DNA from: Flectonema sp. DT1601
Lineage: Eukaryota
Direction of reading: 5' to 3'
Length of the DNA stretch: 64,000 nucleotides
NCBI GenBank assembly: GCA_964019425.1
Contig: OZ025786.1
Coordinates: 124,001-188,000 of the forward strand
Part shown: positions 1 through 64,000 of the stretch, in pieces
Layout of the letters: each line of letters begins with the position of its first letter
Numbering within the stretch: the first letter of the stretch is position 1
Translations under genes and position numbers: made by a program
The notes under the pieces: model-generated
What the model was told of the DNA's origin: nothing
Seen by the model: the letters and a program-made list of their open reading frames with translations, nothing else
The model's database searches: none

Positions 1-2010
1 TTATTAGTTTCATTCCCAATCATCATCTTACATGCTGAACAGATAAAGTAAAGTAATAATTGCGGAGTAAACAAGGTTGAGGAGACGACACAAAATCCAG
101 GAGGACTTTAAAAAAAAAAAAAAAAAAAAAAAGAATATAAAAAAAGTTAACACATTCGCAACTATGCCAAGCTCCAAGCTTCAGCGCATCATATAGTCTT
201 TTTTTTGTTTTTTTTTGTTTTGCAGGCAGTCGATGTTCCGCTTTTTTTTTTTTTTTTTTTGGTTATGGTTTGTTTTGTCCTGCAATGTATGAAAATTTCA
301 TTTTTTTTCTTTTTTTCTTTTTTTTTCCCATTGTTCTTTCACTCTTTCACTGTTGTTGTTGTTTTTTTTTTTTTTTTTTTTTTTTTTTCGCAAGGCAAAC
401 TGACTATTTCATAATAAAATCGAGCACAGTATCATTAGTTCGTTTTTTTTTTTTTTCGTTTTTCGTTTTTTTAAATCTTTCAATGTGCATAAGATTTTCA
501 TTTTTTTTTTTTTTTAAAAAAGAGTCGTCAACATTTTTCTTGTTATACAGCGAGAAAGATTTCTTGGCAACAAAAAATAAAAAAAAGGAGGGCTATGGCC
601 ACACGTAAAAAAAAAGGGGATGCTCATTTCATTTTTTTAATTTTTTCCACTTTTCATTTTTTTTTTTTGAAACACATGATTATGAAAGGCTCTCTCTCCC
701 CCCTTCGTATCCTGTGAGTTTAACTTTTTCCGTAATTATTGTTTTTTTTTTTTTTTTTTGTTCCTGTGTCTTCCTTCCTTGCTTTTTATCACATTGAAGG
801 ATCTCGGGATGTGGGGATGGGGTGTTAGCTTTTTTTTTTTTTTTTTTTTTTTTAGTATTTCTATCGGCCACGTCGTTCATGGCTGTGCCCTTAAAGTGCA
901 CGACCGATTTCAACCAGAAAGAGAAAAATGGGATGAGGGGTGAAAAAAAAAAAAAAAAAGATCGTAAAAAAACGTGTACCTGCTAATGTTGCTGTATGGT
1001 ATGAGTATCATGGGGAGGTGACTGACTCACAGCAACATAGGATCCAATCCGCAGCTGTTTCCGAAGACGCACCAGTTCAGTTACTGGTTCCTAAAAGGCA
1101 AGAGTTATACCTTCCCAGGAAGGAGGGAAGGGGGGGAAAAAAGGGGGAAAAAACGAGGCATTATGTCATCGTGTCGAACCTAGAACGTGTTTCTTAGAAA
1201 ATGAAGTACAACTCAAGATCGATGTCATTAAGGGACCTGACTAGTCCATTTGTGAAGAATGGGGAGAAAAGAAGAAGAAAAAAAACACTAATTTTTTTCT
1301 GTTTTTTTTTTTTTTGGCACAACTCAGAGAGCTTTAAAAAAAGGATTGCATAATGCCCATGATCCTCAAAAAAAAAAAAAAAAAAAAAAAAGCGGGGGAA
1401 GGCAGGGGGGGTTTTTTGTTCGATAATTATTGTTTTGTTTCTTGCTGTAGTTCTTCTTTCAATTTCATAATAAAAATTTTCTTACACTAAAGATAAGTGA
1501 ACGGGAGAAATAGAAAGGGAAGTGGGGGGGGTCTACAAATCACAGTAAACAACTACCCTCAAAAATGGTTCATAACAGAAATAAAGGGATAAAATAAAAA
1601 AAAAAAAGAAAGGGAGGGGGAATTGATCCAAGCATCTACCCCCAAAGAAAACTACCCAACCAACACACTGACAATCCCAAAAACAACTATAAAGCTGAAA
1701 TACGGCCTTGGTCACAACAGTAAACTAAATCGGGGTTTCAGCCAAACCTGGTTGCCATGTAAAAAGACCAACAGCTGGTATCGATAGAATCTCACACACG
1801 ATGTTTAATATGAGAATTCGGGGCCACCCACTACAGGTTGAGAGCCCCAAAAGGATGAAACTTTGACAAGTAGAAACTGATAACTTTTAGGAATAACCAA
1901 TCAATGAAAAGGTACACAAGGAGGGAGTTATCGTTTGAAGCATACCTATAATTATATAAATATTAGTTTAGTTAGTTATAATAATAAATATAGTGCATCG
2001 TATCAAAAAG

Positions 2011-2508
2011 TTAACTAATATAACCAATTAGTTATTATGAGACTGTTGACTAATATAACCAATTAGTTATTATGAGACTGTTGACTAATATAACCAATTA
2101 GTTATTATGAGACTGTTGACTAATATAACCAATTAGTTATTATGAGACTGTTGACTAATATAACCAATTAGTTATTATGAGACTGTTGACTAATATAACC
2201 AATTAGTTATTATGAGACTGTTGACTAATATAACCAATTAGTTATTATGAGACTGTTGACTAATATAACCAATTAGTTATTATGAGACTGTTGACTAATA
2301 TAACCAATTAGTTATTATGAGACTGTTGACTAATATAACCAATTAGTTATTATGAGACTGTTGACTAATATAACCAATTAGTTATTATGAGACTGTTGAC
2401 TAATATAACCAATTAGTTATTATGAGACTGTTGACTAATATAACCAATTAGTTATTATGAGACTGTTGACTAATATAACCAATTAGTTATTATGAGACTG
2501 TTGACTAA
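2011..2508. repeat. Near-perfect 35-bp tandem repeat, about 14 copies
   Basis: Unit TTGACTAATATAACCAATTAGTTATTATGAGACTG repeated head to tail with no spacers. Confidence 0.97.
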
Positions 2509-3046
2509 CGAGGAGGAGGAGGAGGGGGGGCTGAAATAAAAAAGAGAGAAAGAATGGGGGAAAATTATGAAGAAGGAAAAATGCATGGGTCAATTCAATC
2601 ATCAGAAAGAGAAACATAATGGAAAAAAAAAAAAAAAAAAAATGAAGAAAAGAAGAAGAAAGGGAAAAGGGGAGAACAAATAAAGTCCAACCACATTTTT
2701 TTTTTTTTTTTTTCCCCTTTACAAGGATCAAAAAAACAAAAAGACAAAGCCCGAGTCACACAAAACCAACCAGAACATGTCCAGAGTGGGCTAAAGAGAG
2801 CAAGAAAAAAGAAGAAGAAAAAAAAACTGCTGCAGACATCCGTGCCTCTCAGTGGAAATTCGGTTTTAGGCGTTTTTTTTTTTTTTTTTTTTTGCAGAAG
2901 TTGTGGTAAAGTAAATAAGAACCAATCCCAACAACTCCCAGAAGTATCTTTTTTCACCTTTTTCTCTCACTTCAGCAACAACAACAACAACAACAACAAC
3001 AATAACAGCTGTTGGCCATCCCTTCATGCGTTGCCATCATTTTTTT

Positions 3047-3079
<33 letters not shown>

Positions 3080-3139
3080 TTCCCTATTTATTGTGATAGG
3101 AACGATTCACTGTCACTCTCCTAATAGACAATTGATAAT

Positions 3140-4639
3140 CTACGCCTTTAAAGTGTTAGAGCTGGATTTCTTACTGAGGCGAAGGGCTCCAGTGACGTCC
3201 GCATCTTTCTTAATGTGAACACCAGGCTTAATAGGGAGAGCATTCCAGTCTAATACTGATCCAGATTCCGTTGTCAACATCCCCTTTGGAGGAATATTTC
3301 TGAATTGTGTTTTAATCGCTATTTCTGCAATGCCAGATTTCAAGTTTGAAATTCGAATCTCGTATCCGTTTAAATCTCTAAAACTATCCTCCAAAAACTG
3401 ATACAGAAATCTGAGATCTCCTGCGATCTGTAGAGCATCAGCAAATGAATTGTCAGTGAAACACTTCAGCTTTTCGTTTTCTAAAATCATTTTTGTTACG
3501 TATTTATCGGAATCATCAGACCTTGCTTGAGGGACATCCTTAGAGTTTGCCTTTAGTTCTGGACACAAACTCGCTACCTCATCAGCGTGATCTGTGCATG
3601 TCAAGTACATAAATGATTCATGAGTCCAGTTCCAGTGTCCGCACTGGATGTGAAGAGTCTGGGGGTCTTTTAAGTTTTGTAACACCTCTGCGAGATCCTT
3701 GTGAAATCCGTCGAGTTCCTTTGCAGATAAATCCTTAAACAAATCCTTAGACAATGGTCTGATAACAAATTGTTTTACACCTCCCTGACCTTTGTCTTTT
3801 GCTGAAGTACGCTGATCAAATTGAATGTATGAAAGAGGTCTAGTTGTACGAGATCTCATCGCAACTAATATCTGACTATCACCACTGTGGATAAGTCCTG
3901 AATCTGTTGATAAAGCACCTGATGTGAGATCATTAAAATTAACATTTCTACCTCCTGAGATAGTAATCATCGCAGGTTTTGAAGAATCAGTTTGTTGTAG
4001 CGATTGGCTTGAGGTAGAGCTTCCTTTCTCTTTCAAACTCTGAAGGAATCTCGACTCTTCCACTGCTCTCTGACTAGCGAGCTGCTGAGCCTGCTTGATT
4101 TGAGCAATTTGAAGTGCAAGCTGTGCTTGCGTTTGCTGATGAGCAACTTGTCCCTGTTGTTGTTGACGTGCGAATCTCATTAACTGTTCTACAGCACCTG
4201 GACGACCGTGAGCTGCAGCACCCTGAAGTTGTTGCAGCTGTTGAAGTTGAACAATTTGTAACAAAGCTTGCTGCTGTCGTTGTAAAGCAACATATTGTTG
4301 TACCATCGCACTATTTGGTGGCATTGATATTCCATTAGCTGTACTTATGTGAGGCTGATGTTGACTCTGTTGAGGCAGTTGTTGTTGTTGCTGTTGTTGC
4401 TGTTGTTGTTGTTGCTGCTGTTGCTGCTGTTGCTTTCTCTTTGGCTTTGCCTGATAACCTGCCTTAACAGCAGTTGCCGGCTTACTCTCAACTGGAGGTG
4501 ACCAAGCTGGTGCATCCGCCCTCAATTGAAAGTCAGTCTTCTTAGCAGCTGTCTCCTCCTTTGCTGAATTGTCGGAGGATTCCTTCGCTACTCCTTCATC
4601 TTTTTTCTCGACTTTCTTTTCTTCAATTTTTTCTTCCAT
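3140..4639 (-). CDS. Glutamine-rich protein with a PAM2-like motif (putative PABP-interacting RNA regulator)
   Basis: 499-aa ATG ORF; LRADAPAWSP resembles the PAM2 consensus LNxxAxxFxP; poly-Q region followed by an unidentified globular C-terminus. Confidence 0.75.
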   Translation of the reverse strand: MEEKIEEKKVEKKDEGVAKESSDNSAKEETAAKKTDFQLRADAPAWSPPVESKPATAVKAGYQAKPKRKQQQQQQQQQQQQQQQQQQLPQQSQHQPHISTANGISMPPNSAMVQQYVALQRQQQALLQIVQLQQLQQLQGAAAHGRPGAVEQLMRFARQQQQGQVAHQQTQAQLALQIAQIKQAQQLASQRAVEESRFLQSLKEKGSSTSSQSLQQTDSSKPAMITISGGRNVNFNDLTSGALSTDSGLIHSGDSQILVAMRSRTTRPLSYIQFDQRTSAKDKGQGGVKQFVIRPLSKDLFKDLSAKELDGFHKDLAEVLQNLKDPQTLHIQCGHWNWTHESFMYLTCTDHADEVASLCPELKANSKDVPQARSDDSDKYVTKMILENEKLKCFTDNSFADALQIAGDLRFLYQFLEDSFRDLNGYEIRISNLKSGIAEIAIKTQFRNIPPKGMLTTESGSVLDWNALPIKPGVHIKKDADVTGALRLSKKSSSNTLKA

Positions 4640-5557
4640 CTGATTGTAGTGTGCCTGTTGCGTAAATTAAATAACAACTCAATTTGACCACCCGCTGCGT
4701 GTCTGACAAAGAAAGTTTCTTAGTGATCCTTTCACATACCGATCCTTTTCACGAAGTTCAGATTAGTTTGTTAGCTTCTCTCCGCACAGTTTACTAAGCA
4801 AACAGAAAGGGAAGACAGAACTCTTCTTCTTCCAACAGAAAGATGAAGAACAAGAAACTGTATCACGCATGGTTGTCCCAAACTTCATAATAGCCCAACT
4901 GAGCATAGAAGTTGGAATATGGAATATACGTAACATGACAAGGTCCTGAAGAACCCTATCAACTTGCTATACGGTACGACCAGCGGGGAGCTTTGCACCA
5001 TTTGAAAGAGGGTGCCTCCCAACCATTGCGACCGAGGATTCGATTCTTTAACGTGGCTATTCTATCGCAAGAAATAGACTACGAAGCTGATGAAGTCTTG
5101 GAGAGGACAAGTCACCGTTATCACTCCAAATGGGTTAGTCGGAGGCGGCGTGCAATACTCCTTGAGAACGATGAGAACAAAAGAGAAGAGAGGGAAGTGA
5201 ATCTACCGGGGGTCTGGTGATAACCATCTCCATTAATTAAGGAGAGCAACCGTGGAGTTGTTTCCGGATATGATGAGTAGGAACAAGAGAAACATATCTT
5301 GGAGAGGACAAGTCACCGTTATCACTCCAAATGGGTGAGGTCGGAGGCGGCGTGCAATACTCCTTGATGTGATAGAGTGAAGAATCAGACCGGACTCGAG
5401 GTGTTTACCATTTACCCTTTTGGGAATCGTATAGGTATAGGGGCAATTGTCCAAGTAGTAGTTAACAGAAAGGGAAGACAGAACTCTTCTTCCTTTGACT
5501 TCGGTCTCATTCCCTAGACAACAACCTGATATGAGAAATGAATAAATAGCAGAATGG

Positions 5558-5598
<41 letters not shown>

Positions 5599-5671
5599 AT
5601 CTCAAACTACTACACGGCAGTTGAGTTAAATATCTCTCTGAACCTCATAGACGGATTAATTGTTGTTTGGT

Positions 5672-5707
<36 letters not shown>

Positions 5708-5828
5708 CAATTGTATAACAAAATATTTCAATAACTTATTCTCATAAACTAAATAGTGAATCGTGATTTGTGTTCCTCAGCTACCATAACTGTCTATCAG
5801 TGGGTACAACCAACCACAGTCAATAACA

Positions 5829-6413
5829 TTAATCGAACTTTACGGAATCGGAAGACTCAGCAAGCAGAGCATTCGCCAATGCTAGAGAAGCAGAAACATT
5901 TTTCGATTCAGAGATATTGCCGCTGTTGTGAGCCAACAGATCCTGTTTAGCAGGACTGACAGGAGCAGATGTTTCATCAGCCTGAGGAGCTGCAGGAACT
6001 GTTGTATTGCCAACACCAACCGTACCAGTTCCAAAAGGTTTATTTACTTTCGATCTTTTTGATAATTCCTTTTTAGGAACTCGAGACAAAGCTGCTTTTG
6101 TCGAAGGTGGTAACGTAGGTGGTAACGTAGGCGGTAACGGAGGATGTGGCAGTGCCGTGTCATTTCGTACAATCATTCTCTTGCTAAGTAGTCGCGCTGC
6201 TTTATTTGATAACTCAACAGAATCTCTATCACTAAACTCTCGATGTATGTGACCTGAATTATCTGTTAGCTGTTTAACAGCAGACAATACTAACAAACAA
6301 ATCATAATAACTGCAACCCTCGCCCATGGTGATGGCTTAGGGAGGGACTCAAACGTATGACGAGGACTACTCCTGTGAGTTCCCCCTCCGAACATACTTG
6401 TGAGGCGTCGCAT
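5829..6413 (-). CDS. Putative type II membrane protein, unknown function
   Basis: ATG at 6413 (MRRLTS) just after a pyrimidine-rich TTTCATTCAG acceptor; hydrophobic VAVIMICLLVLSAV then a Pro-rich stem; a 3' intron near 5843 is possible. Confidence 0.55.
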   Translation of the reverse strand: MRRLTSMFGGGTHRSSPRHTFESLPKPSPWARVAVIMICLLVLSAVKQLTDNSGHIHREFSDRDSVELSNKAARLLSKRMIVRNDTALPHPPLPPTLPPTLPPSTKAALSRVPKKELSKRSKVNKPFGTGTVGVGNTTVPAAPQADETSAPVSPAKQDLLAHNSGNISESKNVSASLALANALLAESSDSVKFD

Positions 6414-6799
6414 TGCGACACCTATCTGAATGAAAGAAAGGTTTTTAAAAAAAAGTAATTTTCTCTCCATTAAAAAAAGAAAAAAAGAAAATCACAACAT
6501 CTAAGGTTAAAACCTGTAATGAAAATTAATTTAATAAACAAAAAACAAAATAATAACTCAACTTTCTTGTTGTTTTACAATATGACAGTCTATTGCTGGT
6601 GAATTCTTTTTTTTGAAGTATCCGAAAGTAATACTACCCTCACTTCACTTCTATAATAAAGAAGACCAACAGCCTTTACGCCGAGTTTGTTAATTTTCAT
6701 AAGCAGCTCTCCCCGAGGAACCTCAGGATAGCTACTCGTCACTTTCAATAAGATTGGCTAGTGGGATAAACATAAGAAATATAAAAGTTCTTTTTTTTT

Positions 6800-8401
6800 T
6801 TACCATTTATCAACAGAATTCGATGTGAGGATTGTCTCATCGGGAAGTGAGATTGCAGATAATGAGTTCAAAGTATCTAATCTGACGATGTGTTCTTCAA
6901 CTTTAACAGAAGATACCCTAACATGACCAACAACCTGACGCTTACAAACAGATGAGGGGATGTTATCCCAACTTCGGTATTGTAAAGGCTCGTTCCATGG
7001 CTCACTGAGGTCGTAGTTTCGTAAAATAGAAAGCTGTTGTTCTTCGTTGTAGTGTTTCCATGTGTTTGAATGACATTGTAGCCCACCATGAACGAATAAA
7101 AAATCGTCGTGTTCCAGGACGAGTGTTAGTTTTCTGAAGAAGTTCTTATGAGATTCTGGTAGAGACCTAATCAAACCTTTCCGATCTCCCATTTCAACTC
7201 CGTAACTCCTCATTGTCTCTTCAGCATTATAATTATCATAACCCGGAGGGGTGTACCTCAAACCCTGTAAATGGATTCCACTTGCCACTAGTCTGTCTGA
7301 TTTTCTGTTATTTCCCCACAGTTCGAATCCGGCATACGTCTTTTTTTGACAACGCATATCCCAACCATGGGGTACAGGAAGCAATCCTGCAAAAGCAGTA
7401 AAAGCAAAGTCATGATTGCCGTGGATGAAATGAGTAGTTCCTGGAGTACGCTTTTCTTTTAAATCGATTAAAAATTGAATTGTTTTTTTAACTTCTGGTC
7501 CTCTATCAACGTAATCTCCAACAAATATTATGTGAGGTTGGCTTTCTGTCCATTCTCCTGATGTTTGCTTATCTTTAATGTGATTATCAATTTTTAAAAA
7601 TAATTCTTTTAGGTCACCTAATTCACCGTGGACGTCTCCAATAGCTATTACTGGTCCTGAGAGTTTCTTTTTAAATAAAATCGATTCGCAGAGATCGACA
7701 GGAATCGATTGGAAAAGAGTTCCCTCAACACTCAGCCTTCCCACAGATACTAATTGTGATGTTTTTATGGAAACTGAAATTTCAGATGGATTTTGCTGAT
7801 TAGCGTCAACTGAAAATGTAAATGCAAAATCCATTGTGCAGCTGCTGAATGAAACACTGTCTGAAATTAATATCTTGCTGAGTAAGTCGATTATCGTTTT
7901 CGAGAACAGCTCCTCAACATCAGTTGGAATTATCGTTCCGATGATCTCAAGTTGACTTCCACATAAAAACTTTCTATTCTTAAACAACGCTCTTATAATT
8001 AAAGAATCCTTCACAACATTCGGTAGAATCGCCATCCTCGTTGATGACTTCAGTTGGTGTTGCAAGTGCGCTGATCTTCGTATCATACCAAGTGCATATT
8101 CAGAGTTTGATTGCGCGTCATTTTCAGTTTTTTGATCAGCTAAAGACCACCCAGAACATACAACAATATCTCCGTCAGAAGTGAGAGAGTCTCCGTGAAT
8201 TAGAAATGGTTGAGGAAAACGGTTGCTTACTCCAGTAAAAGATCCGAGCATCATTTCTTTTAATGATGATTCATTTAGCAAACCATCATCAATCTCAAGC
8301 TTTAAAAATATTGCTGGGCTGGGATCGTTCTTTGCTTCATGAGAGAGAATAGTGTTTACAGATTGGTAAATTTCACTGAGTCTGGGTCGGGGTTCTGACA
8401 T
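6800..8401 (-). CDS. PPP-family metallophosphoesterase of the Rhizobiales-like phosphatase (RLPH) type, with an N-terminal extension
   Basis: GDVHG, GDYVDRG, GNHD and VHGG motifs, plus RLPH-like segments AFTAFAGLLP, IHLQGLRY, YNAEETMRSYGV and LPESHKNFF. Confidence 0.88.
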   Translation of the reverse strand: MSEPRPRLSEIYQSVNTILSHEAKNDPSPAIFLKLEIDDGLLNESSLKEMMLGSFTGVSNRFPQPFLIHGDSLTSDGDIVVCSGWSLADQKTENDAQSNSEYALGMIRRSAHLQHQLKSSTRMAILPNVVKDSLIIRALFKNRKFLCGSQLEIIGTIIPTDVEELFSKTIIDLLSKILISDSVSFSSCTMDFAFTFSVDANQQNPSEISVSIKTSQLVSVGRLSVEGTLFQSIPVDLCESILFKKKLSGPVIAIGDVHGELGDLKELFLKIDNHIKDKQTSGEWTESQPHIIFVGDYVDRGPEVKKTIQFLIDLKEKRTPGTTHFIHGNHDFAFTAFAGLLPVPHGWDMRCQKKTYAGFELWGNNRKSDRLVASGIHLQGLRYTPPGYDNYNAEETMRSYGVEMGDRKGLIRSLPESHKNFFRKLTLVLEHDDFLFVHGGLQCHSNTWKHYNEEQQLSILRNYDLSEPWNEPLQYRSWDNIPSSVCKRQVVGHVRVSSVKVEEHIVRLDTLNSLSAISLPDETILTSNSVDKW

Positions 8402-8883
8402 TATTTTTTTTTTTTTTTTTTTTTTTCCTGATTAGTAAAGAAAAAATTTACTCAAAGTCACGTTTTTCTTTCTCCAGTTTCGTATTCCGATTTGTTACAA
8501 AAAAAAAATTTTTTTTTTCTTCTTACAATTTTAAAAAAAAAGTGGAAAACAATAATAATCTATTTCTTTTTTTTTTTTTTTTTTTTGTTCACTGCACTTG
8601 CTATGTGCATACTTCCTACAAGTTAACAAAGGGCTAAGATACAAGAAAATAAAATATAATAAAACTGACAGATGCAAGAAACTCTAAAGGTGGGATGTGT
8701 CTATAAAAAAAATTTTTCTTTTTTTTTTGATTCCTCAAATCTCGAGTGAAGAGAGGAAAAAAAAGAAAAAGAAAAACATCACAATAAAGAAAATAGTTTG
8801 ACAATTAAAAAAAAAAAAAAAAAAAAAAAAACAATATAGAACGACGATACTAAAAAAAGAATTAAATAATATCACCTCAAATC

Positions 8884-11800
8884 TCAAATCTCAAATAACG
8901 TGTTATTGTCAAAGTCTCTTGATGAGGACAATAGCAGTCCATGAGTGTGGGAATCTCTTCTCAAATATGACATCATGTTGGTGAGCAATGACTGTATGGT
9001 TAAAGGTGATTTTGTTCTAGCCACAACCGCTGCGAAAGCTGACGTGTGAGTTCCAAAAGCGTCTTCACGGGAATGCTCACCAGGCAGTTCAGATATAATA
9101 GTGACATTACTCTGCGGAGATGGATTTTGGTTGCTATATGTCTGCAACGATCCTCCCTCAGAACCTGATAACTTAGCCCCGTACGGTAATTCAATAATCG
9201 GACCACTTCCTCTAAAAGCATCAAATAAACAAGTTAACTTACTATCTCCTGACATTGAATTTATTATTTGAGAGAGCATATCCGCTCCAATTACACCACG
9301 CTGTGTGAAGTCAACTGGAACCAGAGCATCTCCAGTAGAACCTGCACCGATGTTAGAGTGACCACAGTAGTATAAGATGGCGTTGGTGTTCTTTTCAGAT
9401 GTCAACCAACGTAATCCATCACAGATAGTATCATATGTTGGGTGACTAGGATGACCAATTGGTGTGTCAGAAGTATCTTTTAGAACTCTGATATCGAGTT
9501 GTTGTTCTCTACCGGGTAATCTCTTTATAAAATTACTGAAATTCATAGCACTGTGACCTCCCTTTGCAAGTGTTTGTAATCCAGGCTGTAACTCATATGA
9601 AATTCCTATCAAAAGAGCCTTGTGAGTCTGATATTGCATGCTAGCAGCAGCCACACCAGAACCATGTCCTGGAGGAGGTTGTTTTATTCTTATCTGTTCT
9701 GTGGGTTGTGCAGGTTGACTTGCTCTTCCACTATTCATTCCAACTCCCCCACTCGGTGGTTGTGCTTTTATTGTCACGACCTTTGGAGGTGCAGAATGCT
9801 TCGCAGCTAAATTAGTACCAAAAAGTCCTGGTTTGATCTCATTCGTGGCGGGGATTATGTTCTGCACATTGTTGATACTTCTGAGCGATTCAAATGCAGG
9901 AACCCACTTGTGAAAAATATCGTCCTTGATAGTAAGCTGTTATTTTACGATTGTGTGTTTGTTGCACAAAACCAAGAAAACTGAAGAGTGCTTCTGTGTA
10001 AACATACCAAGTCCATAGTTCTGTAGGTACACTGTTCACCTGATCTGGGTGGAGGAACTCTAAAAACGAGAGTGAAACATCCTCTTGTCGATACTAATCT
10101 TCTTCGATTACCAACACGGACTCCCTTTATCCATTCATCTCCTCCATTAGGTACTCGATGATGTTCAAATCCGGGGGAATTGATACCTCGTTGGACTCCA
10201 ACAAGTTCACCGAGCGACTCCTGTTGAGTGTTGTTGTTATCAATGAAGTTTTTAGTGTGTTAAACTACACAGAAAATATAATTAATAAAACATACAGCAT
10301 CCTTGAGGTGAGCGCTAGTGGGTTTCGCAGCATAGCACAATTGCGGAATATTGCGCTGAGTGCGGCGATCAACACCCGACTTTATAAAGAAGAACCTTTC
10401 ATTAGCAGAACCATCTCTTCCGTATTTTAAGAAATACACTCCCGACATCATCCATTTGAGAGTATCAAGGAGTTCTGGTTTCATGTACGACTCAATCAGT
10501 TGATCATCTTGAACTGTGCGGCCGTACTCAACACCTCTCATGTACATTAAGTCAATAATTATTGGTGCTGCTGGATGTTGAATCCATTCGTACTTCTTTC
10601 TCTGATGAAAGAACTGTTGTTGTAAAGGAACGATCGGTTCATCATCATTTTGAGGCTCTAAATAATATCCAGGTGCGTCTGGATCAGCTTGCATTGGATA
10701 GACGTCTTCCATCATGTCACGTTCTAGTTGACTCATTCGAGGTACTGTAGTCATGTGTTTTGATGGTTTAGCTCTTCGTTGCATTGAAAGTCTATCCTCA
10801 CCAATTGGAGTTTGAACCACTACTAACTTAGTACTTGGTGATGCTGGTTCTTCTAATGTTCGATGCTGACCAGTCCTGGGTGATGGTGGCGCTGGTACTG
10901 CCTGTACTGTGCTGTTGTTGAAACTGCTATTTCCGTGTCTGGTGTTGCCTCCATTATGAAAGATTCTTCCCTCAGTGTAATGCATCGGTGCCCCAATCCA
11001 ATCTGCGAACACTGGTGCTGAATCATTCGGGTGACATATCGGTGTGTATGTCGATGGATAACTACTAGCTATACCGTGCTGAAAAGAGGTATTATTTAGA
11101 GGTTGGCTATGTGGTGCTGCTGCTCGAGGTTTACCCATCGCCTGGCGTTTCTTTTCAAGTTGGAGCAACCGCTCTTCTGCCCAACGCTGACGCTTTGGAC
11201 TTGTTCCAAGCTCATCTCGAAAACTGCTGTCATCTGCGAAAGTAGGCACAGAGAGAGTTTGATTAGGGTCATGGAAATGAACATTTAAACTAATATCACT
11301 CTCTGGGTATCCAACAGTCGGATACGTTTGCTTTGTTGGTGAATTGAACTGACCCGAAGTAATCACTACAGGAGGAGGTCCACCAGGAGTTGTGAGTCCA
11401 GAAGGAGTTTTTGCCGGAGTCGACAACGCGGCTGGAGTATTTGCTACCGTGGCGGCAGATAAAAGTTCCTTATGATGATCTTTCTGCTGCTGCTTTGACA
11501 TTGGAATGAATTTTTTCTGGTTCTTAGTCGGGCTAGGTGACATACGTATCCTGCCTCCTCCCAACCCCAACATATTTGTGGAGGGAGATTCGCTCTGTCT
11601 AATCAGTGGTGCCCTGGGTGGTGGGGGAAGTGCCATAGTAAACCCACTGCTGTCTTTTGGTTTGGGGCTCAGTCGACGATTCGAAGAAGGTTTTGGTACA
11701 TCAGACCACAAATTAGTAGCTGACGATGGTATTGATAGATTTGGAATAGGGGAAAGAGGGTTTCTTGGAGGCTGTGACAACTTAAATACCTGAGTCTTAT

Positions 11801-12416
11801 CTACAGCGCTACTAACTGGAATCGCTGTACCTTGTGTGGTGGGTTCTTCGGTTTCTGCTGGTGCCGGAGCTGGTGCCGAAACCAAATCTCCGTCAGTCGC
11901 ATGTGTCGCTTCTGATGTTGTTGATGGAGGTTTATTTCTAGCACTGGTCTTTACAGATCTAATCCTATCTGTTAAGCCCTTTAAGTCACTTTTATTAAAT
12001 ATACCTCCAGTTGGATCTTCTGGTACTGTCTTTGGGTGAAGAGCCCACTTATCAATTTGAGCGTCAAGAATTGAACCCACCGTATCTCTGTTTATTGTAT
12101 GACGTTTTGGTAGAAGCATGTCCATTGCTACAGTATCACCGTCGACACGTCCAACACCAACCGCGTTTAAAGGTAATGATGATCTAGATATTGCTGGACT
12201 TAAAGACTGTCTTCTTCTTGCTAAGTCTCTTGCTACTCTTGCAGCTAACATTCCATCATCATAACCTAAATCTGTTCGGTTGTCATTTACAAGACTCACA
12301 TTGTTACCAAATCCTACAGGGCTGACACTTCGTTGTCTCAATGGTGATATCCGTAATGATTGCATTACTTCCCGAACTGGGCTTCTCGCTCTGTTGTTAC
12401 TATGCACATTTTGCAT
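8884..12416 (-). CDS. Three-exon gene (~1128 aa): disordered N-terminus + PH-like domain + catalytically dead metacaspase domain
   Basis: Exons 12416-10296, 10220-10008 and 9936-8884 joined by phase-0 GTATG...CAG introns (75 and 71 nt) give one open frame; GVYFLKY...ERFF...RTMDL...FHKWV is PH-like; KALLIGISY and YYCGHS are metacaspase motifs, but DACHSG reads DAFRGSG. Confidence 0.85.
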
Positions 12417-12750
12417 CTATATTACTGTTAGAGATTAATACAATGATTGAACTTATAAAAACAATACGAGACGCTAACTAGCATTCCTTCTCCTTCCCAC
12501 GATGCACTGCCGCATGTCTGTCTGTCAGTCCTTCCTGAAACATTTGGATAATGGATGTGTCTGTGTTGTGAAAACATGTATCAGTCAAAATTGCCTTTCT
12601 TTTTGTTAATGTGGAGCCATGTCTTGAAGCATTGTAAGCTTTTGTTTTGCTCGCTGGATCACCGGTTATTTGCATCTCCCTTTCTATATTCCCCTTGTGT
12701 TTTCGTAACGTCATATGTTTCGGCATGTTATGTTTATTATATATGGGGTA

Positions 12751-12850
12751 CTGCAACTGGAAATATTACTGCGTGGAAAAAACCGCACTAAATTCCAAAT
12801 CTGCAAAAAACCGCACTAATTTTTCCACGCAGTAATATTTCCAGTTGCAG
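12751..12850. mobile_element. 100-bp MITE with TA target duplication (Tc1/mariner-like)
   Basis: TIR CTGCAACTGGAAATATTACTGCGTGGAAAAA at both ends, TA on each side; a longer relative starts at 63714. Confidence 0.9.
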
Positions 12851-13100
12851 TATTCTAAAAAAAATAAAATACAAATAAAATATGCCAGGGATAAGATCAG
12901 TCAATTACGATTGATAGATCGGCTTCAACAGTTACAGGCTCTAATGCATCCACCAACTCATCCTTAGAAGTCTCTTGATCACCTGACATGTTTTCGGAAT
13001 GCCAACTTCTTTAGCTTGAATGTGCCATATGACTCGAGCTTCTTCTTGATAGACTTGCTCTTCCAGACATCCTTATGCACTAATAATTAATTATTATTAT

Positions 13101-13857
13101 CATTGATGGAAGTGCCCTCCAAATTTGGAGGGCGCCTGGTGAAAATCAGCCACAAAAATTTGTAGGGCCAAAATAGGGCCATTGTAGGGCCAAAATAGGG
13201 CGCTGGAGGGCGCGTAGGGCGCTTTTTTAATTAAATTTAATATAATGCCGAGCTCATTTTGACACCCCTGCCCTCAGCGAGGGTCGAATCGCATCTTATT
13301 TGACTTTTCTCCGGTTCGCCCGATCAAATGCGTCTCTGGGATATCAGTTTACTTGCCACCAGTAAACTTCTTTTTTTTCTCACAAGGTACCGTGAAGACC
13401 GGCCTATTAACAGGTTAGCAAGAACGCACTCTCCCTCCTCGAATCCCTCTATATTCAACTCGGTGCATTCTGCGGGCTATCAGTTCCTTGTAGATCTGGG
13501 ATGCATCGTCCACTGAAATGAGTTTCAGCTTCAGGGATTGCAGCAGGCTCCGGAAGCTCTCAAGGAGTGGCCCATTGTTTTTTGCCATTGTTGACCTCCG
13601 AACCATGACCTGGAGGTCTCGGGTTCGAACCCCGTGACACCCTTTTTTCTCTTTCTCGAAAGACTGCCAAGCATGTCAAAAAAAATTTTTGGCTTCTGCG
13701 TCAAAATACTTGTGCGTCAGTGTAAGTCCCCGTCAATTTAGCTGTCTTATAGTAATAAAAAAGGTAAAAAAAAGCGCCCTCCAAAATAATATTTATATTA
13801 AAAGCGCCCTACAAGCGCCCTACACGCCCTCCAAATTGTAGGGCACTTCCATCTATG
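13101..13857 (+). mobile_element. 757-bp non-autonomous TIR element (CATAG family), 6-bp TSD
   Basis: TIR CATWGATGGAAGTGCCCT(C/A)CAA(A)TTTGGAGGGCG; TSD TATTAT; further copies at 51123-59030 and 61799-63007; internal B-box GGTTCGAACCC near 13622. Confidence 0.92.
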
Positions 13858-13961
13858 TATTATATGTGTAAATAATACTTAATTAAAATACTTAGTATTT
13901 ATTATCTGCTGTACTCAGTGTTGGTATAGTCAGCACTCAGTTCATCAACTAGATACCTAAA

Positions 13962-14955
13962 CAATTTGAGGCGATCGGCAGGGTGGAGGTGTTCACGATT
14001 TTTCACTTTGCTACACGAAAATTCACGATTTTTCACTTAATTTTTTGCTGCTTTCTGGTAGTGAAATTCCGTGAAAATGTGTGAATTCTAGTGAAAAAAG
14101 TGAGTGATATCCAGTGAATAATATGCGTTGCAATAGTACTGCTTTTGGATCTCTATGTGTCTTCGTTGCAATCTCTGCTGCCTTAACGATGGTGTGTCGA
14201 CATCAATGTTCTCATGTGGAACTCGCACAAGTAGGATGGTACCGTTGGTGCTGGTGTGCTGTGCGATGTCAAACCTGTTCAGTTTGCCATACATGTCACT
14301 TTGACAACTAAATGGGCATCGCTTGTGCCCAGTGACCCATCACCCTTCCTTACCATCGCTCGTGGTGAGGTTCTGGACTTTGGACCGGCGCATCGCGTGT
14401 GCAGTGGGTTTAATCACTGAGGGGCTCATTCTCATTCAGACTGTTCTGTTCTGTGGTGTCTTTCCATTACTCCTCCCATCTCTGCCAGGAGACAGCCTGA
14501 CAATGAGGCGATCGGCAGGGTGGAGGTGTTCACGATTTTTCACTTTGCTACACGAAAATTCACGATTTTTCACGATTTTTCACGATTTTTCACTTAATTT
14601 TTTGCTGCTTTTTGGTAGTGAAATCCTGTGAAAATGTGTGAAAATGTGTGAAAATGTGTGAAAATGTGTGAAAATGTGTGAAAATGTGTGAAAATGTGTG
14701 AAAATGTGTGAAAATGTGTGAATTCTAGTGAAAAAAGTGAGTGATATCCAGATGGTACCGTTGGTGCTGGTGTGCTGTGCGATGTCAAACCTGTTCAGTT
14801 TGCCATACGTCATGTCACTTTGACAACTAAATGGGCATCGCTTGTGCCCAGTGACCCATCACCCTTCCTGACCATCGCTTGTGGTGAGGTTCCGGACTTT
14901 GGACCGGCGCATCGCGTGTGCGGTGGGTTTAATCACTGAGGGGCTCATTCTCGTT
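13962..14955. repeat. Segmental tandem duplication with 10-bp microrepeats
   Basis: 13962-14437 is largely repeated at 14502-14955; (GTGAAAATGT)n at about 14628-14722 and CACGATTTTT repeats; likely subterminal region of the adjacent transposase relic. Confidence 0.85.
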
Positions 14956-16786
14956 CATTGCCTCCTCTTTTCGCTGAGCAGTTTTTTCTTGTGCAACTTT
15001 CCTGGCAGCAGCATTTTCTGCTGCTTTCGCTGCTTTCGCTTGGGTCAGTGTGGCGGACTGCTGGGGCACCGGGAGGGAGAGAGGGTCACGCAACTTTAGC
15101 TTTGTGGGGAGCTCCAGCGCAAAGCATTCAACAACAGAGAAAATGAATGCCCCGCGCTGGGACTTGGTTGGGGGGTTAGGTAGGGATGGTGCGTCCACCG
15201 GGATGATGCTGGCATCAGGCTTGGTGAGCATGGGGTCATCGGGGACATCGCTCTTCAGCTTAGAGACCTGAATGTGGTTCACATGGGAGAGGGCGTGGTT
15301 GACCTGCCTATTGACTTCCAGCAGGCGGGCGTGGTGAGGGGAGACTGTGTCACCGCAATAGCAGCAACGAAAAATGCCCTTTCCCCCCAAGGGTTCCAGC
15401 ATGTAGAACCATCTACCTGGAAGCTCGGTATCGAGCAATGCAAAAATCTTTTCCCAATAATCGAGGTGACAGTGGCCTGATCTTCTGGCCTGGCTGTCCT
15501 GAACTTTCTGCCGGTTAATCTTTTTGAAATGTTCTGTTGTGTTACCCTCAACAAGAAAACACAATGAAGCAGTTGAACGTGTGTCCTCTAACCAGGACAA
15601 CGCCCCTGCCAAGGCACCTGTAAAATCAACCCCCCCCTCTCAGAGACACATCTGTGTCTCATTGTCCGGTTTGCGTGTCACCTCTACTTCAGTGATACTG
15701 ACGTCATTCCTCTTCTTCATGCTGGTTTATGTTTAGTAGTGATAATAAAATAGCTGCTTGTTCAGATTCATCATTACTATGTAAAAAAGAGAAACACATA
15801 CTACCGAGATACAATGACCGACACCTTGTCAAGCAACTCGGCTGCGTCTGTCGTGAACTCCAGTGCCGTCCGTAGCATGCAAATGCTAAGGTTCAGAAGC
15901 GCCCATTCGTAACCTTCTCTTTAAATGGGCACGCCCTAAAAGAGATGCGGTGCTTCTTGCGAAGCCAGTAAGCAAACGACCGATTCCCACGTATGAAGAA
16001 GCACAGCGTTACTATTGAACGGAGGAAGTCACTGAGGCCAAAGTACTTCGCAATCCAGGAGGCAATGCAATGAACTCGGTGTGTAGGCTCCGGGATGAGG
16101 CAGATATTGCCATCTTGGTCAAATAATTTAAACCCCCTGTATTCTGATCCACCCCGATCACTGAGCGCAGAGGTAATCGTGCAGGTTGACAGAGGTGGTG
16201 GTGCCGGATCAGTGATTAAGATTCCGAGCTGCTGGAAGTGGTGCAGCGCACGTCGTAGTGTGTCACAGAATGATTGAGCTTGGTGGCTCTGTGTCAGTCT
16301 GCATGCAAGACTATAGCATGCAGTCGTAGCTGTAGCAGCAGTGATGTGTAGCGCTGACGAGTTTTCTGTCACAGATGTTGCGTCACTTACCAGGCAGAAG
16401 GTACTCTCCCGGTTGCGAATGAGAAACACACAATCCTGCACATACAACCACCGGATCATCTCTCTTCGTGCAGCCCAATAACTGACGGAGTCAAGACCAT
16501 GAAGCTGGCGGGTAAACTGCGGAATGCGGCGCATGGCGATGTGCTGCAAGAGGATCGGGACAACTGTACTTGGTGGCTGTGGGCGGAGATGCAGGGTCCC
16601 AGCAACAGTGTATTGCGATACACCGTCAACCTCACCAATCTTCTCATCGCACCAGATCAGCATGCCATTCGTGCCAGCAACACGAGCCCTAACCTCCAAG
16701 TCATCTTCAACTTCTAGTCCCATACCACCCAATACATCTAACAGCTTTGATCTGCTAGTCACATACAGCAAGATCTCTGCTGGCAA
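14929..16786 (-). pseudogene. Fragmented DDE transposase-like relic (hAT/P/Kolobok-type fold) plus a downstream CxxC...H...H zinc-finger ORF
   Basis: ORF 15893-16786 has FCLVSDATS, ALSDRGG and EPTHRVH (resembling the CxxH motif); ORF 14929-15612 has CCYC...HALSHVNH. Confidence 0.5.
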
Positions 16787-17245
16787 GGAATCACGAAGTT
16801 ACACTGTTACTCTTACGAGAGCCATGTGAATGAATTACCACAATAAACTGTAGAGAACGATAGGATTAACAAGCACCACCACTTCAACGATCACCACACA
16901 TGCCTATCAACCCACCTGTGCTAGAATAGTTCAGCAACCACATGAAACTGTAACAAGAGCTGGATTAAAGAGAACTTTAGTATTAACAACGGTGCATCAT
17001 TGCAAGAACTTTGAAGAATGTGATTGAGCTACTCAACAATCAGAAGCAATCGCGATGTTTTCGCAACATCGACATCGTCTCTCAGACTCGAGTCATATAT
17101 TTGGACCTGTACTTTGCTAAGTGTATTAGTGAGCTTCAGAACAGTGAACGATACATGACATGAAGACTGGCAATGATACTTACCTAGATCGACCTCGATA
17201 ATTCTCTCCACGAGCCGATGACAACTACGAAGCAATGCAGTTCGG

Positions 17246-17277
17246 GTTTTTCCCCACAAGAATATTTCCCTTTACAG
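17246..17277 (-). mobile_element. Solo TIR of the CTGTAAAGGG MITE family
   Basis: Reverse complement CTGTAAAGGGAAATATTCTTGTGGGGAAAAA matches the left end of 62416-62851; flanked by TA. Confidence 0.8.
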
Positions 17278-17289
17278 TATAACGTTATT

Positions 17290-17536
17290 TATTTATTTAT
17301 TTATTTTTCATGTTTGATTATTTCCTCTTCATATTATATTTTCTTTTTCTGCTTCTTTCTTAATTCTGTTCGTTTCTTTGAAACGAAAACTCATTTGATT
17401 ATTATTCCTTGGTCAGCATCTGTCATTGTCGCCCTTTGGGCCTGTAAAAAAAAAAACCAAAAAGAAAGTTTACATCGGGAATAGGGCAGGAGCCAAAAGC
17501 TCCCAGTCCGTTACCTCCCACCTCTTCAAAATCAAT
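17290..17536 (-). mobile_element. Diverged, truncated copy of the satellite-head element
   Basis: Matches 26090-26350 (GGGAATAGGGCAGGAGCCAAAAGCTCCCAGTCCG) with substitutions. Confidence 0.85.
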
Positions 17537-17741
17537 TTAAAAAGCCGCCAACTCCACACAAACTTTTTTTAAAAAACTACCAGTTCTACACAAAGTTTTA
17601 AAAACCACCAGCTCCACACACAAAGTTTCAAAAAACCACCAGCTCCACACACAAAGTTTTAAAAAGCCGCCAGCTCCACAAAAAGTTTTAAAAAACTACC
17701 AGCTCCACACAAAAAGTTTTAAAAAGCCGCCAGCTCCACAA
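17537..17741. repeat. Degenerate ~30-bp tandem repeat, about 7 copies
   Basis: Unit about AAAAAGCCGCCAGCTCCACACAAAGTTTT. Confidence 0.85.
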
Positions 17742-17854
17742 ATTAGTTAGTTAGAATATGAGTTTGTTATAAAAAAGTGCACTAAAATAAAATATAAAAA
17801 AGAAAAGTTATAAAAACACATTGTTCTGCTGTTCCATAATATACTGTGGAATAC

Positions 17855-17920
17855 GTAGTTTCAGGCCTTAATCTTATACTACTTGTCCCTCTTAGGCCTT
17901 CATCAGTAAGTTCTAGGGAC
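17855..17920 (-). ncRNA. Hammerhead ribozyme motif with non-canonical strand order
   Basis: Minus strand: GUCCCU-AGAA-CUUA-CUGAUGA-AGGCCU-AAG-AGGGAC-AA-GUAGU-A-UAAG-AUUA-AGGCCU-GAAACUAC; the full core and helices I, II and III can all be formed. Confidence 0.72.
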
Positions 17921-18033
17921 TTCATTCCAGTTAAATAATAAATCGGATCCATCAATTGGTCTATTTCAAAAGAACTGATTTCTTAATGTCCATCGGAGCT
18001 CGCCAGGACGGGCTAGCATATATTTGCTTTTGA

Positions 18034-20574
18034 TCAGCGTTCTATCTCTTCTACATCTGTTCGTTTTATTACGAGTGCGAGTTCTCCTTCATCGGAGCTG
18101 TAGTCGTCTTTCTTGCGCTTTTCCTTAGTGTTGGTGAGGAGTAGAATTCCTTCATTCGAGGGTGCCATGGTACAGTCGTTATCATTATTATTACCCTGCA
18201 GAGTTTTTCTTAAAATCATGTGAAAACAATATTCTGGGCGTTTAAAATGTCTGTCAAAATGGTCGAATGATAATCGTCGGTCTGTCGCTCCTTTGAGAAT
18301 GTCTCTAACAATAATGGAATCAAAGGAGACAAGGGCCACTATGTAGTGTGACATTCTAGCACCAGCTTTGTTTAAAATGAATGCGGCGGCTATTGTTGGG
18401 TAGTCCATAGAACTGGGATCTACAAATTGGTGGATTTCCCTGTTGAGTTTATGTTTACTTGCTACCCCCAGAACGGTTAAAGAGAACCAACCATCCGGGG
18501 ATGGTTTTTGCTCGTTGCTGCCAGGTTCTACTTTTTGATGTTCTTCGTAGAATGTTTGTTGTAGTTCTTGCAAATAGCTGAAATTAATTCGGTCAAGATA
18601 AAGATGGTCTGCAACAAAATTCAGAGATGCCCATCCACACTCACCTCCAATTAGACCTTCCCCTGAAGATTGATGTGATTGTATTGGGAATCGTTTGTCT
18701 AAGGTGTGAAGTGTGGAACTTTTATGATTAATGGTGTCTTTTTCGTCGCTTACAGGGATACCATGATTAAACTTTTCGGAAGTAATATTTAGTCGTCTTC
18801 GAATTGCAGCTGCAACATTGCCATCGTCAATATATAAGTTGATAAAGCTGTGACAAGCTACTGCGAGGTTCTTAAACTTGTATCCTCGGTTGAGTAGTCT
18901 GTATGTTACGAACTCGAGCTCTTGTAGAAGATCCGCCTGATTATTACAGATTCTGAGTGCTCGTAGGAGCATGGTGGTGAAGATACCAGTACCCATCGAT
19001 TCTTGAGCAGCTGAGTGCTGGTGGGTGAATCTTGTTGGTATGATATGCCAACCACGCGCTTTGTCGTTCACGCTAAGACGTATCCACCTGTTGTTTGATC
19101 TGGTGGTTTCGATTCGGATTCTAATTCCAATGTATGAAACATCATCAACACCATTAGAGGTCTCGGTGTAGTTCATGGAGTATAATTCTGCTGGTGGTGG
19201 GATGCAGTTCCATGTAAGGAAATCGTCTATGTACCGGCAAGAGTAGTCGTGTTTGCGTGCTAAATCTAACTCTCCTTATGCTACAAGGTCATCCATAAAT
19301 TTAGATTCGATTCTGTAACAGTAGAGATTAGCTATATCGCTACTTGCGTTGCCGCCCATGGGAATGCCAACTACTTGTCTCCATAGGTTTCCTCTCATTG
19401 AAATTAGAGAATTATCCACACAAAAGCTTAGAAGCGCTCTACATTCCAACTGTGATAAAGCACGGTAGGTCGCAGGGTCATTAGATTCAAGTCGCATAAT
19501 ATTCTTGAATTCGAATACTTCTTTAATTGCTTCATTCACTTTATCTTTGATCTCCTGGTGGGGTAGTCGTGTATACATCGTAGTGAAGTCGTGCGTCTTG
19601 GGAGATAGGCCTTTTAGTCGAGTTGTGTTTAATTTAATATCAGCAGCTATGTCTTTATCAGATTCGACTATCCAATAACGTTTGTATTTTGAATTCATAT
19701 CTTTTTCTTTTAGTAGAGCCATCACATTTTTAAGAATACTTGATAGATGCAGATGGGCGTGTGTTGTGGCTGTTGCGGGTGCCGTTTTGTGCTCCTTGTC
19801 TAATTGACGCTGCTTCTCCGTTCCTGTGAGTGAAGAGGCTCCCGAAATCCATCTCATCCCAATAGCTGACTTGTGCAGTTTAATCATGCCGTAGAGATGT
19901 GGTAGTCTATCTGCATGCTTGTTTCCTAAGATTTTATTATTCTCAGCTAAGAAGGCTAGAGTGATTTCCTCTGTTGCTTTCAATTGTTGATAGGCTGGAC
20001 CTCCTAATTGTTTGCTGAGGAGACTCAGGTAGAAGGATTTACAGATGAAACCAATATCATGTTGTCCTTTGTCTACTTTTAAGAGAACCATCGAATTTTG
20101 TAGTGAAGAAAGTTCTTTGAGAGCTTTGCTTGACAGCGGGGAGTCAAGGAATGAAAGGTCTCGGCTCAGTTTGGTGTGGAGATGCTTAAGAATTACGTTT
20201 TTGAAGCGAAGTTTAATATCGTCAGTGGTGTTTCTGTAAGCTTTATCTACGTAAACTGCTATGTCGCTTTCGAGCGAGTCCATTGCTGCAGCGGGGTGCT
20301 TTGGAACTCTGAATTTCTGTCCTCGTGCAAAGAAATCTCGTAATTCGGCAGATACGGGAAGATTTACTGCTAGACCGCAGGCGTGGCCATCGAATTTAAT
20401 ACTTCCTGGAACGAGAGTACAACAGGGACATGGTGAACAGAGGGGTTCATCGCATCCATTCCCAACAGAAGTGGCGTTTAATACAATATCTCCTACAGTT
20501 GTACCCAGTTTGTGACAGATTCTAGTTCTGCTTAAGGTTTTTAAATTTGGACAGACAGCCTTAACTTCGTCACT
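18034..20574 (-). pseudogene. PLE ORF: RT + thumb + C-terminal Josephin-like cysteine protease; one in-frame TAA at 19278-19276
   Basis: Frame is open from about 20574 through ORF 19276-20283, continues past the TAA (DDLVA*GELDLARKHDYSCRYIDD) into ORF 18034-19176. Confidence 0.82.
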
Positions 20575-21267
20575 GTGTTAGTTAGTTAGTTAGTTAGCAA
20601 GTCCATCAGACCACCGAGTAAGTAGTAGGGAAGGGACATGTCTGGCCCACTTTACATATTCATATGATATGCAGTCACAAAGGCATCAGCTTCCATATCT
20701 GAAGACCAAACCCTACCAATGCAAATCTGCAGACCTAGAGGCTTTCTGTGGTCATAGTAAGGGACATGTCTGGCCCAGTTTCATATTCACCTAACTTTGC
20801 AGTCCTACAGCCAACAGCTTGCAGATATACATACCAGAACCCTACCAATGCGAATATGCAGACCCAGAGGCATTCTGCCATTCACTAAGATCTGTATCAC
20901 AGAGCTACCAGCTCACATATCTGCAGTGCAAACCCTGCAATGCAAGATCTGCAGTCCCAGAGGCCTTACATGGTCATACCTGCAAGTTGTAGACATTCAA
21001 GGTATGTCTTTACCTTAAGTTGCAACTTCGACCCTACACTATGAAAGCCAATTACCTTCAAGCACTACTAACTTGTAACCTTCGCCACCTACCAAAAAAC
21101 CATCACTTCAAGAACCATAGGTGTGATAGAGGCATACAAGCTTGAACACCAAACCTCGATTCTGATGAGACCCATTTAAACATAAGTCGCCTACCTAATA
21201 AAAAGTACTAGTATACTATGTCTATGCAAGTATTCCTTTACCAACTGTAAACCTACTAGTCACTACT

Positions 21268-22710
21268 TTAATTTTCTTCTGTTCCTTCTTCCTCACAACC
21301 ATCAAGATTTTGCTGGCTGTTTACACTGACACTGTCACTTACTTGCATGTTTTGCATATTGCGGTTATGCCGTTCAACCAGATATTTCACAAAATCTGAT
21401 GGTTTTGTATGAGTTATTGTAACTGCAATGACACATGAATCAATAGCTGACAGTGTTGGAGAGCGTAAGCACGAAAAGTACTGGATTGCAAGCTCTGGTG
21501 TCTTGAAACAAAGATGCAAGGTTACAGGGCAACGTTGGTCATCGTTTTTTTTGAATTTCGTTTGTTCACTGGTAACAGACAACAGGTTAAGTTCATCATA
21601 CATCGAGTGTAGGTCTCCATTCATGAAAAGGCGGTTTGCAGGATCGTTGTCAGCATAGGCCTTATTTCCTTTGCACGCTCTCTTCTCTAATATGTGACAT
21701 GATTTGAGGGCGTAAAACTGATCGTTACTGTGGTCCATCAGCGATTCGTATTCGACCTGTTCCTTGGTTACCCTGGTGTGTGAGGGGATACTCTCTGTCT
21801 GCTGTGCCTCTGTTACTGCAAAGGTCCGCTTCGGTGTGTCCTGATCGTCGTAATCTCTCTCCTTCACCCTTTGATTGAAGTCGAAATTGAAATCTTCAGG
21901 AGCTTCTTGAAGTTCAAAACGAACAGGTTTCATCTCATTCAGGTCAAACCGTTTGTGGTGCTTTTCCCACTTGTTGCACATGTCCACTGCCCTCTCCTTG
22001 GTTTCGAAGTAGAGTTCGACGTTAAGGTTGCTGTTGCTTGTTAATTGACCTTCAGGTGCTAAATCGCTTATTCCAGTCTTTTCATATTCACACTTCATTG
22101 AATATCCCTGCAAGTTCGCGGCAGATTTGTAGAGATTCCCCTTGTACTTCCCATAGCTGAAACCATCTGGCACAGTACCCTTTAACATAAATCCCCTTGA
22201 AGATGTGTTCACCCTCCTCGCTTGTTCATTCTCTGCACTCTTACGGTAACTTGCCTCTCGGTCTTCGAGTTTCTGGATGCTAGCATCCAGTTTCGTTACT
22301 TGCTCTTTCCAATGCTTGTATGCGTTCGATTTGAAATCATCTTTAGCTACACACTCATTCAACTTGTCATTAGCTTTCTTCAGATCTTCCTTTTCCGCCA
22401 AAATCTGATTGGCTGCACTAGCAACCAGATTCCATTGCACTCTCTTCACTTGATTGGACTCACCTTCCAAACTGTCTTCGTTGTTTCGTGGTGTTTTCAT
22501 GGATGACACAGGTGAAAATGGGACATCTGAAGTCGTCACCTTGGGGGTTTTTTTAGGAGTCATCTCTACACTCTTCTTGGTAGAACTGCTACTAGAACTG
22601 CTGCCGGAGTCGTTTACACATTTTCCTGTAGATTTCTTCCCAGCACTCTTTGCTCCAGCTTTCTTCCCAGCTTTCTTTGATGCCTTTTTTACAGCCTTCT
22701 TCTTCGTCAT
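21268..22710 (-). CDS. Lys-rich/coiled-coil protein with a C-terminal HNH-like endonuclease domain
   Basis: 480-aa ATG ORF; SCHILE...DNDPANRLFMNGDLHSMYD fits the HNH_2-type AHI...D.P.NxLxLxxxLHxxFD pattern. Confidence 0.65.
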   Translation of the reverse strand: MTKKKAVKKASKKAGKKAGAKSAGKKSTGKCVNDSGSSSSSSSTKKSVEMTPKKTPKVTTSDVPFSPVSSMKTPRNNEDSLEGESNQVKRVQWNLVASAANQILAEKEDLKKANDKLNECVAKDDFKSNAYKHWKEQVTKLDASIQKLEDREASYRKSAENEQARRVNTSSRGFMLKGTVPDGFSYGKYKGNLYKSAANLQGYSMKCEYEKTGISDLAPEGQLTSNSNLNVELYFETKERAVDMCNKWEKHHKRFDLNEMKPVRFELQEAPEDFNFDFNQRVKERDYDDQDTPKRTFAVTEAQQTESIPSHTRVTKEQVEYESLMDHSNDQFYALKSCHILEKRACKGNKAYADNDPANRLFMNGDLHSMYDELNLLSVTSEQTKFKKNDDQRCPVTLHLCFKTPELAIQYFSCLRSPTLSAIDSCVIAVTITHTKPSDFVKYLVERHNRNMQNMQVSDSVSVNSQQNLDGCEEEGTEEN

Positions 22711-22936
22711 TTTAAAATAGACGAAAGTTTAGGGGTGGGTTTATCTGTGAAAAGAAGCTGAGGAAAGACACAGCAAATTTATTTACCTAAGAAACAGAAA
22801 AAAGGCATTCCATCCTGTCTTACTTGAGAACTGAAGCTGGTGTTTGGCTTACATCACTTGACTTGTGTTTAAATATGTGTTAGGTTCCTGTGGAGAAATA
22901 ATTGATTTAAATAATAGTATGGATATGCAGGTAAAG

Positions 22937-25768
22937 TTACTTCGGGATCTCAATGCTACCATATGCAAGGGTCCTCTTGCCATCAGGGCAGATGTATCGC
23001 TTGTCATCATATCTACTTAATGCAACACGTTGGAACTCTTTTGTCATTAGTCTTGTACTCTTACTGGTTATGGAGTTGTAGGTCACAGACTTACTCTCAC
23101 CAGTCTCAAGAGTGTTAGAGAAGTCATCTAATTTAAACTTTGCAGACTTGGATCTTGGAACTCCCTTAGCTTTTACATGTGTTTGGGCTTCATCAACTAA
23201 TGTGTAAGCATATGTCTTGGCTCTTAGGAAGATACCTTCACTGATCAGTTTGCCATCTGTCTCATCCTTGAAGTACCCCGCAACCTTCTTGTTTGTTTGA
23301 GAACAGGAAGTGGTCCTCTGGGTAGTTGCAGGTGTCCAGTTCATCCTTGATACCTTCCAGTGACTTATGTAGGTCATCTGTCTTGATGTGTAGAATGAAG
23401 CTGTCTGTGTCAGTATAGACGAGTGATATGTTGTCCCGTCCATAGTGTGGGATTAGTTTGTCATAGAAGAAGCCTGTCATAAGTTGTTTGCTGTAGTCTA
23501 AGATCTGACTACCAGCATATACAGGCTTGTTGAGGGTTACGCTCCGCTTGTGCATATCCAACATGCAGAAGTTACCAATGTCAACTCTACTGAACTTGAA
23601 TGCATAGTGAGATTGTTCCTTTACTAATTTGTCATAGTCGTTCTCAACTATCTTACATGAAGCTCTACCACGAACGTTCTCCAGTGTCTTGCCATAGACT
23701 GCGTTGTTCAGTAACTTATATAGGTCCTTCTCAAATTCATTCTTAGCCTGCTGTCTAAACCCTGTATTCAACTCAATGTACTGTCTAAGCCAAGCCTTCT
23801 GATCATAGCTGACAATGCGATGAACTTTCTTCAGCACCAAACCGTGATCTAACAGGAACGACAGGTACTCGATATTGTAGATCTGTTTGACTCTTGGATT
23901 GAAGTCGCATATCAACTTCTTATGACCAGCCTTGTCCTTCTTGCAACCCAGCTCACCCTTCTGATATGGAGACAGTTCGTCATAGTCTACTGATCTGTTG
24001 TATGGGGCGAGTGGGAAGTCCCAGTGGTCCTTGTGCAACGACTCAGGATACTCTAGGTCAACCTCTATAGCATATCCTGTTGACTGTTGATCATCATAGC
24101 TCCTTATGAACTCTGGGGTTACAAATGAGGTGTCCTTCACCCACTGGAAGTTTGCATAGGGCAAGAACTTCATCATCGCCCAACCATACAGGTTGTTTGC
24201 ATCTGTGTACCAAAGATAGCTTGGGTCCTTGTCCTTGTTGAAGTCTGCAGTGTTTGGGATGTTTGCCTTTACATGTCTCTGAACAGCCATCGTCAGCCCA
24301 CCTCGCTTCTGATCTTCAAAGAACGCATACATGTCAGGGTCAGATACTAAGTCGAGTTGCACGTTGGTGTTCAGGAGCATCGCATCCCAACTGTAACTGC
24401 TCAGTGAAACATAGTAGACTGGATCGAGTCTATGAGAGGCTATAAATGTGTTGCGATAGTTGTCCATCACATCAGCCAATCCCAATATATCCCCTGCCAG
24501 ATATAGATCGTGATAGTCTTTGAATGACTTCATCTTCAGCATGGTCCATATCTTCTTTGCCTTGGCGAACGTCTCCCTGCTGATGTGCTTATCGCTAAGT
24601 GTGTCATACCATTCCTTCTTTCGAGGCAACTCCTTGGCACTTAACCTCTTGTGATTCTTAAACCATGTGTATGGAAACGCACCTTTAGATAGGAGTAAGC
24701 TTAGGTTCTCCTCATTTACTTCAGCACCAGCATCTGCAAGCTTCTTAGACATGAAGGCAGTCATCCTAGGTTTGTGGTTGTTTGGTAGGTTCTTCAACAA
24801 TGTATCAAGTGATGATGGGATCAGTTGAAGACTATCCTTTACACATACCTTGATGCGATCCATGTACTCACCACGTTTGAACTTGAACGATATGAGCATC
24901 GTTGTCTCACTGTTGTTCTTGATGGCATCGAGGTTGTTACGAGTGTATTTCTTGCCATCTTTGCAGGCTGTCTCATAAGTAAGTGGTAGATCAGAGTTAC
25001 CAAGCATCCTCCAGATGTGGTTGTTGTCGTAGCCTCTGGCGTTGTGGAAGTAGAGCGGTACATCACCATACAGTTGCTTGTCCCTAACGTTGATATTGCA
25101 ACCACTACATGAAGCACCTCTATACTTACCTGTTAGATGGCAGTGATCATGGACCTTTGCCTTGTCGCTACTAAAGGGTTCCTCGCAATAACAACAGTGA
25201 GTGGACAGTTCATATTCTCTAACCTGAGCCTTTGTAATAATCATCTTGCTGACATCTGTAAATAATTTCTTTTTCCAATATTGACGTTGCCCATTATCTT
25301 CTTCAGATCGTTGTAGAATGAGTCGAGTGTCTTCTTCTCAAAGTCGGCTGTGTATAACTTCTCATCAATGGCTGGATCATATGTGTACATGTAATCAGTT
25401 GCATACTTCCAGTTCAACTCTGGAGACATCAAGATGGATCCTATATGAAGATGCCAAATGGCGACCACCTACAATCATGCTTTCGAAGTCTGCGATCATC
25501 ACGAAGGGTTTCTTCACAGTGTTGTTGTAGTTTGTGAACTTGATTTTGCTACCCTCCTTTGGCATGGTTACACGGGATGCCTCGTTGTTCTTGCAATTGT
25601 TAAAATGTTCGAGCATCGTTGTTTCTTTCTTGAACGAGTGCAGGCATCTGGGGCAGTGGGAACCATGTTTTGAATCGCTACCCATGAGACGGCCAAGTGA
25701 CTTGATCCACATGTAATGATCTTCGAAGAACAGAAGATTAATCCAATCCTCACAGGTGGCATCACCAA
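22937..25768 (-). pseudogene. Protein-primed family B DNA polymerase, frameshifted
   Basis: IADFES, VHDHCHLTGKYRG, FHNARGYD, KDSL, TDANNLYGWAM, KLLNNAVYGK, YTDTDS, LRAKTY and KAKGV spread over several overlapping ORFs. Confidence 0.95.
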
Positions 25769-25789
25769 ACTGTAAAAATAAATAAAAAG

Positions 25790-26350
25790 ATTATAAAAAA
25801 AAAAAAAAGAATAAACAATGTTATCATTGTTTTTTTTTATCGATCGACTATGTCGATTACTTTCTATTTTCCGTCCCGATCGAGACGCTAAACTGATTGT
25901 TTCCTTTTTTTAAATAATAAATAAAAAAAAAAAAAAAAAAAAAAAAAGAGCATCTCCCTGCTATCCTCATATCCCCACAATAATATTATACCTTTTCATT
26001 TTCTCTTTCCTTTTCTGGTCTTTTTTTTTTTTTTTCTTTTTTTTCCTTTTTCATACAACGTTTTTTATTTATATTTTATTTTTTTTTTTATTTTTTTCAT
26101 GTTTGATTATTTCCTCTTCATATTTTTTTTTCTTTTCTTTCTTTTTTTTTTTTTTTTCTCTGCCTCTCTCTTAATTCTGTTCGTTTCTTTGAAACGAAAA
26201 TTCATTTGAATATTATTCCTTGGTCAGCAACAGTCATTGTCGCCCTCTGGGCCTGTTAAAAAAAAAAAAAAAAATAAAAAGAAAGTTTACATCGGGAATA
26301 GGGCAGGAGCCAAAAGCTCCCAGTCCGTTACTTCCCACTCTATCGAATTC
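25790..26350 (-). mobile_element. Satellite-head element plus one satellite unit, inverted
   Basis: Reverse complement of 51817-52300; ends sharply at ...CTATCGAATTC. Confidence 0.9.
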
Positions 26351-26646
26351 TTACAGGTTGTCTCATAGGTAAGTGGTAGATCAGAGTTGCCAAGCATCCT
26401 CCAGATATGGTTGTTGTCATATCCTCTCGCGTTGTGGAAGTAGAGAGGTACATCACCATACAGTTGCTTATCCCTGACGTTGATATTGCAACCACTACAT
26501 GAAGCACCTCTATACTTACCTGTTAGATGGCAGTGATCATGGACCTTTGCCTTGTCGCTACTAAAGGGTTCCTCGCAATAGCAACACCTTGTGGACAGTT
26601 CGTGTTCTCTAACCTGAGTATTTGTAATGATCATCTTGCTAACATC
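26351..26646 (-). pseudogene. Second pPolB fragment (HDHCH region)
   Basis: Near-identical to about 24960-25256. Confidence 0.9.
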
Positions 26647-26648
26647 GG

Positions 26649-27503
26649 AGTTGAATTTCCAGGTGAGATTTGGACTGTTAGCTTTTGGCTAAGGCCCTCC
26701 CTGAAGAGCAAGAACAAAAAAACTACTCACACCTGAAGAAAACATACACAAAGAACACACTGTAAGCTGTGTGTGTATTTTGTGTTTGTCAGAACAGGAG
26801 AGAAAAGAAAGAATGTCAAGGTTGGTCACCTTGCCTATCAACGCACAACATTGGTGGTCTCTACTAGACCCTGAGTGATCCCACTGGATCTCTCATCGTT
26901 CATAGTACCTATGTGAAGTTATAAAATCAAAGGTAAACTATGAACTACAAATGACTTAGCCTGTTATTATAATGCCACAGGCAGGCCCTGCATTCAGCAA
27001 CTATCCAGCAGTGCTTGGATGTCCTGATCTTCTTCTAAAAAAAAGAAAGAAAGAAAAACAAAACTGTAGCTGGGATCACTCAGGATCAACAGACTACCAA
27101 TGCTACCTGTTGTACTTGCTCACTATGGGGGGTGATGCCAAACACCCAGAAGTACTTAACTGCTTTCCTTCTTGCTGCCCAGGAGTTTCTGACCAGAACT
27201 AATAGAAAATAAAAAGTAGATGGGAAACAAAAAAAAGTAAAATGGATATAACTGAAGTTAAACAAGACAAATGAAGTAACAGACCAGAACAGTAATTGTA
27301 GTAAAAGATAACAAATAAACAAATGCAAGTATCAACACATGATTTAATTACACCAGCAGCTAACAAACAACATAAAATTGAAGATCAGTTGCCAGAGTAT
27401 TTCAACCATGGTAGAATACTCGCCCCTCTGGCAGGGATTATCCCAGACTTGTCCTTTAATTTAGTTGGACACCATGGCTTACAACCCTTCCAGAGGGAAG
27501 CAC
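26649..27503. mobile_element. Non-autonomous element of the GAGTTGAATT long-TIR family, truncated
   Basis: 26649-26849 matches 46087-46287; 26971-27503 matches the reverse complement of 47028-47578. Confidence 0.7.
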
Positions 27504-27504
27504 T

Positions 27505-27908
27505 GAATTTCGATAAAGTGGGAAGTAACGGACTGGGAGCTTTTGGCTCCTGCCCTATTCCCGATGTAAACTTTCTTTTTTTTTTTTTTTTTTTTTAACA
27601 GGCCCAAAGGGCGACAATGATGGTTGCTGACCAAGGAATAATATTCAAATGAATTTTCGTTTCAAAGAAACGAACAGAATTAAGAGAGAGGCAGAGAAAA
27701 AAAAAAAAAAAAAAGAAAAGAAAAAAAAAAAAAATATGAAGAGGAAATAATCAAACATGAAAAAATAAAAAAAAAAAAATAAAATATAAATAAAAAACGT
27801 TGTATGAAAAAGGAAAAAAAAGAAAAAGAAAAAAAAAAAGACCAGAAAAGGAAAGAGAAAATGAAAAGGTATAATATTATTGTGGGGATATGAGGATAGC
27901 AGGGAAAT

Positions 27909-27943
<35 letters not shown>

Positions 27944-28195
27944 TTATTATTTAAAAAAAGGAAACAATCAGTTTAGCGTCTCGATCAGGACGGAAAATAG
28001 AAATTAATCGACATAGTCGATCGATAGAAAAAAAACAATGATAACATTGTTTATTCTTTTTTTTTTTTTTTTTTAAATCCTTTTAATTATTTTAAAGAAA
28101 AAACAATCAGTTTAGCGTCTTGACCAGGACGGAAAATAGAAATTAATCGACATAGTCGATCGATAAAAAAAAAAAACAATGATAACATTGTTTAT

Positions 28196-28228
<33 letters not shown>
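27505..28228 (+). mobile_element. Satellite-head element followed by satellite units
   Basis: Starts GAATTTCGATAAAGTGGGAAGTAACGG; ~450-bp head, then the satellite, which resumes at 32952 and 43543 after nested insertions. Confidence 0.9.
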
Positions 28229-28230
<2 letters not shown>

Positions 28231-28622
28231 AGGGATAGAGAGGCAGGTAAGTGGGAGTGCAAACCCTCGGAACCAGCGATCCTTATGATGTATGAATGCG
28301 TGCTAAAAATATAAACCACATCAACAGTCTTAAGCTGGTTTTACAGGTCCCACGATTACCCGTCGCCATGGCGAAGAAAAGATAAGTAAATTATAACTCA
28401 TGATGGCTCACAAGGTCACGTTTTGTTTTGCTTTTTTTTTTTTTTTTTTTTTTTTTTTCTTTTTTTTTTTTTTTTCCTTCCCCATTTCTTTTTAACCCCT
28501 GAGTAGTATAGTATGCTCGTTCGCAGTGTTCCCTGGGCACGCATTGGTTCTTTTCTTTTGCTCACCCTTTTTTTTTTTTTTTTTTTTTTTCCCTTTCACT
28601 TTTTTTCACTTGTTCCTTCTTC

Positions 28623-31436
28623 CTAGTCGTCGTCTTCTTCGTTACCTGAGCATGACCGTGTTAGGCTCCCTGTTCCTACTCTCCTCTTGTTTCCAAACAC
28701 TTGCTTCCGCAGCCTACCTCTATTACTCCGCCGTCTCACCAGCTCTCTCGCAAAGTTCCCTAATGTCTTCGAACCCGACGACGACGCGTCTGTACTACTC
28801 AGATACAGAAGGTCCCGATCAGCTCCAGCCGGCCCCTTCCGCGCCTTGTCATGGGCTCTCCTTCTCTTCGTCTTCGTCTTTTTCGCCTCCTTGGCGAGTT
28901 TGGCTTTCAGCGCGGCCAGATCACAGCATTGGTCGAAGTCGCATTTGCTACAGTTTACCATCAACGTACCCTTCAGTCTCTTCCTGCGACATCTGTTGCA
29001 CCACCCATTGCTAGCCAAGGGTCTCCTCCTAAAGTTCCTCGGGAGCCATCTGTCTCCACACAGACACTTTCCCAGCTCAGGTGGATCTTCCGACGGTGCC
29101 GAGCATGTTGAGGTGTCATCATCGCCCGAATTCGTCACATCTGTGTCCATGCATGTCATTTCGGAGTCTGATGTCTCCGACGACACAGCTCGCTGCAGCC
29201 GCATGCCGTCCCCTGCGTGATCCTTCGCCGTCTGTTCATCCAACACGGTTCGAGGGGAACTCCCTTCCTCCAGCAGCACCGGTGTTGCATCATCGCACCC
29301 AGTCTTGGTTGCAAGCTTCGAGTCTTCCAGCAGATTGTTTTCCTGTTGGGCGCTTTCTGACTCTTGTGGCTCGGTTCCTTCGGCTGGCTTCTTTACTACA
29401 TTAACCTCCTCCTCCTGCCGCCCCCTCTCAGCACGTGCCTCCGCCGTCGCTGTTCCCTTCTCAAATTCTGCCTGCAGGAGCTCATAGTCAGGCAGCACAG
29501 GTATCGCCTCTCCGTCAGCGAGTCGGGTCACGGTCTCTTGCTTCGAATCTTCGTGCACTTTGATTTCCTGTTGTGTGCTCTCTGATTCTTGTTGCTCGAT
29601 CCCACCGGCCGACGCTGTCTCCTCCGCGTTCGACTCCGTCGGCGGTTTGTCCCGTCCCGGTTGCGAGTCAGCCCCTGTTGGTGTCTCTGCCTGTTCGGGC
29701 CCTGTGCGATGTTCGCAGTCCGGTGTCACACGTCCGCTACCCGGCTTGGGGTCCTCCTGCAGTCTGTTTTGCTGTTGGGCATTGTCCGACCCTTGTTGCC
29801 TGGTTTCCTTGGCCTCCGCTAGGGGTGGCCCATCTGATGCAATGTGCGATGAAGGAGCTCCAGCTGGGCCGTCCATCGAGTCCCTCCGCGGGTCACTCGA
29901 CTTTGTCTTCTTCAGGTCTGATGGCGAGCGTCCTCCCAATCTCCGCTTGGTCGGCCCCTGTGTTATCGCCAGTGGGCGTGTCCTTACCGCCTCCGCTACC
30001 TGGCCTCGCCGGTCGCCTAACGCGGGTCGTGGGATCATCTCTACCATGGGGAAAGACACCATTGGCTTCCTCTCTGGGATTCCTTCGGGGACTCCGTAGC
30101 ACCACTCGTACGCGCTATGCCTCACCTCTCTCGGTAGATCGGCGATCTTCAGGGAGATCCCCGCCCCGCTCGCCTTCTGGACCATGCCCCTCACCTGTGT
30201 CCATTCCCCCTCTTCCCAGCCCCCCAAAGGCCCGTACGCCTGGACGTCGCCCAGCTTGCCGAGGACTCCACAGCTCGACAAGATATCACGCACTGCCCTC
30301 ATGAGGACGAGCATCGCTGGGTCCCCCGCTCCCTCCAAGCGGTTGAAACTCCATTGTTTCAGCATCGCACCACCTCCGCTCTCCAGCAAGTATGCTCTAT
30401 TCATCCCCGCAAAAAAGAGGTACGCCACGGAGCACGGTCCCCGCAGCCTCTGGGACTGCGAGTGTTCCACGCGTTTTGCTACCCCTCCAGGAAACGAGTG
30501 TACCTGTAACGAGGCCTCGCTCCACGTCGCGTAGCATCCCGGTCGCCTCCCTCGCGACACCACGTACCACTCCATGCTCTGGGCCAGTCCAGATAGGGTT
30601 GCCTGCCGGTGTCCCGGGTCCGTTCCCCGTATGAACGCATCCGCCTCCACCATGGTGTTGAACCCTTTGAACACCGCACAGCGCAACCCCGTCACCAGCG
30701 GCTCCGCCTCACCCCAGCTGGTGACTACTCCGGACCCATTCCTCCCATTCGCGATGGCGTAGAATTTGAATCTTCCCGCTGACTCGCGCACTTTGCTCCC
30801 GGGGGCAGGCATCGTCAGCGCTGTCTCATTCGGTTCCAGGTCGCCTCCACTGTTGCTCCGCCGTGGGGCTTTCCGTCCCTTCAGCCTCCTCAGCAGCATG
30901 AAGTGAGGTGTCGATGCCTGTACCTCCCGCCACGAAGCCTTCCTCTCCACTCGGTCGTTTTGGTGTAGCCATCGGCCCTCCTCATCACATGTGAAAGAGA
31001 CGTAGTGGCCTACCCCAGATATCCCCTGGTGGACCACCACTGCGCCCAGCTCATACCATGTGGCACCGTCTCGCGGTTCCAGTAAGACTTTCTCACTTAG
31101 AGGAATTCGCGGGAGTGCTCCTGGTCGTCCCGCTACACACAGGATCAGTATCTCCGGCGCGGCCACCAGTTCCGTCCTCCTCGTTGAGTGCCCTCTCTCC
31201 CCGCATGAATCACATACATAGTCCGTCACCCTTACGGAGAGCCAGAGGTTCGACAACGCCTCCTGTATCTCCGCGGCTCGATGCACGAACAGCCCACGCT
31301 CTTCCTGCGGCATCGATTTCTCGTTCAGGCAGCGGGCACACGACGTCGTCACAACCATCCCACAGGCGAACATCCTCGAGAACGGACTCGCGGCTCCTGC
31401 TCTTCTCTGGATGTCGTCCACTAGGTGCAGTAGCAA
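28623..31436 (-). CDS. 5'-truncated ORF: C-terminal half of a USP (peptidase C19) + two RNase H1 hybrid-binding (caulimovirus-VI-type) repeats + low-complexity region + Cys-rich zinc finger
   Basis: USP His box YELGAVVVHQG...GHYVSF...WLHQND; KFYAIANGR...VVTSWGEAEPLVTG...FKGF and WYVVSRGRRPGCYATWSEASLQVHSFPG; CNRC...CSKCDFDQC; GC-rich, intronless, T-runs on both sides. Confidence 0.8.
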   Translation of the reverse strand: MLLHLVDDIQRRAGAASPFSRMFACGMVVTTSCARCLNEKSMPQEERGLFVHRAAEIQEALSNLWLSVRVTDYVCDSCGERGHSTRRTELVAAPEILILCVAGRPGALPRIPLSEKVLLEPRDGATWYELGAVVVHQGISGVGHYVSFTCDEEGRWLHQNDRVERKASWREVQASTPHFMLLRRLKGRKAPRRSNSGGDLEPNETALTMPAPGSKVRESAGRFKFYAIANGRNGSGVVTSWGEAEPLVTGLRCAVFKGFNTMVEADAFIRGTDPGHRQATLSGLAQSMEWYVVSRGRRPGCYATWSEASLQVHSFPGGVAKRVEHSQSQRLRGPCSVAYLFFAGMNRAYLLESGGGAMLKQWSFNRLEGAGDPAMLVLMRAVRDILSSCGVLGKLGDVQAYGPLGGWEEGEWTQVRGMVQKASGAGISLKIADLPREVRHSAYEWCYGVPEGIPERKPMVSFPMVEMIPRPALGDRRGQVAEAVRTRPLAITQGPTKRRLGGRSPSDLKKTKSSDPRRDSMDGPAGAPSSHIASDGPPLAEAKETRQQGSDNAQQQNRLQEDPKPGSGRVTPDCEHRTGPEQAETPTGADSQPGRDKPPTESNAEETASAGGIEQQESESTQQEIKVHEDSKQETVTRLADGEAIPVLPDYELLQAEFEKGTATAEARAERGRQEEEVNVVKKPAEGTEPQESESAQQENNLLEDSKLATKTGCDDATPVLLEEGSSPRTVLDEQTAKDHAGDGMRLQRAVSSETSDSEMTCMDTDVTNSGDDDTSTCSAPSEDPPELGKCLCGDRWLPRNFRRRPLASNGWCNRCRRKRLKGTLMVNCSKCDFDQCCDLAALKAKLAKEAKKTKTKRRRAHDKARKGPAGADRDLLYLSSTDASSSGSKTLGNFARELVRRRSNRGRLRKQVFGNKRRVGTGSLTRSCSGNEEDDD

Positions 31437-31569
31437 CTTTTTTTAGGGAAAACCTACAGATCCACCCCCAGGTTTGGAGAAACGTATACTACGGTCACGG
31501 CCTTGTGTAGCTTTTTTGACCTTTTTTCCAAATCGACAGCCCTCTATTCTGGGCGAAGTTTTTTTCGAA

Positions 31570-31641
31570 TCCGTGATAGCGCAGTGGTGTTGGTGCCGGA
31601 CTGAAGCCCTGGAGGTAGGGGGTTCGAGTCCCTCGGGGGGA
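31570..31641 (+). other. tRNA-like (Phe/GAA-derived) Pol III module
   Basis: A-box TAGCGCAGTGG, anticodon arm CCGGA-CTGAAGC-CCTGG, B-box GGTTCGAGTCC, then a T-run; acceptor stem poorly paired. Confidence 0.7.
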
Positions 31642-31914
31642 TTTTTTTTTTTTTTCCGGAATTTTTTTTCTGGGCATCTGTTCGTCTCGCTGTTACTCAA
31701 TTTTTTTTAAGGCTTTGTTAACTTTTAAATACTACCAACGTGGTGCAGCGTAGCAACGCAATGATGCCCTCAAGGTTTGTTATTTGCCAAATCATCGTTA
31801 GGGTTAAGCGTAATTAAGGTAAAGAGTATGCTGACAGGTGAGTGATGACTGCAACCGACAACATGCAAGTTAGTGATTCGAACGGCCCAATTTTTTCGTT
31901 CAGCTTTTGGGGCC

Positions 31915-32225
31915 TGCAAACCCAGCCAAGCGTTCATTGCTTTTGATCCTTCAATGTCGGCTCTTCCTAGCCTAGACAAGCAGAATTGTCCAAGGGTTGG
32001 ATAGTTCACCCACTAACAGGACCGTCATGAGACAAGTTTTACCTACTGATGGGGAGAGACCCCCTTGGGGCAGTGTAAGTCGACCGCAATACGGGGTAGT
32101 ACGAGAGGAACTCCCGTTTCTAGTCCCTGGTATCTACGGTTCTCCGATCGGAGCCGTGATGCTACACAACACATCCGCAGTGACTGTGCTTGACTATGTT
32201 AGCCTTTGAAGTAAGCCAGACTGGA
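31915..32225 (+). pseudogene. Degenerate LSU (28S) rRNA fragment, domain V to sarcin-ricin loop
   Basis: GCCAAGCGTTCAT, TTTTGATCCTTC-ATGTCGGCTCTTCCTA, GGTTGGAT-GTTCACCCACTAA, GACCGTC-TGAGACA and AGTACGAGAGGAAC in the correct order, with internal deletions. Confidence 0.88.
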
Positions 32226-32769
32226 TCACTTAGTCACCACTGGTGGTTACTTTTTGATCGTGTTAGGGCTTGCGTCCAAAAGATTACAACAATAAGAATG
32301 TTTTTTTATGAACATTACAATTAAGTAACTACATCAATAGTTGACTAACTTACTTCTACACCATGATGAGAGAATAGAGGTTAACAGGACGATGGATTAC
32401 TCTCTTATGTTAAAGTTAAGTTTAACTTAACTTAAGGAAGAATTGCGCGATAGGACAGAAGGCTTCCAAGCGAGGTCCTAAGTCGAGTGGAAGTTTACAC
32501 TATTGACCTTGAAGAACGACCCGCGTGTGAATTTGATGCAGGGTCTTTGTAAGGTACCAATGAGGTTCTGGTGTAAGACTTTCAAACGATGTTGTTAGTC
32601 AGCAACCTGCACTAAGCAATGTTTCAGAGCGACGAGTGTCCGAACGTGACAGAACGAATCAGCAGTACGGATACGACGCACGACGTCAGCGGCGGCGTTC
32701 CTGACCGAACGGCCAGTGCAGACAGTGTACCTGTTGGTCACTGGGGAAAAAAAAAAAAAAAAAAAAAAA

Positions 32770-32840
32770 GACCCGACAGGGGTTCGAACCGCAGCCTAGC
32801 GAATGCAAGTCTGGAATCATACCACTCGACAATTTGCGTC
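32770..32840 (-). other. tRNA-like Pol III module
   Basis: A-box-like TGTCGAGTGG, B-box GGTTCGAACC, followed by a long T-run on the minus strand. Confidence 0.65.
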
Positions 32841-33219
32841 GTCTTCGATTTTGCGGATTTAAACACATATCCAGGGGTCAAAAAAGTTACACAAGGCCGT
32901 GACCGTAGTGTACGTTTCCCCAAACCTGGGGGTGGATCTGTAGGTTTTCCCTTTTTTTTATATTCTTTTTTTATTAATTTTCATACTTGTACCCCTTTAA
33001 AGGGGAATTAAAAATTAAAGCGGAAATAAAGGGCTTTTAATATTAAAGGGCTTTTAATTAATTCCCCTTTATTTTCCAATTTAATGAAATAAAGGGGAAT
33101 TAAAGGGGATTTAATGAATTAAAGGGCCCTTTATTTTAAAATTAAAGGGGATTTAATTCCCCTTTAATTTGGAAAAATAAAAATAAAGGGCTTTTAATGG
33201 TTTTTAATTAAAAAAAAAA

Positions 33220-33291
33220 TCCTCCACCAGGACTCGAACCTGCAGCCTAGCGAATGCAAATCCACAATCATACCAGTGGACAACCAGCGTC
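33220..33291 (-). other. tRNA-like Pol III module, homologous to 32770-32840
   Basis: TGTCCACTGG A-box-like, GGTTCGAGTCC B-box, T-run terminator; shares TGGTATGATT and TTGCATTCGCTAGGCTGC with the 32770 copy. Confidence 0.65.
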
Positions 33292-33302
33292 ACTTAAAAA
33301 AG

Positions 33303-34829
33303 TTTTTTTTTTTTTTTTTTTTGGTTACACTCGTCTGTGCTTCCAGACTCTTTGTTTTTGTTCTTTTCACTTCTTTGTTTTGTCTTTCTTTTATACTTTC
33401 TTTTGATTTAAGTCTGACAAATTGGAAAACACGGGAAACGTAGGTAGGCTCCGCCTGAGGACGTAAGAAGAGCGGCAACGGAAAAATAAATGGTCACGCG
33501 TCCTTGAAATTGGACACATGAAGCTAATTCGGTTGCCATTCCTACCATCGATAAGGAAAACAAAGAATCGAGCATATAACTAGAGCGGTGGTCAAAGACC
33601 ACTTGAACAGCCCGAAGGCCTGCCCTCAAGAGAAATTTATAAGGAGAATAGGAGAAGAAGGAGACAGGAGTGTTGGAAGAGACACTGCGACAACACTGAA
33701 GGTGATGTGCAGTTACCCAACCAGGAGATGATTGATAATGATGAAAATACTAAAATAATAACAAATTGATATTGGCGACTACATGTCACCTACTTTACTT
33801 CCAAAGTCTAAGGTTAGATGTTTGTTCCATCCACCTTATGATCAACGCGAGTGATGGAAGCCACGCCAAAGTGAAGAGAGCTTCAAGGTTAGGAATTTCG
33901 TTGGCAATAATAAGTTCTCGATCGCGATCCCACTTGCCGGTCAGTGTTGAGAAGCCCAGGATTTTGAACCTGGCAGAGTCGAGTTTGGGAGATTGACATC
34001 CCTGCAGCAGGTGAACCTGTGAGGACGGTTCGCCACAAAATGGGCAGTCGATCGTCTTGCGCCAGTTCTGAATTAGCGGGTGACATCCTGTCCGGAAGTT
34101 CGCTATCCGTATCTCGTCGGCTCTTTCCATCCCAGGAGGGTATTTAACTGAACGGCCTCTGATGAGGTGTTTGTAGCAGGTGTAACCACTCACGTTAAGC
34201 AGATCCTTCTTGATGCAGCGCTTAACATGTGATGATCGCGAGAAGTACGTGCCTTTGACTAGCACAGGTCGGATGTTCTTGTTGTGCGCTGCTTCCTTTG
34301 CAAGCGCGTCAACTTCATCGTGAAACTCGATTCCAATGTGCGAGGGGATGAATTGCAAATGCACTTTCATCTCACACATGCGCAGGTATTCCAGTATCTT
34401 GAGGGACTCGGAATTCTTCTGTCTGCATCTTCCACCCAGCAGTTCATCCAGAAGGGATTTTGAGTCCGTGAATATCCTCACAGATCTCATTGAGGGATCT
34501 TTGCTAAACACTGTTCTCAGATGTCTAGCCGCGTTCTTCAGAGCATGTTGTTCAGCCCTGTAGCTGCAGTCAGCTTGATAAAGCCTAGACGCGTAAGCAG
34601 ATCGAAGGCCGCTACGTGACTTGGCAATATGAGCCGCACCGGCCGCGCCGGAAGCAGAGTAGGAGCCATCGCAGTTGATTACCATGTCGACAGGAGGTAA
34701 CGTTCCAATGTACGACATGAATTTTTCTTTGTCCACCGCAGGGTTCGCGGACTTCGGAAATCCGCAGCCGTTGCTAATCCTAAGGTTTGTCGGAGATACC
34801 CAGGGTTCCATCGAGTCAGGCTGTACGTA
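33303..34829 (-). mobile_element. 5'-truncated ingi/I-group-like LINE (RNase H + C-terminal zinc knuckle) with poly(A) tail
   Basis: ORF 33795-34811: CDGS, SYRAEQHAL, IFTDSKS, FIPSHIGI...VDALAK, FRTG...CPFC...HLLQGC; poly-T at 33303-33322. Confidence 0.88.
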
Positions 34830-36345
34830 GTTTTTTTTTAATTTTCTTTCCTATATTCTTATTGCAGGAATTATCCTTGCAAGGAATTTCTCCTCAAAAA
34901 TCGTTATTTCACAAGATTCTTCTCCCACAAAAATAATTCCTGATCAAGGAAAAATTTTTACTGGGGGTTTCCTTTGGTGATCTGGTAAGGAATTATTATT
35001 GTGAGGAATTTTTTTTTTGGAAATTTTTTTTTCAGCAAAAATTCTTGAGTTCCTCACAAGAATTTCGGCACGAGGTATTAAGTTGCTCGACCTTCGCTGT
35101 TTTTTTCGATACGTGATTAGTCCGTTAGAGGACTGTCGGTGTGAAAGGAAAGAAAGTCGGAACGGTGGCCAAAGATTAGTGAGTTGACTGAGTTGGTCAG
35201 TTACCAGCATGGTAGCTAGCGGTTTCCTTATGATGTTAAATATCGTTATGATGATATAGTTGTATTTTACAAATCAAACTCAAACGCCCCCCTTCCTGGT
35301 GTTCGTCTTGGTGATTAATTCACAGTTGAATAACTCGATTCCGTACTGCACTGAATGACAACACGGAAAAAAGAGATGTGTATGCAGCTGAGAGGAATCG
35401 TAACTTCAAGTGCTTTTGCATTCTGAAGATTGCAATGGATGATATTTAAATCTGTCAGTGAGTATCAATTGGTGGGTAGACCACCGAAGTTACTGTGAAC
35501 AAACCAGCGTGTCCAAAGCAGGCGTTCGTCTTGTATTTTACGTATAAAATCCAACAGTTAACCCCCTTCAAGTTTTCAAGACAATATAATTATTAATTAA
35601 ATACTCATGGGTTTTATAAAAAACTGTTGCGGTTACATAAGCAAGTGGTGCTCAACTATGTTCACGTGGTATTTATTTATCTGCAGTCATTTACTACGCT
35701 GCCGCTGACAGTCAAGATTGTCAGAGAAATACCTGGTCAATTTGACTTGACATCATTTTTTCTCGCAATTTTAAAATAAAAACTTTCTCCTTTCTTTAGG
35801 CTATTACTACAAACTTTATTTTCAATCTCTCAAGACAAAAGCTTATGTGGGAACAATTAGACAGGAGCATGATATCCAAAAGTTACATGTCTGAAATCAT
35901 GGAGAATACATTCTTTCGGAGTTGCTTTAACCAGTAGAATCAGATGCGTGGTCCGTTCCGGTAGGACTCCCTTCTTACGAATGTGTGGTGCCTCGTGTTA
36001 GCGCTTTGGATAGTAATAACCATTGGCGGCGACTATGCACGGGGTGGCCAGTGGGTTTAATGAGGTTGTTGTGTAATCCCCTTCCATGGCTCTGTTTCGG
36101 CATGCTGGAAAGCGAAGCTCTGAAGTTTACTTCAGGTTAGTCTTGTAAGCCTATCCTTCCGGTTCAGTTCTCGGCTTGGTTGATTCCCTCGATCGTCCCA
36201 TCCAGGAGTTTGTGTGCATGGTGAGGCCCTCTGGAAACCCAGCCCAGCACAAGACACCAGGCTCACGGCGAAGATTGGACCCGAAAGTAACCTTGCGTTC
36301 TGTTCTGTTGGCAAGCTCTCTGGCTGAGTGCGTTCGAAGTGAGTG

Positions 36346-36960
36346 GAATTGCTAGTTTGTTGGGTTATGTTCGTAGCAGCTTCACGGTGACGGCGGCCTT
36401 ATTGAGAATTATCCCTGGTTGTTACATGTTACGTAATGATTGGGTTCTCAAGACTGGTTGCTTGCTAATGTGAATGCTGACGTTCGAACTGTTATTCGTA
36501 GCAGCTTCACGGTGACGGCGGCCTTATTGAGAATTATCCCTGGTTGTTACATGTTGAAAGTTGCAGGTTAACTGTGGCTGATGCACGTAATGGTTGGGTT
36601 CTCAAGACTGGTTGCTTGCTAATGTGAATGCTGACGTTCGAACTGTTATTCGTAGCAGCTTCACGGTGACGGCGGCCTTATTGAGAATTATCCCTGGTTG
36701 TTACATGTTGAAAGTTGCAGGTTAACTGTGGCTGATTCACGTAATGGTTGGGTTCTCAAGACTGGTTGCTTGCTAATGTGAATGCTGACGTTCGAACTGC
36801 CCCGACTTTCGAGTAGTTTCCTTTTCCGGCGTGTAACAATCCCGACTGACGAAAAAGGTTGGAGGAATTGCTAGTTTGTTGGGTTATATTCGTAGCAGCT
36901 TCACGGTGACGGCGGCCTTACTGAGAATTATCCCTGGTTGTTACGTGTTGAAAGTCACAG
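36346..36960. repeat. ~154-bp tandem repeat, four complete or partial copies
   Basis: TCGTAGCAGCTTCACGGTGACGGCGGCCTTA starts at 36371, 36496, 36650 and 36890. Confidence 0.9.
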
Positions 36961-37665
36961 GTTATAGCGTCAAAATAACACTCGCGTGGGTGGTTGCTCT
37001 CTTCGGAAAGCATAACTTCAGACCCGTCAATTCGCGGCGCTTATATCTACACACATTAATTAGTTGAACGAGTTCAAGTCACTTCCCTGCATAGCAGATC
37101 CGTGTCCTCTGTACTAACGCTATACTAAGTGTGACTGTGACTGATACACGTAATGGTTGGGTTCTTTAAGGAATAATCATCATCGTCCATATTGTGTAAT
37201 TAAGACTGAATAAACAAAGGGATAATAAAATTATAGTGAATCAATGAAATAAAACATAAACTACTGACGTCGGGGTAATGTTGCATCTTCAAGAGGTCAG
37301 AAACCCAAGACTTTGAAAAGCACCGAGGTAAGAGCGGTGCAACAAGCCAAAAACAACAGGTATACAATAAACGAACCTCAAGAAGAAACACCCAGGGTGG
37401 GATGGGTGGGAAATTCTTTTGTTTTAATATAAACAGAAAGAAGAGCAAAATTTGCTAAGGAAAGGAATTAAAATATAAGTTAAAAGTGTACCGATAAACT
37501 ATAACGTCTCAAACACAGCGCTAACCAGTGCAACGAGAGCTAATAAATTCGATAAGCCACTGCTGAACCAACATCTTAGGTGCAGAGTGCATTTTAGATA
37601 AGGAAGGACATTTTTCATTTTCCGTTCCGCTAGGACAGAAAAGTAATAAGTATAAATAAATTTTC

Positions 37666-38487
37666 TTTTTATTTATTTATTTATTTAGTCACATCCCCCC
37701 TGTCTTTCTACTTTGTTTTTATTCTTTCTGAGCATACTCGCTCTTCTTATTTTTTAACTAAGTAAATAAGCAACAACGAGTGCAACTGTTGTGAGTCCGT
37801 TGGAGGACTTCCCCGGATAGGAAGCTCACGACACTGTAAGTACAAAGCGAATGATCAATACGGAGACGGTGGCCAAAGACCACTGGGTTACCTGCGAGCT
37901 ATGAAGCTCTACGGATGTCCTCAGAGAGTTATTAGGAGATGAATTAGGAGTGATGTATGAGTATGATATACTAAAAAGATAGTAACTTCTGATAACAGCT
38001 TGTTGCCGTCCATTGTTCTAAATGCCATATGAAGCCAGCGAGGGAATGTAAGTTCCTCGTAGCGAACATAAATAGCAGGCTGTGTTCCTTCTTTGAAATC
38101 TTCGCTTCTTCCATGACAGATCCAATTGTTCCATTTCTGATGCGTACCAGAGCAGAGTTCATGCAGTTAAACATCAAGTGTCTAGGTGATGAGTCCGTCC
38201 GTTTACAAAAAGGGCACTTCAGTTGTACGCCTTTGTCTCTCAGCAAGGGGTGTGAACCCGTTCTGAATTGTGCAATTCTTACTTCCGAAGCCCTCAGCAT
38301 GTCTTTCGGATATCTAGCAGTTCTCAATCCTCCGGTCGCCTCCAGATACTGTCTGAGCATCACCCGTTTCATTGGAGGCTTTGCCTTCTCGGAGGCTTCC
38401 ATCATCTTTCCTATCAACTTCCTGTGAGACTCCCTCGCTACCCTTGATTTGTGGGCGAAGAAATCCATGGTCGTTGAGACCGGTTTA
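37666..38487 (-). mobile_element. Short 5'-truncated ingi-like LINE inserted into repeat A2
   Basis: ORF 37971-38468 (FRTGSHPLL...CPFC...HLMFNC); (TAAA)n/A tail; ~14-bp TSD ATAAATAAA(A)TTTTC. Confidence 0.88.
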
Positions 38488-38513
38488 ATAAATAAAATTT
38501 TCGACGTACCAGA

Positions 38514-38596
38514 GCCTGCATAGCCGAGTGGTTATGGTCGTCGACCTTAAATCGCTTACGTAGCCGTGGTCGGGGGTTCGATTCCTGGTCACGGCA
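38514..38596 (+). other. tRNA-like module (Leu/Ser type, long variable arm) in repeat A2
   Basis: A-box TAGCCGAGTGG, B-box GGTTCGATTCC, TTTTTT terminator; identical to 43316-43398. Confidence 0.72.
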
Positions 38597-38980
38597 GATT
38601 TTTTGGTATTTTTAACCAGAAAATTTTAAAGTAAAAACAAGTAAGAAAAAGAGCACAAAAGTGGACTTGGTGATCATTCCCTGAGTAAACTAAGAGAATA
38701 ATCATCATCGTCCATATTGTGTAATTAAGACTGAATAAACAAAGGGATAATAAAATTATAGTGAATCAATGAAATAAAACATAAACTACTGACGTCGGGG
38801 TAATGTTGCATCTTCAAGAGGTCAGAAACCCAAGACTTTGAAAAGCACCGAGGTAAGAGCGGTGCAACAAGCCAAAAACAACAGGTATACAATAAACGAA
38901 CCTCAAGAAGAAACACCCCAACGCCAGTCAAGAAATTGATAATAAAATATTAAAATTAAGAATATTAAAATTAAGTGTAC

Positions 38981-41818
38981 TTAAGTGCGGAAGAACAACC
39001 CCACCGCTTGTATGACTTGAGACCGGAGTTTTTCAGATGACAGCTGCCCATAGGAAGTCCTTGAAGGACCATCTGCAGGATTCAGAGCAGATCTAACATA
39101 TCTGATGTTGAAAACCAACTCTCTCATCGCAAGCCAATCAGAAACTGCGAGTACTAAGTCATTCAAGATTTTGTTTTTCTGACACTGTCTCTTTCTAACT
39201 GCCCCCATCACGGAAGTGTTGTCAACTCTTATATCCAACTGAAACCCTTGCAAATTCCAATCATTCAAAGCCAATAATGAGTTATGAAGAGCTTTCGCCT
39301 CAAGAATATTGATATGAAGACCTCTCTCTTTCCTCCATACATCGCCAACCACAGTCAACGCCCCTGATTGCTCAACAACTACACCTCCCCAACCTTCCAA
39401 AGAAGCGTCGACAAAGAGAGTCAAACACTTTGACACCGATAATTTTTTCTTAATAATCCTGATCCCTACTGCATCAGATAGCCAACGAGATAATTCCAAT
39501 CGAATAGAACGGGGAACAAGAACCGTCTCATCAAGACCAAGGAGACCTCGATTAATCTTGTTAATTACTCTTCTAATAAACTTCAGAGTAAACCAAAACC
39601 TACCAGGTGATATTCCAGAAACCGCCGATGCATGCATTAGCCTGCCCATCAACGACTCCAAACCACTGGCAGTAATCAAAGTCAAATCAACAGCAGCCAA
39701 TTTTCCTTGTAGTCTTTCAGACACTACAACAGATCTATCTTGGTGATTGAAACGCACACCTAAGAAATCATACTCTTCTGCCAAATTAAATGAATCTAAT
39801 TCCTTCCATGTTGATGAAGCCTTCTTTGCAATAAGATCGAGTTGAGCAGTTCTAATAGCTACATCCTTCCTCGAACCAGAATACCTGATGTTGTCGATCC
39901 AGGCATCGACTCTCACATCATGAACAGCTATGTCAGATCTAACATAGTCCGGATGACCCGCAATGGTAGCAGCCAATGTGTGCATAATTTCTGGTGCACA
40001 AGAATGACCCATTGGCAACCGAGTCAATTCGAAATACTGCCCATCGTCCGATCTAAAACCAAATAACTTGCGAGCATCATGAGGAATCTCGACCTGATAA
40101 AAACCAGTTCTGAAATCCCTTCCGCTTGCACAATCAAATAGAACTGAGTCGAGGTATTCTGAGATGTGTCCCAAGGGCACATCAGCAATGTAACCATCAT
40201 CAACCAGACGCTCGTTAGACTGCTTCGTCCAAAGAATAAACCTCTGACGTAATCCTGTTGCTTTCTGTTCAATTACAGTGAACGGAACATTTTCAACTAA
40301 ACCAGGCTTCGATGTCTTCTGTGCGATCCCATTCTCCACCAGTAAATCTGCATGAGTACGAGAAAATGAACTCTCCGGTCTAACCGTCTTTGAAAAATTC
40401 AGCACATGATCGAGTTCAGTATGGAAATCAAGTGTAGGAGCATGAGAAACAAGCGAATCAGTGGATCTGGTATTGTGGCAAACTTTATGTGGAAAAAATG
40501 TTAAATCCCATACAAACTCAAATCTTTTCAGTCGCTTTTGCGACATTCTTTCCTTTACAAACGAAATTAACATGGGTTCAATTTTGGTTACATGCAGGGG
40601 GGAATTCTTCTCCTCTAATGATCTTGGTAATACCGACCTCTTCGGTCGCCTACAAATATTGTGCTTTCTTACAACAATACTGTTATCTCGTCCGTCCTTA
40701 ACGCTCGAGCCATACACATCGGATCTCCTCCATACCGGATCGTCACCCCTGAGAACGGATCGTTCTTCGATGAATGCTTTAGTAGCCTTCCCATCACCAC
40801 CTCGTCGACCCTTCTTCCAGTTGACATGATACCCATGATATGAGAAATCGCGCCCCTCTTTATTGAATGCGCCGAATATTTTCCCATTACTGCATCCCTT
40901 CTCCACAACGCATCCAATCCCCTTGTTGAAACCTTTGTCAGACTTACAAAGTCCCCTAGAACCAGCAAACCCTGGGCTATCTCTGGAGTCAAAAAGCCTT
41001 TTATCACTACCCATCTCGATGGTTTGAAAGGATCTTCCCTCCGTCCCTTCGGAACATCCCACCAATCCACAATTATTTCCTCCACAGAAATGAAAACGAA
41101 ATTTCTTCTCCCCAGCTTCCATACCTCCCCCCATCTCGCCGCCGATTTCCATGCGATCAGTAAGCCCGTCTTCAGCTGAACATCTTGCTTCATTGCCCAC
41201 GCAATCAAAACAGAACGATTTATCGGTTCCGCCTGCTCCAACGGCACCGCAGCGCCGTCTGCCCTTAGCGCCGCCGCTAGCTGCTTCAATGTCTCGTTCT
41301 CCAATCCCATCCTCTTCAGCATGCCTGAGAACGCCTTTGCGTAGGCCAACATTCCTTGCTTCGATACCTTTGTCGCTGTCACAAACAACGCAACTGTATC
41401 CTGATTTACAGGGACATCGTTTCTCTCCACCCAAATTAGCAGACGGTCCCACAAGCATTGTCGACTTCTCATTGTGCTTTGCGCCCAGATCTTCCCGGCG
41501 ATTTGTTCCATCACCATTAACGAGTCGGTCAAATCCGACGTGTACTCTCTGTTCCGTACCCGCTGAATCTTCCTTACTTGATCCTCGATCTGGTTTTTCA
41601 TAAGGCTTCCAATCAATGTGGAAACCTCTGCTCCATCCGACTGCATGAGATTCTCCCTTATCTCCCAAATCCGTTCCGGAATAAGGGTCGACCCTTCTGA
41701 CACCGACTTTCCTAGGGAAACCTTTCCTGAACCTTTGATACCATGGAAATTCTGAAAACTTGCTGGACCAACGCGGACTAAACACCGCTTTACTTGCTCG
41801 GGGCTGGCCTCGGTTCAC
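38981..41818 (-). CDS. Pol frame: DIRS-type reverse transcriptase + RNase H, probably reached by -1 frameshift from gag
   Basis: RDFRTGFYQV, RLPMGHSCAP, WIDN, FLGV; RNase H FVDAS, HINILEA, VDNTSV, SALNPADGPSR; frame open from the end of gag. Confidence 0.92.
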   Translation of the reverse strand: MNRGQPRASKAVFSPRWSSKFSEFPWYQRFRKGFPRKVGVRRVDPYSGTDLGDKGESHAVGWSRGFHIDWKPYEKPDRGSSKEDSAGTEQRVHVGFDRLVNGDGTNRREDLGAKHNEKSTMLVGPSANLGGEKRCPCKSGYSCVVCDSDKGIEARNVGLRKGVLRHAEEDGIGERDIEAASGGAKGRRRCGAVGAGGTDKSFCFDCVGNEARCSAEDGLTDRMEIGGEMGGGMEAGEKKFRFHFCGGNNCGLVGCSEGTEGRSFQTIEMGSDKRLFDSRDSPGFAGSRGLCKSDKGFNKGIGCVVEKGCSNGKIFGAFNKEGRDFSYHGYHVNWKKGRRGGDGKATKAFIEERSVLRGDDPVWRRSDVYGSSVKDGRDNSIVVRKHNICRRPKRSVLPRSLEEKNSPLHVTKIEPMLISFVKERMSQKRLKRFEFVWDLTFFPHKVCHNTRSTDSLVSHAPTLDFHTELDHVLNFSKTVRPESSFSRTHADLLVENGIAQKTSKPGLVENVPFTVIEQKATGLRQRFILWTKQSNERLVDDGYIADVPLGHISEYLDSVLFDCASGRDFRTGFYQVEIPHDARKLFGFRSDDGQYFELTRLPMGHSCAPEIMHTLAATIAGHPDYVRSDIAVHDVRVDAWIDNIRYSGSRKDVAIRTAQLDLIAKKASSTWKELDSFNLAEEYDFLGVRFNHQDRSVVVSERLQGKLAAVDLTLITASGLESLMGRLMHASAVSGISPGRFWFTLKFIRRVINKINRGLLGLDETVLVPRSIRLELSRWLSDAVGIRIIKKKLSVSKCLTLFVDASLEGWGGVVVEQSGALTVVGDVWRKERGLHINILEAKALHNSLLALNDWNLQGFQLDIRVDNTSVMGAVRKRQCQKNKILNDLVLAVSDWLAMRELVFNIRYVRSALNPADGPSRTSYGQLSSEKLRSQVIQAVGLFFRT
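40669..41703 (-). CDS. Tyrosine recombinase
   Basis: WKSAARWGE (R), PKG (K), HSIKRG, LLKH and RY catalytic-type motifs; same frame as gag, nested inside the pol frame. Confidence 0.9.
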   Translation of the reverse strand: MSEGSTLIPERIWEIRENLMQSDGAEVSTLIGSLMKNQIEDQVRKIQRVRNREYTSDLTDSLMVMEQIAGKIWAQSTMRSRQCLWDRLLIWVERNDVPVNQDTVALFVTATKVSKQGMLAYAKAFSGMLKRMGLENETLKQLAAALRADGAAVPLEQAEPINRSVLIAWAMKQDVQLKTGLLIAWKSAARWGEVWKLGRRNFVFISVEEIIVDWWDVPKGRREDPFKPSRWVVIKGFLTPEIAQGLLVLGDFVSLTKVSTRGLDALWRRDAVMGKYSAHSIKRGAISHIMGIMSTGRRVDEVVMGRLLKHSSKNDPFSGVTIRYGGDPMCMARALRTDEITVLL

Positions 41819-43053
41819 TTTTGACCTTTGCCAGCCCCCCCAACGTTTCCCGAAAATCCCTTTGAATAACTGCTCTTAAATTTATTCTGCGGATTCCAAC
41901 TTCCTCTCCCCTTATCCCCTTTCCCATTCCACTCGTTCTTCAGCTTTTTCTCTGCATCTAACTCGGCTAGCTTCACTGCTTTATCAAACGTCTTTCCAGA
42001 CTTCACCAAGCGCTCGATATCATCTGAGCTTATTCTCTTAGTGGTATACTGCCACTTCATGATCAAGTTCTCTAGCGACTTGTTCATGCTCCTGACAAGG
42101 GGCTTTGAAGTGACCCAGTCTATAGTTGATACGCTCATGGCTTTGATGTTGTCTCGCACTACTTCAAATGCTCCCCTTAACTCTCTCAGTTCACGGGTTG
42201 CTACTTTGCCACTATGTGGTAACCAATATTTATTCTCCAACTTATCGAGTAATCTTTCCGCCCCTCCTTGTATCAGTATATTGCGCCACTGCAACACATT
42301 CGTTGCTTCTGACGCCAGCTCAAATTCGATGCAATCCACATTTTCCGGTGACAATTGGCATTTTACGCCGCCCTTGTTTTTTAACAATTCGTTTGTTTGT
42401 TGTATCTGCAACTGACATAATTGTTGATTTTGCGATAATAGTGCCATCATTTGTTGCATCATACTACTCTCTTGTTGTATTTGTGGCTGGGGTTGCGCAC
42501 CATGCATCTGTGGCTGGGGTTGCGCACCATGCATCTGTGGCGATAACAATGACGCCACCTGCGATTCCAAATTAGTTACCTTTTGGCACATGCCTAACAT
42601 CTTTTGTTCATTTTCTAGAACTAACCTTTTGGACCACTCATCCCAATACACATCCTTGCTTATCACATGGGCATATTCAAAGCCCGCATGTGGAAAGTCG
42701 AATGTTTCGTCCGGCCCCGTGTGTCGATACACACCCCTTAAAAGACTTGTCGAATTTGACAAGGTTACCCTCCCCATATTACCCACCATTGACAATAAGC
42801 CACAATACCAATTCCAACTTAATTCCCCTTCCTTCCTCATACAATATACTGCTTCTCTTCCAATCAAGGCCAACGAATTGTTCTTCATCATTTCTTCGGA
42901 CATTTTGGATTGGGGATCCCAAAACGTCCCTGCTTCCCCGATGGTGGCACGTGGTGATTGTGCTCTCACCGTCCTCAAATCCTCAAACAGAATTGAATCT
43001 AAATCCATCTCAGATTCTACATGCGGAATTTCCACAATTGGTGGTGTAGACAT
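41815..43053 (-). CDS. Gag-like ORF1 of the YR retrotransposon
   Basis: 412-aa ATG ORF directly after repeat A1; coiled-coil/Q-rich with a basic Gly-rich C-terminus; assigned by position. Confidence 0.8.
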   Translation of the reverse strand: MSTPPIVEIPHVESEMDLDSILFEDLRTVRAQSPRATIGEAGTFWDPQSKMSEEMMKNNSLALIGREAVYCMRKEGELSWNWYCGLLSMVGNMGRVTLSNSTSLLRGVYRHTGPDETFDFPHAGFEYAHVISKDVYWDEWSKRLVLENEQKMLGMCQKVTNLESQVASLLSPQMHGAQPQPQMHGAQPQPQIQQESSMMQQMMALLSQNQQLCQLQIQQTNELLKNKGGVKCQLSPENVDCIEFELASEATNVLQWRNILIQGGAERLLDKLENKYWLPHSGKVATRELRELRGAFEVVRDNIKAMSVSTIDWVTSKPLVRSMNKSLENLIMKWQYTTKRISSDDIERLVKSGKTFDKAVKLAELDAEKKLKNEWNGKGDKGRGSWNPQNKFKSSYSKGFSGNVGGAGKGQK

Positions 43054-43315
43054 TCTTTTGTTTTAATATAAACAGAAAGAAGAGCAAAATTTGCTAAGGA
43101 AAGGAATTAAAATATAAGTTAAAAGTGTACCGATAAACTATAACGTCTCAAACACAGCGCTAACCAGTGCAACGAGAGCTAATAAATTCGATAAGCCACT
43201 GCTGAACCAACATCTTAGGTGCAGAGTGCATTTTAGATAAGGAAGGACATTTTTCATTTTCCGTTCCGCTAGGACAGAAAAGTAATAAGTATAAATAAAT
43301 TTTCGACGTACCAGA

Positions 43316-43398
43316 GCCTGCATAGCCGAGTGGTTATGGTCGTCGACCTTAAATCGCTTACGTAGCCGTGGTCGGGGGTTCGATTCCTGGTCACGGCA
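43316..43398 (+). other. tRNA-like module in repeat A1, divergent from gag
   Basis: A-box TAGCCGAGTGG, B-box GGTTCGATTCC, T6 terminator; 5' end about 260 bp from the gag ATG, opposite strand. Confidence 0.72.
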
Positions 43399-44295
43399 GA
43401 TTTTTTGGTATTTTTAACCAGAAAATTTTAAAGTAAAAACAAGTAAGAAAAAGAGCACAAAAGTGGACTACGGAAATTAAAGGGCATTAAAAGCCCTTTA
43501 ATTTCCCCTTTATTTTGCCCCCTTTAAAGGGGTACAAGTATGAATTTTGAAAAAAAAACAATCAGTTTAGCGTCTTGACCAGGACGGAAAATAGAAAGTA
43601 ATCGACATAGTCGATCGATAAAAAAACAATGATAACATTGTTTATTCTTTTTTTTTTTTTTTTTTTTTTTAATCCTTCTTATTATTTTAAAGAAAAAACA
43701 ATCAGTTTAGCGTCTTGACCAGGACGGAAAATAGAAAGTGATCGACATAGTCGATCGATAAAAAAAACAATGATAACATTGTTTATTCTTTTTTTTTTTT
43801 TTTTTTCGGGAAGATAAAATGGAAACTACTTTCTTTGTCCTTTCTCATTTTACAACAAATTTGTAAAATCTTTCTACTGACTCTGATCGTTGTCTCGACA
43901 TACAGCGACAGGGAAAACCCGCGAGCTGGGGACGACAGTCTTCTTTAGCATTTAAGCATTTTTCGACTTGAAAAGACATGACCCTTCAATTTAATGAGTT
44001 CTCATGTTTCTGGGTTTGGGATGGGGAATGTGCACTTCTTCTCTTGATCCTTTGTTCTCATGGACCTTTTTTTTAAATTCTTTTTATTTATTTTTTAAAG
44101 AAAAAAAAAACGGAAAATAAAAATTAGTTATTATGACTTCTATTTTTTTTCTTCAAGAAAATCATAAGGTGGGAACAAAGAAAAATGCTAAGAGGAACCC
44201 CTTATTAACACCTAAGACATCTAAACTGCAGCCCAGCTTATGCCCAATGCACTAACAGGTCATTCCCTCACACTCAGATCAAAAAATCAAGTAAA

Positions 44296-44420
44296 CATTT
44301 TCTTTTTCCAGCCTACAAACTTATTCACATTGCCCATAGTCTCCTTTAGATCGTTGTAGAATGAGTTGAGTGTCTTCTTCTCAAAGTCTTCTGTTGACAA
44401 CTTCTCATCAACCTGGATTG
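44296..44420 (-). pseudogene. Diverged pPolB fragment
   Basis: DEKLSTEDFEKKTLNSFYNDLKETMGNVN matches DEKLYTADFEKKTLDSFYNDLKKIMGNVN at 25285-25375. Confidence 0.8.
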
Positions 44421-45076
44421 TAGGTAGGATAAGAGATTTGGGAGAGGAATAGGGGCAGTGAACTTTTGGTTCAGGCCCTTCCCATCGAACAGGACGAGGA
44501 CTTCTAAAACCTGAGATGAACCAATTGAGTTGAAACAAACAAATAACAGAGACGCAACACATACCGGAACATCATCGCAAGCAATGCTTCGGACCTCCGT
44601 CGACCTTCGTTCTTCCGGCGGCAAAGGGAAACAAGAAAGAACGGGCAATGAGACAAACCTGTTAGTTGGTGTTGTGTTGTTGTTAAAAACAAAAACATAA
44701 ACGCCAGGAAGTTCGACAACGAAGACATCGACATCGATCGCTGCTCTGCAGATGTCCGGCGGGTGTTTGTCTACACTGTGTTTATTGTTTGTTTTTTTCC
44801 CAAGGTTCAACCTTGGGAAGAGAAGTAAAAAATTCCGTCAATGTTGGCCTTCCTGTTCGAAGGTGCGCACCAATGACGATAAATAGAGTGGGGGGAGAAA
44901 ACCTCTGATCCAACTGGATCCCTTCACGAGCTGACATTGCCATGTGAAGTTAAATATTCTGGCGATGCCGGCTCAGGCGACTTAGCCTGCTTTTTTCTTT
45001 AAATAAAAAAAATAAAAAGATACCAACAGGTGGGGTGATGGGTTGCACCACTGCAATCCAGTCACAAAAAGAAACA

Positions 45077-45391
45077 ATCAGTTTCATATTTCCAGTTCAG
45101 CTCTGGAGAGACATCGAGATGGATTCTGTATGAAGATGCTAGGTGACGTCCTCCCACAATCATGCTTTCAAAGTCTGCGATCATCACGAAGGGTTTCTTC
45201 ACGGTGTTGTTGTAGTTTGTGAACTTGATTTTGCTACCCTCCTTTGGCATGGTTACACGGGATGCCTCATTGTTCTTGCAATTGTTAAAGTGTTCTAACA
45301 TGGTTGTATCTTTCTTGAACGAGTGCAGGCATCTGGGGCAGTGGGAACCATGTTTTGAATCGCTACCCATGAGACGGCCAAGTGACTTGAT
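45077..45391 (-). pseudogene. pPolB N-terminal fragment
   Basis: Near-identical to about 25395-25708 (CPRCLHSF...IADFES). Confidence 0.9.
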
Positions 45392-46085
45392 CCTTGAGGG
45401 ACCCCCTTCGTACAGGATCTGGATCCACTATCTAATCCCAGAGACAGACTCACATTTCTATCTGAAAGATAGTTCGCAAGCCATTTAACATACGGAACCG
45501 GCAGGACAGCTACCAATCTATCAACGAGTATTTGATGATCCACGTTATCGAATGCCCCAGAGATATCAAAGAGGATGATCGCTCCATAACCATCATAGAG
45601 TTTCTGCACACCGGAAGCCGCATCCACCAATAGCGAGATGTTCTCTTCTACATTCCTGCCCGGCGTAAAACCAGACTGCCTAGGGTCCAACTTCCCCTCC
45701 AACAAATGTTCACATCGATTACCCACAAGCGACTCCAAGCACTTCGAAACAATTGACGTCAAAGAGATTGGTCTGTAAGAAGACGGAAGAAGCGAGTCAC
45801 GATCCCCTCCCTTCGGAATTATTATCACCTTGGCCTTTTTCATGCAAGAGGGAAAGATACCCCTCCTGAAAGATAGCGAGGCGAGTCTAAGCAATAGTAG
45901 GAACATACGGGGACCCAAGTTAAGCAGCATATTATTAGAAACAGAATCTAAACCAGACCCGTGGGAGGGAGTCAATGACTTCAGTACCGTGCATAACTCA
46001 TGAATCGAAAAAGAACCACAGCTTGAGTCATCATAATCAGCAGGCTTCGAATCAGGAACTAATAACGGTGAGGATTTTGAATCAC
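45392..46085 (-). pseudogene. Non-LTR retrotransposon RT fragment (domains 0-4)
   Basis: GLDSV, IPKG...SYRPISLTSIVSKCLE, QSGF, FDISGAFDNVDH, GVPQGS; abuts the pPolB fragment. Confidence 0.9.
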
Positions 46086-46086
46086 G

Positions 46087-46528
46087 GTTGAATTACCAGG
46101 TGACATTTGGACAGTTAGCTTTTGGCTAAGGCCCTCCCTGAAGAGCAAGAACAGAAAAACTACTCACACCTGAAGAAAACATACACAAAGAACACACTGT
46201 AAGCTGTATGTGTATTTTGTGTTTGTCACAACAGGAGAGAAAAGAAAGAATGTCAAGGTTGGTCACCTTGCCTATCAACGCACAACGCTCAACGAACTTT
46301 CATGATCGCAGAAGAATCTTTTTAGATGACGATTGCTAAGTTCTAGTTTCTATTAGTATTTATTTATTTGTATTATCCTGTTGTGACAAACACAAAATAC
46401 ACACACAGCTTACAGTGTGTTCTTTGTGTATGTTTTCTTCAGGTGTGAGTAGTTTTTCTGTTCTTGCTCTTCAGGGAGGGCCTTAGCCAAAAGCTAACTG
46501 TCCAAATCTCACCTGGTAATTCAACTCA
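46087..46528. mobile_element. MITE-like foldback with ~150-bp inverted repeats
   Basis: 46087-46236 is the inverse of about 46377-46526; no TSD recognised. Confidence 0.8.
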
Positions 46529-47581
46529 GTCCTTGTCAGTTTTGACATCAAACCTGTAATGGTTTAATCATTACAGGTTATTTACTGAAATATTTGTTCT
46601 AAAAGTTGCTAAGTATTTCTCACTTAGAAATTTTTTATTTTTTTATTTTCAGCTTAATTAGCTACGAATTGTTTCTACTAAGTGTTTCTCACTTAGATTT
46701 TTTTTTTTGCTTTTCAGCTCCTTAAAAGCTGCTAAGTGTTTCTGCTAAGTGTTTCTCACTTAGAATTTTATTGTTATGTTCGTTTTCTATCCCCTCTTCT
46801 ATCCCTTTTGTTCAAAAAAAGCGATGAGAAATTTCTCTCATTCATGCTAAGATGCACTCTGAACTTTGATTTTTTGATCTGAGTGTGAGGGAATGACCTG
46901 TTAGTGCATTGGGCATAAGCTGGGCTGCAGTTTAGATGTCTTAGGTGTTAATAAGGGGTTCCTCTTAGCATTTTTCTTTGTTACCACCTTATGATTTTCT
47001 TGAAGAAAAAAAATAGAAGTCATAATGGTGCTTCCCTCTGGAAGGGTTGTAAGCCATGGTGTCCAACTAGATTAAAGGACAAGTCTGGGATAATCCCTGC
47101 CAGAGGGGCGAGTATTCTACCATGGTTGAAATACTCTGGCAACTGATCTTCAATTTTATGTTGTTTGTTAGCTGCTGGTGTATCTTGATCATGTGCTGAT
47201 ACTTGCATTTTTTTTATTTGTAATCTTTCACTACAATCATTCTTGCCTATATCTTTTATTTTTATTCTGGTCTGTTACCTCATTTGTCTTGTTTAACTTC
47301 AGTTATATCCATTTTACTTTTTATTATTTCCCATCTACTTTTTATTTTCTATTAGTTCTGGTCAGAAACTCCTGGGCAGCAAGAAGGAAAGTAGTTAAGT
47401 ACTTCTGGGTGTTTGGCATCACCCCCCATAGTGAGCAAGTACAACAGGTAGCATTGGTAGTCTGTTGATCCTGAGTGATCCCAGCTACAGTTTTGTTTTT
47501 CTTTCTTTTTTTTAGAAGAAGATCAGGACATCCAAGCACTGCTGGATAGTTGCTGAATGCAGGGCCTGCCTGTGGCATTAT

Positions 47582-47969
47582 GAATTTCGATAAAGTGGGA
47601 AGTAACGGACTGGGAGCTTTTGGCTCCTGCCCTATTCCCGATGTAAACTTTCTTTTTATTTTTTTTTTTTTTTAACAGGCCCAAAGGGCGACAATGATGG
47701 TTGCTGACCAAGGAATAATATTCAAATGAATTTTCGTTTCAAAGAAACGAACAGAATTAAGAGAGAGGTAGAGAAAAAAAAAAAAAAAAGAAAGAATAGA
47801 AAAAAAATATGAAGAGGAAATAATCAAACATGAAAAAAAAAAAAATAAAATAAAATATAAATAAAAAACGTTGTATGAAAAAGGAAAAAAAGAAAAAAAA
47901 GACCAGAAAAGGAAGGAGAAAATGAAAAGGTATAATATTATTGTGGGGATATGAGGATAGCAGGGAGAT

Positions 47970-48007
<38 letters not shown>

Positions 48008-48010
48008 TAT
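47582..48010 (+). mobile_element. Satellite-head element
   Basis: GAATTTCGATAAAGTGGGAAG start, leads directly into the array. Confidence 0.9.
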
Positions 48011-48820
48011 TTAAAAAAAGGAAACAATCAGTTTAGCGTCTCGATCAGGACGGAAAATAGAAATTAATCGACATAGTCGATCGATAGAAAAAAAAAACAA
48101 TGATAACATTGTTTATTCTTTTTTTTTTTTTTTTTTTTTTTTAAATCCTTTTAATTATTTTAAAGAAAAAACAATCAGTTTAGCGTCCTGACCAGGACGG
48201 AAAATTGAAAGTGATCGACATAGTCGATCGATAAAAAAACAATGATAACATTGTTTATTCTTTTTTTTTTTTTTTTTTTTAACCTTTTAATTATTTTTTA
48301 AAGAAAAAACAATCAGTTTAGCGTCTTGACCAGGACGGAAAATAGAAAGTGATCGACATAGTCGATCGATAAAAAACAATGATAACATTGTTTATTCTTT
48401 TTTTTTTTTTTTTTTTTTTTTTAATCCTTTTTATTATTTTAAAGAAAAAACAATCAGTTTAGCGTCTTGACCAGGACGGAAAATAGAAAGTGATCGACAT
48501 AGTCGATCGATAAAAAAACAATGATAACATTGTTTATTCTTTTTTTTTTTTTTTTTTTTTTTAAATCCTTCTTATTATTTTTTAAAGAAAAAACAATCAG
48601 TTTAGCGTCTTGACCAGGACGGAAAATAGAAAGTAATCGACATAGTCGATCGATAAAATAAAAACAATGATAACATTGTTTATTCCCTTTTTTTTTTTTT
48701 TTTTATTCTTTTTATTTATTTTTAAAGAAAAAAACAATCAGTTTAGCGTCTTGACCAGGACGGGAAATAGAAAGTGATCGACATAGTCGATCGATAAAAA
48801 AACAATGATAACATTGTTCA

Positions 48821-48851
<31 letters not shown>

Positions 48852-49245
48852 TTCTTTTTATTTATTTTTTAAAGAAAAAACAATCAGTTTAGCGTCTTGA
48901 CCAGGACAGAAAATAGAAATTAGTCGACAAAGTCGATCGATAACAAAACAATGATAACATTGTTTATTCTTTTTTTTTTTTTTTTTTTTTTATTCTTTTT
49001 ATTTATTTTTTAAAGAAAAAACAATCAGTTTAGCGTCTTGACCAGGACGGAAAATAGAAAGTGATCGACATAGTCGATCGATAAAAAACAATGATAACAT
49101 TGTTTATTCTTTTTTTTTTTTTTTTTTTTTAATCCTTTTTATTATTTTAAAGAAAAACAATCAGTTTAGCGTCTTGACCAGGACGGAAAATAGAAAGTGA
49201 TCGACATAGTCGATCGATAAAAAAACAATGATAACATTGTTTATT

Positions 49246-49279
<34 letters not shown>

Positions 49280-51122
49280 CTTTTTATTATTTTTAAAGAA
49301 AAAACAATCAGTTTAGCGTCTTGACCAGGACGGAAAATAGAAAGTAATCGACATAGTCGATCGATAAAATAAAAACAATGATAACATTGTTTATTCCTTT
49401 TTTTTTTTTTTTTTAATTCTTTTTATTTATTTTTAAAGAAAAAAACAATCAGTTTAGCGTCCTGACCAGGACGGGAAATAGAAAGTGATCGACATAGTCG
49501 ATCGATAAAAAAACAATGATAACATTGTTTATTCTTTTTTTTTTTTTTTTTTTTTTTTATTCTTTTTATTTATTTTTTAAAGAAAAAACAATCAGTTTAG
49601 CGTCTTGACCAGGACAGAAAATAGAAATTAGTCGACAAAGTCGATCGATAACAAAACAATGATAACATTGTTTATTCTTTTTTTTTTTTTTTTTTTTTTA
49701 TTCTTTTTATTTATTTTTTAACGAAAAAACAATCAGTTTAGCGTCCTGACCAGGACGGAAAATAGAAAGTAATCGACATAGTCGATCGATAAAAAAAAAC
49801 AATGATAACATTGTTTAATCTTTTTTTTTTTTTTTTTTTTTTATTCTTTTTATTTATTTAGAAAAAACAATCAGTTTAGCGTCTTGACCAGGACGGAAAA
49901 TAGAAATTCGTCGACAAAGTCGATCGATAAAAAAACAATGATAACATTGTTTATTCTTTTTTTTTTTTTTTTTTTTTAAATTCTTTTTATTTATTTTTTA
50001 AAGAAAAAAAACGGAAAATAGAAATTAGTCGACAAAGTCGAACGATAAAAAAACAATGATAACATTGTTTAATCTTTTTTTTTTAAATTCTTTTTATTTA
50101 TTTTTTAAAGAAAAAAAAACGGAAAATAGAAATTAGTCGACAAAGTCGAACGATAAAAAAACAATGATAACATTGTTTATTCTTTTTTTTTTATTTTTTT
50201 TATATTTTTTTTTAATTAATTTTGAAAAAAAAAACAATCAGTTTAGCGTCTTGACCAGGACGGAAAATAGAAAGCGATCGACATAGTCGATCGATAAGAA
50301 AACAATGATAACATTGTTTATTCTTTTTTTTAATTTTAAATTCTTTTTATTTATTTTTTAAAGAAAAAAAACGGAAAATAGAAATTAGTCGACAAAGTCG
50401 AACGATAAAAAAAAACAATGATAACATTGTTTATTCTTTTTTTTGTATTTTTTTTATATTCTTTTTTATTAATTTTGAAAAAAAAAAAAACAATCAGTTT
50501 AGCGTCTTGACCAGGACGGAAAATAGAAAGTGATCGACATAGTCGATCGATAAAAAAACAATGATAATATTGTTTATTCTTTTTTTTTTTTTTTTTTTTT
50601 AAATTCTTTTTATTTATTTTTTAAAGAAAAAAATGGAAAATAGAAAATAGTCAACAAAGTCGAACGATAAAAAAAAACAATGATAACATTGTTTATTCTA
50701 TTTTTTTATTTTTTTTTTTTTTCTATTCTTTTTTATTAATTTTGAAAAAAAAAAAACAATCAGTTTAGCGTCTTGACCAGGACGGAAAATAGAAAGTAAT
50801 CGACATAGTCGATCGATAAAAAAAAACAATGATAACATTGTTTATTCTTTTTTTTTTTTTTTTTAAATTCTTTTTATTTATTTTTTAAAAAGAAAAAAAA
50901 CGGAAAATAGAAATTAGTCAACAAAGTCGAACGATAAAAAAAAAAACAATGATAACATTGTTTATTCTTTTTTTTTTATTTTTTTTATATTCTTTTTTAT
51001 TAATTTTGAAAAAAAAACAATCAGTTTAGCGTCTTGACCAGGACGGAAAATAGAAAGTGATCGACATAGTCGATCGATAAAAAAACAATGATAACATTGT
51101 TTATTCTTTTTTTTTATTTTAA
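48011..51122 (+). repeat. Satellite array of ~100-125-bp units
   Basis: AACAATCAGTTTAGCGTCTTGACCAGGACGGAAAATAGAAAGTGATCGACATAGTCGATCGATAAAAAAACAATGATAACATTGTTTATTC(T)n. Confidence 0.97.
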
Positions 51123-51816
51123 CATAGATGGAAGTGCCCTCCAAATTTGGAGGGCGCCTGGTGAAAATCAGCCACAAAAATTTGTAGGGCCAAAATAGGG
51201 CCATTGTAGGGCCAAAATAGGGCCAAAATAGGGCGCTGGAGGGCGCGTAGGGCGCTTTTTTAATTAAATTTAATATAATGCCGAGCTCATTTTGACACAC
51301 CCCTGCCCTCAGCGACGGTCGAATCGCATCTTATTTGACTTTTCTCCGGTTCGCCCGATCAAATGCGTCTCTGGGATATCAGTTTACTTGCCACCAGTAA
51401 ACTTCTTTTTTTTCTCACAAGGTACCGTGAAGACCGGCCTATTAACAGGTTAGTAAGAACGCACTCTCCCTCCTCGAATCCCTCTATATTCGACTCGGTG
51501 CATTCTGCGGGCTAATCAGCTCCTTGTAGATCTGGGATGCATCGTCCACTGAAATGAGTTTCAGCTTCAGGGATTGTAGCAGGCTCCGGAAGCTCTCAAG
51601 GAGTAGCCCATTGTTTTTGCCATTGTTGACCTCCGAACCATGACCTGGAGGTCTCGGGTTCGAACCCCGTGACACCCTTTTTTCTCTTTTTCGAAAGACT
51701 GCCAAGCATGTCAAAATTTTTTTTTGGCTTCTGCGTCAAAATACTTGTGCGTCAGTGTAAGTCGACGTCAATTTAGCTGTCTTATAGTAATAAAAAAGGT
51801 AAAAAAAAGCGCCCTC

Positions 51817-52008
51817 GAATTCGATAGAGTGGGAAGTAACGGACTGGGAGCTTTTGGCTCCTGCCCTATTCCCGAAGTAAACTTTCTTTTTATTTTTTTT
51901 TTTTTTTTAACAGGCCCAGAGGGCGACAATGACTGTTGCTGACCAAGGAATAATATTCAAATGAATTTTCGTTTCAAAGAAACGAACAGAATTAAGAGAG
52001 AGGCAGAG

Positions 52009-52039
<31 letters not shown>

Positions 52040-52163
52040 AAAAAAAATATGAAGAGGAAATAATCAAACATGAAAAAAAAAAAAAAAAAAAAAAGACCAG
52101 AAAAGGAAAGAGAAAATGAAAAGGTATAATATTATTGTGGGGATATGAGGATAGCAGGGAGAT

Positions 52164-52199
<36 letters not shown>

Positions 52200-55100
52200 T
52201 TATTATTTAAAAAAAGGAAACAATCAGTTTAGCGTCTCGATCGGGACGGAAAATAGAAATTAATCGACATAGTCGATCGATAGAAAACAAAACAATGATA
52301 ACATTGTTTATTCATTTTTTTTTTTTTTTTTTTTTTTAAATCCTTTTAATTATTTTAAAGAAAAAACAATCAGTTTAGCGTCTTGACCAGGACGGAAAAT
52401 AGAAAGTGATCGACATAGTCGATCGATAAAAAAACAATGATAACATTGTTTATTCTTTTTTTTTTTTTTTTTTTAAATTCTTATTATTTATTTTTTAAAG
52501 AAAAAAAACGGAAAATAAAAATTAGTCGACAAAGTCGAACGATAAAAAAAAAAAAAACAATGATAACATTGTTTATTCTTTTTTTTTTTTTTTTTTTTTT
52601 TTATATTCTTTTTTATTAATTTTGAAAAAAAAAACAATCAGTTTAGCGTCTTGACCAGGACGGAAAATAGAAAGTAATCGACATAGTCGATCGATAAAAA
52701 AACAATGATAACATTGTTTAATCTTTTTTTTTAATTTTTTTTTATTTATTTTTTAAAGAAAAAAAAAACGGAAAATAGAAATTAGTCGACAAAGTCGAAC
52801 GATAAAAAAACAATGATAACATTGTTTATTCTTTTTTTTTTATTTTTTTTATATTTTTTTTTTTAATTAATTTTGAAAAAAAAAACAATCAGTTTAGCGT
52901 CTTGACCAGGACGGAAAATAGAAAGCGATCGACATAGTCGATCGATAAGAAAACAATGATAACATTGTTTATTCTTTTTATTATTTTAAATTCTTTTTAT
53001 TTATTTTTTAAAGAAAAAAAAAACGGAAAATAGAAATTAGTCGACAAAGTCGAACGATAAAAAAAAACAATGATAACATTGTTTATTCTTTTTTTTGTAT
53101 TTTTTTTATATTCTTTTTTATTAATTTTGAGAAAAAAAAAAAACAATCAGTTTAGCGTCTTGACCAGGACGGAAAATAGAAAGTGATCGACATAGTCGAT
53201 CGATAAAAAAAAAAAAAAAACAATGATAATATTGTTTATTCTTTTTTTTTTTTTTTTTTTTAAATTCTTTTTATTTATTTTTAAAGAAAAAAAATGGAAA
53301 ATAGAAAATAGTCAACAAAGTCGAACGATAAAAAAAAACAATGATAACATTGTTTATTCTATTTTTTTATTTTTTTTTTTTTTTTCTATTCTTTTTTATT
53401 AATTTTGAAAAAAAAAAAAACAATCAGTTTAGCGTCTTGACCAGGACGGAAAATAGAAAGTAATCGACATAGTCGATCGATAAAAAAAACAATGATAACA
53501 TTGTTTATTCTTTTTTTTTTTTTTTTAAATTCTTTTTATTTATTTTTTAAAAAGAAAAAAAACGGAAAATAGAAATTAGTCAACAAAGTCGAACGATAAA
53601 AAAAAAAACAATGATAACATTGTTTATTCTTTTTTTTTTTTTTATTTTTTTATATTCTTTTTTATTAATTTTGAAAAAAAAAAAACAATCAGTTTAGCGT
53701 CTTGACCAGGACGGAAAATAGAAAGTGATCGACATAGTCGATCGATAAAAAAAACAATGATAACATTGTTTATTCTTTTTTTTTTTATTTTTAAAGAAAA
53801 AAAACGGAAAATAGAAATTAGTCGACAAAGTCGAACGATAAAAAAAACAATGATAACATTGTTTATTCTTTTTTTTATTTTTTTTTTTATATTCTTTTTT
53901 ATTAATTTTGAAAAAAAAAACAATCAGTTTAGCGTCTTGACCAGGACGGAAAATAGAAAGTGATCGACATAGTCGATCGATAAAAAAAACAATGATAACA
54001 TTGTTTATTCTTTTTTTTATTTTTTTTTTTATATTCTTTTTTATTAATTTTGAAAAAAAAAACAATCAGTTTAGCGTCTTGACCAGGACGGAAAATAGAA
54101 AGTAATCGACATAGTCGATCGATAAAAAAAACAATGATAACATTGTTTATTCTTTTTTTTTATTTTAAATTCTTTTTATTTATTTTTTAAAGAAAAGAAA
54201 CGGAAAATAGAAATTAGTCGACAAAGTCGAACGATAAAAAAACAATGATAACATTGTTTATTCTTTTTTTTTAATTTTTTTTATATTTTTTTTTTTAATT
54301 AATTTTGAAAAAAAAACAATCAGTTTAGCGTCTTGACCAGGACGGAAAATAGAAAGTGATCGACATAGTCGATCGATAAAAAAACAATGATAACATTGTT
54401 TATTCTTTTTTTTTATTTTAAATTCTTTTTATTTATTTTTTAAAGAAAAGAAACGGAAAATAGAAATTAGTCGACAAAGTCGAACGATAAAAAAACAATG
54501 ATAACATTGTTTATTCTTTTTTTTTTTTTTTTTTATTTCTTTTTATTTATTAAAAAAAAAAACAATCAGTTTAGCGTCTTGACCAGGACGGAAAATAGAA
54601 AGTGATCGACATAGTCGATCGATAAAAAAACAATGATAACATTGTTTATTCTTTTTTTTTTTTTTTTTAAATTCTTTTTATTTATTTTTTAAAGAAAAGA
54701 AACGGAAAATAGAAATTAGTCGACAAAGTCGAACGATAAAAAAACAATGATAACATTGTTTATTCTTTTTTTTTAATTTTTTTATATTCTTTTTTATTAA
54801 TTTCGAAAAAAAAACAATCAGTTTAGCGTCTTGACCAGGACGGAAAATAGAAAGTGATCGACATAGTCGATCGATAAAAAAACAATGATAACATTGTTTA
54901 TTCTTTTTTTTTATTTTAAATTCTTTTTATTTATTTTTTAAAGAAAAGAAACGGAAAATAGATATTAGTCGACAAAGTCGAACGATAAAAAAACAATGAT
55001 AACATTGTTTATTCTTTTTTTTTAATTTTTTTTTTTATATTCTTTTTTATTAATTTCGAAAAAAAACAATCAGTTTAGCGTCTTGACCAGGACGGAAAAT

Positions 55101-56646
55101 AGAAAGTGATCGACATAGTCGATCGATAAAAAAACAATGATAACATTGTTTATTCTTTTTTTTTATTTTAAATTCTTTTTATTTATTTTTTAAAGAAAAG
55201 AAACGGAAAATAGAAATTAGTCGACAAAGTCGAACGATAAAAAAAACAATGATAACATTGTTTATTCTTTTTTTTTATTTTAAATTCTTTTTATTTATTT
55301 TTTAAAGAAAAGAAACGGAAAATAGAAATTAGTCGACAAAGTCGAACGATAAAAAAACAATGATAACATTGTTTATTCTTTTTTTTTTTTTTTTTATTTC
55401 TTTTTATTTATTAAAAAAAAAACAATCAGTTTAGCGTCTTGACCAGGACGGAAAATAGAAAGTGATCGACATAGTCGATCGATAAAAAAACAATGATAAC
55501 ATTGTTTATTCTTTTTTTTTTTTTTTTTAAATTCTTTTTATTTATTTTTTAAAGAAAAGAAACGGAAAATAGAAATTAGTCGACAAAGTCGAACGATAAA
55601 AAAACAATGATAACATTGTTTATTCTTTTTTTTTAATTTTTTTTTTTATATTCTTTTTTATTAATTTCGAAAAAAAACAATCAGTTTAGCGTCTTGACCA
55701 GGACGGAAAATAGAAAGTGATCGACATAGTCGATCGATAAAAAAACAATGATAACATTGTTTATTCTTTTTTTTTATTTTAAATTCTTTTTATTTATTTT
55801 TTAAAGAAAAGAAACGGAAAATAGAAATTAGTCGACAAAGTCGAACGATAAAAAAAACAATGATAACATTGTTTATTCTTTTTTTTTATTTTAAATTCTT
55901 TTTATTTATTTTTTAAAGAAAAGAAACGGAAAATAGAAATTAGTCGACAAAGTCGAACGATAAAAAAACAATGATAACATTGTTTATTCTTTTTTTTTAT
56001 TTTAAATTCTTTTTATTTATTTTTTAAAGAAAAAAAAAACGGAAAATAGAAATTAGTCGACAAAGTCGAACGATAAAAAAAACAATGATAACATTGTTTA
56101 TTCTTTTTTTTTATTTTATTTTTATATTCTTTTTTATTAATTTTGAAAAAAAAAAACAATCAGTTTAGCGTCTTGACCAGGACGATAAATAGAAAGTAAT
56201 CGACATAGTCGATCGATAAAAAAAACAATGATAACATTGTTTATTCTTTTTTTTTATTTTAAATTCTTTTTATTTATTTTTTAAAGAAAAGAAACGGAAA
56301 ATAGAAATTAGTCGACAAAGTCGAACGATAAAAAAACAATGATAACATTGTTTATTCTTTTTTTTTTTTTTTTTTTTATTTCTTTTTATTTATTAAAAAA
56401 AAAAACAATCAGTTTAGCGTCTTGACCAGGACGGAAAATAGAAAGTGATCGACATAGTCGATCGATAAAAAAAACAATGATAACATTGTTTATTCTTTTT
56501 TTTTATTTTAAATTCTTTTTATTTATTTTTTAAAGAAAAAAACTGAAAATAGAAATTAGTCGACAAAGTCGAACGATAAAAAAAACAATGATAACATTGT
56601 TTATTCTTTTTTTTTTTATTTTAAATTCTTTTTATTTATTTTTTTA
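51817..56646 (+). repeat. Satellite-head element plus ~4.4-kb satellite array of alternating long and short units
   Basis: Head 51817-52210; long unit with GATCGACATAGTCGATC, short unit with AGTCGACAAAGTCGAAC. Confidence 0.95.
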
Positions 56647-57794
56647 ACAGGAGTTAAGATCACTTACATGAGTTAACACAACACAGATACGAGAGTCGCA
56701 AACTGAGGTAACACTACCAATTCAACAAAAAATAATCAGGATCGGACACAAGGAGGAGAGTTCATTCTACCTCTCATTGTCCTTGCTGGTATCTTAAGTG
56801 TCTTGGTATCTCTTGTGTGTCGGTATCTCGGAAGTGCTGGTATCTCGTATGTGCGTTGGTATCTCTTGCGTGTTGGTATCTCTTGCACATAAAAAAAAAA
56901 AATATTGAGTTAACATGGTCAGTTTTATTTAACATTAGAGACAGACCGGAACTATTTGAAAATAAAATGTAGATGGGAAACAGTGAAAATTAAAATGAAT
57001 GATAAAATTAAATGAGATTTATGACATAACAGACCAGATAGAGAGTAATAAAGGGAAAAGGAAAACGGGAAGGGTTCATTCACTTAGTTAAAGTTAAGAC
57101 CGATTAGTCAGTTTAAGGTCTTGACTAGGACCAACAAAAAAAAAAAAAAATAAATAAATAAATAACGATCAAGCTGAGCTGATCTTGTTTTTATTAAAAT
57201 AAGGGGAGCGGGAGGGATGGGAGGAATAAAGGAAAAAAAAAGAAAAGGTCGATCAATTGGATCTGATCGTCGAGAAGAAGAAAACAATTATTTTAAAAAA
57301 ATGATCGGTATAGCCGATCGTTGAGAAAAGAACAGATATAAATACAATCGGTTTTGGTGATCGACGAGTGGAGCGATCACTTGACAAGAAGGAAAAAAAA
57401 AGAAAGGACCGATTAATTGGGGCTTTGGTTGTATTCCCAAGGCATGTTTTTTTTTTTTTTTATTATTCATTTACATTATTTTTTTTTTTTTTTTTTTAAA
57501 TTAATAATCACATTTTGTTCAAAAATATTTCATATTAGAGTAAAAGAAAAAGAAAAAAAAAGAGATAAGAGAAAAAAAAAAAAACCATTGCTGGCCCCCT
57601 CACCACTCATAGAGGATGAGGAGGCCAGTAAGGCGTCACTCAAAAACTATGCCAAGCCTTGGGAACTTGGATTGGGGTTTAGACCATTTACAATTAACAA
57701 TTAACAATTAATCTGATTAACGTTATGATCTGACGGACATAAACATATCGACAAAATATTACAAACAAAACGAACAATAAATAATAAATAATCT

Positions 57795-57971
57795 AATTCT
57801 GTTCGTTTCTTTGAAACGAAAATTCATTTGAATATTATTCCTTGGTCAGCAACAGTCATTGTCGCCCTCTGGGCCTGTTAAAAAAAAAAAAAAAATAAAA
57901 AGAAAGTTTACATCGGGAATAGGGCAGGAGCCAAAAGCTCCCAGTCCGTTACTTCCCACTCTATCGAATTC
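57795..57971 (-). mobile_element. Truncated satellite-head element, inverted
   Basis: Ends ...CTATCGAATTC at 57971; only the terminal ~175 bp present. Confidence 0.88.
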
Positions 57972-58016
57972 TAATAAACTAAATAAACAAAGTGATGTGA
58001 AAGTAAGGAAAAAGAT

Positions 58017-58946
58017 TTACAAGGGGGTGGAGTCACCGTGAACGTCATCAGCAGAACATCTCCTTCGATTATAACGATATCTTGATGGAGGGGTCCGTTT
58101 TTTCAGAGTTGAACGCTCAGACTTTCTCGGCGGAGTTTCAATTTCCTCATGTTCTTCTGTGTCTGGCGGACTCAAACCTTCTGCCCATGAAGCTAATTGG
58201 AACTTCAGGGCCGCAATTTGAGACCGTGCCAAGGCGAGTTGAACATTTAAATCGCTCGCCAGTCCCGTTAACATCATGGATTGCTCAAGCTGCTCTGCGT
58301 GAGTTGTACACCGTTGGTGATTCAGCTCCGAGAGGCGAAGTTGGGCATCCAAAAGTTGTTCTGAGAGCTCTGCCGCTTTCTCGTTTGTTTCGAGAGAGTC
58401 ATCTACTGCTCGACAGTAGTTCTCGAGTAAGTCAATCCTACCCTCGGACCATTGTCTCGCAATAGGTGTATTCTCTTTAACGGAGATAACGTGACTCTCT
58501 TGTCGTAAAATCTTGGTCGGCGTGCGGTCGAGAGCTTCACTCTGCGGCATTGTCGGAGGAATTGAGGCTAGAGGACAAAGAGGGGTGATATAATTAAGGG
58601 TAGGGATAGGGGGTTTAATAAGAGGAGTAAAAAGACTACTCGTAGTTGTAAAGAGCGAGAGGTAGTTCTTTGCTATCTTCATCATAGCAACAGATTCATA
58701 CAAAATAGGGGATCGGGGGGAAACTTGTTGACTAAAGTGGGTCATGTGGGGACGTGCGGCACGCAAACTCTCGACCTCCTGTTGAGTATAGAAAAGTCTT
58801 ATTTTACTTTCTCTTTCCTCATTACATTTGGTCTCCAATTCGTTCGACAGAAGAACAAACCTTTGATGGTAATTGAAAAGCGCCATTTCCGATAGGTCTG
58901 CTTTCTGAGTCAGATTTGCGAGCTCACGTTTCCTGTAATCTTCCAC
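58017..58946 (-). CDS. Coiled-coil hypothetical ORF, probably 5'-truncated cargo
   Basis: 309-aa open frame with a non-ATG start at the insertion boundary; no recognised domain. Confidence 0.4.
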   Translation of the reverse strand: MEDYRKRELANLTQKADLSEMALFNYHQRFVLLSNELETKCNEERESKIRLFYTQQEVESLRAARPHMTHFSQQVSPRSPILYESVAMMKIAKNYLSLFTTTSSLFTPLIKPPIPTLNYITPLCPLASIPPTMPQSEALDRTPTKILRQESHVISVKENTPIARQWSEGRIDLLENYCRAVDDSLETNEKAAELSEQLLDAQLRLSELNHQRCTTHAEQLEQSMMLTGLASDLNVQLALARSQIAALKFQLASWAEGLSPPDTEEHEEIETPPRKSERSTLKKRTPPSRYRYNRRRCSADDVHGDSTPL

Positions 58947-59030
58947 TAAGTCAGTAAAATAATATTTATATTAAAAGCGCCCTACAAGCGCCCTACACGC
59001 CCTCCAAATTGTAGGGCACTTCCATCTATG

Positions 59031-61798
59031 TTTTAAATTCTTTTTATTTATTTTTTAAAGAAAAAAAAACGGAAAATAGAAATTAGTCGACAAAGTCGAA
59101 CGATAAAAAAAACAATGATAACATTGTTTATTCTTTTTTTTATTTTTTTTTTATATTCTTTTTTATTAATTTTGAAAAAAAAAAAAAAAAACAATCAGTT
59201 TAGCGTCTTGACCAGGACGGAAAATAGAAAGTAATCGACATAGTCGATCGATAAAAAAACAATGATAACATTGTTTATTCTTTTTTTTTTAAAATTCTTT
59301 TTATTTATTTTTTAAAGGAAAAAAAAAACGGAAAATAGAAATTAGTCGACATAGTCGATCGATAAAAAAACAATGATAATATTGTTTATTCTTTTTTTTT
59401 TTTTTTTTTTTAAATTCTTTTTATTTATTTTTTAAAGAAAAAAATGGAAAATAGAAAATAGTCAACAAAGTCGATCGATAAAAAAAAACAATGATAACAT
59501 TGTTTATTCTTTTTTTTTTTGTTTTTTTTTTATATTCTTTTTTATTAATTTTGAAAAAAAAAACAATCAGTTTAGCGTCTTGACCAGGACGGAAAATAGA
59601 AAGTAATCGACATAGTCGATCGATAAAAAAACAATGATAACATTGTTTAATCTTTTTTTTTTAAATTCTTTTTATTTATTTTTTAAAGAAAAAAAACAGA
59701 AAATAGAAATTAGTCGACAAAGTCGAACGATAAAAAAACAATGATAACATTGTTTATTCTTTTTTTTTTATTTTTTTTTTATTTTTTTTTAATTAATTTT
59801 GAAAAAAAAAACAATCAGTTTAGCGTCTTGACCAGGACGGAAAATAGAAAGCGATCGACATAGTCGATCGATAAGAAAACAATGATAACATTGTTTATTC
59901 TTTTTTTTAATTTTAAATTCTTTTTATTTATTTTTTAAAGAAAAAAAACGGAAAATAGAAATTAGTCGACAAAGTCGAACGATAAAAAAAAACAATGATA
60001 ACATTGTTTATTCTTTTTTTTGTATTTTTTTTATATTCTTTTTTATTAATTTTGAAAAAAAAAAAAACAATCAGTTTAGCGTCTTGACCAGGACGGAAAA
60101 TAGAAAGTGATCGACATAGTCGATCGATAAAAAAACAATGATAATATTGTTTATTCTTTTTTTTTTTTTTTTTTTTTAAATTCTTTTTATTTATTTTTTA
60201 AAGAAAAAAATGGAAAATAGAAAATAGTCAACAAAGTCGAACGATAAAAAAAAACAATGATAACATTGTTTATTCTATTTTTTTATTTTTATTTTTTTTC
60301 TATTCTTTTTTATTAATTTTGAAAAAAAAAAAACAATCAGTTTAGCGTCTTGACCAGGACGGAAAATAGAAAGTAATCGACATAGTCGATCGATAAAAAA
60401 AAACAATGATAACATTGTTTATTCTTTTTTTTTTTTTTTTTAAATTCTTTTTATTTATTTTTTAAAAAGAAAAAAAACGGAAAATAGAAATTAGTCAACA
60501 AAGTCGAACGATAAAAAAAAAAACAATGATAACATTGTTTATTCTTTTTTTTTTATTTTTTTTATATTCTTTTTTATTAATTTTGAAAAAAAAAAAAAAA
60601 AACAATCAGTTTAGCGTCTTGACCAGGACGGAAAATAGAAAGTAATCGACATAGTCGATCGATAAAAAAACAATGATAACATTGTTTATTCTTTTTTTTT
60701 TAAAATTCTTTTTATTTATTTTTTAAAGGAAAAAAAAAACGGAAAATAGAAATTAGTCGACATAGTCGATCGATAAAAAAACAATGATAATATTGTTTAT
60801 TCTTTTTTTTTTTTTTTTTTTTAAATTCTTTTTATTTATTTTTTAAAGAAAAAAATGGAAAATAGAAAATAGTCAACAAAGTCGATCGATAAAAAAAAAC
60901 AATGATAACATTGTTTATTCTATTTTTTTATTTTTTTTTTTTTTCTATTCTTTTTTATTAATTTTGAAAAAAAAAAACAATCAGTTTAGCGTCTTGACCA
61001 GGACGGAAAATAGAAAGTAATCGACATAGTCGATCGATAAAAAAAACAATGATAACATTGTTTATTCTTTTTTTTTATTTTAAATTCTTTTTATTTATTT
61101 TTTAAAGAAAAAAACTGAAAATAGAAATTAGTCGACAAAGTCGAACGATAAAAAAAACAATGATAACATTGTTTATTCTTGTTTTTTATTTTAAATTATT
61201 TTTATTTATTTTTAAAGAAAAGAAACGGAAAATAGAAATTAGTCCGATAAAAAAAAACAATGATAACATTGTTTATTCTTTTTTTTATTTTTTATTTTAT
61301 ATTCTTTTTTATTAATTTTGAAGAAAAAAAAAACAATCAGTTTAGCGTCTTGACCAGGACGGAAAATAGAAATTAGTCGACAAAGTCGAACGATAAAAAA
61401 AAACAATGATAACATTGTTTATTCTTTTTTTTTATTTTAAATTCTTTTTATTTATTTTTTAAAGAAAAAAACTGAAAATAGAAATTAGTCGACAAAGTCG
61501 AACGATAAAAAAAACAATGATAACATTGTTTATTCTTTTTTTTTATTTTAAATTCTTTTTATTTATTTTTAAAGAAAAGAAACGGAAAATAGAAATTAGT
61601 CCGATAAAAAAAAACAATGATAACATTGTTTATTCTTTTTTTTATTTTTTTTTTTATATTCTTTTTTATTAATTTTGAAAAAAAAAAAACAATCAGTTTA
61701 GCGTCTTGACCAGGACGGAAAATAGAAATTAGTCGACAAAGTCGAACGATAAAAAAAAACAATGATAACATTGTTTATTCTTTTTTTTTATTTTAAAT
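59031..61798 (+). repeat. Satellite array, continuation of the 48011 array
   Basis: Same units; resumes again at 63008-63215. Confidence 0.97.
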
Positions 61799-63007
61799 CA
61801 TAGATGGAAGTGCCCTACAATTTGGAGGGCGTGTAGGGCGCTTGTAGGGCGCTTTTAATATAAATATTATTTTGGAGGGCGCTTTTTTTTACCTTTTTTA
61901 TTACTATAAGACAGCTAAATTGACGTCGACTTACACTGACGCACAAGTATTTTGACGCAGAAGCCAAAAAAAAATTTTGACATGCTTGGCAGTCTTTCGA
62001 AAAAGAGAAAAAAGGGTGTCACGGGGTTCGAACCCGAGACCTCCAGGTCATGGTTCGGAGGTCAACAATGGCAAAAACAATGGGCTACTCCTTGAGAGCT
62101 TCCGGAGCCTGCTACAATCCCTGAAGCTGAAACTCATTTCAGTGGACGATGCATCCCAGATCTACAAGGAGCTGATTAGCCCGCAGAATGCACCGAGTCG
62201 AATATAGAGGGATTCGAGGAGGGAGAGTGCGTTCTTACTAACCTGTTAATAGGCCGGTCTTCACGGTACCTTGTGAGAAAAAAAAGAAGTTTACTGGTGG
62301 CAAGTAAACTGATATCCCAGAGACGCATTTGATCGGGCGAACCGGAGAAAAGTCAAATAAGATGCGATTCGACCCTCGCTGAGGGCAGGGGTGTGTCAAA
62401 ATGAGCTCGGCATTACTGTAAAGGGAAATATTCTTGTGGGGAAAAATCCGCGAGTTTTTTTCATTTTTTCTAAATCCGCGAGAATTTTTCCCCGCGAGAG
62501 TATTTCCCTGCTAGCATACATTTTATACAGCCATTTTTTTAGTTCCTTTTTGTGAAGAAAATACACCTGTTACAAAGGAAAGCTACAGCAAAAACTATTT
62601 TCATAATGCAGCATTGTTGTTTTTAGTTGTGTTTGCTAGGTAAATAATTCTTTTTTCCAGCTTGCACTTGATGGAAATGCAAGGATTCCTCACATCCTTG
62701 CACTTTTGTAAAAATCCTCTGTGGCAGGGAAATATTCTTATGGGGAAAAACGCGCGAGTTTAAAAAAAAATCCCCAAATCCGCGAGAATATTTCCCCGCG
62801 GGAATATTTCCCCGCAGGAGTATTTCCCCGCGAGAATATTTCCCTTTACAGTATATTAAAATTTAATTAAAAAAGCGCCCTACGCGCCCTCCAGCGCCCT
62901 ATTTTGGCCCTATTTTGGCCCTACAATGGCCCTATTTTGGCCCTACAAATTTTTGTGGCTGATTTTCACCAGGCGCCCTCCAAATTTGGAGGGCACTTCC
63001 ATCTATG
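61799..63007 (-). mobile_element. CATAG-family element, inverted; TSD TTAAAT
   Basis: Both TIRs intact; TTAAAT at 61793-61798 and 63008-63013. Confidence 0.92.
62416..62851. mobile_element. 436-bp MITE with TA TSD nested in the CATAG element
   Basis: TIR CTGTAAAGGGAAATATTCT; the empty site GGCATTATATT is seen in the 13101 and 51123 copies. Confidence 0.93.
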
Positions 63008-63215
63008 TTAAATTCTTTTTATTTATTTTTTAAAGAAAAAAAAACGGAAAATAGAAATTAGTCGACAAAGTCGAACGATAAAAAAAACAATGATAACATT
63101 GTTTATTCTTTTTTTTATTTTTTTTTTATATTCTTTTTTATTAATTTTGAAAAAAAAAAAAAAAAACAATCAGTTTAGCGTCTTGACCAGGACGGAAAAT
63201 AGAAAGTAATCGACA

Positions 63216-63713
63216 GAATTTCGATAAGTGGGAAGTAACGGACTGGGAGCTTTTGGCTCCTGCCCTATTCCCGATGTAAACTTTCTTTTTATTTTTATTT
63301 TTTTTTTTAACAGGCCCAAAGGGCGACAATGATGGTTGCTGACCAAGGAATAATATTCAAATGAATTTTCGTTTCAAAGAAACGAACAGAATTGAGAGAG
63401 AGGCAGAGAAAAAAAAAAAAAAAAAAAGAAAGAATAGAAAAAAAAAAAATATGAAGAGGAAATAATCAAACATGAAAAAAAAAAAAAAAAAAAAATATAA
63501 ATAAAAAACGTTGTATGAAAAAGGAAAAAAAGAAAAAAAAAGATCAGAAAAGGAAAGAGAAAATGAAAAGGTATAATATTATTGTGGGGATATGAGGATA
63601 GCAGGGAGATGCTCTTTTTTTTTTTTTTTTTTTTTTTTTATTTATTATTTAAAAAAAGGAAACAATCAGTTTAGCGTCTCGATCAGGACGGAAAATAGAA
63701 ATTAATCGACATA
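63216..63713 (+). mobile_element. Satellite-head element inserted into a satellite unit
   Basis: GAATTTCGATAAGTGGGAAG start inside a unit (ATCGACA|GAATT). Confidence 0.9.
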
Positions 63714-64000
63714 CTGCAACTGGAAATATTACTGCGCTGAATAATTACTGCGGGGAAATATTACTGCGCGGAAAAATTAGTGCGGTTTTTTTGAGAAAAG
63801 ATTAGTGCGGTTTTTTCCACTTGGTGGTAGAAAAAAATTTGGTTGCTTTTTTGCTGTGTAAGGCACCAGCAGAAAAATGCATCTGGAGAAAAAATCACTT
63901 CTGAGCAGAAATATTAGTGCGGTGGAAATATTACTGCGTGGAAAAATTAGTGTGGTTTTTTGCAGATTTGGAAATTAGTGCGGTTTTTTCCGCGCAGTAA
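63714..64000. mobile_element. CTGCAACTGG-family MITE running off the window
   Basis: TA followed by CTGCAACTGGAAATATTACTGCG; internal ATTAGTGCGGTTTTTT repeats as at 12751. Confidence 0.88.

Follow-up and report, generated by a model that had tools for sequence, protein, structure and literature searches.

A candidate type-CSG hammerhead ribozyme in the 3' UTR of a Naiad/Chlamys-type Penelope-like element

Can the strands of a hammerhead ribozyme that lie in an order foreign to types I, II and III still assemble into a self-cleaving RNA, and what kind of element carries them? These questions were raised by a 66-nt segment on the minus strand of the window (the whole stretch of DNA analysed here, 64,000 nt in length), which the first-pass annotation had read as a hammerhead with the strand order X-Z-Y in the 3' UTR of a Penelope-like element (PLE). 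All of the segments it described were found on the minus strand where it had placed them, and their pairing bore out both the hammerhead core and the strand order. Between 17920 and 17855 all hammerhead core nucleotides are present together with four helices, in which 21 of 21 pairs are Watson-Crick. We concluded, with a probability of about 0.78, that the segment is a complete hammerhead core in the order C-S-G within the 3' UTR of a Naiad/Chlamys-type PLE, predicted to fold as a single strand and to be cut after A17877. The positions of the ribozyme, the host element and some related structures are summarized in Table 1.

Table 1. Positions of the candidate ribozyme, its parts and its host element in the window, and of split-core forms in related loci
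Feature	Coordinates	Strand	Basis or remark
Candidate type-CSG hammerhead ribozyme, 66 nt	17855..17920	-	pairing and descriptor match
Helix P (joins stems I and II), 5' strand	17915..17920	-	mean nested pair probability 0.94
Helix P, 3' strand	17885..17890	-	pairs with 17920-17915, 6 bp
Block C: helix I 5' strand, CUGAUGA, helix II 5' strand	17894..17910	-	
Block S: helix III strand, GUA triplet, helix I 3' strand	17873..17882	-	
Block G: helix II 3' strand, GAAA, helix III strand	17855..17868	-	
Linker from helix I to helix II, 4 nt	17869..17872	-	
Possible outer helix, 5' strand, 7 bp	17923..17929	-	fold prediction only
Possible outer helix, 3' strand	17847..17853	-	fold prediction only
5'-truncated RT frame of Naiad/Chlamys-type PLE, one in-frame stop	18034..20577	-	CxC, DKG, RT motifs, C-terminal extension
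Element 3' UTR	17755..18033	-	matches of two public contigs end at 17747 and 17749
4-nt repeat at the element 3' end, three copies, likely target remnant	17743..17754	-	
Same 4-nt repeat at the 5' truncation point, five copies	20577..20597	-	
Split-core form in locus L031	3493..3566		
Split-core form in locus L032	3203..3281		
Split-core form in locus L047	3106..3215		
Split-core form in locus L067			
Split-core form in locus L076			

Helix I is formed by 17910-17907 with 17876-17873 (4 bp, one of them G-C), helix II by 17899-17894 with 17868-17863 (6 bp, both strands being one self-complementary hexamer), and helix III by 17882-17878 with 17859-17855 (5 bp including A15.1-U16.1). The core is made up of CUGAUGA (17906-17900), GAA (17862-17860) and the GUA triplet; the CUGANGA, GAAA and UH elements are each directly flanked by helices I, II and III, as a hammerhead core demands. 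The pair at 10.1-11.1 is A-U, the common form being G-C. The predicted cut, between 17877 and 17876, lies 14 nt from the GAAA, and its earlier placement after A17877 agrees with the finding that no other U-H site within 400 nt on either side pairs helix I (4 bp) together with helix III (5 bp); in the same range the GAAA at 17862 is the sole one with a 6-bp helix II. The extra helix that had been proposed to pin the linker is also present, with spacers of 4 and 3 nt, and is called helix P here.

Both strands of the 64-kb window were scanned with a CSG descriptor and with a descriptor for all six block orders, and in each case the candidate was the single match. In 400 block-wise dinucleotide shuffles no match was obtained when helices I, II and III were required to have at least 4, 6 and 5 bp, respectively, one was obtained at 4/4/4 and six at 3/3/3; the spacing ranges were set after the motif had been seen, so these counts give an order of magnitude only. 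We also scanned 28 and 21 viral loci and 44 GTDB loci for the CSG pattern with helix III fixed, so that a slice of the possible sequences was covered. At a minimum of 3, 3 and 4 bp for helices I, II and III the passes were 0, 1 and 0, respectively; the single viral pass has 3/3/4 bp and was treated as chance, and none of these 93 pattern-matched viral and prokaryote loci holds a fold of the quality seen in the window. Among 45 stretches of viral contigs taken from an RT alignment, no RT relative was confirmed. The shuffles and the 93 loci make a chance match hardly credible, and the same holds for an ordinary type I hammerhead in which block Z is simply loop II and the cut falls at the GUA at 17854-17852, behind block G: this second GUA could close a 2-bp helix III, but with a single helix I base paired there it dropped out of the enumeration even when two were enough. 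As the first-pass annotation had anticipated, standard searches overlook the segment, since Rfam returned no hammerhead in 12000-26000 at E<=1.

The fold was examined with ViennaRNA. Of the four helices, the best nested fold contains P and III and no other (pair probabilities 0.94 and 0.98), and helices I and II cross all the other helices. The stacking added by helices I and II amounts to -4.3 and -14.2 kcal/mol, respectively, loop costs being uncounted. By itself the energy of the nested fold is unremarkable (z about -1.6); this fold buries part of block C, and the 5' strand of helix I has two further exact partners nearby, at 17894-17891 and 17870-17867. We propose that two adjacent hairpins would form first, helix P around block C and helix III around the cut site and block G, and that their loops would then pair with each other via helices I and II. 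The predicted result is a kissing-loop double pseudoknot, in which the kissing of the loops would rebuild the ordinary hammerhead active site and helix P with the 4-nt linker would stand in for the contact between loop I and loop II. By analogy we infer that the copy in the window can cleave. Judging from work on other PLEs, the cut would separate unit-length RNAs from tandem or read-through transcripts, and circularisation possibly follows, because about 120 nt of the element beyond the cut still get copied.

The order X-Z-Y had been presented as lying outside types I, II and III. This stands as far as the non-circular order is concerned, for the blocks run C-S-G and helices I, II and III cross each other instead of forming a nested three-way junction; it does not stand as a new topology, since Eckert, Friedrich, Weinberg and Weinberg (2023), who define three hammerhead blocks, C, G and S, have already validated X-Z-Y as type CSG (PMC10085705). 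According to the accessible part of that paper, type CSG is represented in soil metagenome DNA by 2 similar unique sequences, or 5 when all are counted, and cleavage of CSG-1 and CSG-2, in each case at the expected site, was observed in the course of transcription, with rates of 0.004 and 0.026 per min (PMC10085705). Its support there consists of the two similar sequences and three covarying pairs, the host element is unnamed, and the authors grade the evidence for its biological relevance as weaker than that for type SGC (PMC10085705). The window RNA has the type-CSG attributes, namely blocks C, S and G from 5' to 3', a helix that links stem I to stem II and a short linker from helix I to helix II. 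With CSG-1/2 it shares the length of 66 nt, helix P bracketing block C, a step of 2 nt before the 5-bp helix III and the 4-nt linker. It differs from them in helix I (4 bp versus 6), helix P (6 bp with spacers of 4 and 3 nt versus 8 bp without spacers), the 10.1-11.1 pair (A-U versus G-C), the cleavage triplet (GUA versus GUC), the distance from cut to GAAA (14 nt versus 16 nt) and the context, a eukaryotic retroelement 3' UTR as against soil metagenome DNA with an unnamed host element. The two published RNAMotif CSG descriptors restrict N7 to U, require G10.1-C11.1 and allow no more than 10 nt from helix II to helix III (PMC10085705). The window RNA matches neither of them, owing to its A-U pair and its 11-nt linker, and thus this copy would escape them; in the available text these limits are search settings and are not stated as defining the type. 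On its sequence, we consider the window RNA a real new member, as a predicted ribozyme, of the rare type-CSG class. The X-Z-Y order itself is already published; what is new is the Naiad/Chlamys retroelement context.

The location in a Penelope-like 3' UTR was confirmed by the RT frame 20577-18034, which lies upstream with its stop codon 114 nt from the ribozyme; the placement of the host element in the Naiad/Chlamys group had not been recognised in the first-pass annotation. Two public contigs end their matches within the 3' repeat tract, and the 3' end of the element was therefore put at about 120 nt past the predicted cut. Overall they differ from the window at 3 positions in 274 nt and at 2 in 161 nt, and over the 66 nt they are identical to it, so that they are uninformative on covariation. 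The RT of the window is 99% identical to that of P0002, the frame of which is open; a more diverged family, P0003, is 67% identical. CxC and DKG motifs are present upstream of the RT core, and C52, H65, D169 and K170 are invariant or nearly so. The best full-length relative, P0010 of Diplonema papillatum, has 36% identity over 99% of the query and carries a GIY-YIG domain N-terminal to the RT. A GIY-YIG match was found in 11 of 26 long relatives, which were chosen from 150 matches listed; it is always N-terminal and never C-terminal, and 4 of the matches are above the Pfam cut-off. The copy in the window has lost its 5' end, including any GIY-YIG region, by truncation. The spacing from RT motif A to B' is 75 aa as against 89-99 in three relatives, short for an insertion-in-fingers, a comparison made without a canonical-PLE control. 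By eye, six near relatives have no zinc-finger cysteines in the endonuclease, and in a quick midpoint-rooted tree of 38 rows, built without curated references and with L047 and L053 omitted for internal stops, the window family groups with the cysteine-less relatives, apart from three zinc-finger-bearing rows. Because of the CxC and DKG motifs, the N-terminal GIY-YIG of the relatives and the grouping in the tree, the sequences point to the Naiad/Chlamys group, on the Chlamys side.

The published description of Naiad/Chlamys PLEs, as far as accessible, agrees with the window element in CxC, DKG, N-terminal GIY-YIG (here in the relatives), 5' truncation, a microsatellite at both ends and the lack of a canonical hammerhead, and the C-terminal extension of the window element resembles that of Chlamys-1_cBra (PMC8557442). 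Among named relatives, the nearest are diplonemid proteins (32-37% identity) rather than curated Chlamys families. Since a 4-nt repeat flanks the element on both sides, a telomeric endonuclease-less PLE of the Athena/Coprina kind had also been considered; this was rejected, as the relatives carry an N-terminal GIY-YIG, the ribozyme is of the CSG form and not canonical type I, and the element is internal to the window. Many of the RT relatives (P0011, P0017, P0026, P0027, P0030, P0034 and P0066) have a C-terminal UCH domain above the Pfam cut-off; the C-terminal extension in the window, 18130-18720 on the minus strand, differs from UCH and looks like a cysteine protease by eye only. By eye, we had presumed this domain to be Josephin-like, a guess that was dropped when no Pfam match and no PDB match were obtained and the AlphaFold model, with a pLDDT of 34, proved unusable. 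The 39-nt 5' flank at 20582-20620 recurs in one contig (run X1), where it adjoins a copy that covers 17747-18020, its 5' truncation being at 18020, and the outer flanks are different, which suggests a repeated preferred target or a PLE tail; in run X2 a copy starts at 17840 behind the same 4-nt repeat.

Is the window RNA alone in this group? Craig et al. (2021) reported that Naiad and most Chlamys elements are without canonical hammerheads, and flagged eight Naiads with a second half-core 35-50 nt from the first (PMC8557442). The spacing of the half-cores in the window RNA is 37 nt, inside this published range. We looked through 3' ends in the consensus file of that study by eye and non-exhaustively, nothing being computed, and searched the supplement with nine 8-letter core variants, matches that span line breaks being missed; what follows holds among the matches listed. 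Of six half-core Naiads inspected by eye, 3 have a complete CSG with helix P and 3 have a split-core order. Altogether, CSG folds were drawn by eye for Naiad-3_Nbra (P 9, I 5, II 4, III 6 bp), Naiad_Hpol (P 13, I 5, II 5, III 9 bp), Naiad_Smim (P 10, I 5, II 5, III 6 bp, with one extra base after the core), Naiad-2_Nbra (P 12, I 5, II 5, III 6 bp), Naiad_Hcon (P 15, I 6, II 5, III 11 bp) and a Pristionchus Naiad consensus (P 10, I 6, II 5, III 12 bp), and a probable one for Naiad-1_Nbra (P at least 11, I 5, II 5, III 11 bp). Among these seven nematode and spider Naiads the stem sequences differ while the pairing is kept, as judged by eye and with no statistic; the distance from cut to GAAA is 13-16 nt, and helix I has 5-6 bp as against 4 in the window. 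For Chlamys, no clear CSG was seen among the matches listed in the supplement, which held one imperfect candidate. In the accessible text of Craig et al. only cores and half-cores are flagged, whereas the window element has a complete, non-circularly permuted hammerhead (PMC8557442). It is likely that the predicted CSG of the window is one form of the ribozyme that the Naiad/Chlamys group was reported to lack.

Two models had been offered for the active RNA, a pseudoknotted monomer and an obligate dimer. PLE type I hammerheads lie near the 3' end of the element, as does the core found here; protist and fungal PLEs have monomer-competent forms, and dimer action has been proposed for the minimal hammerheads of animal PLEs (Cervera and de la Pena 2014, PMC4209133). 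These type I ribozymes are three-way junctions of order C-G-S, often minimal and dimeric, whereas the window RNA would be a double pseudoknot of order C-S-G (PMC4209133). That it is active only as a dimer, with helix II formed between two molecules through the palindrome, seems improbable to us. Such pairing is allowed by the self-complementary hexamer in both strands of helix II, recalls the dimer action proposed for the animal motifs (PMC4209133), and gives a nested cofold of two copies at -37.5 kcal/mol versus 2 x -15.5; however, the pseudoknotted monomer is beyond what the nested model can score, which makes the two energies unfair to compare, and strands could be swapped without any palindrome. 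Moreover, helix II is non-palindromic in CSG-1/2 and in the seven Naiad folds, and thus the palindrome is not a shared feature and an obligate dimer is unneeded. Helix III is here a stable 5-bp stem, unlike that of dimer-type motifs, and the window holds a single copy. Of the two models the monomer was favoured, with CSG-1/2 cleaving during transcription, and the monomeric kissing-loop fold is the likelier.

A second question is whether this monomer cuts efficiently on its own. The motif may have been kept by descent and be barely active alone, needing a protein of the element or serving as a protein-binding or priming structure, a reading that we regard as unlikely, even though helix I is weak and has competing partners and the published CSG rates are slow (PMC10085705). 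It also draws on the hammerhead of one Poseidon element, which in the available text is dispensable for insertion in vitro and cuts only with the assistance of protein (PMC11167929), and on the 5' truncation points at 20577, 18020 and 17840, 0 of 3 of which coincide with the cut; together these two observations count against an essential role. On the other side, the catalytic positions are all intact in the window and in the seven nematode and spider Naiad consensi, which selection for cutting explains more easily. We keep the single-strand fold, predicted to self-cleave, as the preferred reading.

To see how the ribozyme is distributed, we used 48 metagenome loci encoding RT relatives with 25-49% identity, many of whose contigs end early. 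At the strict setting none of the 48 has the CSG or any of the six orders; at the relaxed setting there was one weak antisense CSG match and 0 of 48 on the sense strand. L038 and L043, of the window's own subclade, have neither CSG nor the split-core form in the sequence covered. The split-core form was found in 5 of the 48, belonging to three families (Table 1), as against 1 match per 100 shuffled sets. In the published consensi it was recognised by eye as well, namely in three from Acropora, two from Octopus, the one from Euprymna, Naiad-4_Dst and two unlabelled Naiads. Its layout is the helix II 5' strand, P, S, G, P, helix I and CUGAUGA. With the window CSG it shares the S-then-G module, the short linker from helix I to helix II and helix P; in the split core the P-I-CUGAUGA part comes after block G, and a gap in the backbone separates A9 from 10.1, whereas in the window this part precedes and the backbone is continuous. 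Since the only difference is whether P-I-CUGAUGA comes before or after the rest, the layouts imply that CSG and split-core forms are circular permutations of one wiring. No covariation was observed within the window family (two contigs) or across the 48 related loci, and Rfam, run on 18 of the 48, gave no ribozyme but only microsatellite matches to mir-297. Another conserved multi-hairpin RNA lies directly after the RT stop in L035 (5545-5660), L036 (5885-6000) and L053 (3043-3150), and also in L037 and L041, relatives that end in a 4-nt microsatellite; it has 30 predicted pairs, one of them compensatory among three sequences, and no Rfam match, and it could be another ribozyme in the same 3' slot. 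The 3' ribozyme slot is often filled in the relatives, and CSG is patchy. The window CSG may either have been inherited together with the nematode CSGs or have been re-derived from the split-core form.

We lean, by a narrow balance, towards the view that the Naiad/Chlamys clade as a whole, its protist and animal members alike, had as its ancestral 3' ribozyme a pseudoknotted hammerhead of reversed order, which was opened at two different points. Opening after block G would give CSG, as in the window element and the nematode and spider Naiads, and opening between A9 and 10.1 would give the split core, as in corals, octopus, ostracod and freshwater protists. If so, the reported lack of hammerheads in this clade would be a search artefact, type CSG would be an abundant ribozyme of eukaryotic retroelements instead of a rarity known from two sequences, and CSG-1/2 from soil would represent pieces of Naiad/Chlamys elements. 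The retroelement 3' UTR gives type CSG a biological setting, and its known diversity would be multiplied if the seven Naiad folds are counted. A transposon clade that holds the same catalytic core in two related wirings would also be a natural record of how non-circular RNA permutations originate. In a literature search from which subscription journals were largely outside, type CSG was found only in Eckert et al. (PMC10085705), Craig et al. (PMC8557442) was the only paper to combine Naiad, hammerhead and permutation, and split-core Naiad hammerheads were not found in print. In their accessible parts, a 2026 bioRxiv retrozyme preprint deals with type I hammerheads only and PMC13725137 merely cites Eckert et al.

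Several other features were noticed in the window. Just past the element 3' end, 17536-17740 holds about 6.7 copies of a 31-nt repeat, which is outside the part common to other copies of the element. A Twister-P1-like motif (14852-14935, minus strand; 31 bits, E 0.002, gathering 67) lies at the end of an ORF at 14929-15639, and a second copy with 97% identity within 14292-14438 shows few differences, one of them in a predicted pair. Upstream of the truncated element and in the same orientation, 21268-22728 (minus strand) encodes a 486-aa ORF with a basic N-terminus and no Pfam match, followed by a 128-nt duplication. The region 22937-25790 (minus strand) contains a frameshifted type B DNA polymerase and an endonuclease VII motif and is Polinton-like; it adjoins A/T-rich inverted-repeat elements, the end of which recurs at 17285-17532.

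Follow-up and report, generated by a model that had tools for sequence, protein, structure and literature searches.

VIPER retrotransposons of kinetoplastids carry three ORFs, encoding a gag-like protein, a tyrosine recombinase (YR) and a reverse transcriptase with RNase H (RT/RH), with the YR gene overlapped (PMC12278014, as far as its text was accessible). In the accessible parts of the VIPER literature (PMC6681497, PMC12278014, PMC5146736) expression is described in terms of three ORFs with alternative starts, and no proposal of frameshifting or readthrough was found there. DIRS1-like and Ngaro elements (PMC3266345, PMC3783388, PMC7192593) are likewise YR retrotransposons with overlapping ORFs; in the literature examined, part of which was available in excerpt, no treatment was found of how the YR and RT genes, with their long overlap, are translated in elements of the DIRS order. 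No paper describing the junction signals reported below was found either, the key reviews lying outside the search.

Recoding between gag and enzyme genes is known from HIV and HTLV (-1 frameshift), MuLV (UAG) and Candida Tca2 (UGA), where a heptamer, spacer and structure or a leaky stop between gag and the enzyme ORF yields enzymes as minor Gag fusions. Each such junction uses one kind of recoding, or two in series, as in Dictyostelium Skipper, where a UGA is followed by a frameshift. PRRSV nsp2TF/nsp2N obtains three products from one slip site. The junction described here resembles the gag-pol sites in its signals, but differs in that a pair of signals, 27 nt from each other, would direct ribosomes into one or the other of two enzyme frames that overlap.

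The window, by which we mean the whole 64,000-nt stretch of contig OZ025786.1 that was analysed, contains an intact VIPER-type YR retrotransposon with split direct repeats. Its features, from 5' to 3' of the element, are as follows.

43049..43469, minus strand: split direct repeat A1, the 5' end of the element, stopping at the gag AUG (self-BLAST)
41815..43053, minus strand: gag-like ORF, 412 aa, ending in UGA; labelled gag by position, as in PMC6681497
38981..41875, minus strand: frame of RT/RNase H, at -1 relative to gag and 964 codons from stop to stop, overlapping the whole YR
41845..41851, minus strand: slippery heptamer G_GGA_AAC in the gag frame (direct read; conserved among relatives)
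41839..41844, minus strand: 6-nt spacer (direct read)
41800..41838, minus strand: hairpin, predicted frameshift stimulator, with a 9-bp stem (41838-41830 with 41808-41800) and the UGA in its loop
41815..41817, minus strand: gag UGA stop in the context AAG UGA ACC, predicted readthrough or reinitiation point
41773..41788, minus strand: small second hairpin with a 4-bp GC stem (from folding), where the conserved island of the sister family ends
40669..41814, minus strand: YR frame, the same as that of gag and 381 codons long, in which codon 57 is the first AUG (frame scan and fold)
38691..38918, minus strand: repeat B1, 99.6% to B2
37410..38667, minus strand: repeat A2, interrupted by an insert (self-comparison)
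37167..37393, minus strand: repeat B2, the element's 3' end (self-comparison)

The order gag-like, YR, RT/RH, the RT/RH frame lying over the YR (about 950 codons in VIPER) and the arrangement A1-ORFs-B1-A2-B2 are those given for VIPER in the available parts of PMC6681497, PMC12278014 and PMC5146736. The ORF downstream of gag is predicted to fold like Cre/Xer recombinases (pLDDT 82; Foldseek E 6e-6) and has the catalytic positions R227, K256, HSIKRG 316-321, H347 and Y361, while the -1 ORF family matched RT/RNase H structures. Pfam missed both enzyme proteins and gave no match for the gag-like ORF, and PDB sequences searched with the YR alignment yielded none either. In the RT/RNase H frame the first AUG stands at codon 140 and the RT core begins at about residue 410; the window RT is 33% identical to an Angomonas deanei relative. 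In a tree built with FastTree only, from which T. cruzi VIPER itself is absent, the RT/RH clustered with kinetoplastid VIPER-like RTs, separate from DIRS and Ngaro, and stood beside Diplonema proteins inside a 97% group containing the A. deanei protein P0069. The copy differs from described VIPER in this grouping with Diplonema proteins, in a Gag without CCHC box and in an A2 repeat split by an insert of ~820 bp (about 38487-37666), which is flanked by a ~14-nt target-site-like duplication. TATE, judged by L. braziliensis TATE and locus L040, is marked by an extended second ORF in which a protease-like region stands ahead of the YR; no such region was found in the 381-codon YR frame of the window. 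Rfam and ARAGORN scans returned nothing relevant, and a viral contig scan returned no match.

At the end of gag, the heptamer, spacer, stem arms and UGA lie exactly where the first-pass annotation had placed them. The hairpin consists of 9 perfect base pairs and a 21-nt loop; the 60 nt after the slip site folded with -26.8 kcal/mol (z -3.9; 0/200 shuffles equally stable), and a 91-nt fold of the junction gave z -2.56. An in-frame X_XXY_YYZ heptamer, a spacer within the range of 5-9 nt, a stable 3' structure, an open -1 frame and conservation are all present. Two details of the frames had to be amended: the -1 frame, described as open from the heptamer, is open but begins at 41875, 24 nt before it, and runs to 38981; the gag frame does continue past the UGA into the YR, but its full opening is 381 codons rather than 37; an AUG first occurs at codon 57, and homology to YR sets in at about codon 71-87. 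The stop context, UGA ACC, is none of the type I-III readthrough contexts, UAG-CAR-YYA, UGA-CUA/CGG and UAG-G (PMC3159437); it is a lone, conserved stop of a leaky type separating two in-frame coding regions. Sequence 3' of the UGA showed no structure (70-nt fold, z -0.11). A pseudoknot or alternative stem in this region was rejected, being not significant and lacking a conserved partner in the sister family.

The same signals are carried by published kinetoplastid sequences. A heptamer followed by an in-frame UGA was read by eye in all ten complete VIPER copies (one from B. saltans, three from C. fasciculata, six from T. cruzi). In T. cruzi VIPER the spacer measures 6 nt and the stem 10 bp, the UGA lies in the loop, and the stem shows compensatory changes (read by eye). 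In the accessible part of a larger supplement, at least 14 T. cruzi-type junctions had UGA, and CGA, UGG or UAA variants numbered zero. Judged by these sequences, the same junction site is kept across the VIPER family.

From 80 metagenome loci, a VIPER/TATE-type gag end could be scored in 11 loci representing nine families; L011, L018 and L056 were not scorable, short or partial loci were left out and the remaining loci had other gene orders. A heptamer in the gag frame within the -1-open overlap was present in 8/9 families (L002, L003/4, L008, L009, L010, L012, L021, L040/41), L006 having no strict heptamer at its junction. Strict in-frame heptamers occurred in 3/3469 upstream gag codons versus 6/7 short overlaps of relatives (seven families, L008 and L009 left out; P about 2e-9 if independent, although shared ancestry means that the P values overstate independence). 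Hairpins after the slip site reached z below -1.8 at five of eight folded junctions, those of L002, L006 and L012 showing no significant hairpin, and 3' of the UGA no fold was detected at any of eight junctions (70-nt folds; z -0.5 to +1.4). The gag stop was UGA in 9/10 scored junctions. UGA ended 6/20 YR/RT frames in those elements (Fisher p 0.005) and 1/8 gag frames in Ngaro-order loci (p 0.003), where the gag frame closes within 2-28 codons. UAA was found at none of the ten, and the sole non-UGA stop, in L009, reads UAG GGA, which belongs to the type III readthrough contexts (PMC3159437). Between its stop and the YR domain, over 77-306 codons, the gag frame was open in 7/7 cases tested (joint shuffle P 2e-4), whereas openness up to the first AUG alone was not significant (P 0.55 in the window, 0.71 in L002, 0.68 in L021). 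The YR-frame AUG has no conserved position, varying from codon 1 to codon 78, and that of L021 lies within a helix predicted at the N-terminus.

In a sister family the UGA is kept and the stem carries a G-U-preserving change; it differs from the window at 11 positions across a 92-nt conserved island, three of them located, in contigs from one sample (two runs) with differences listed only away from contig ends. RT-frame proteins beginning M-N-R at this point imply the UGA in further copies (P0049, P0080, P0083). Of the outcomes that the first-pass annotation had named as speaking against its reading, neither a sense codon at the UGA in other copies, nor stops in the linker frame, nor a pyrimidine-rich acceptor before the YR AUG turned up.

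We therefore favour, by a little over even chances, a conserved VIPER-type junction that splits gag ribosomes three ways. Most ribosomes would stop at the UGA and release Gag (412 aa), some would slip by -1 at G_GGA_AAC ahead of the hairpin and make Gag-RT/RNase H (1357 aa), and others, by readthrough of the UGA, would make Gag-X-YR (794 aa). Both enzymes would in this way come from a single mRNA, each as a Gag fusion in low, fixed proportion, and the YR/RT overlap would be long because both enzyme frames must start at the gag end. That a -1 frameshift yields Gag-RT/RH is very probable: heptamer and hairpin are conserved between elements with RT identities of about 30%, bearing out the annotation's view of a canonical signal, and the T. 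cruzi stem is compensated. G_GGA_AAC and A_AAA_AAC are, moreover, among the most shift-prone eukaryotic sites (PMC5009743, as far as its text was accessible). The further proposal, that frameshift and readthrough are combined at one site, holds strongly for the shift and for a single conserved leaky-type stop, while readthrough itself we only infer. It is the likelier source of the YR, by a reasonable measure, but less secure than the frameshift in view of the +4 base, the missing 3' fold, the families with UGA-AUG and the AUG at codon 57, which is placed upstream of the whole folded YR in the window model. At 8/9 UGA junctions the +4 base is A instead of the leaky C; Trp-tRNA is favoured by UGA-A in yeast, where UGA-C is nevertheless the leaky one (available part of PMC4748822).

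The same frameshift could be accompanied by a free YR, made by ribosomes that terminate at the UGA and reinitiate on the codon following it or on an AUG close by, which we regard as unlikely though worth weighing. UGA-AUG, found above chance in five families (T. cruzi, L003/4, L006, L008, L010) from at least three separate parts of the tree or dataset, fits it, as do the near-cognate AUC or ACG after the UGA in L012, L021, L040 and one C. fasciculata copy and the A/C-rich stretch without structure that follows the stop. For L1 ORF2, reinitiation independent of an AUG is known. Reinitiation offers no reason, however, for the avoidance of UAA, and UGA ACC, present in the window as well as in the sister family and in one copy from C. 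fasciculata, is two mismatches from AUG. TATE, in addition, apparently makes its YR as a fusion. In L. braziliensis TATE, read by eye, no stop appears to separate the upstream polyprotein from the YR, and RT lies at -1 behind a heptamer; a single ORF is present in two B. saltans TATE copies, indicating that the YR tolerates fusion. A weak search found no longer YR-containing proteins and is no evidence either way.

Production of the YR from a separate SL trans-spliced or cis-spliced mRNA with its own AUG (codon 57 or 72), alongside the frameshift, seems improbable. The host is likely euglenozoan, and probably a diplonemid, the nearest named match of a neighbouring gene being from Diplonema papillatum (42%), and Diplonema carries SL on nearly all mRNAs (PMC10161547, accessible part). 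An AUG precedes the YR core motif in every element examined, and L040 must express its YR apart from gag. The window linker contains UUUUCAG, but this precedes an out-of-frame AUG and sits outside the sister-family island; a pyrimidine tract is not found in the linker (15/25 before the YR AUG versus 21/25 in A1 directly 5' of the gag AUG), and no explanation would be given for the UGA, for the YR frame abutting the stop exactly or for the long open linkers. That the UGA is a nonsense mutation, an assembly error or a reassigned codon in a fused Gag-YR gene, or that the motifs arose by chance, is effectively refuted, although the window holds a single copy: the UGA recurs in the sister family, the implied copies and all ten published ones, and the heptamer enrichment speaks against chance. 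Wholesale reassignment was rejected; in a metacaspase-like host ORF, UGA stands where the C-terminus is expected.

Should the three-way reading hold, annotated VIPER protein starts would be revised, with Gag fusions replacing AUG-started ORF2 and ORF3, a branching two-signal site would join the known kinds of recoding, and native frameshift and readthrough cassettes would become available from euglenozoans, of which, to our knowledge, few are described. The junction offers a precise, testable and family-wide answer to the translation of the YR/RT overlap, for which UGA-AUG, UGA-ACC, UAG-GGA and the stop-free TATE are natural variants acting as built-in controls. We put forward more tentatively, as something short of an even bet, that VIPER, including the potentially active T. 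cruzi element, uses one branch point of ~50 nt, with a -1 shift and readthrough in the non-canonical UGA-A context leading into two overlapping enzyme frames, and that YR retrotransposons at large (VIPER, TATE, Ngaro, DIRS) recode RT and YR at the gag end, which would account for the long ORF overlaps.

TATE (L. braziliensis; L040/41), a sister YR family, also has X_XXY_YYZ heptamers, both where gag ends and ahead of the YR/RT overlap (by eye). It differs by containing a region resembling the Ulp1 protease (PF02902 in L040); L. braziliensis TATE appears to shift by -1 twice in succession and to lack a stop ahead of the YR, whereas in L040 the YR is nested and has its own start. The TATE-like L040/41 retains heptamer and UGA-A although its gag frame is closed 53 codons on, so that UGA-A may be kept where no YR follows. 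Recoding-type signals were also seen at loci with other gene orders, 25 junctions having been inspected: Ngaro-order loci show U_UUA_AAC into RT, with the YR downstream, and DIRS-order loci have RT at +1 and the YR in frame behind a stop in leaky context. In three of the latter (L042, L047, L048) the gag stop before the in-frame YR reads UGA CAA CCA, a canonical readthrough context.

The junction at the 3' end of gag in the minus-strand, VIPER-type tyrosine-recombinase (YR) retrotransposon brings together three reading frames:

43053-41815, minus strand, gag, ending in UGA
41814-40669, minus strand, YR ORF, in the frame of gag and directly 3' of its UGA
41875-38981, minus strand, open frame for reverse transcriptase/RNase H (RT/RH), at -1

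The slippery heptamer G_GGA_AAC, the 6-nt spacer, the 9-bp stem and the UGA in the loop were all found where the first-pass annotation had placed them. Its assignment of the frames was confirmed as well: the -1 frame is open across the junction and is that of RT/RNase H, as identified by profile match to solved structures and by relatives, and the gag frame leads beyond the UGA into a tyrosine recombinase, as judged by predicted fold (pLDDT 82; top structural match Cre, E 6e-6). The 60 nt 3' of the slip site fold more stably than 200 of 200 shuffles (z -3.9). The repeats are ordered A1-ORFs-B1-A2-B2 (identity >99%, A2 divided by an insert), the repeat and ORF plan given for VIPER in PMC6681497 and PMC12278014.

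To follow the junction in relatives, 80 metagenome loci were screened, yielding nine families with a gag end and RT at -1. The heptamer was recovered in strict, in-frame form inside a short gag/RT overlap in eight of them (G_GGA_AAC in six, A_AAA_AAC and C_CCA_AAU in one each), while locus L006 has a loose heptamer only. Strict heptamers occur at a background of 3 in 3469 codons, and six of seven tested families were positive (P ~2e-9 if independent; the relatives share ancestry). The RT cores of these families are 25-30% identical to that of the window and form long branches across the VIPER-like clade. A hairpin lies 3' of the slip site in five of eight folded junctions, the other three having no significant one. 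Read by eye, the T. cruzi VIPER junction has the geometry of the window's (6-nt spacer, 10-bp stem, UGA in the loop); its stem opens with the same seven bases, and stem changes are compensated. In the RT frame, the position of the first AUG ranges from codon 1 to codon 586 among the elements compared. It is highly probable that a -1 frameshift at this junction yields Gag-RT/RH.

A sister family from contigs of one sample matches the window only at 41772-41863 (11 differences in 92 nt) and has diverged on both sides. The three of the 11 differences that are listed, all outside the heptamer, leave the UGA intact: one turns a stem G-C pair into G-U, and alteration of the base before the stop creates a -1-frame AUG that overlaps it. 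In other copies, the RT-frame proteins (P0049, P0080, P0083) begin with M-N-R at the junction point, which, judged from the protein, implies a UGA in the gag frame. In a third family, protein P0090 reads G-K-R..G-W..V-K-G-S-R-P, which would be the -1 reading expected from heptamer, stem and UGA.

The gag stop is UGA at nine of ten junctions (UAG GGA at the tenth), compared with six of 20 YR and RT ends of the same elements (p 0.005) and, in Ngaro-order loci, whose gag frame soon closes, one of eight gag ends (p 0.003; neither set of counts is phylogenetically independent). That the UGA or the junction is an artefact is most improbable. YR follows in the gag frame in eight of nine families (L008 has a later indel), and the linkers from gag stop to YR are open over 77-306 codons (joint shuffle P 2e-4, seven elements). 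Both features, like the preference for UGA, favour readthrough. Against it, the TATE-like locus L040/41 retains UGA-A with no YR behind it, a linker that is open as far as the first AUG is by itself unremarkable, and viral frameshift structures themselves commonly contain a 0-frame stop. The +4 base is A at eight of nine UGA junctions and no structure 3' of the stop was found in the folded junctions, so these UGA stops fall outside the canonical readthrough classes; in yeast (PMC4748822) UGA-A favours Trp-tRNA, but the leaky context is UGA-C.

Termination at the UGA followed by reinitiation would suit the UGA-AUG of five families, and the window's YR frame has its own AUG at codon 57, upstream of the predicted YR fold. 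The position of the YR AUG is not fixed among elements, however, and in L021 it cuts through an N-terminal helix that is predicted with modest confidence; we consider this route less likely than readthrough. Expression of YR from a separate mRNA is less probable still: in the window a pyrimidine tract lies upstream of the gag AUG, but none was found before the YR AUG. UGA readthrough is, with moderate confidence, the best explanation for YR at the three-way junction.

In the resulting model, each translation step of which is inferred, ribosomes would start at the gag AUG of a single SL-capped mRNA. Some of those that meet the hairpin while G_GGA_AAC occupies their decoding sites would slip by -1 to give Gag-RT/RH (1357 aa). 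The others would unwind the stem and arrive nine codons later at the UGA, where most would release Gag (412 aa) and a small number would insert a residue to give Gag-YR (794 aa). Each of the two signals is of a known kind; their family-wide combination at a single point, from which ribosomes would enter either of two overlapping enzyme frames, appears undescribed. For VIPER, TATE, Ngaro and DIRS, no paper found in the literature searched proposes either frameshifting or readthrough; that search did not extend to Lorenzi 2006, the Poulter reviews or Repbase notes, where it may be mentioned. Nor did term searches find such a proposal in PMC6681497, PMC12278014, PMC5146736, PMC7192593, PMC3266345 and PMC3783388, or in the review PMC5009743 over its first 300,000 characters.

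Unlike the window element with its UGA before YR, L. braziliensis TATE apparently uses two successive heptamers: read by eye, a -1 shift where gag ends seemingly leads into its protease-YR ORF, which is left for RT at the second heptamer, and no stop precedes YR. TATE copies with a single ORF are also reported. Both observations count in favour of readthrough. TATE-type elements also carry a Ulp1/C48-like protease region (L040:1101-2600, PF02902, E 2e-5; similar motifs by eye in L. braziliensis TATE), not named in the TATE section of PMC6681497 consulted. Of eight Ngaro-order loci examined, seven (L033, L037, L052, L054, L057, L065, L075) carry U_UUA_AAC in frame, 75-189 nt upstream of the gag stop, with RT at -1, whereas L031 lacks this heptamer; -1 frameshifting is thus likely in Ngaro too. 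Downstream of stops like UGA CAA CCA, DIRS-order loci have a ~990-codon ORF in the gag frame, with weak C-terminal integrase matches in five of seven such ORFs scanned; these stops match readthrough motifs in PMC3159437 and add to the case for readthrough. A gag stop followed by a long in-frame ORF was found in L025/26, L035, L042, L047, L048, L053, L063, L069, L022, L024, L034 and L038 (UGA CAA CCA x3, UGA CAA UCC, UGA CUA, UGA CGG x2, UGA CUC, UGA GGA x2, UAG GGA, UAG GAA), making DIRS/PAT-like elements candidates for readthrough.

The element's relatives and a neighbouring phosphatase match Diplonema papillatum first among named proteins, which makes a diplonemid-like euglenozoan the likely host. 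Repeat A contains, antisense to the element, a tRNA-Leu(UAA)-like segment (~43316-43400, plus strand; copy at ~38513-38597) with A- and B-box-like motifs read by eye; ARAGORN and Rfam made no call, and the segment may represent the head of a SINE or a diverged promoter for Pol III. The ~820-bp insert in A2 (~37666-38487, minus strand) carries an A-rich tail and a duplication of ~14 nt, and its ORF ends much like the RNase H ORF at 33795-34850; it is likely a 5'-truncated non-LTR retroposon. Elsewhere in the window, an RT-like ORF with a YIDD motif, interrupted by one in-frame UAA (18034-20577, minus strand), is likely a decayed retroelement, and broken family-B DNA polymerase-like ORFs with repeated fragments (22937-26688 and 45062-45427, minus strand) possibly represent a Polinton-like element. 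Repeat arrays occupy 47970-62000, 1896-2595 and 14608-14747, comprising long AT-rich arrays with units of ~140 and ~250 nt, and tandem arrays of 35 and 10 nt.
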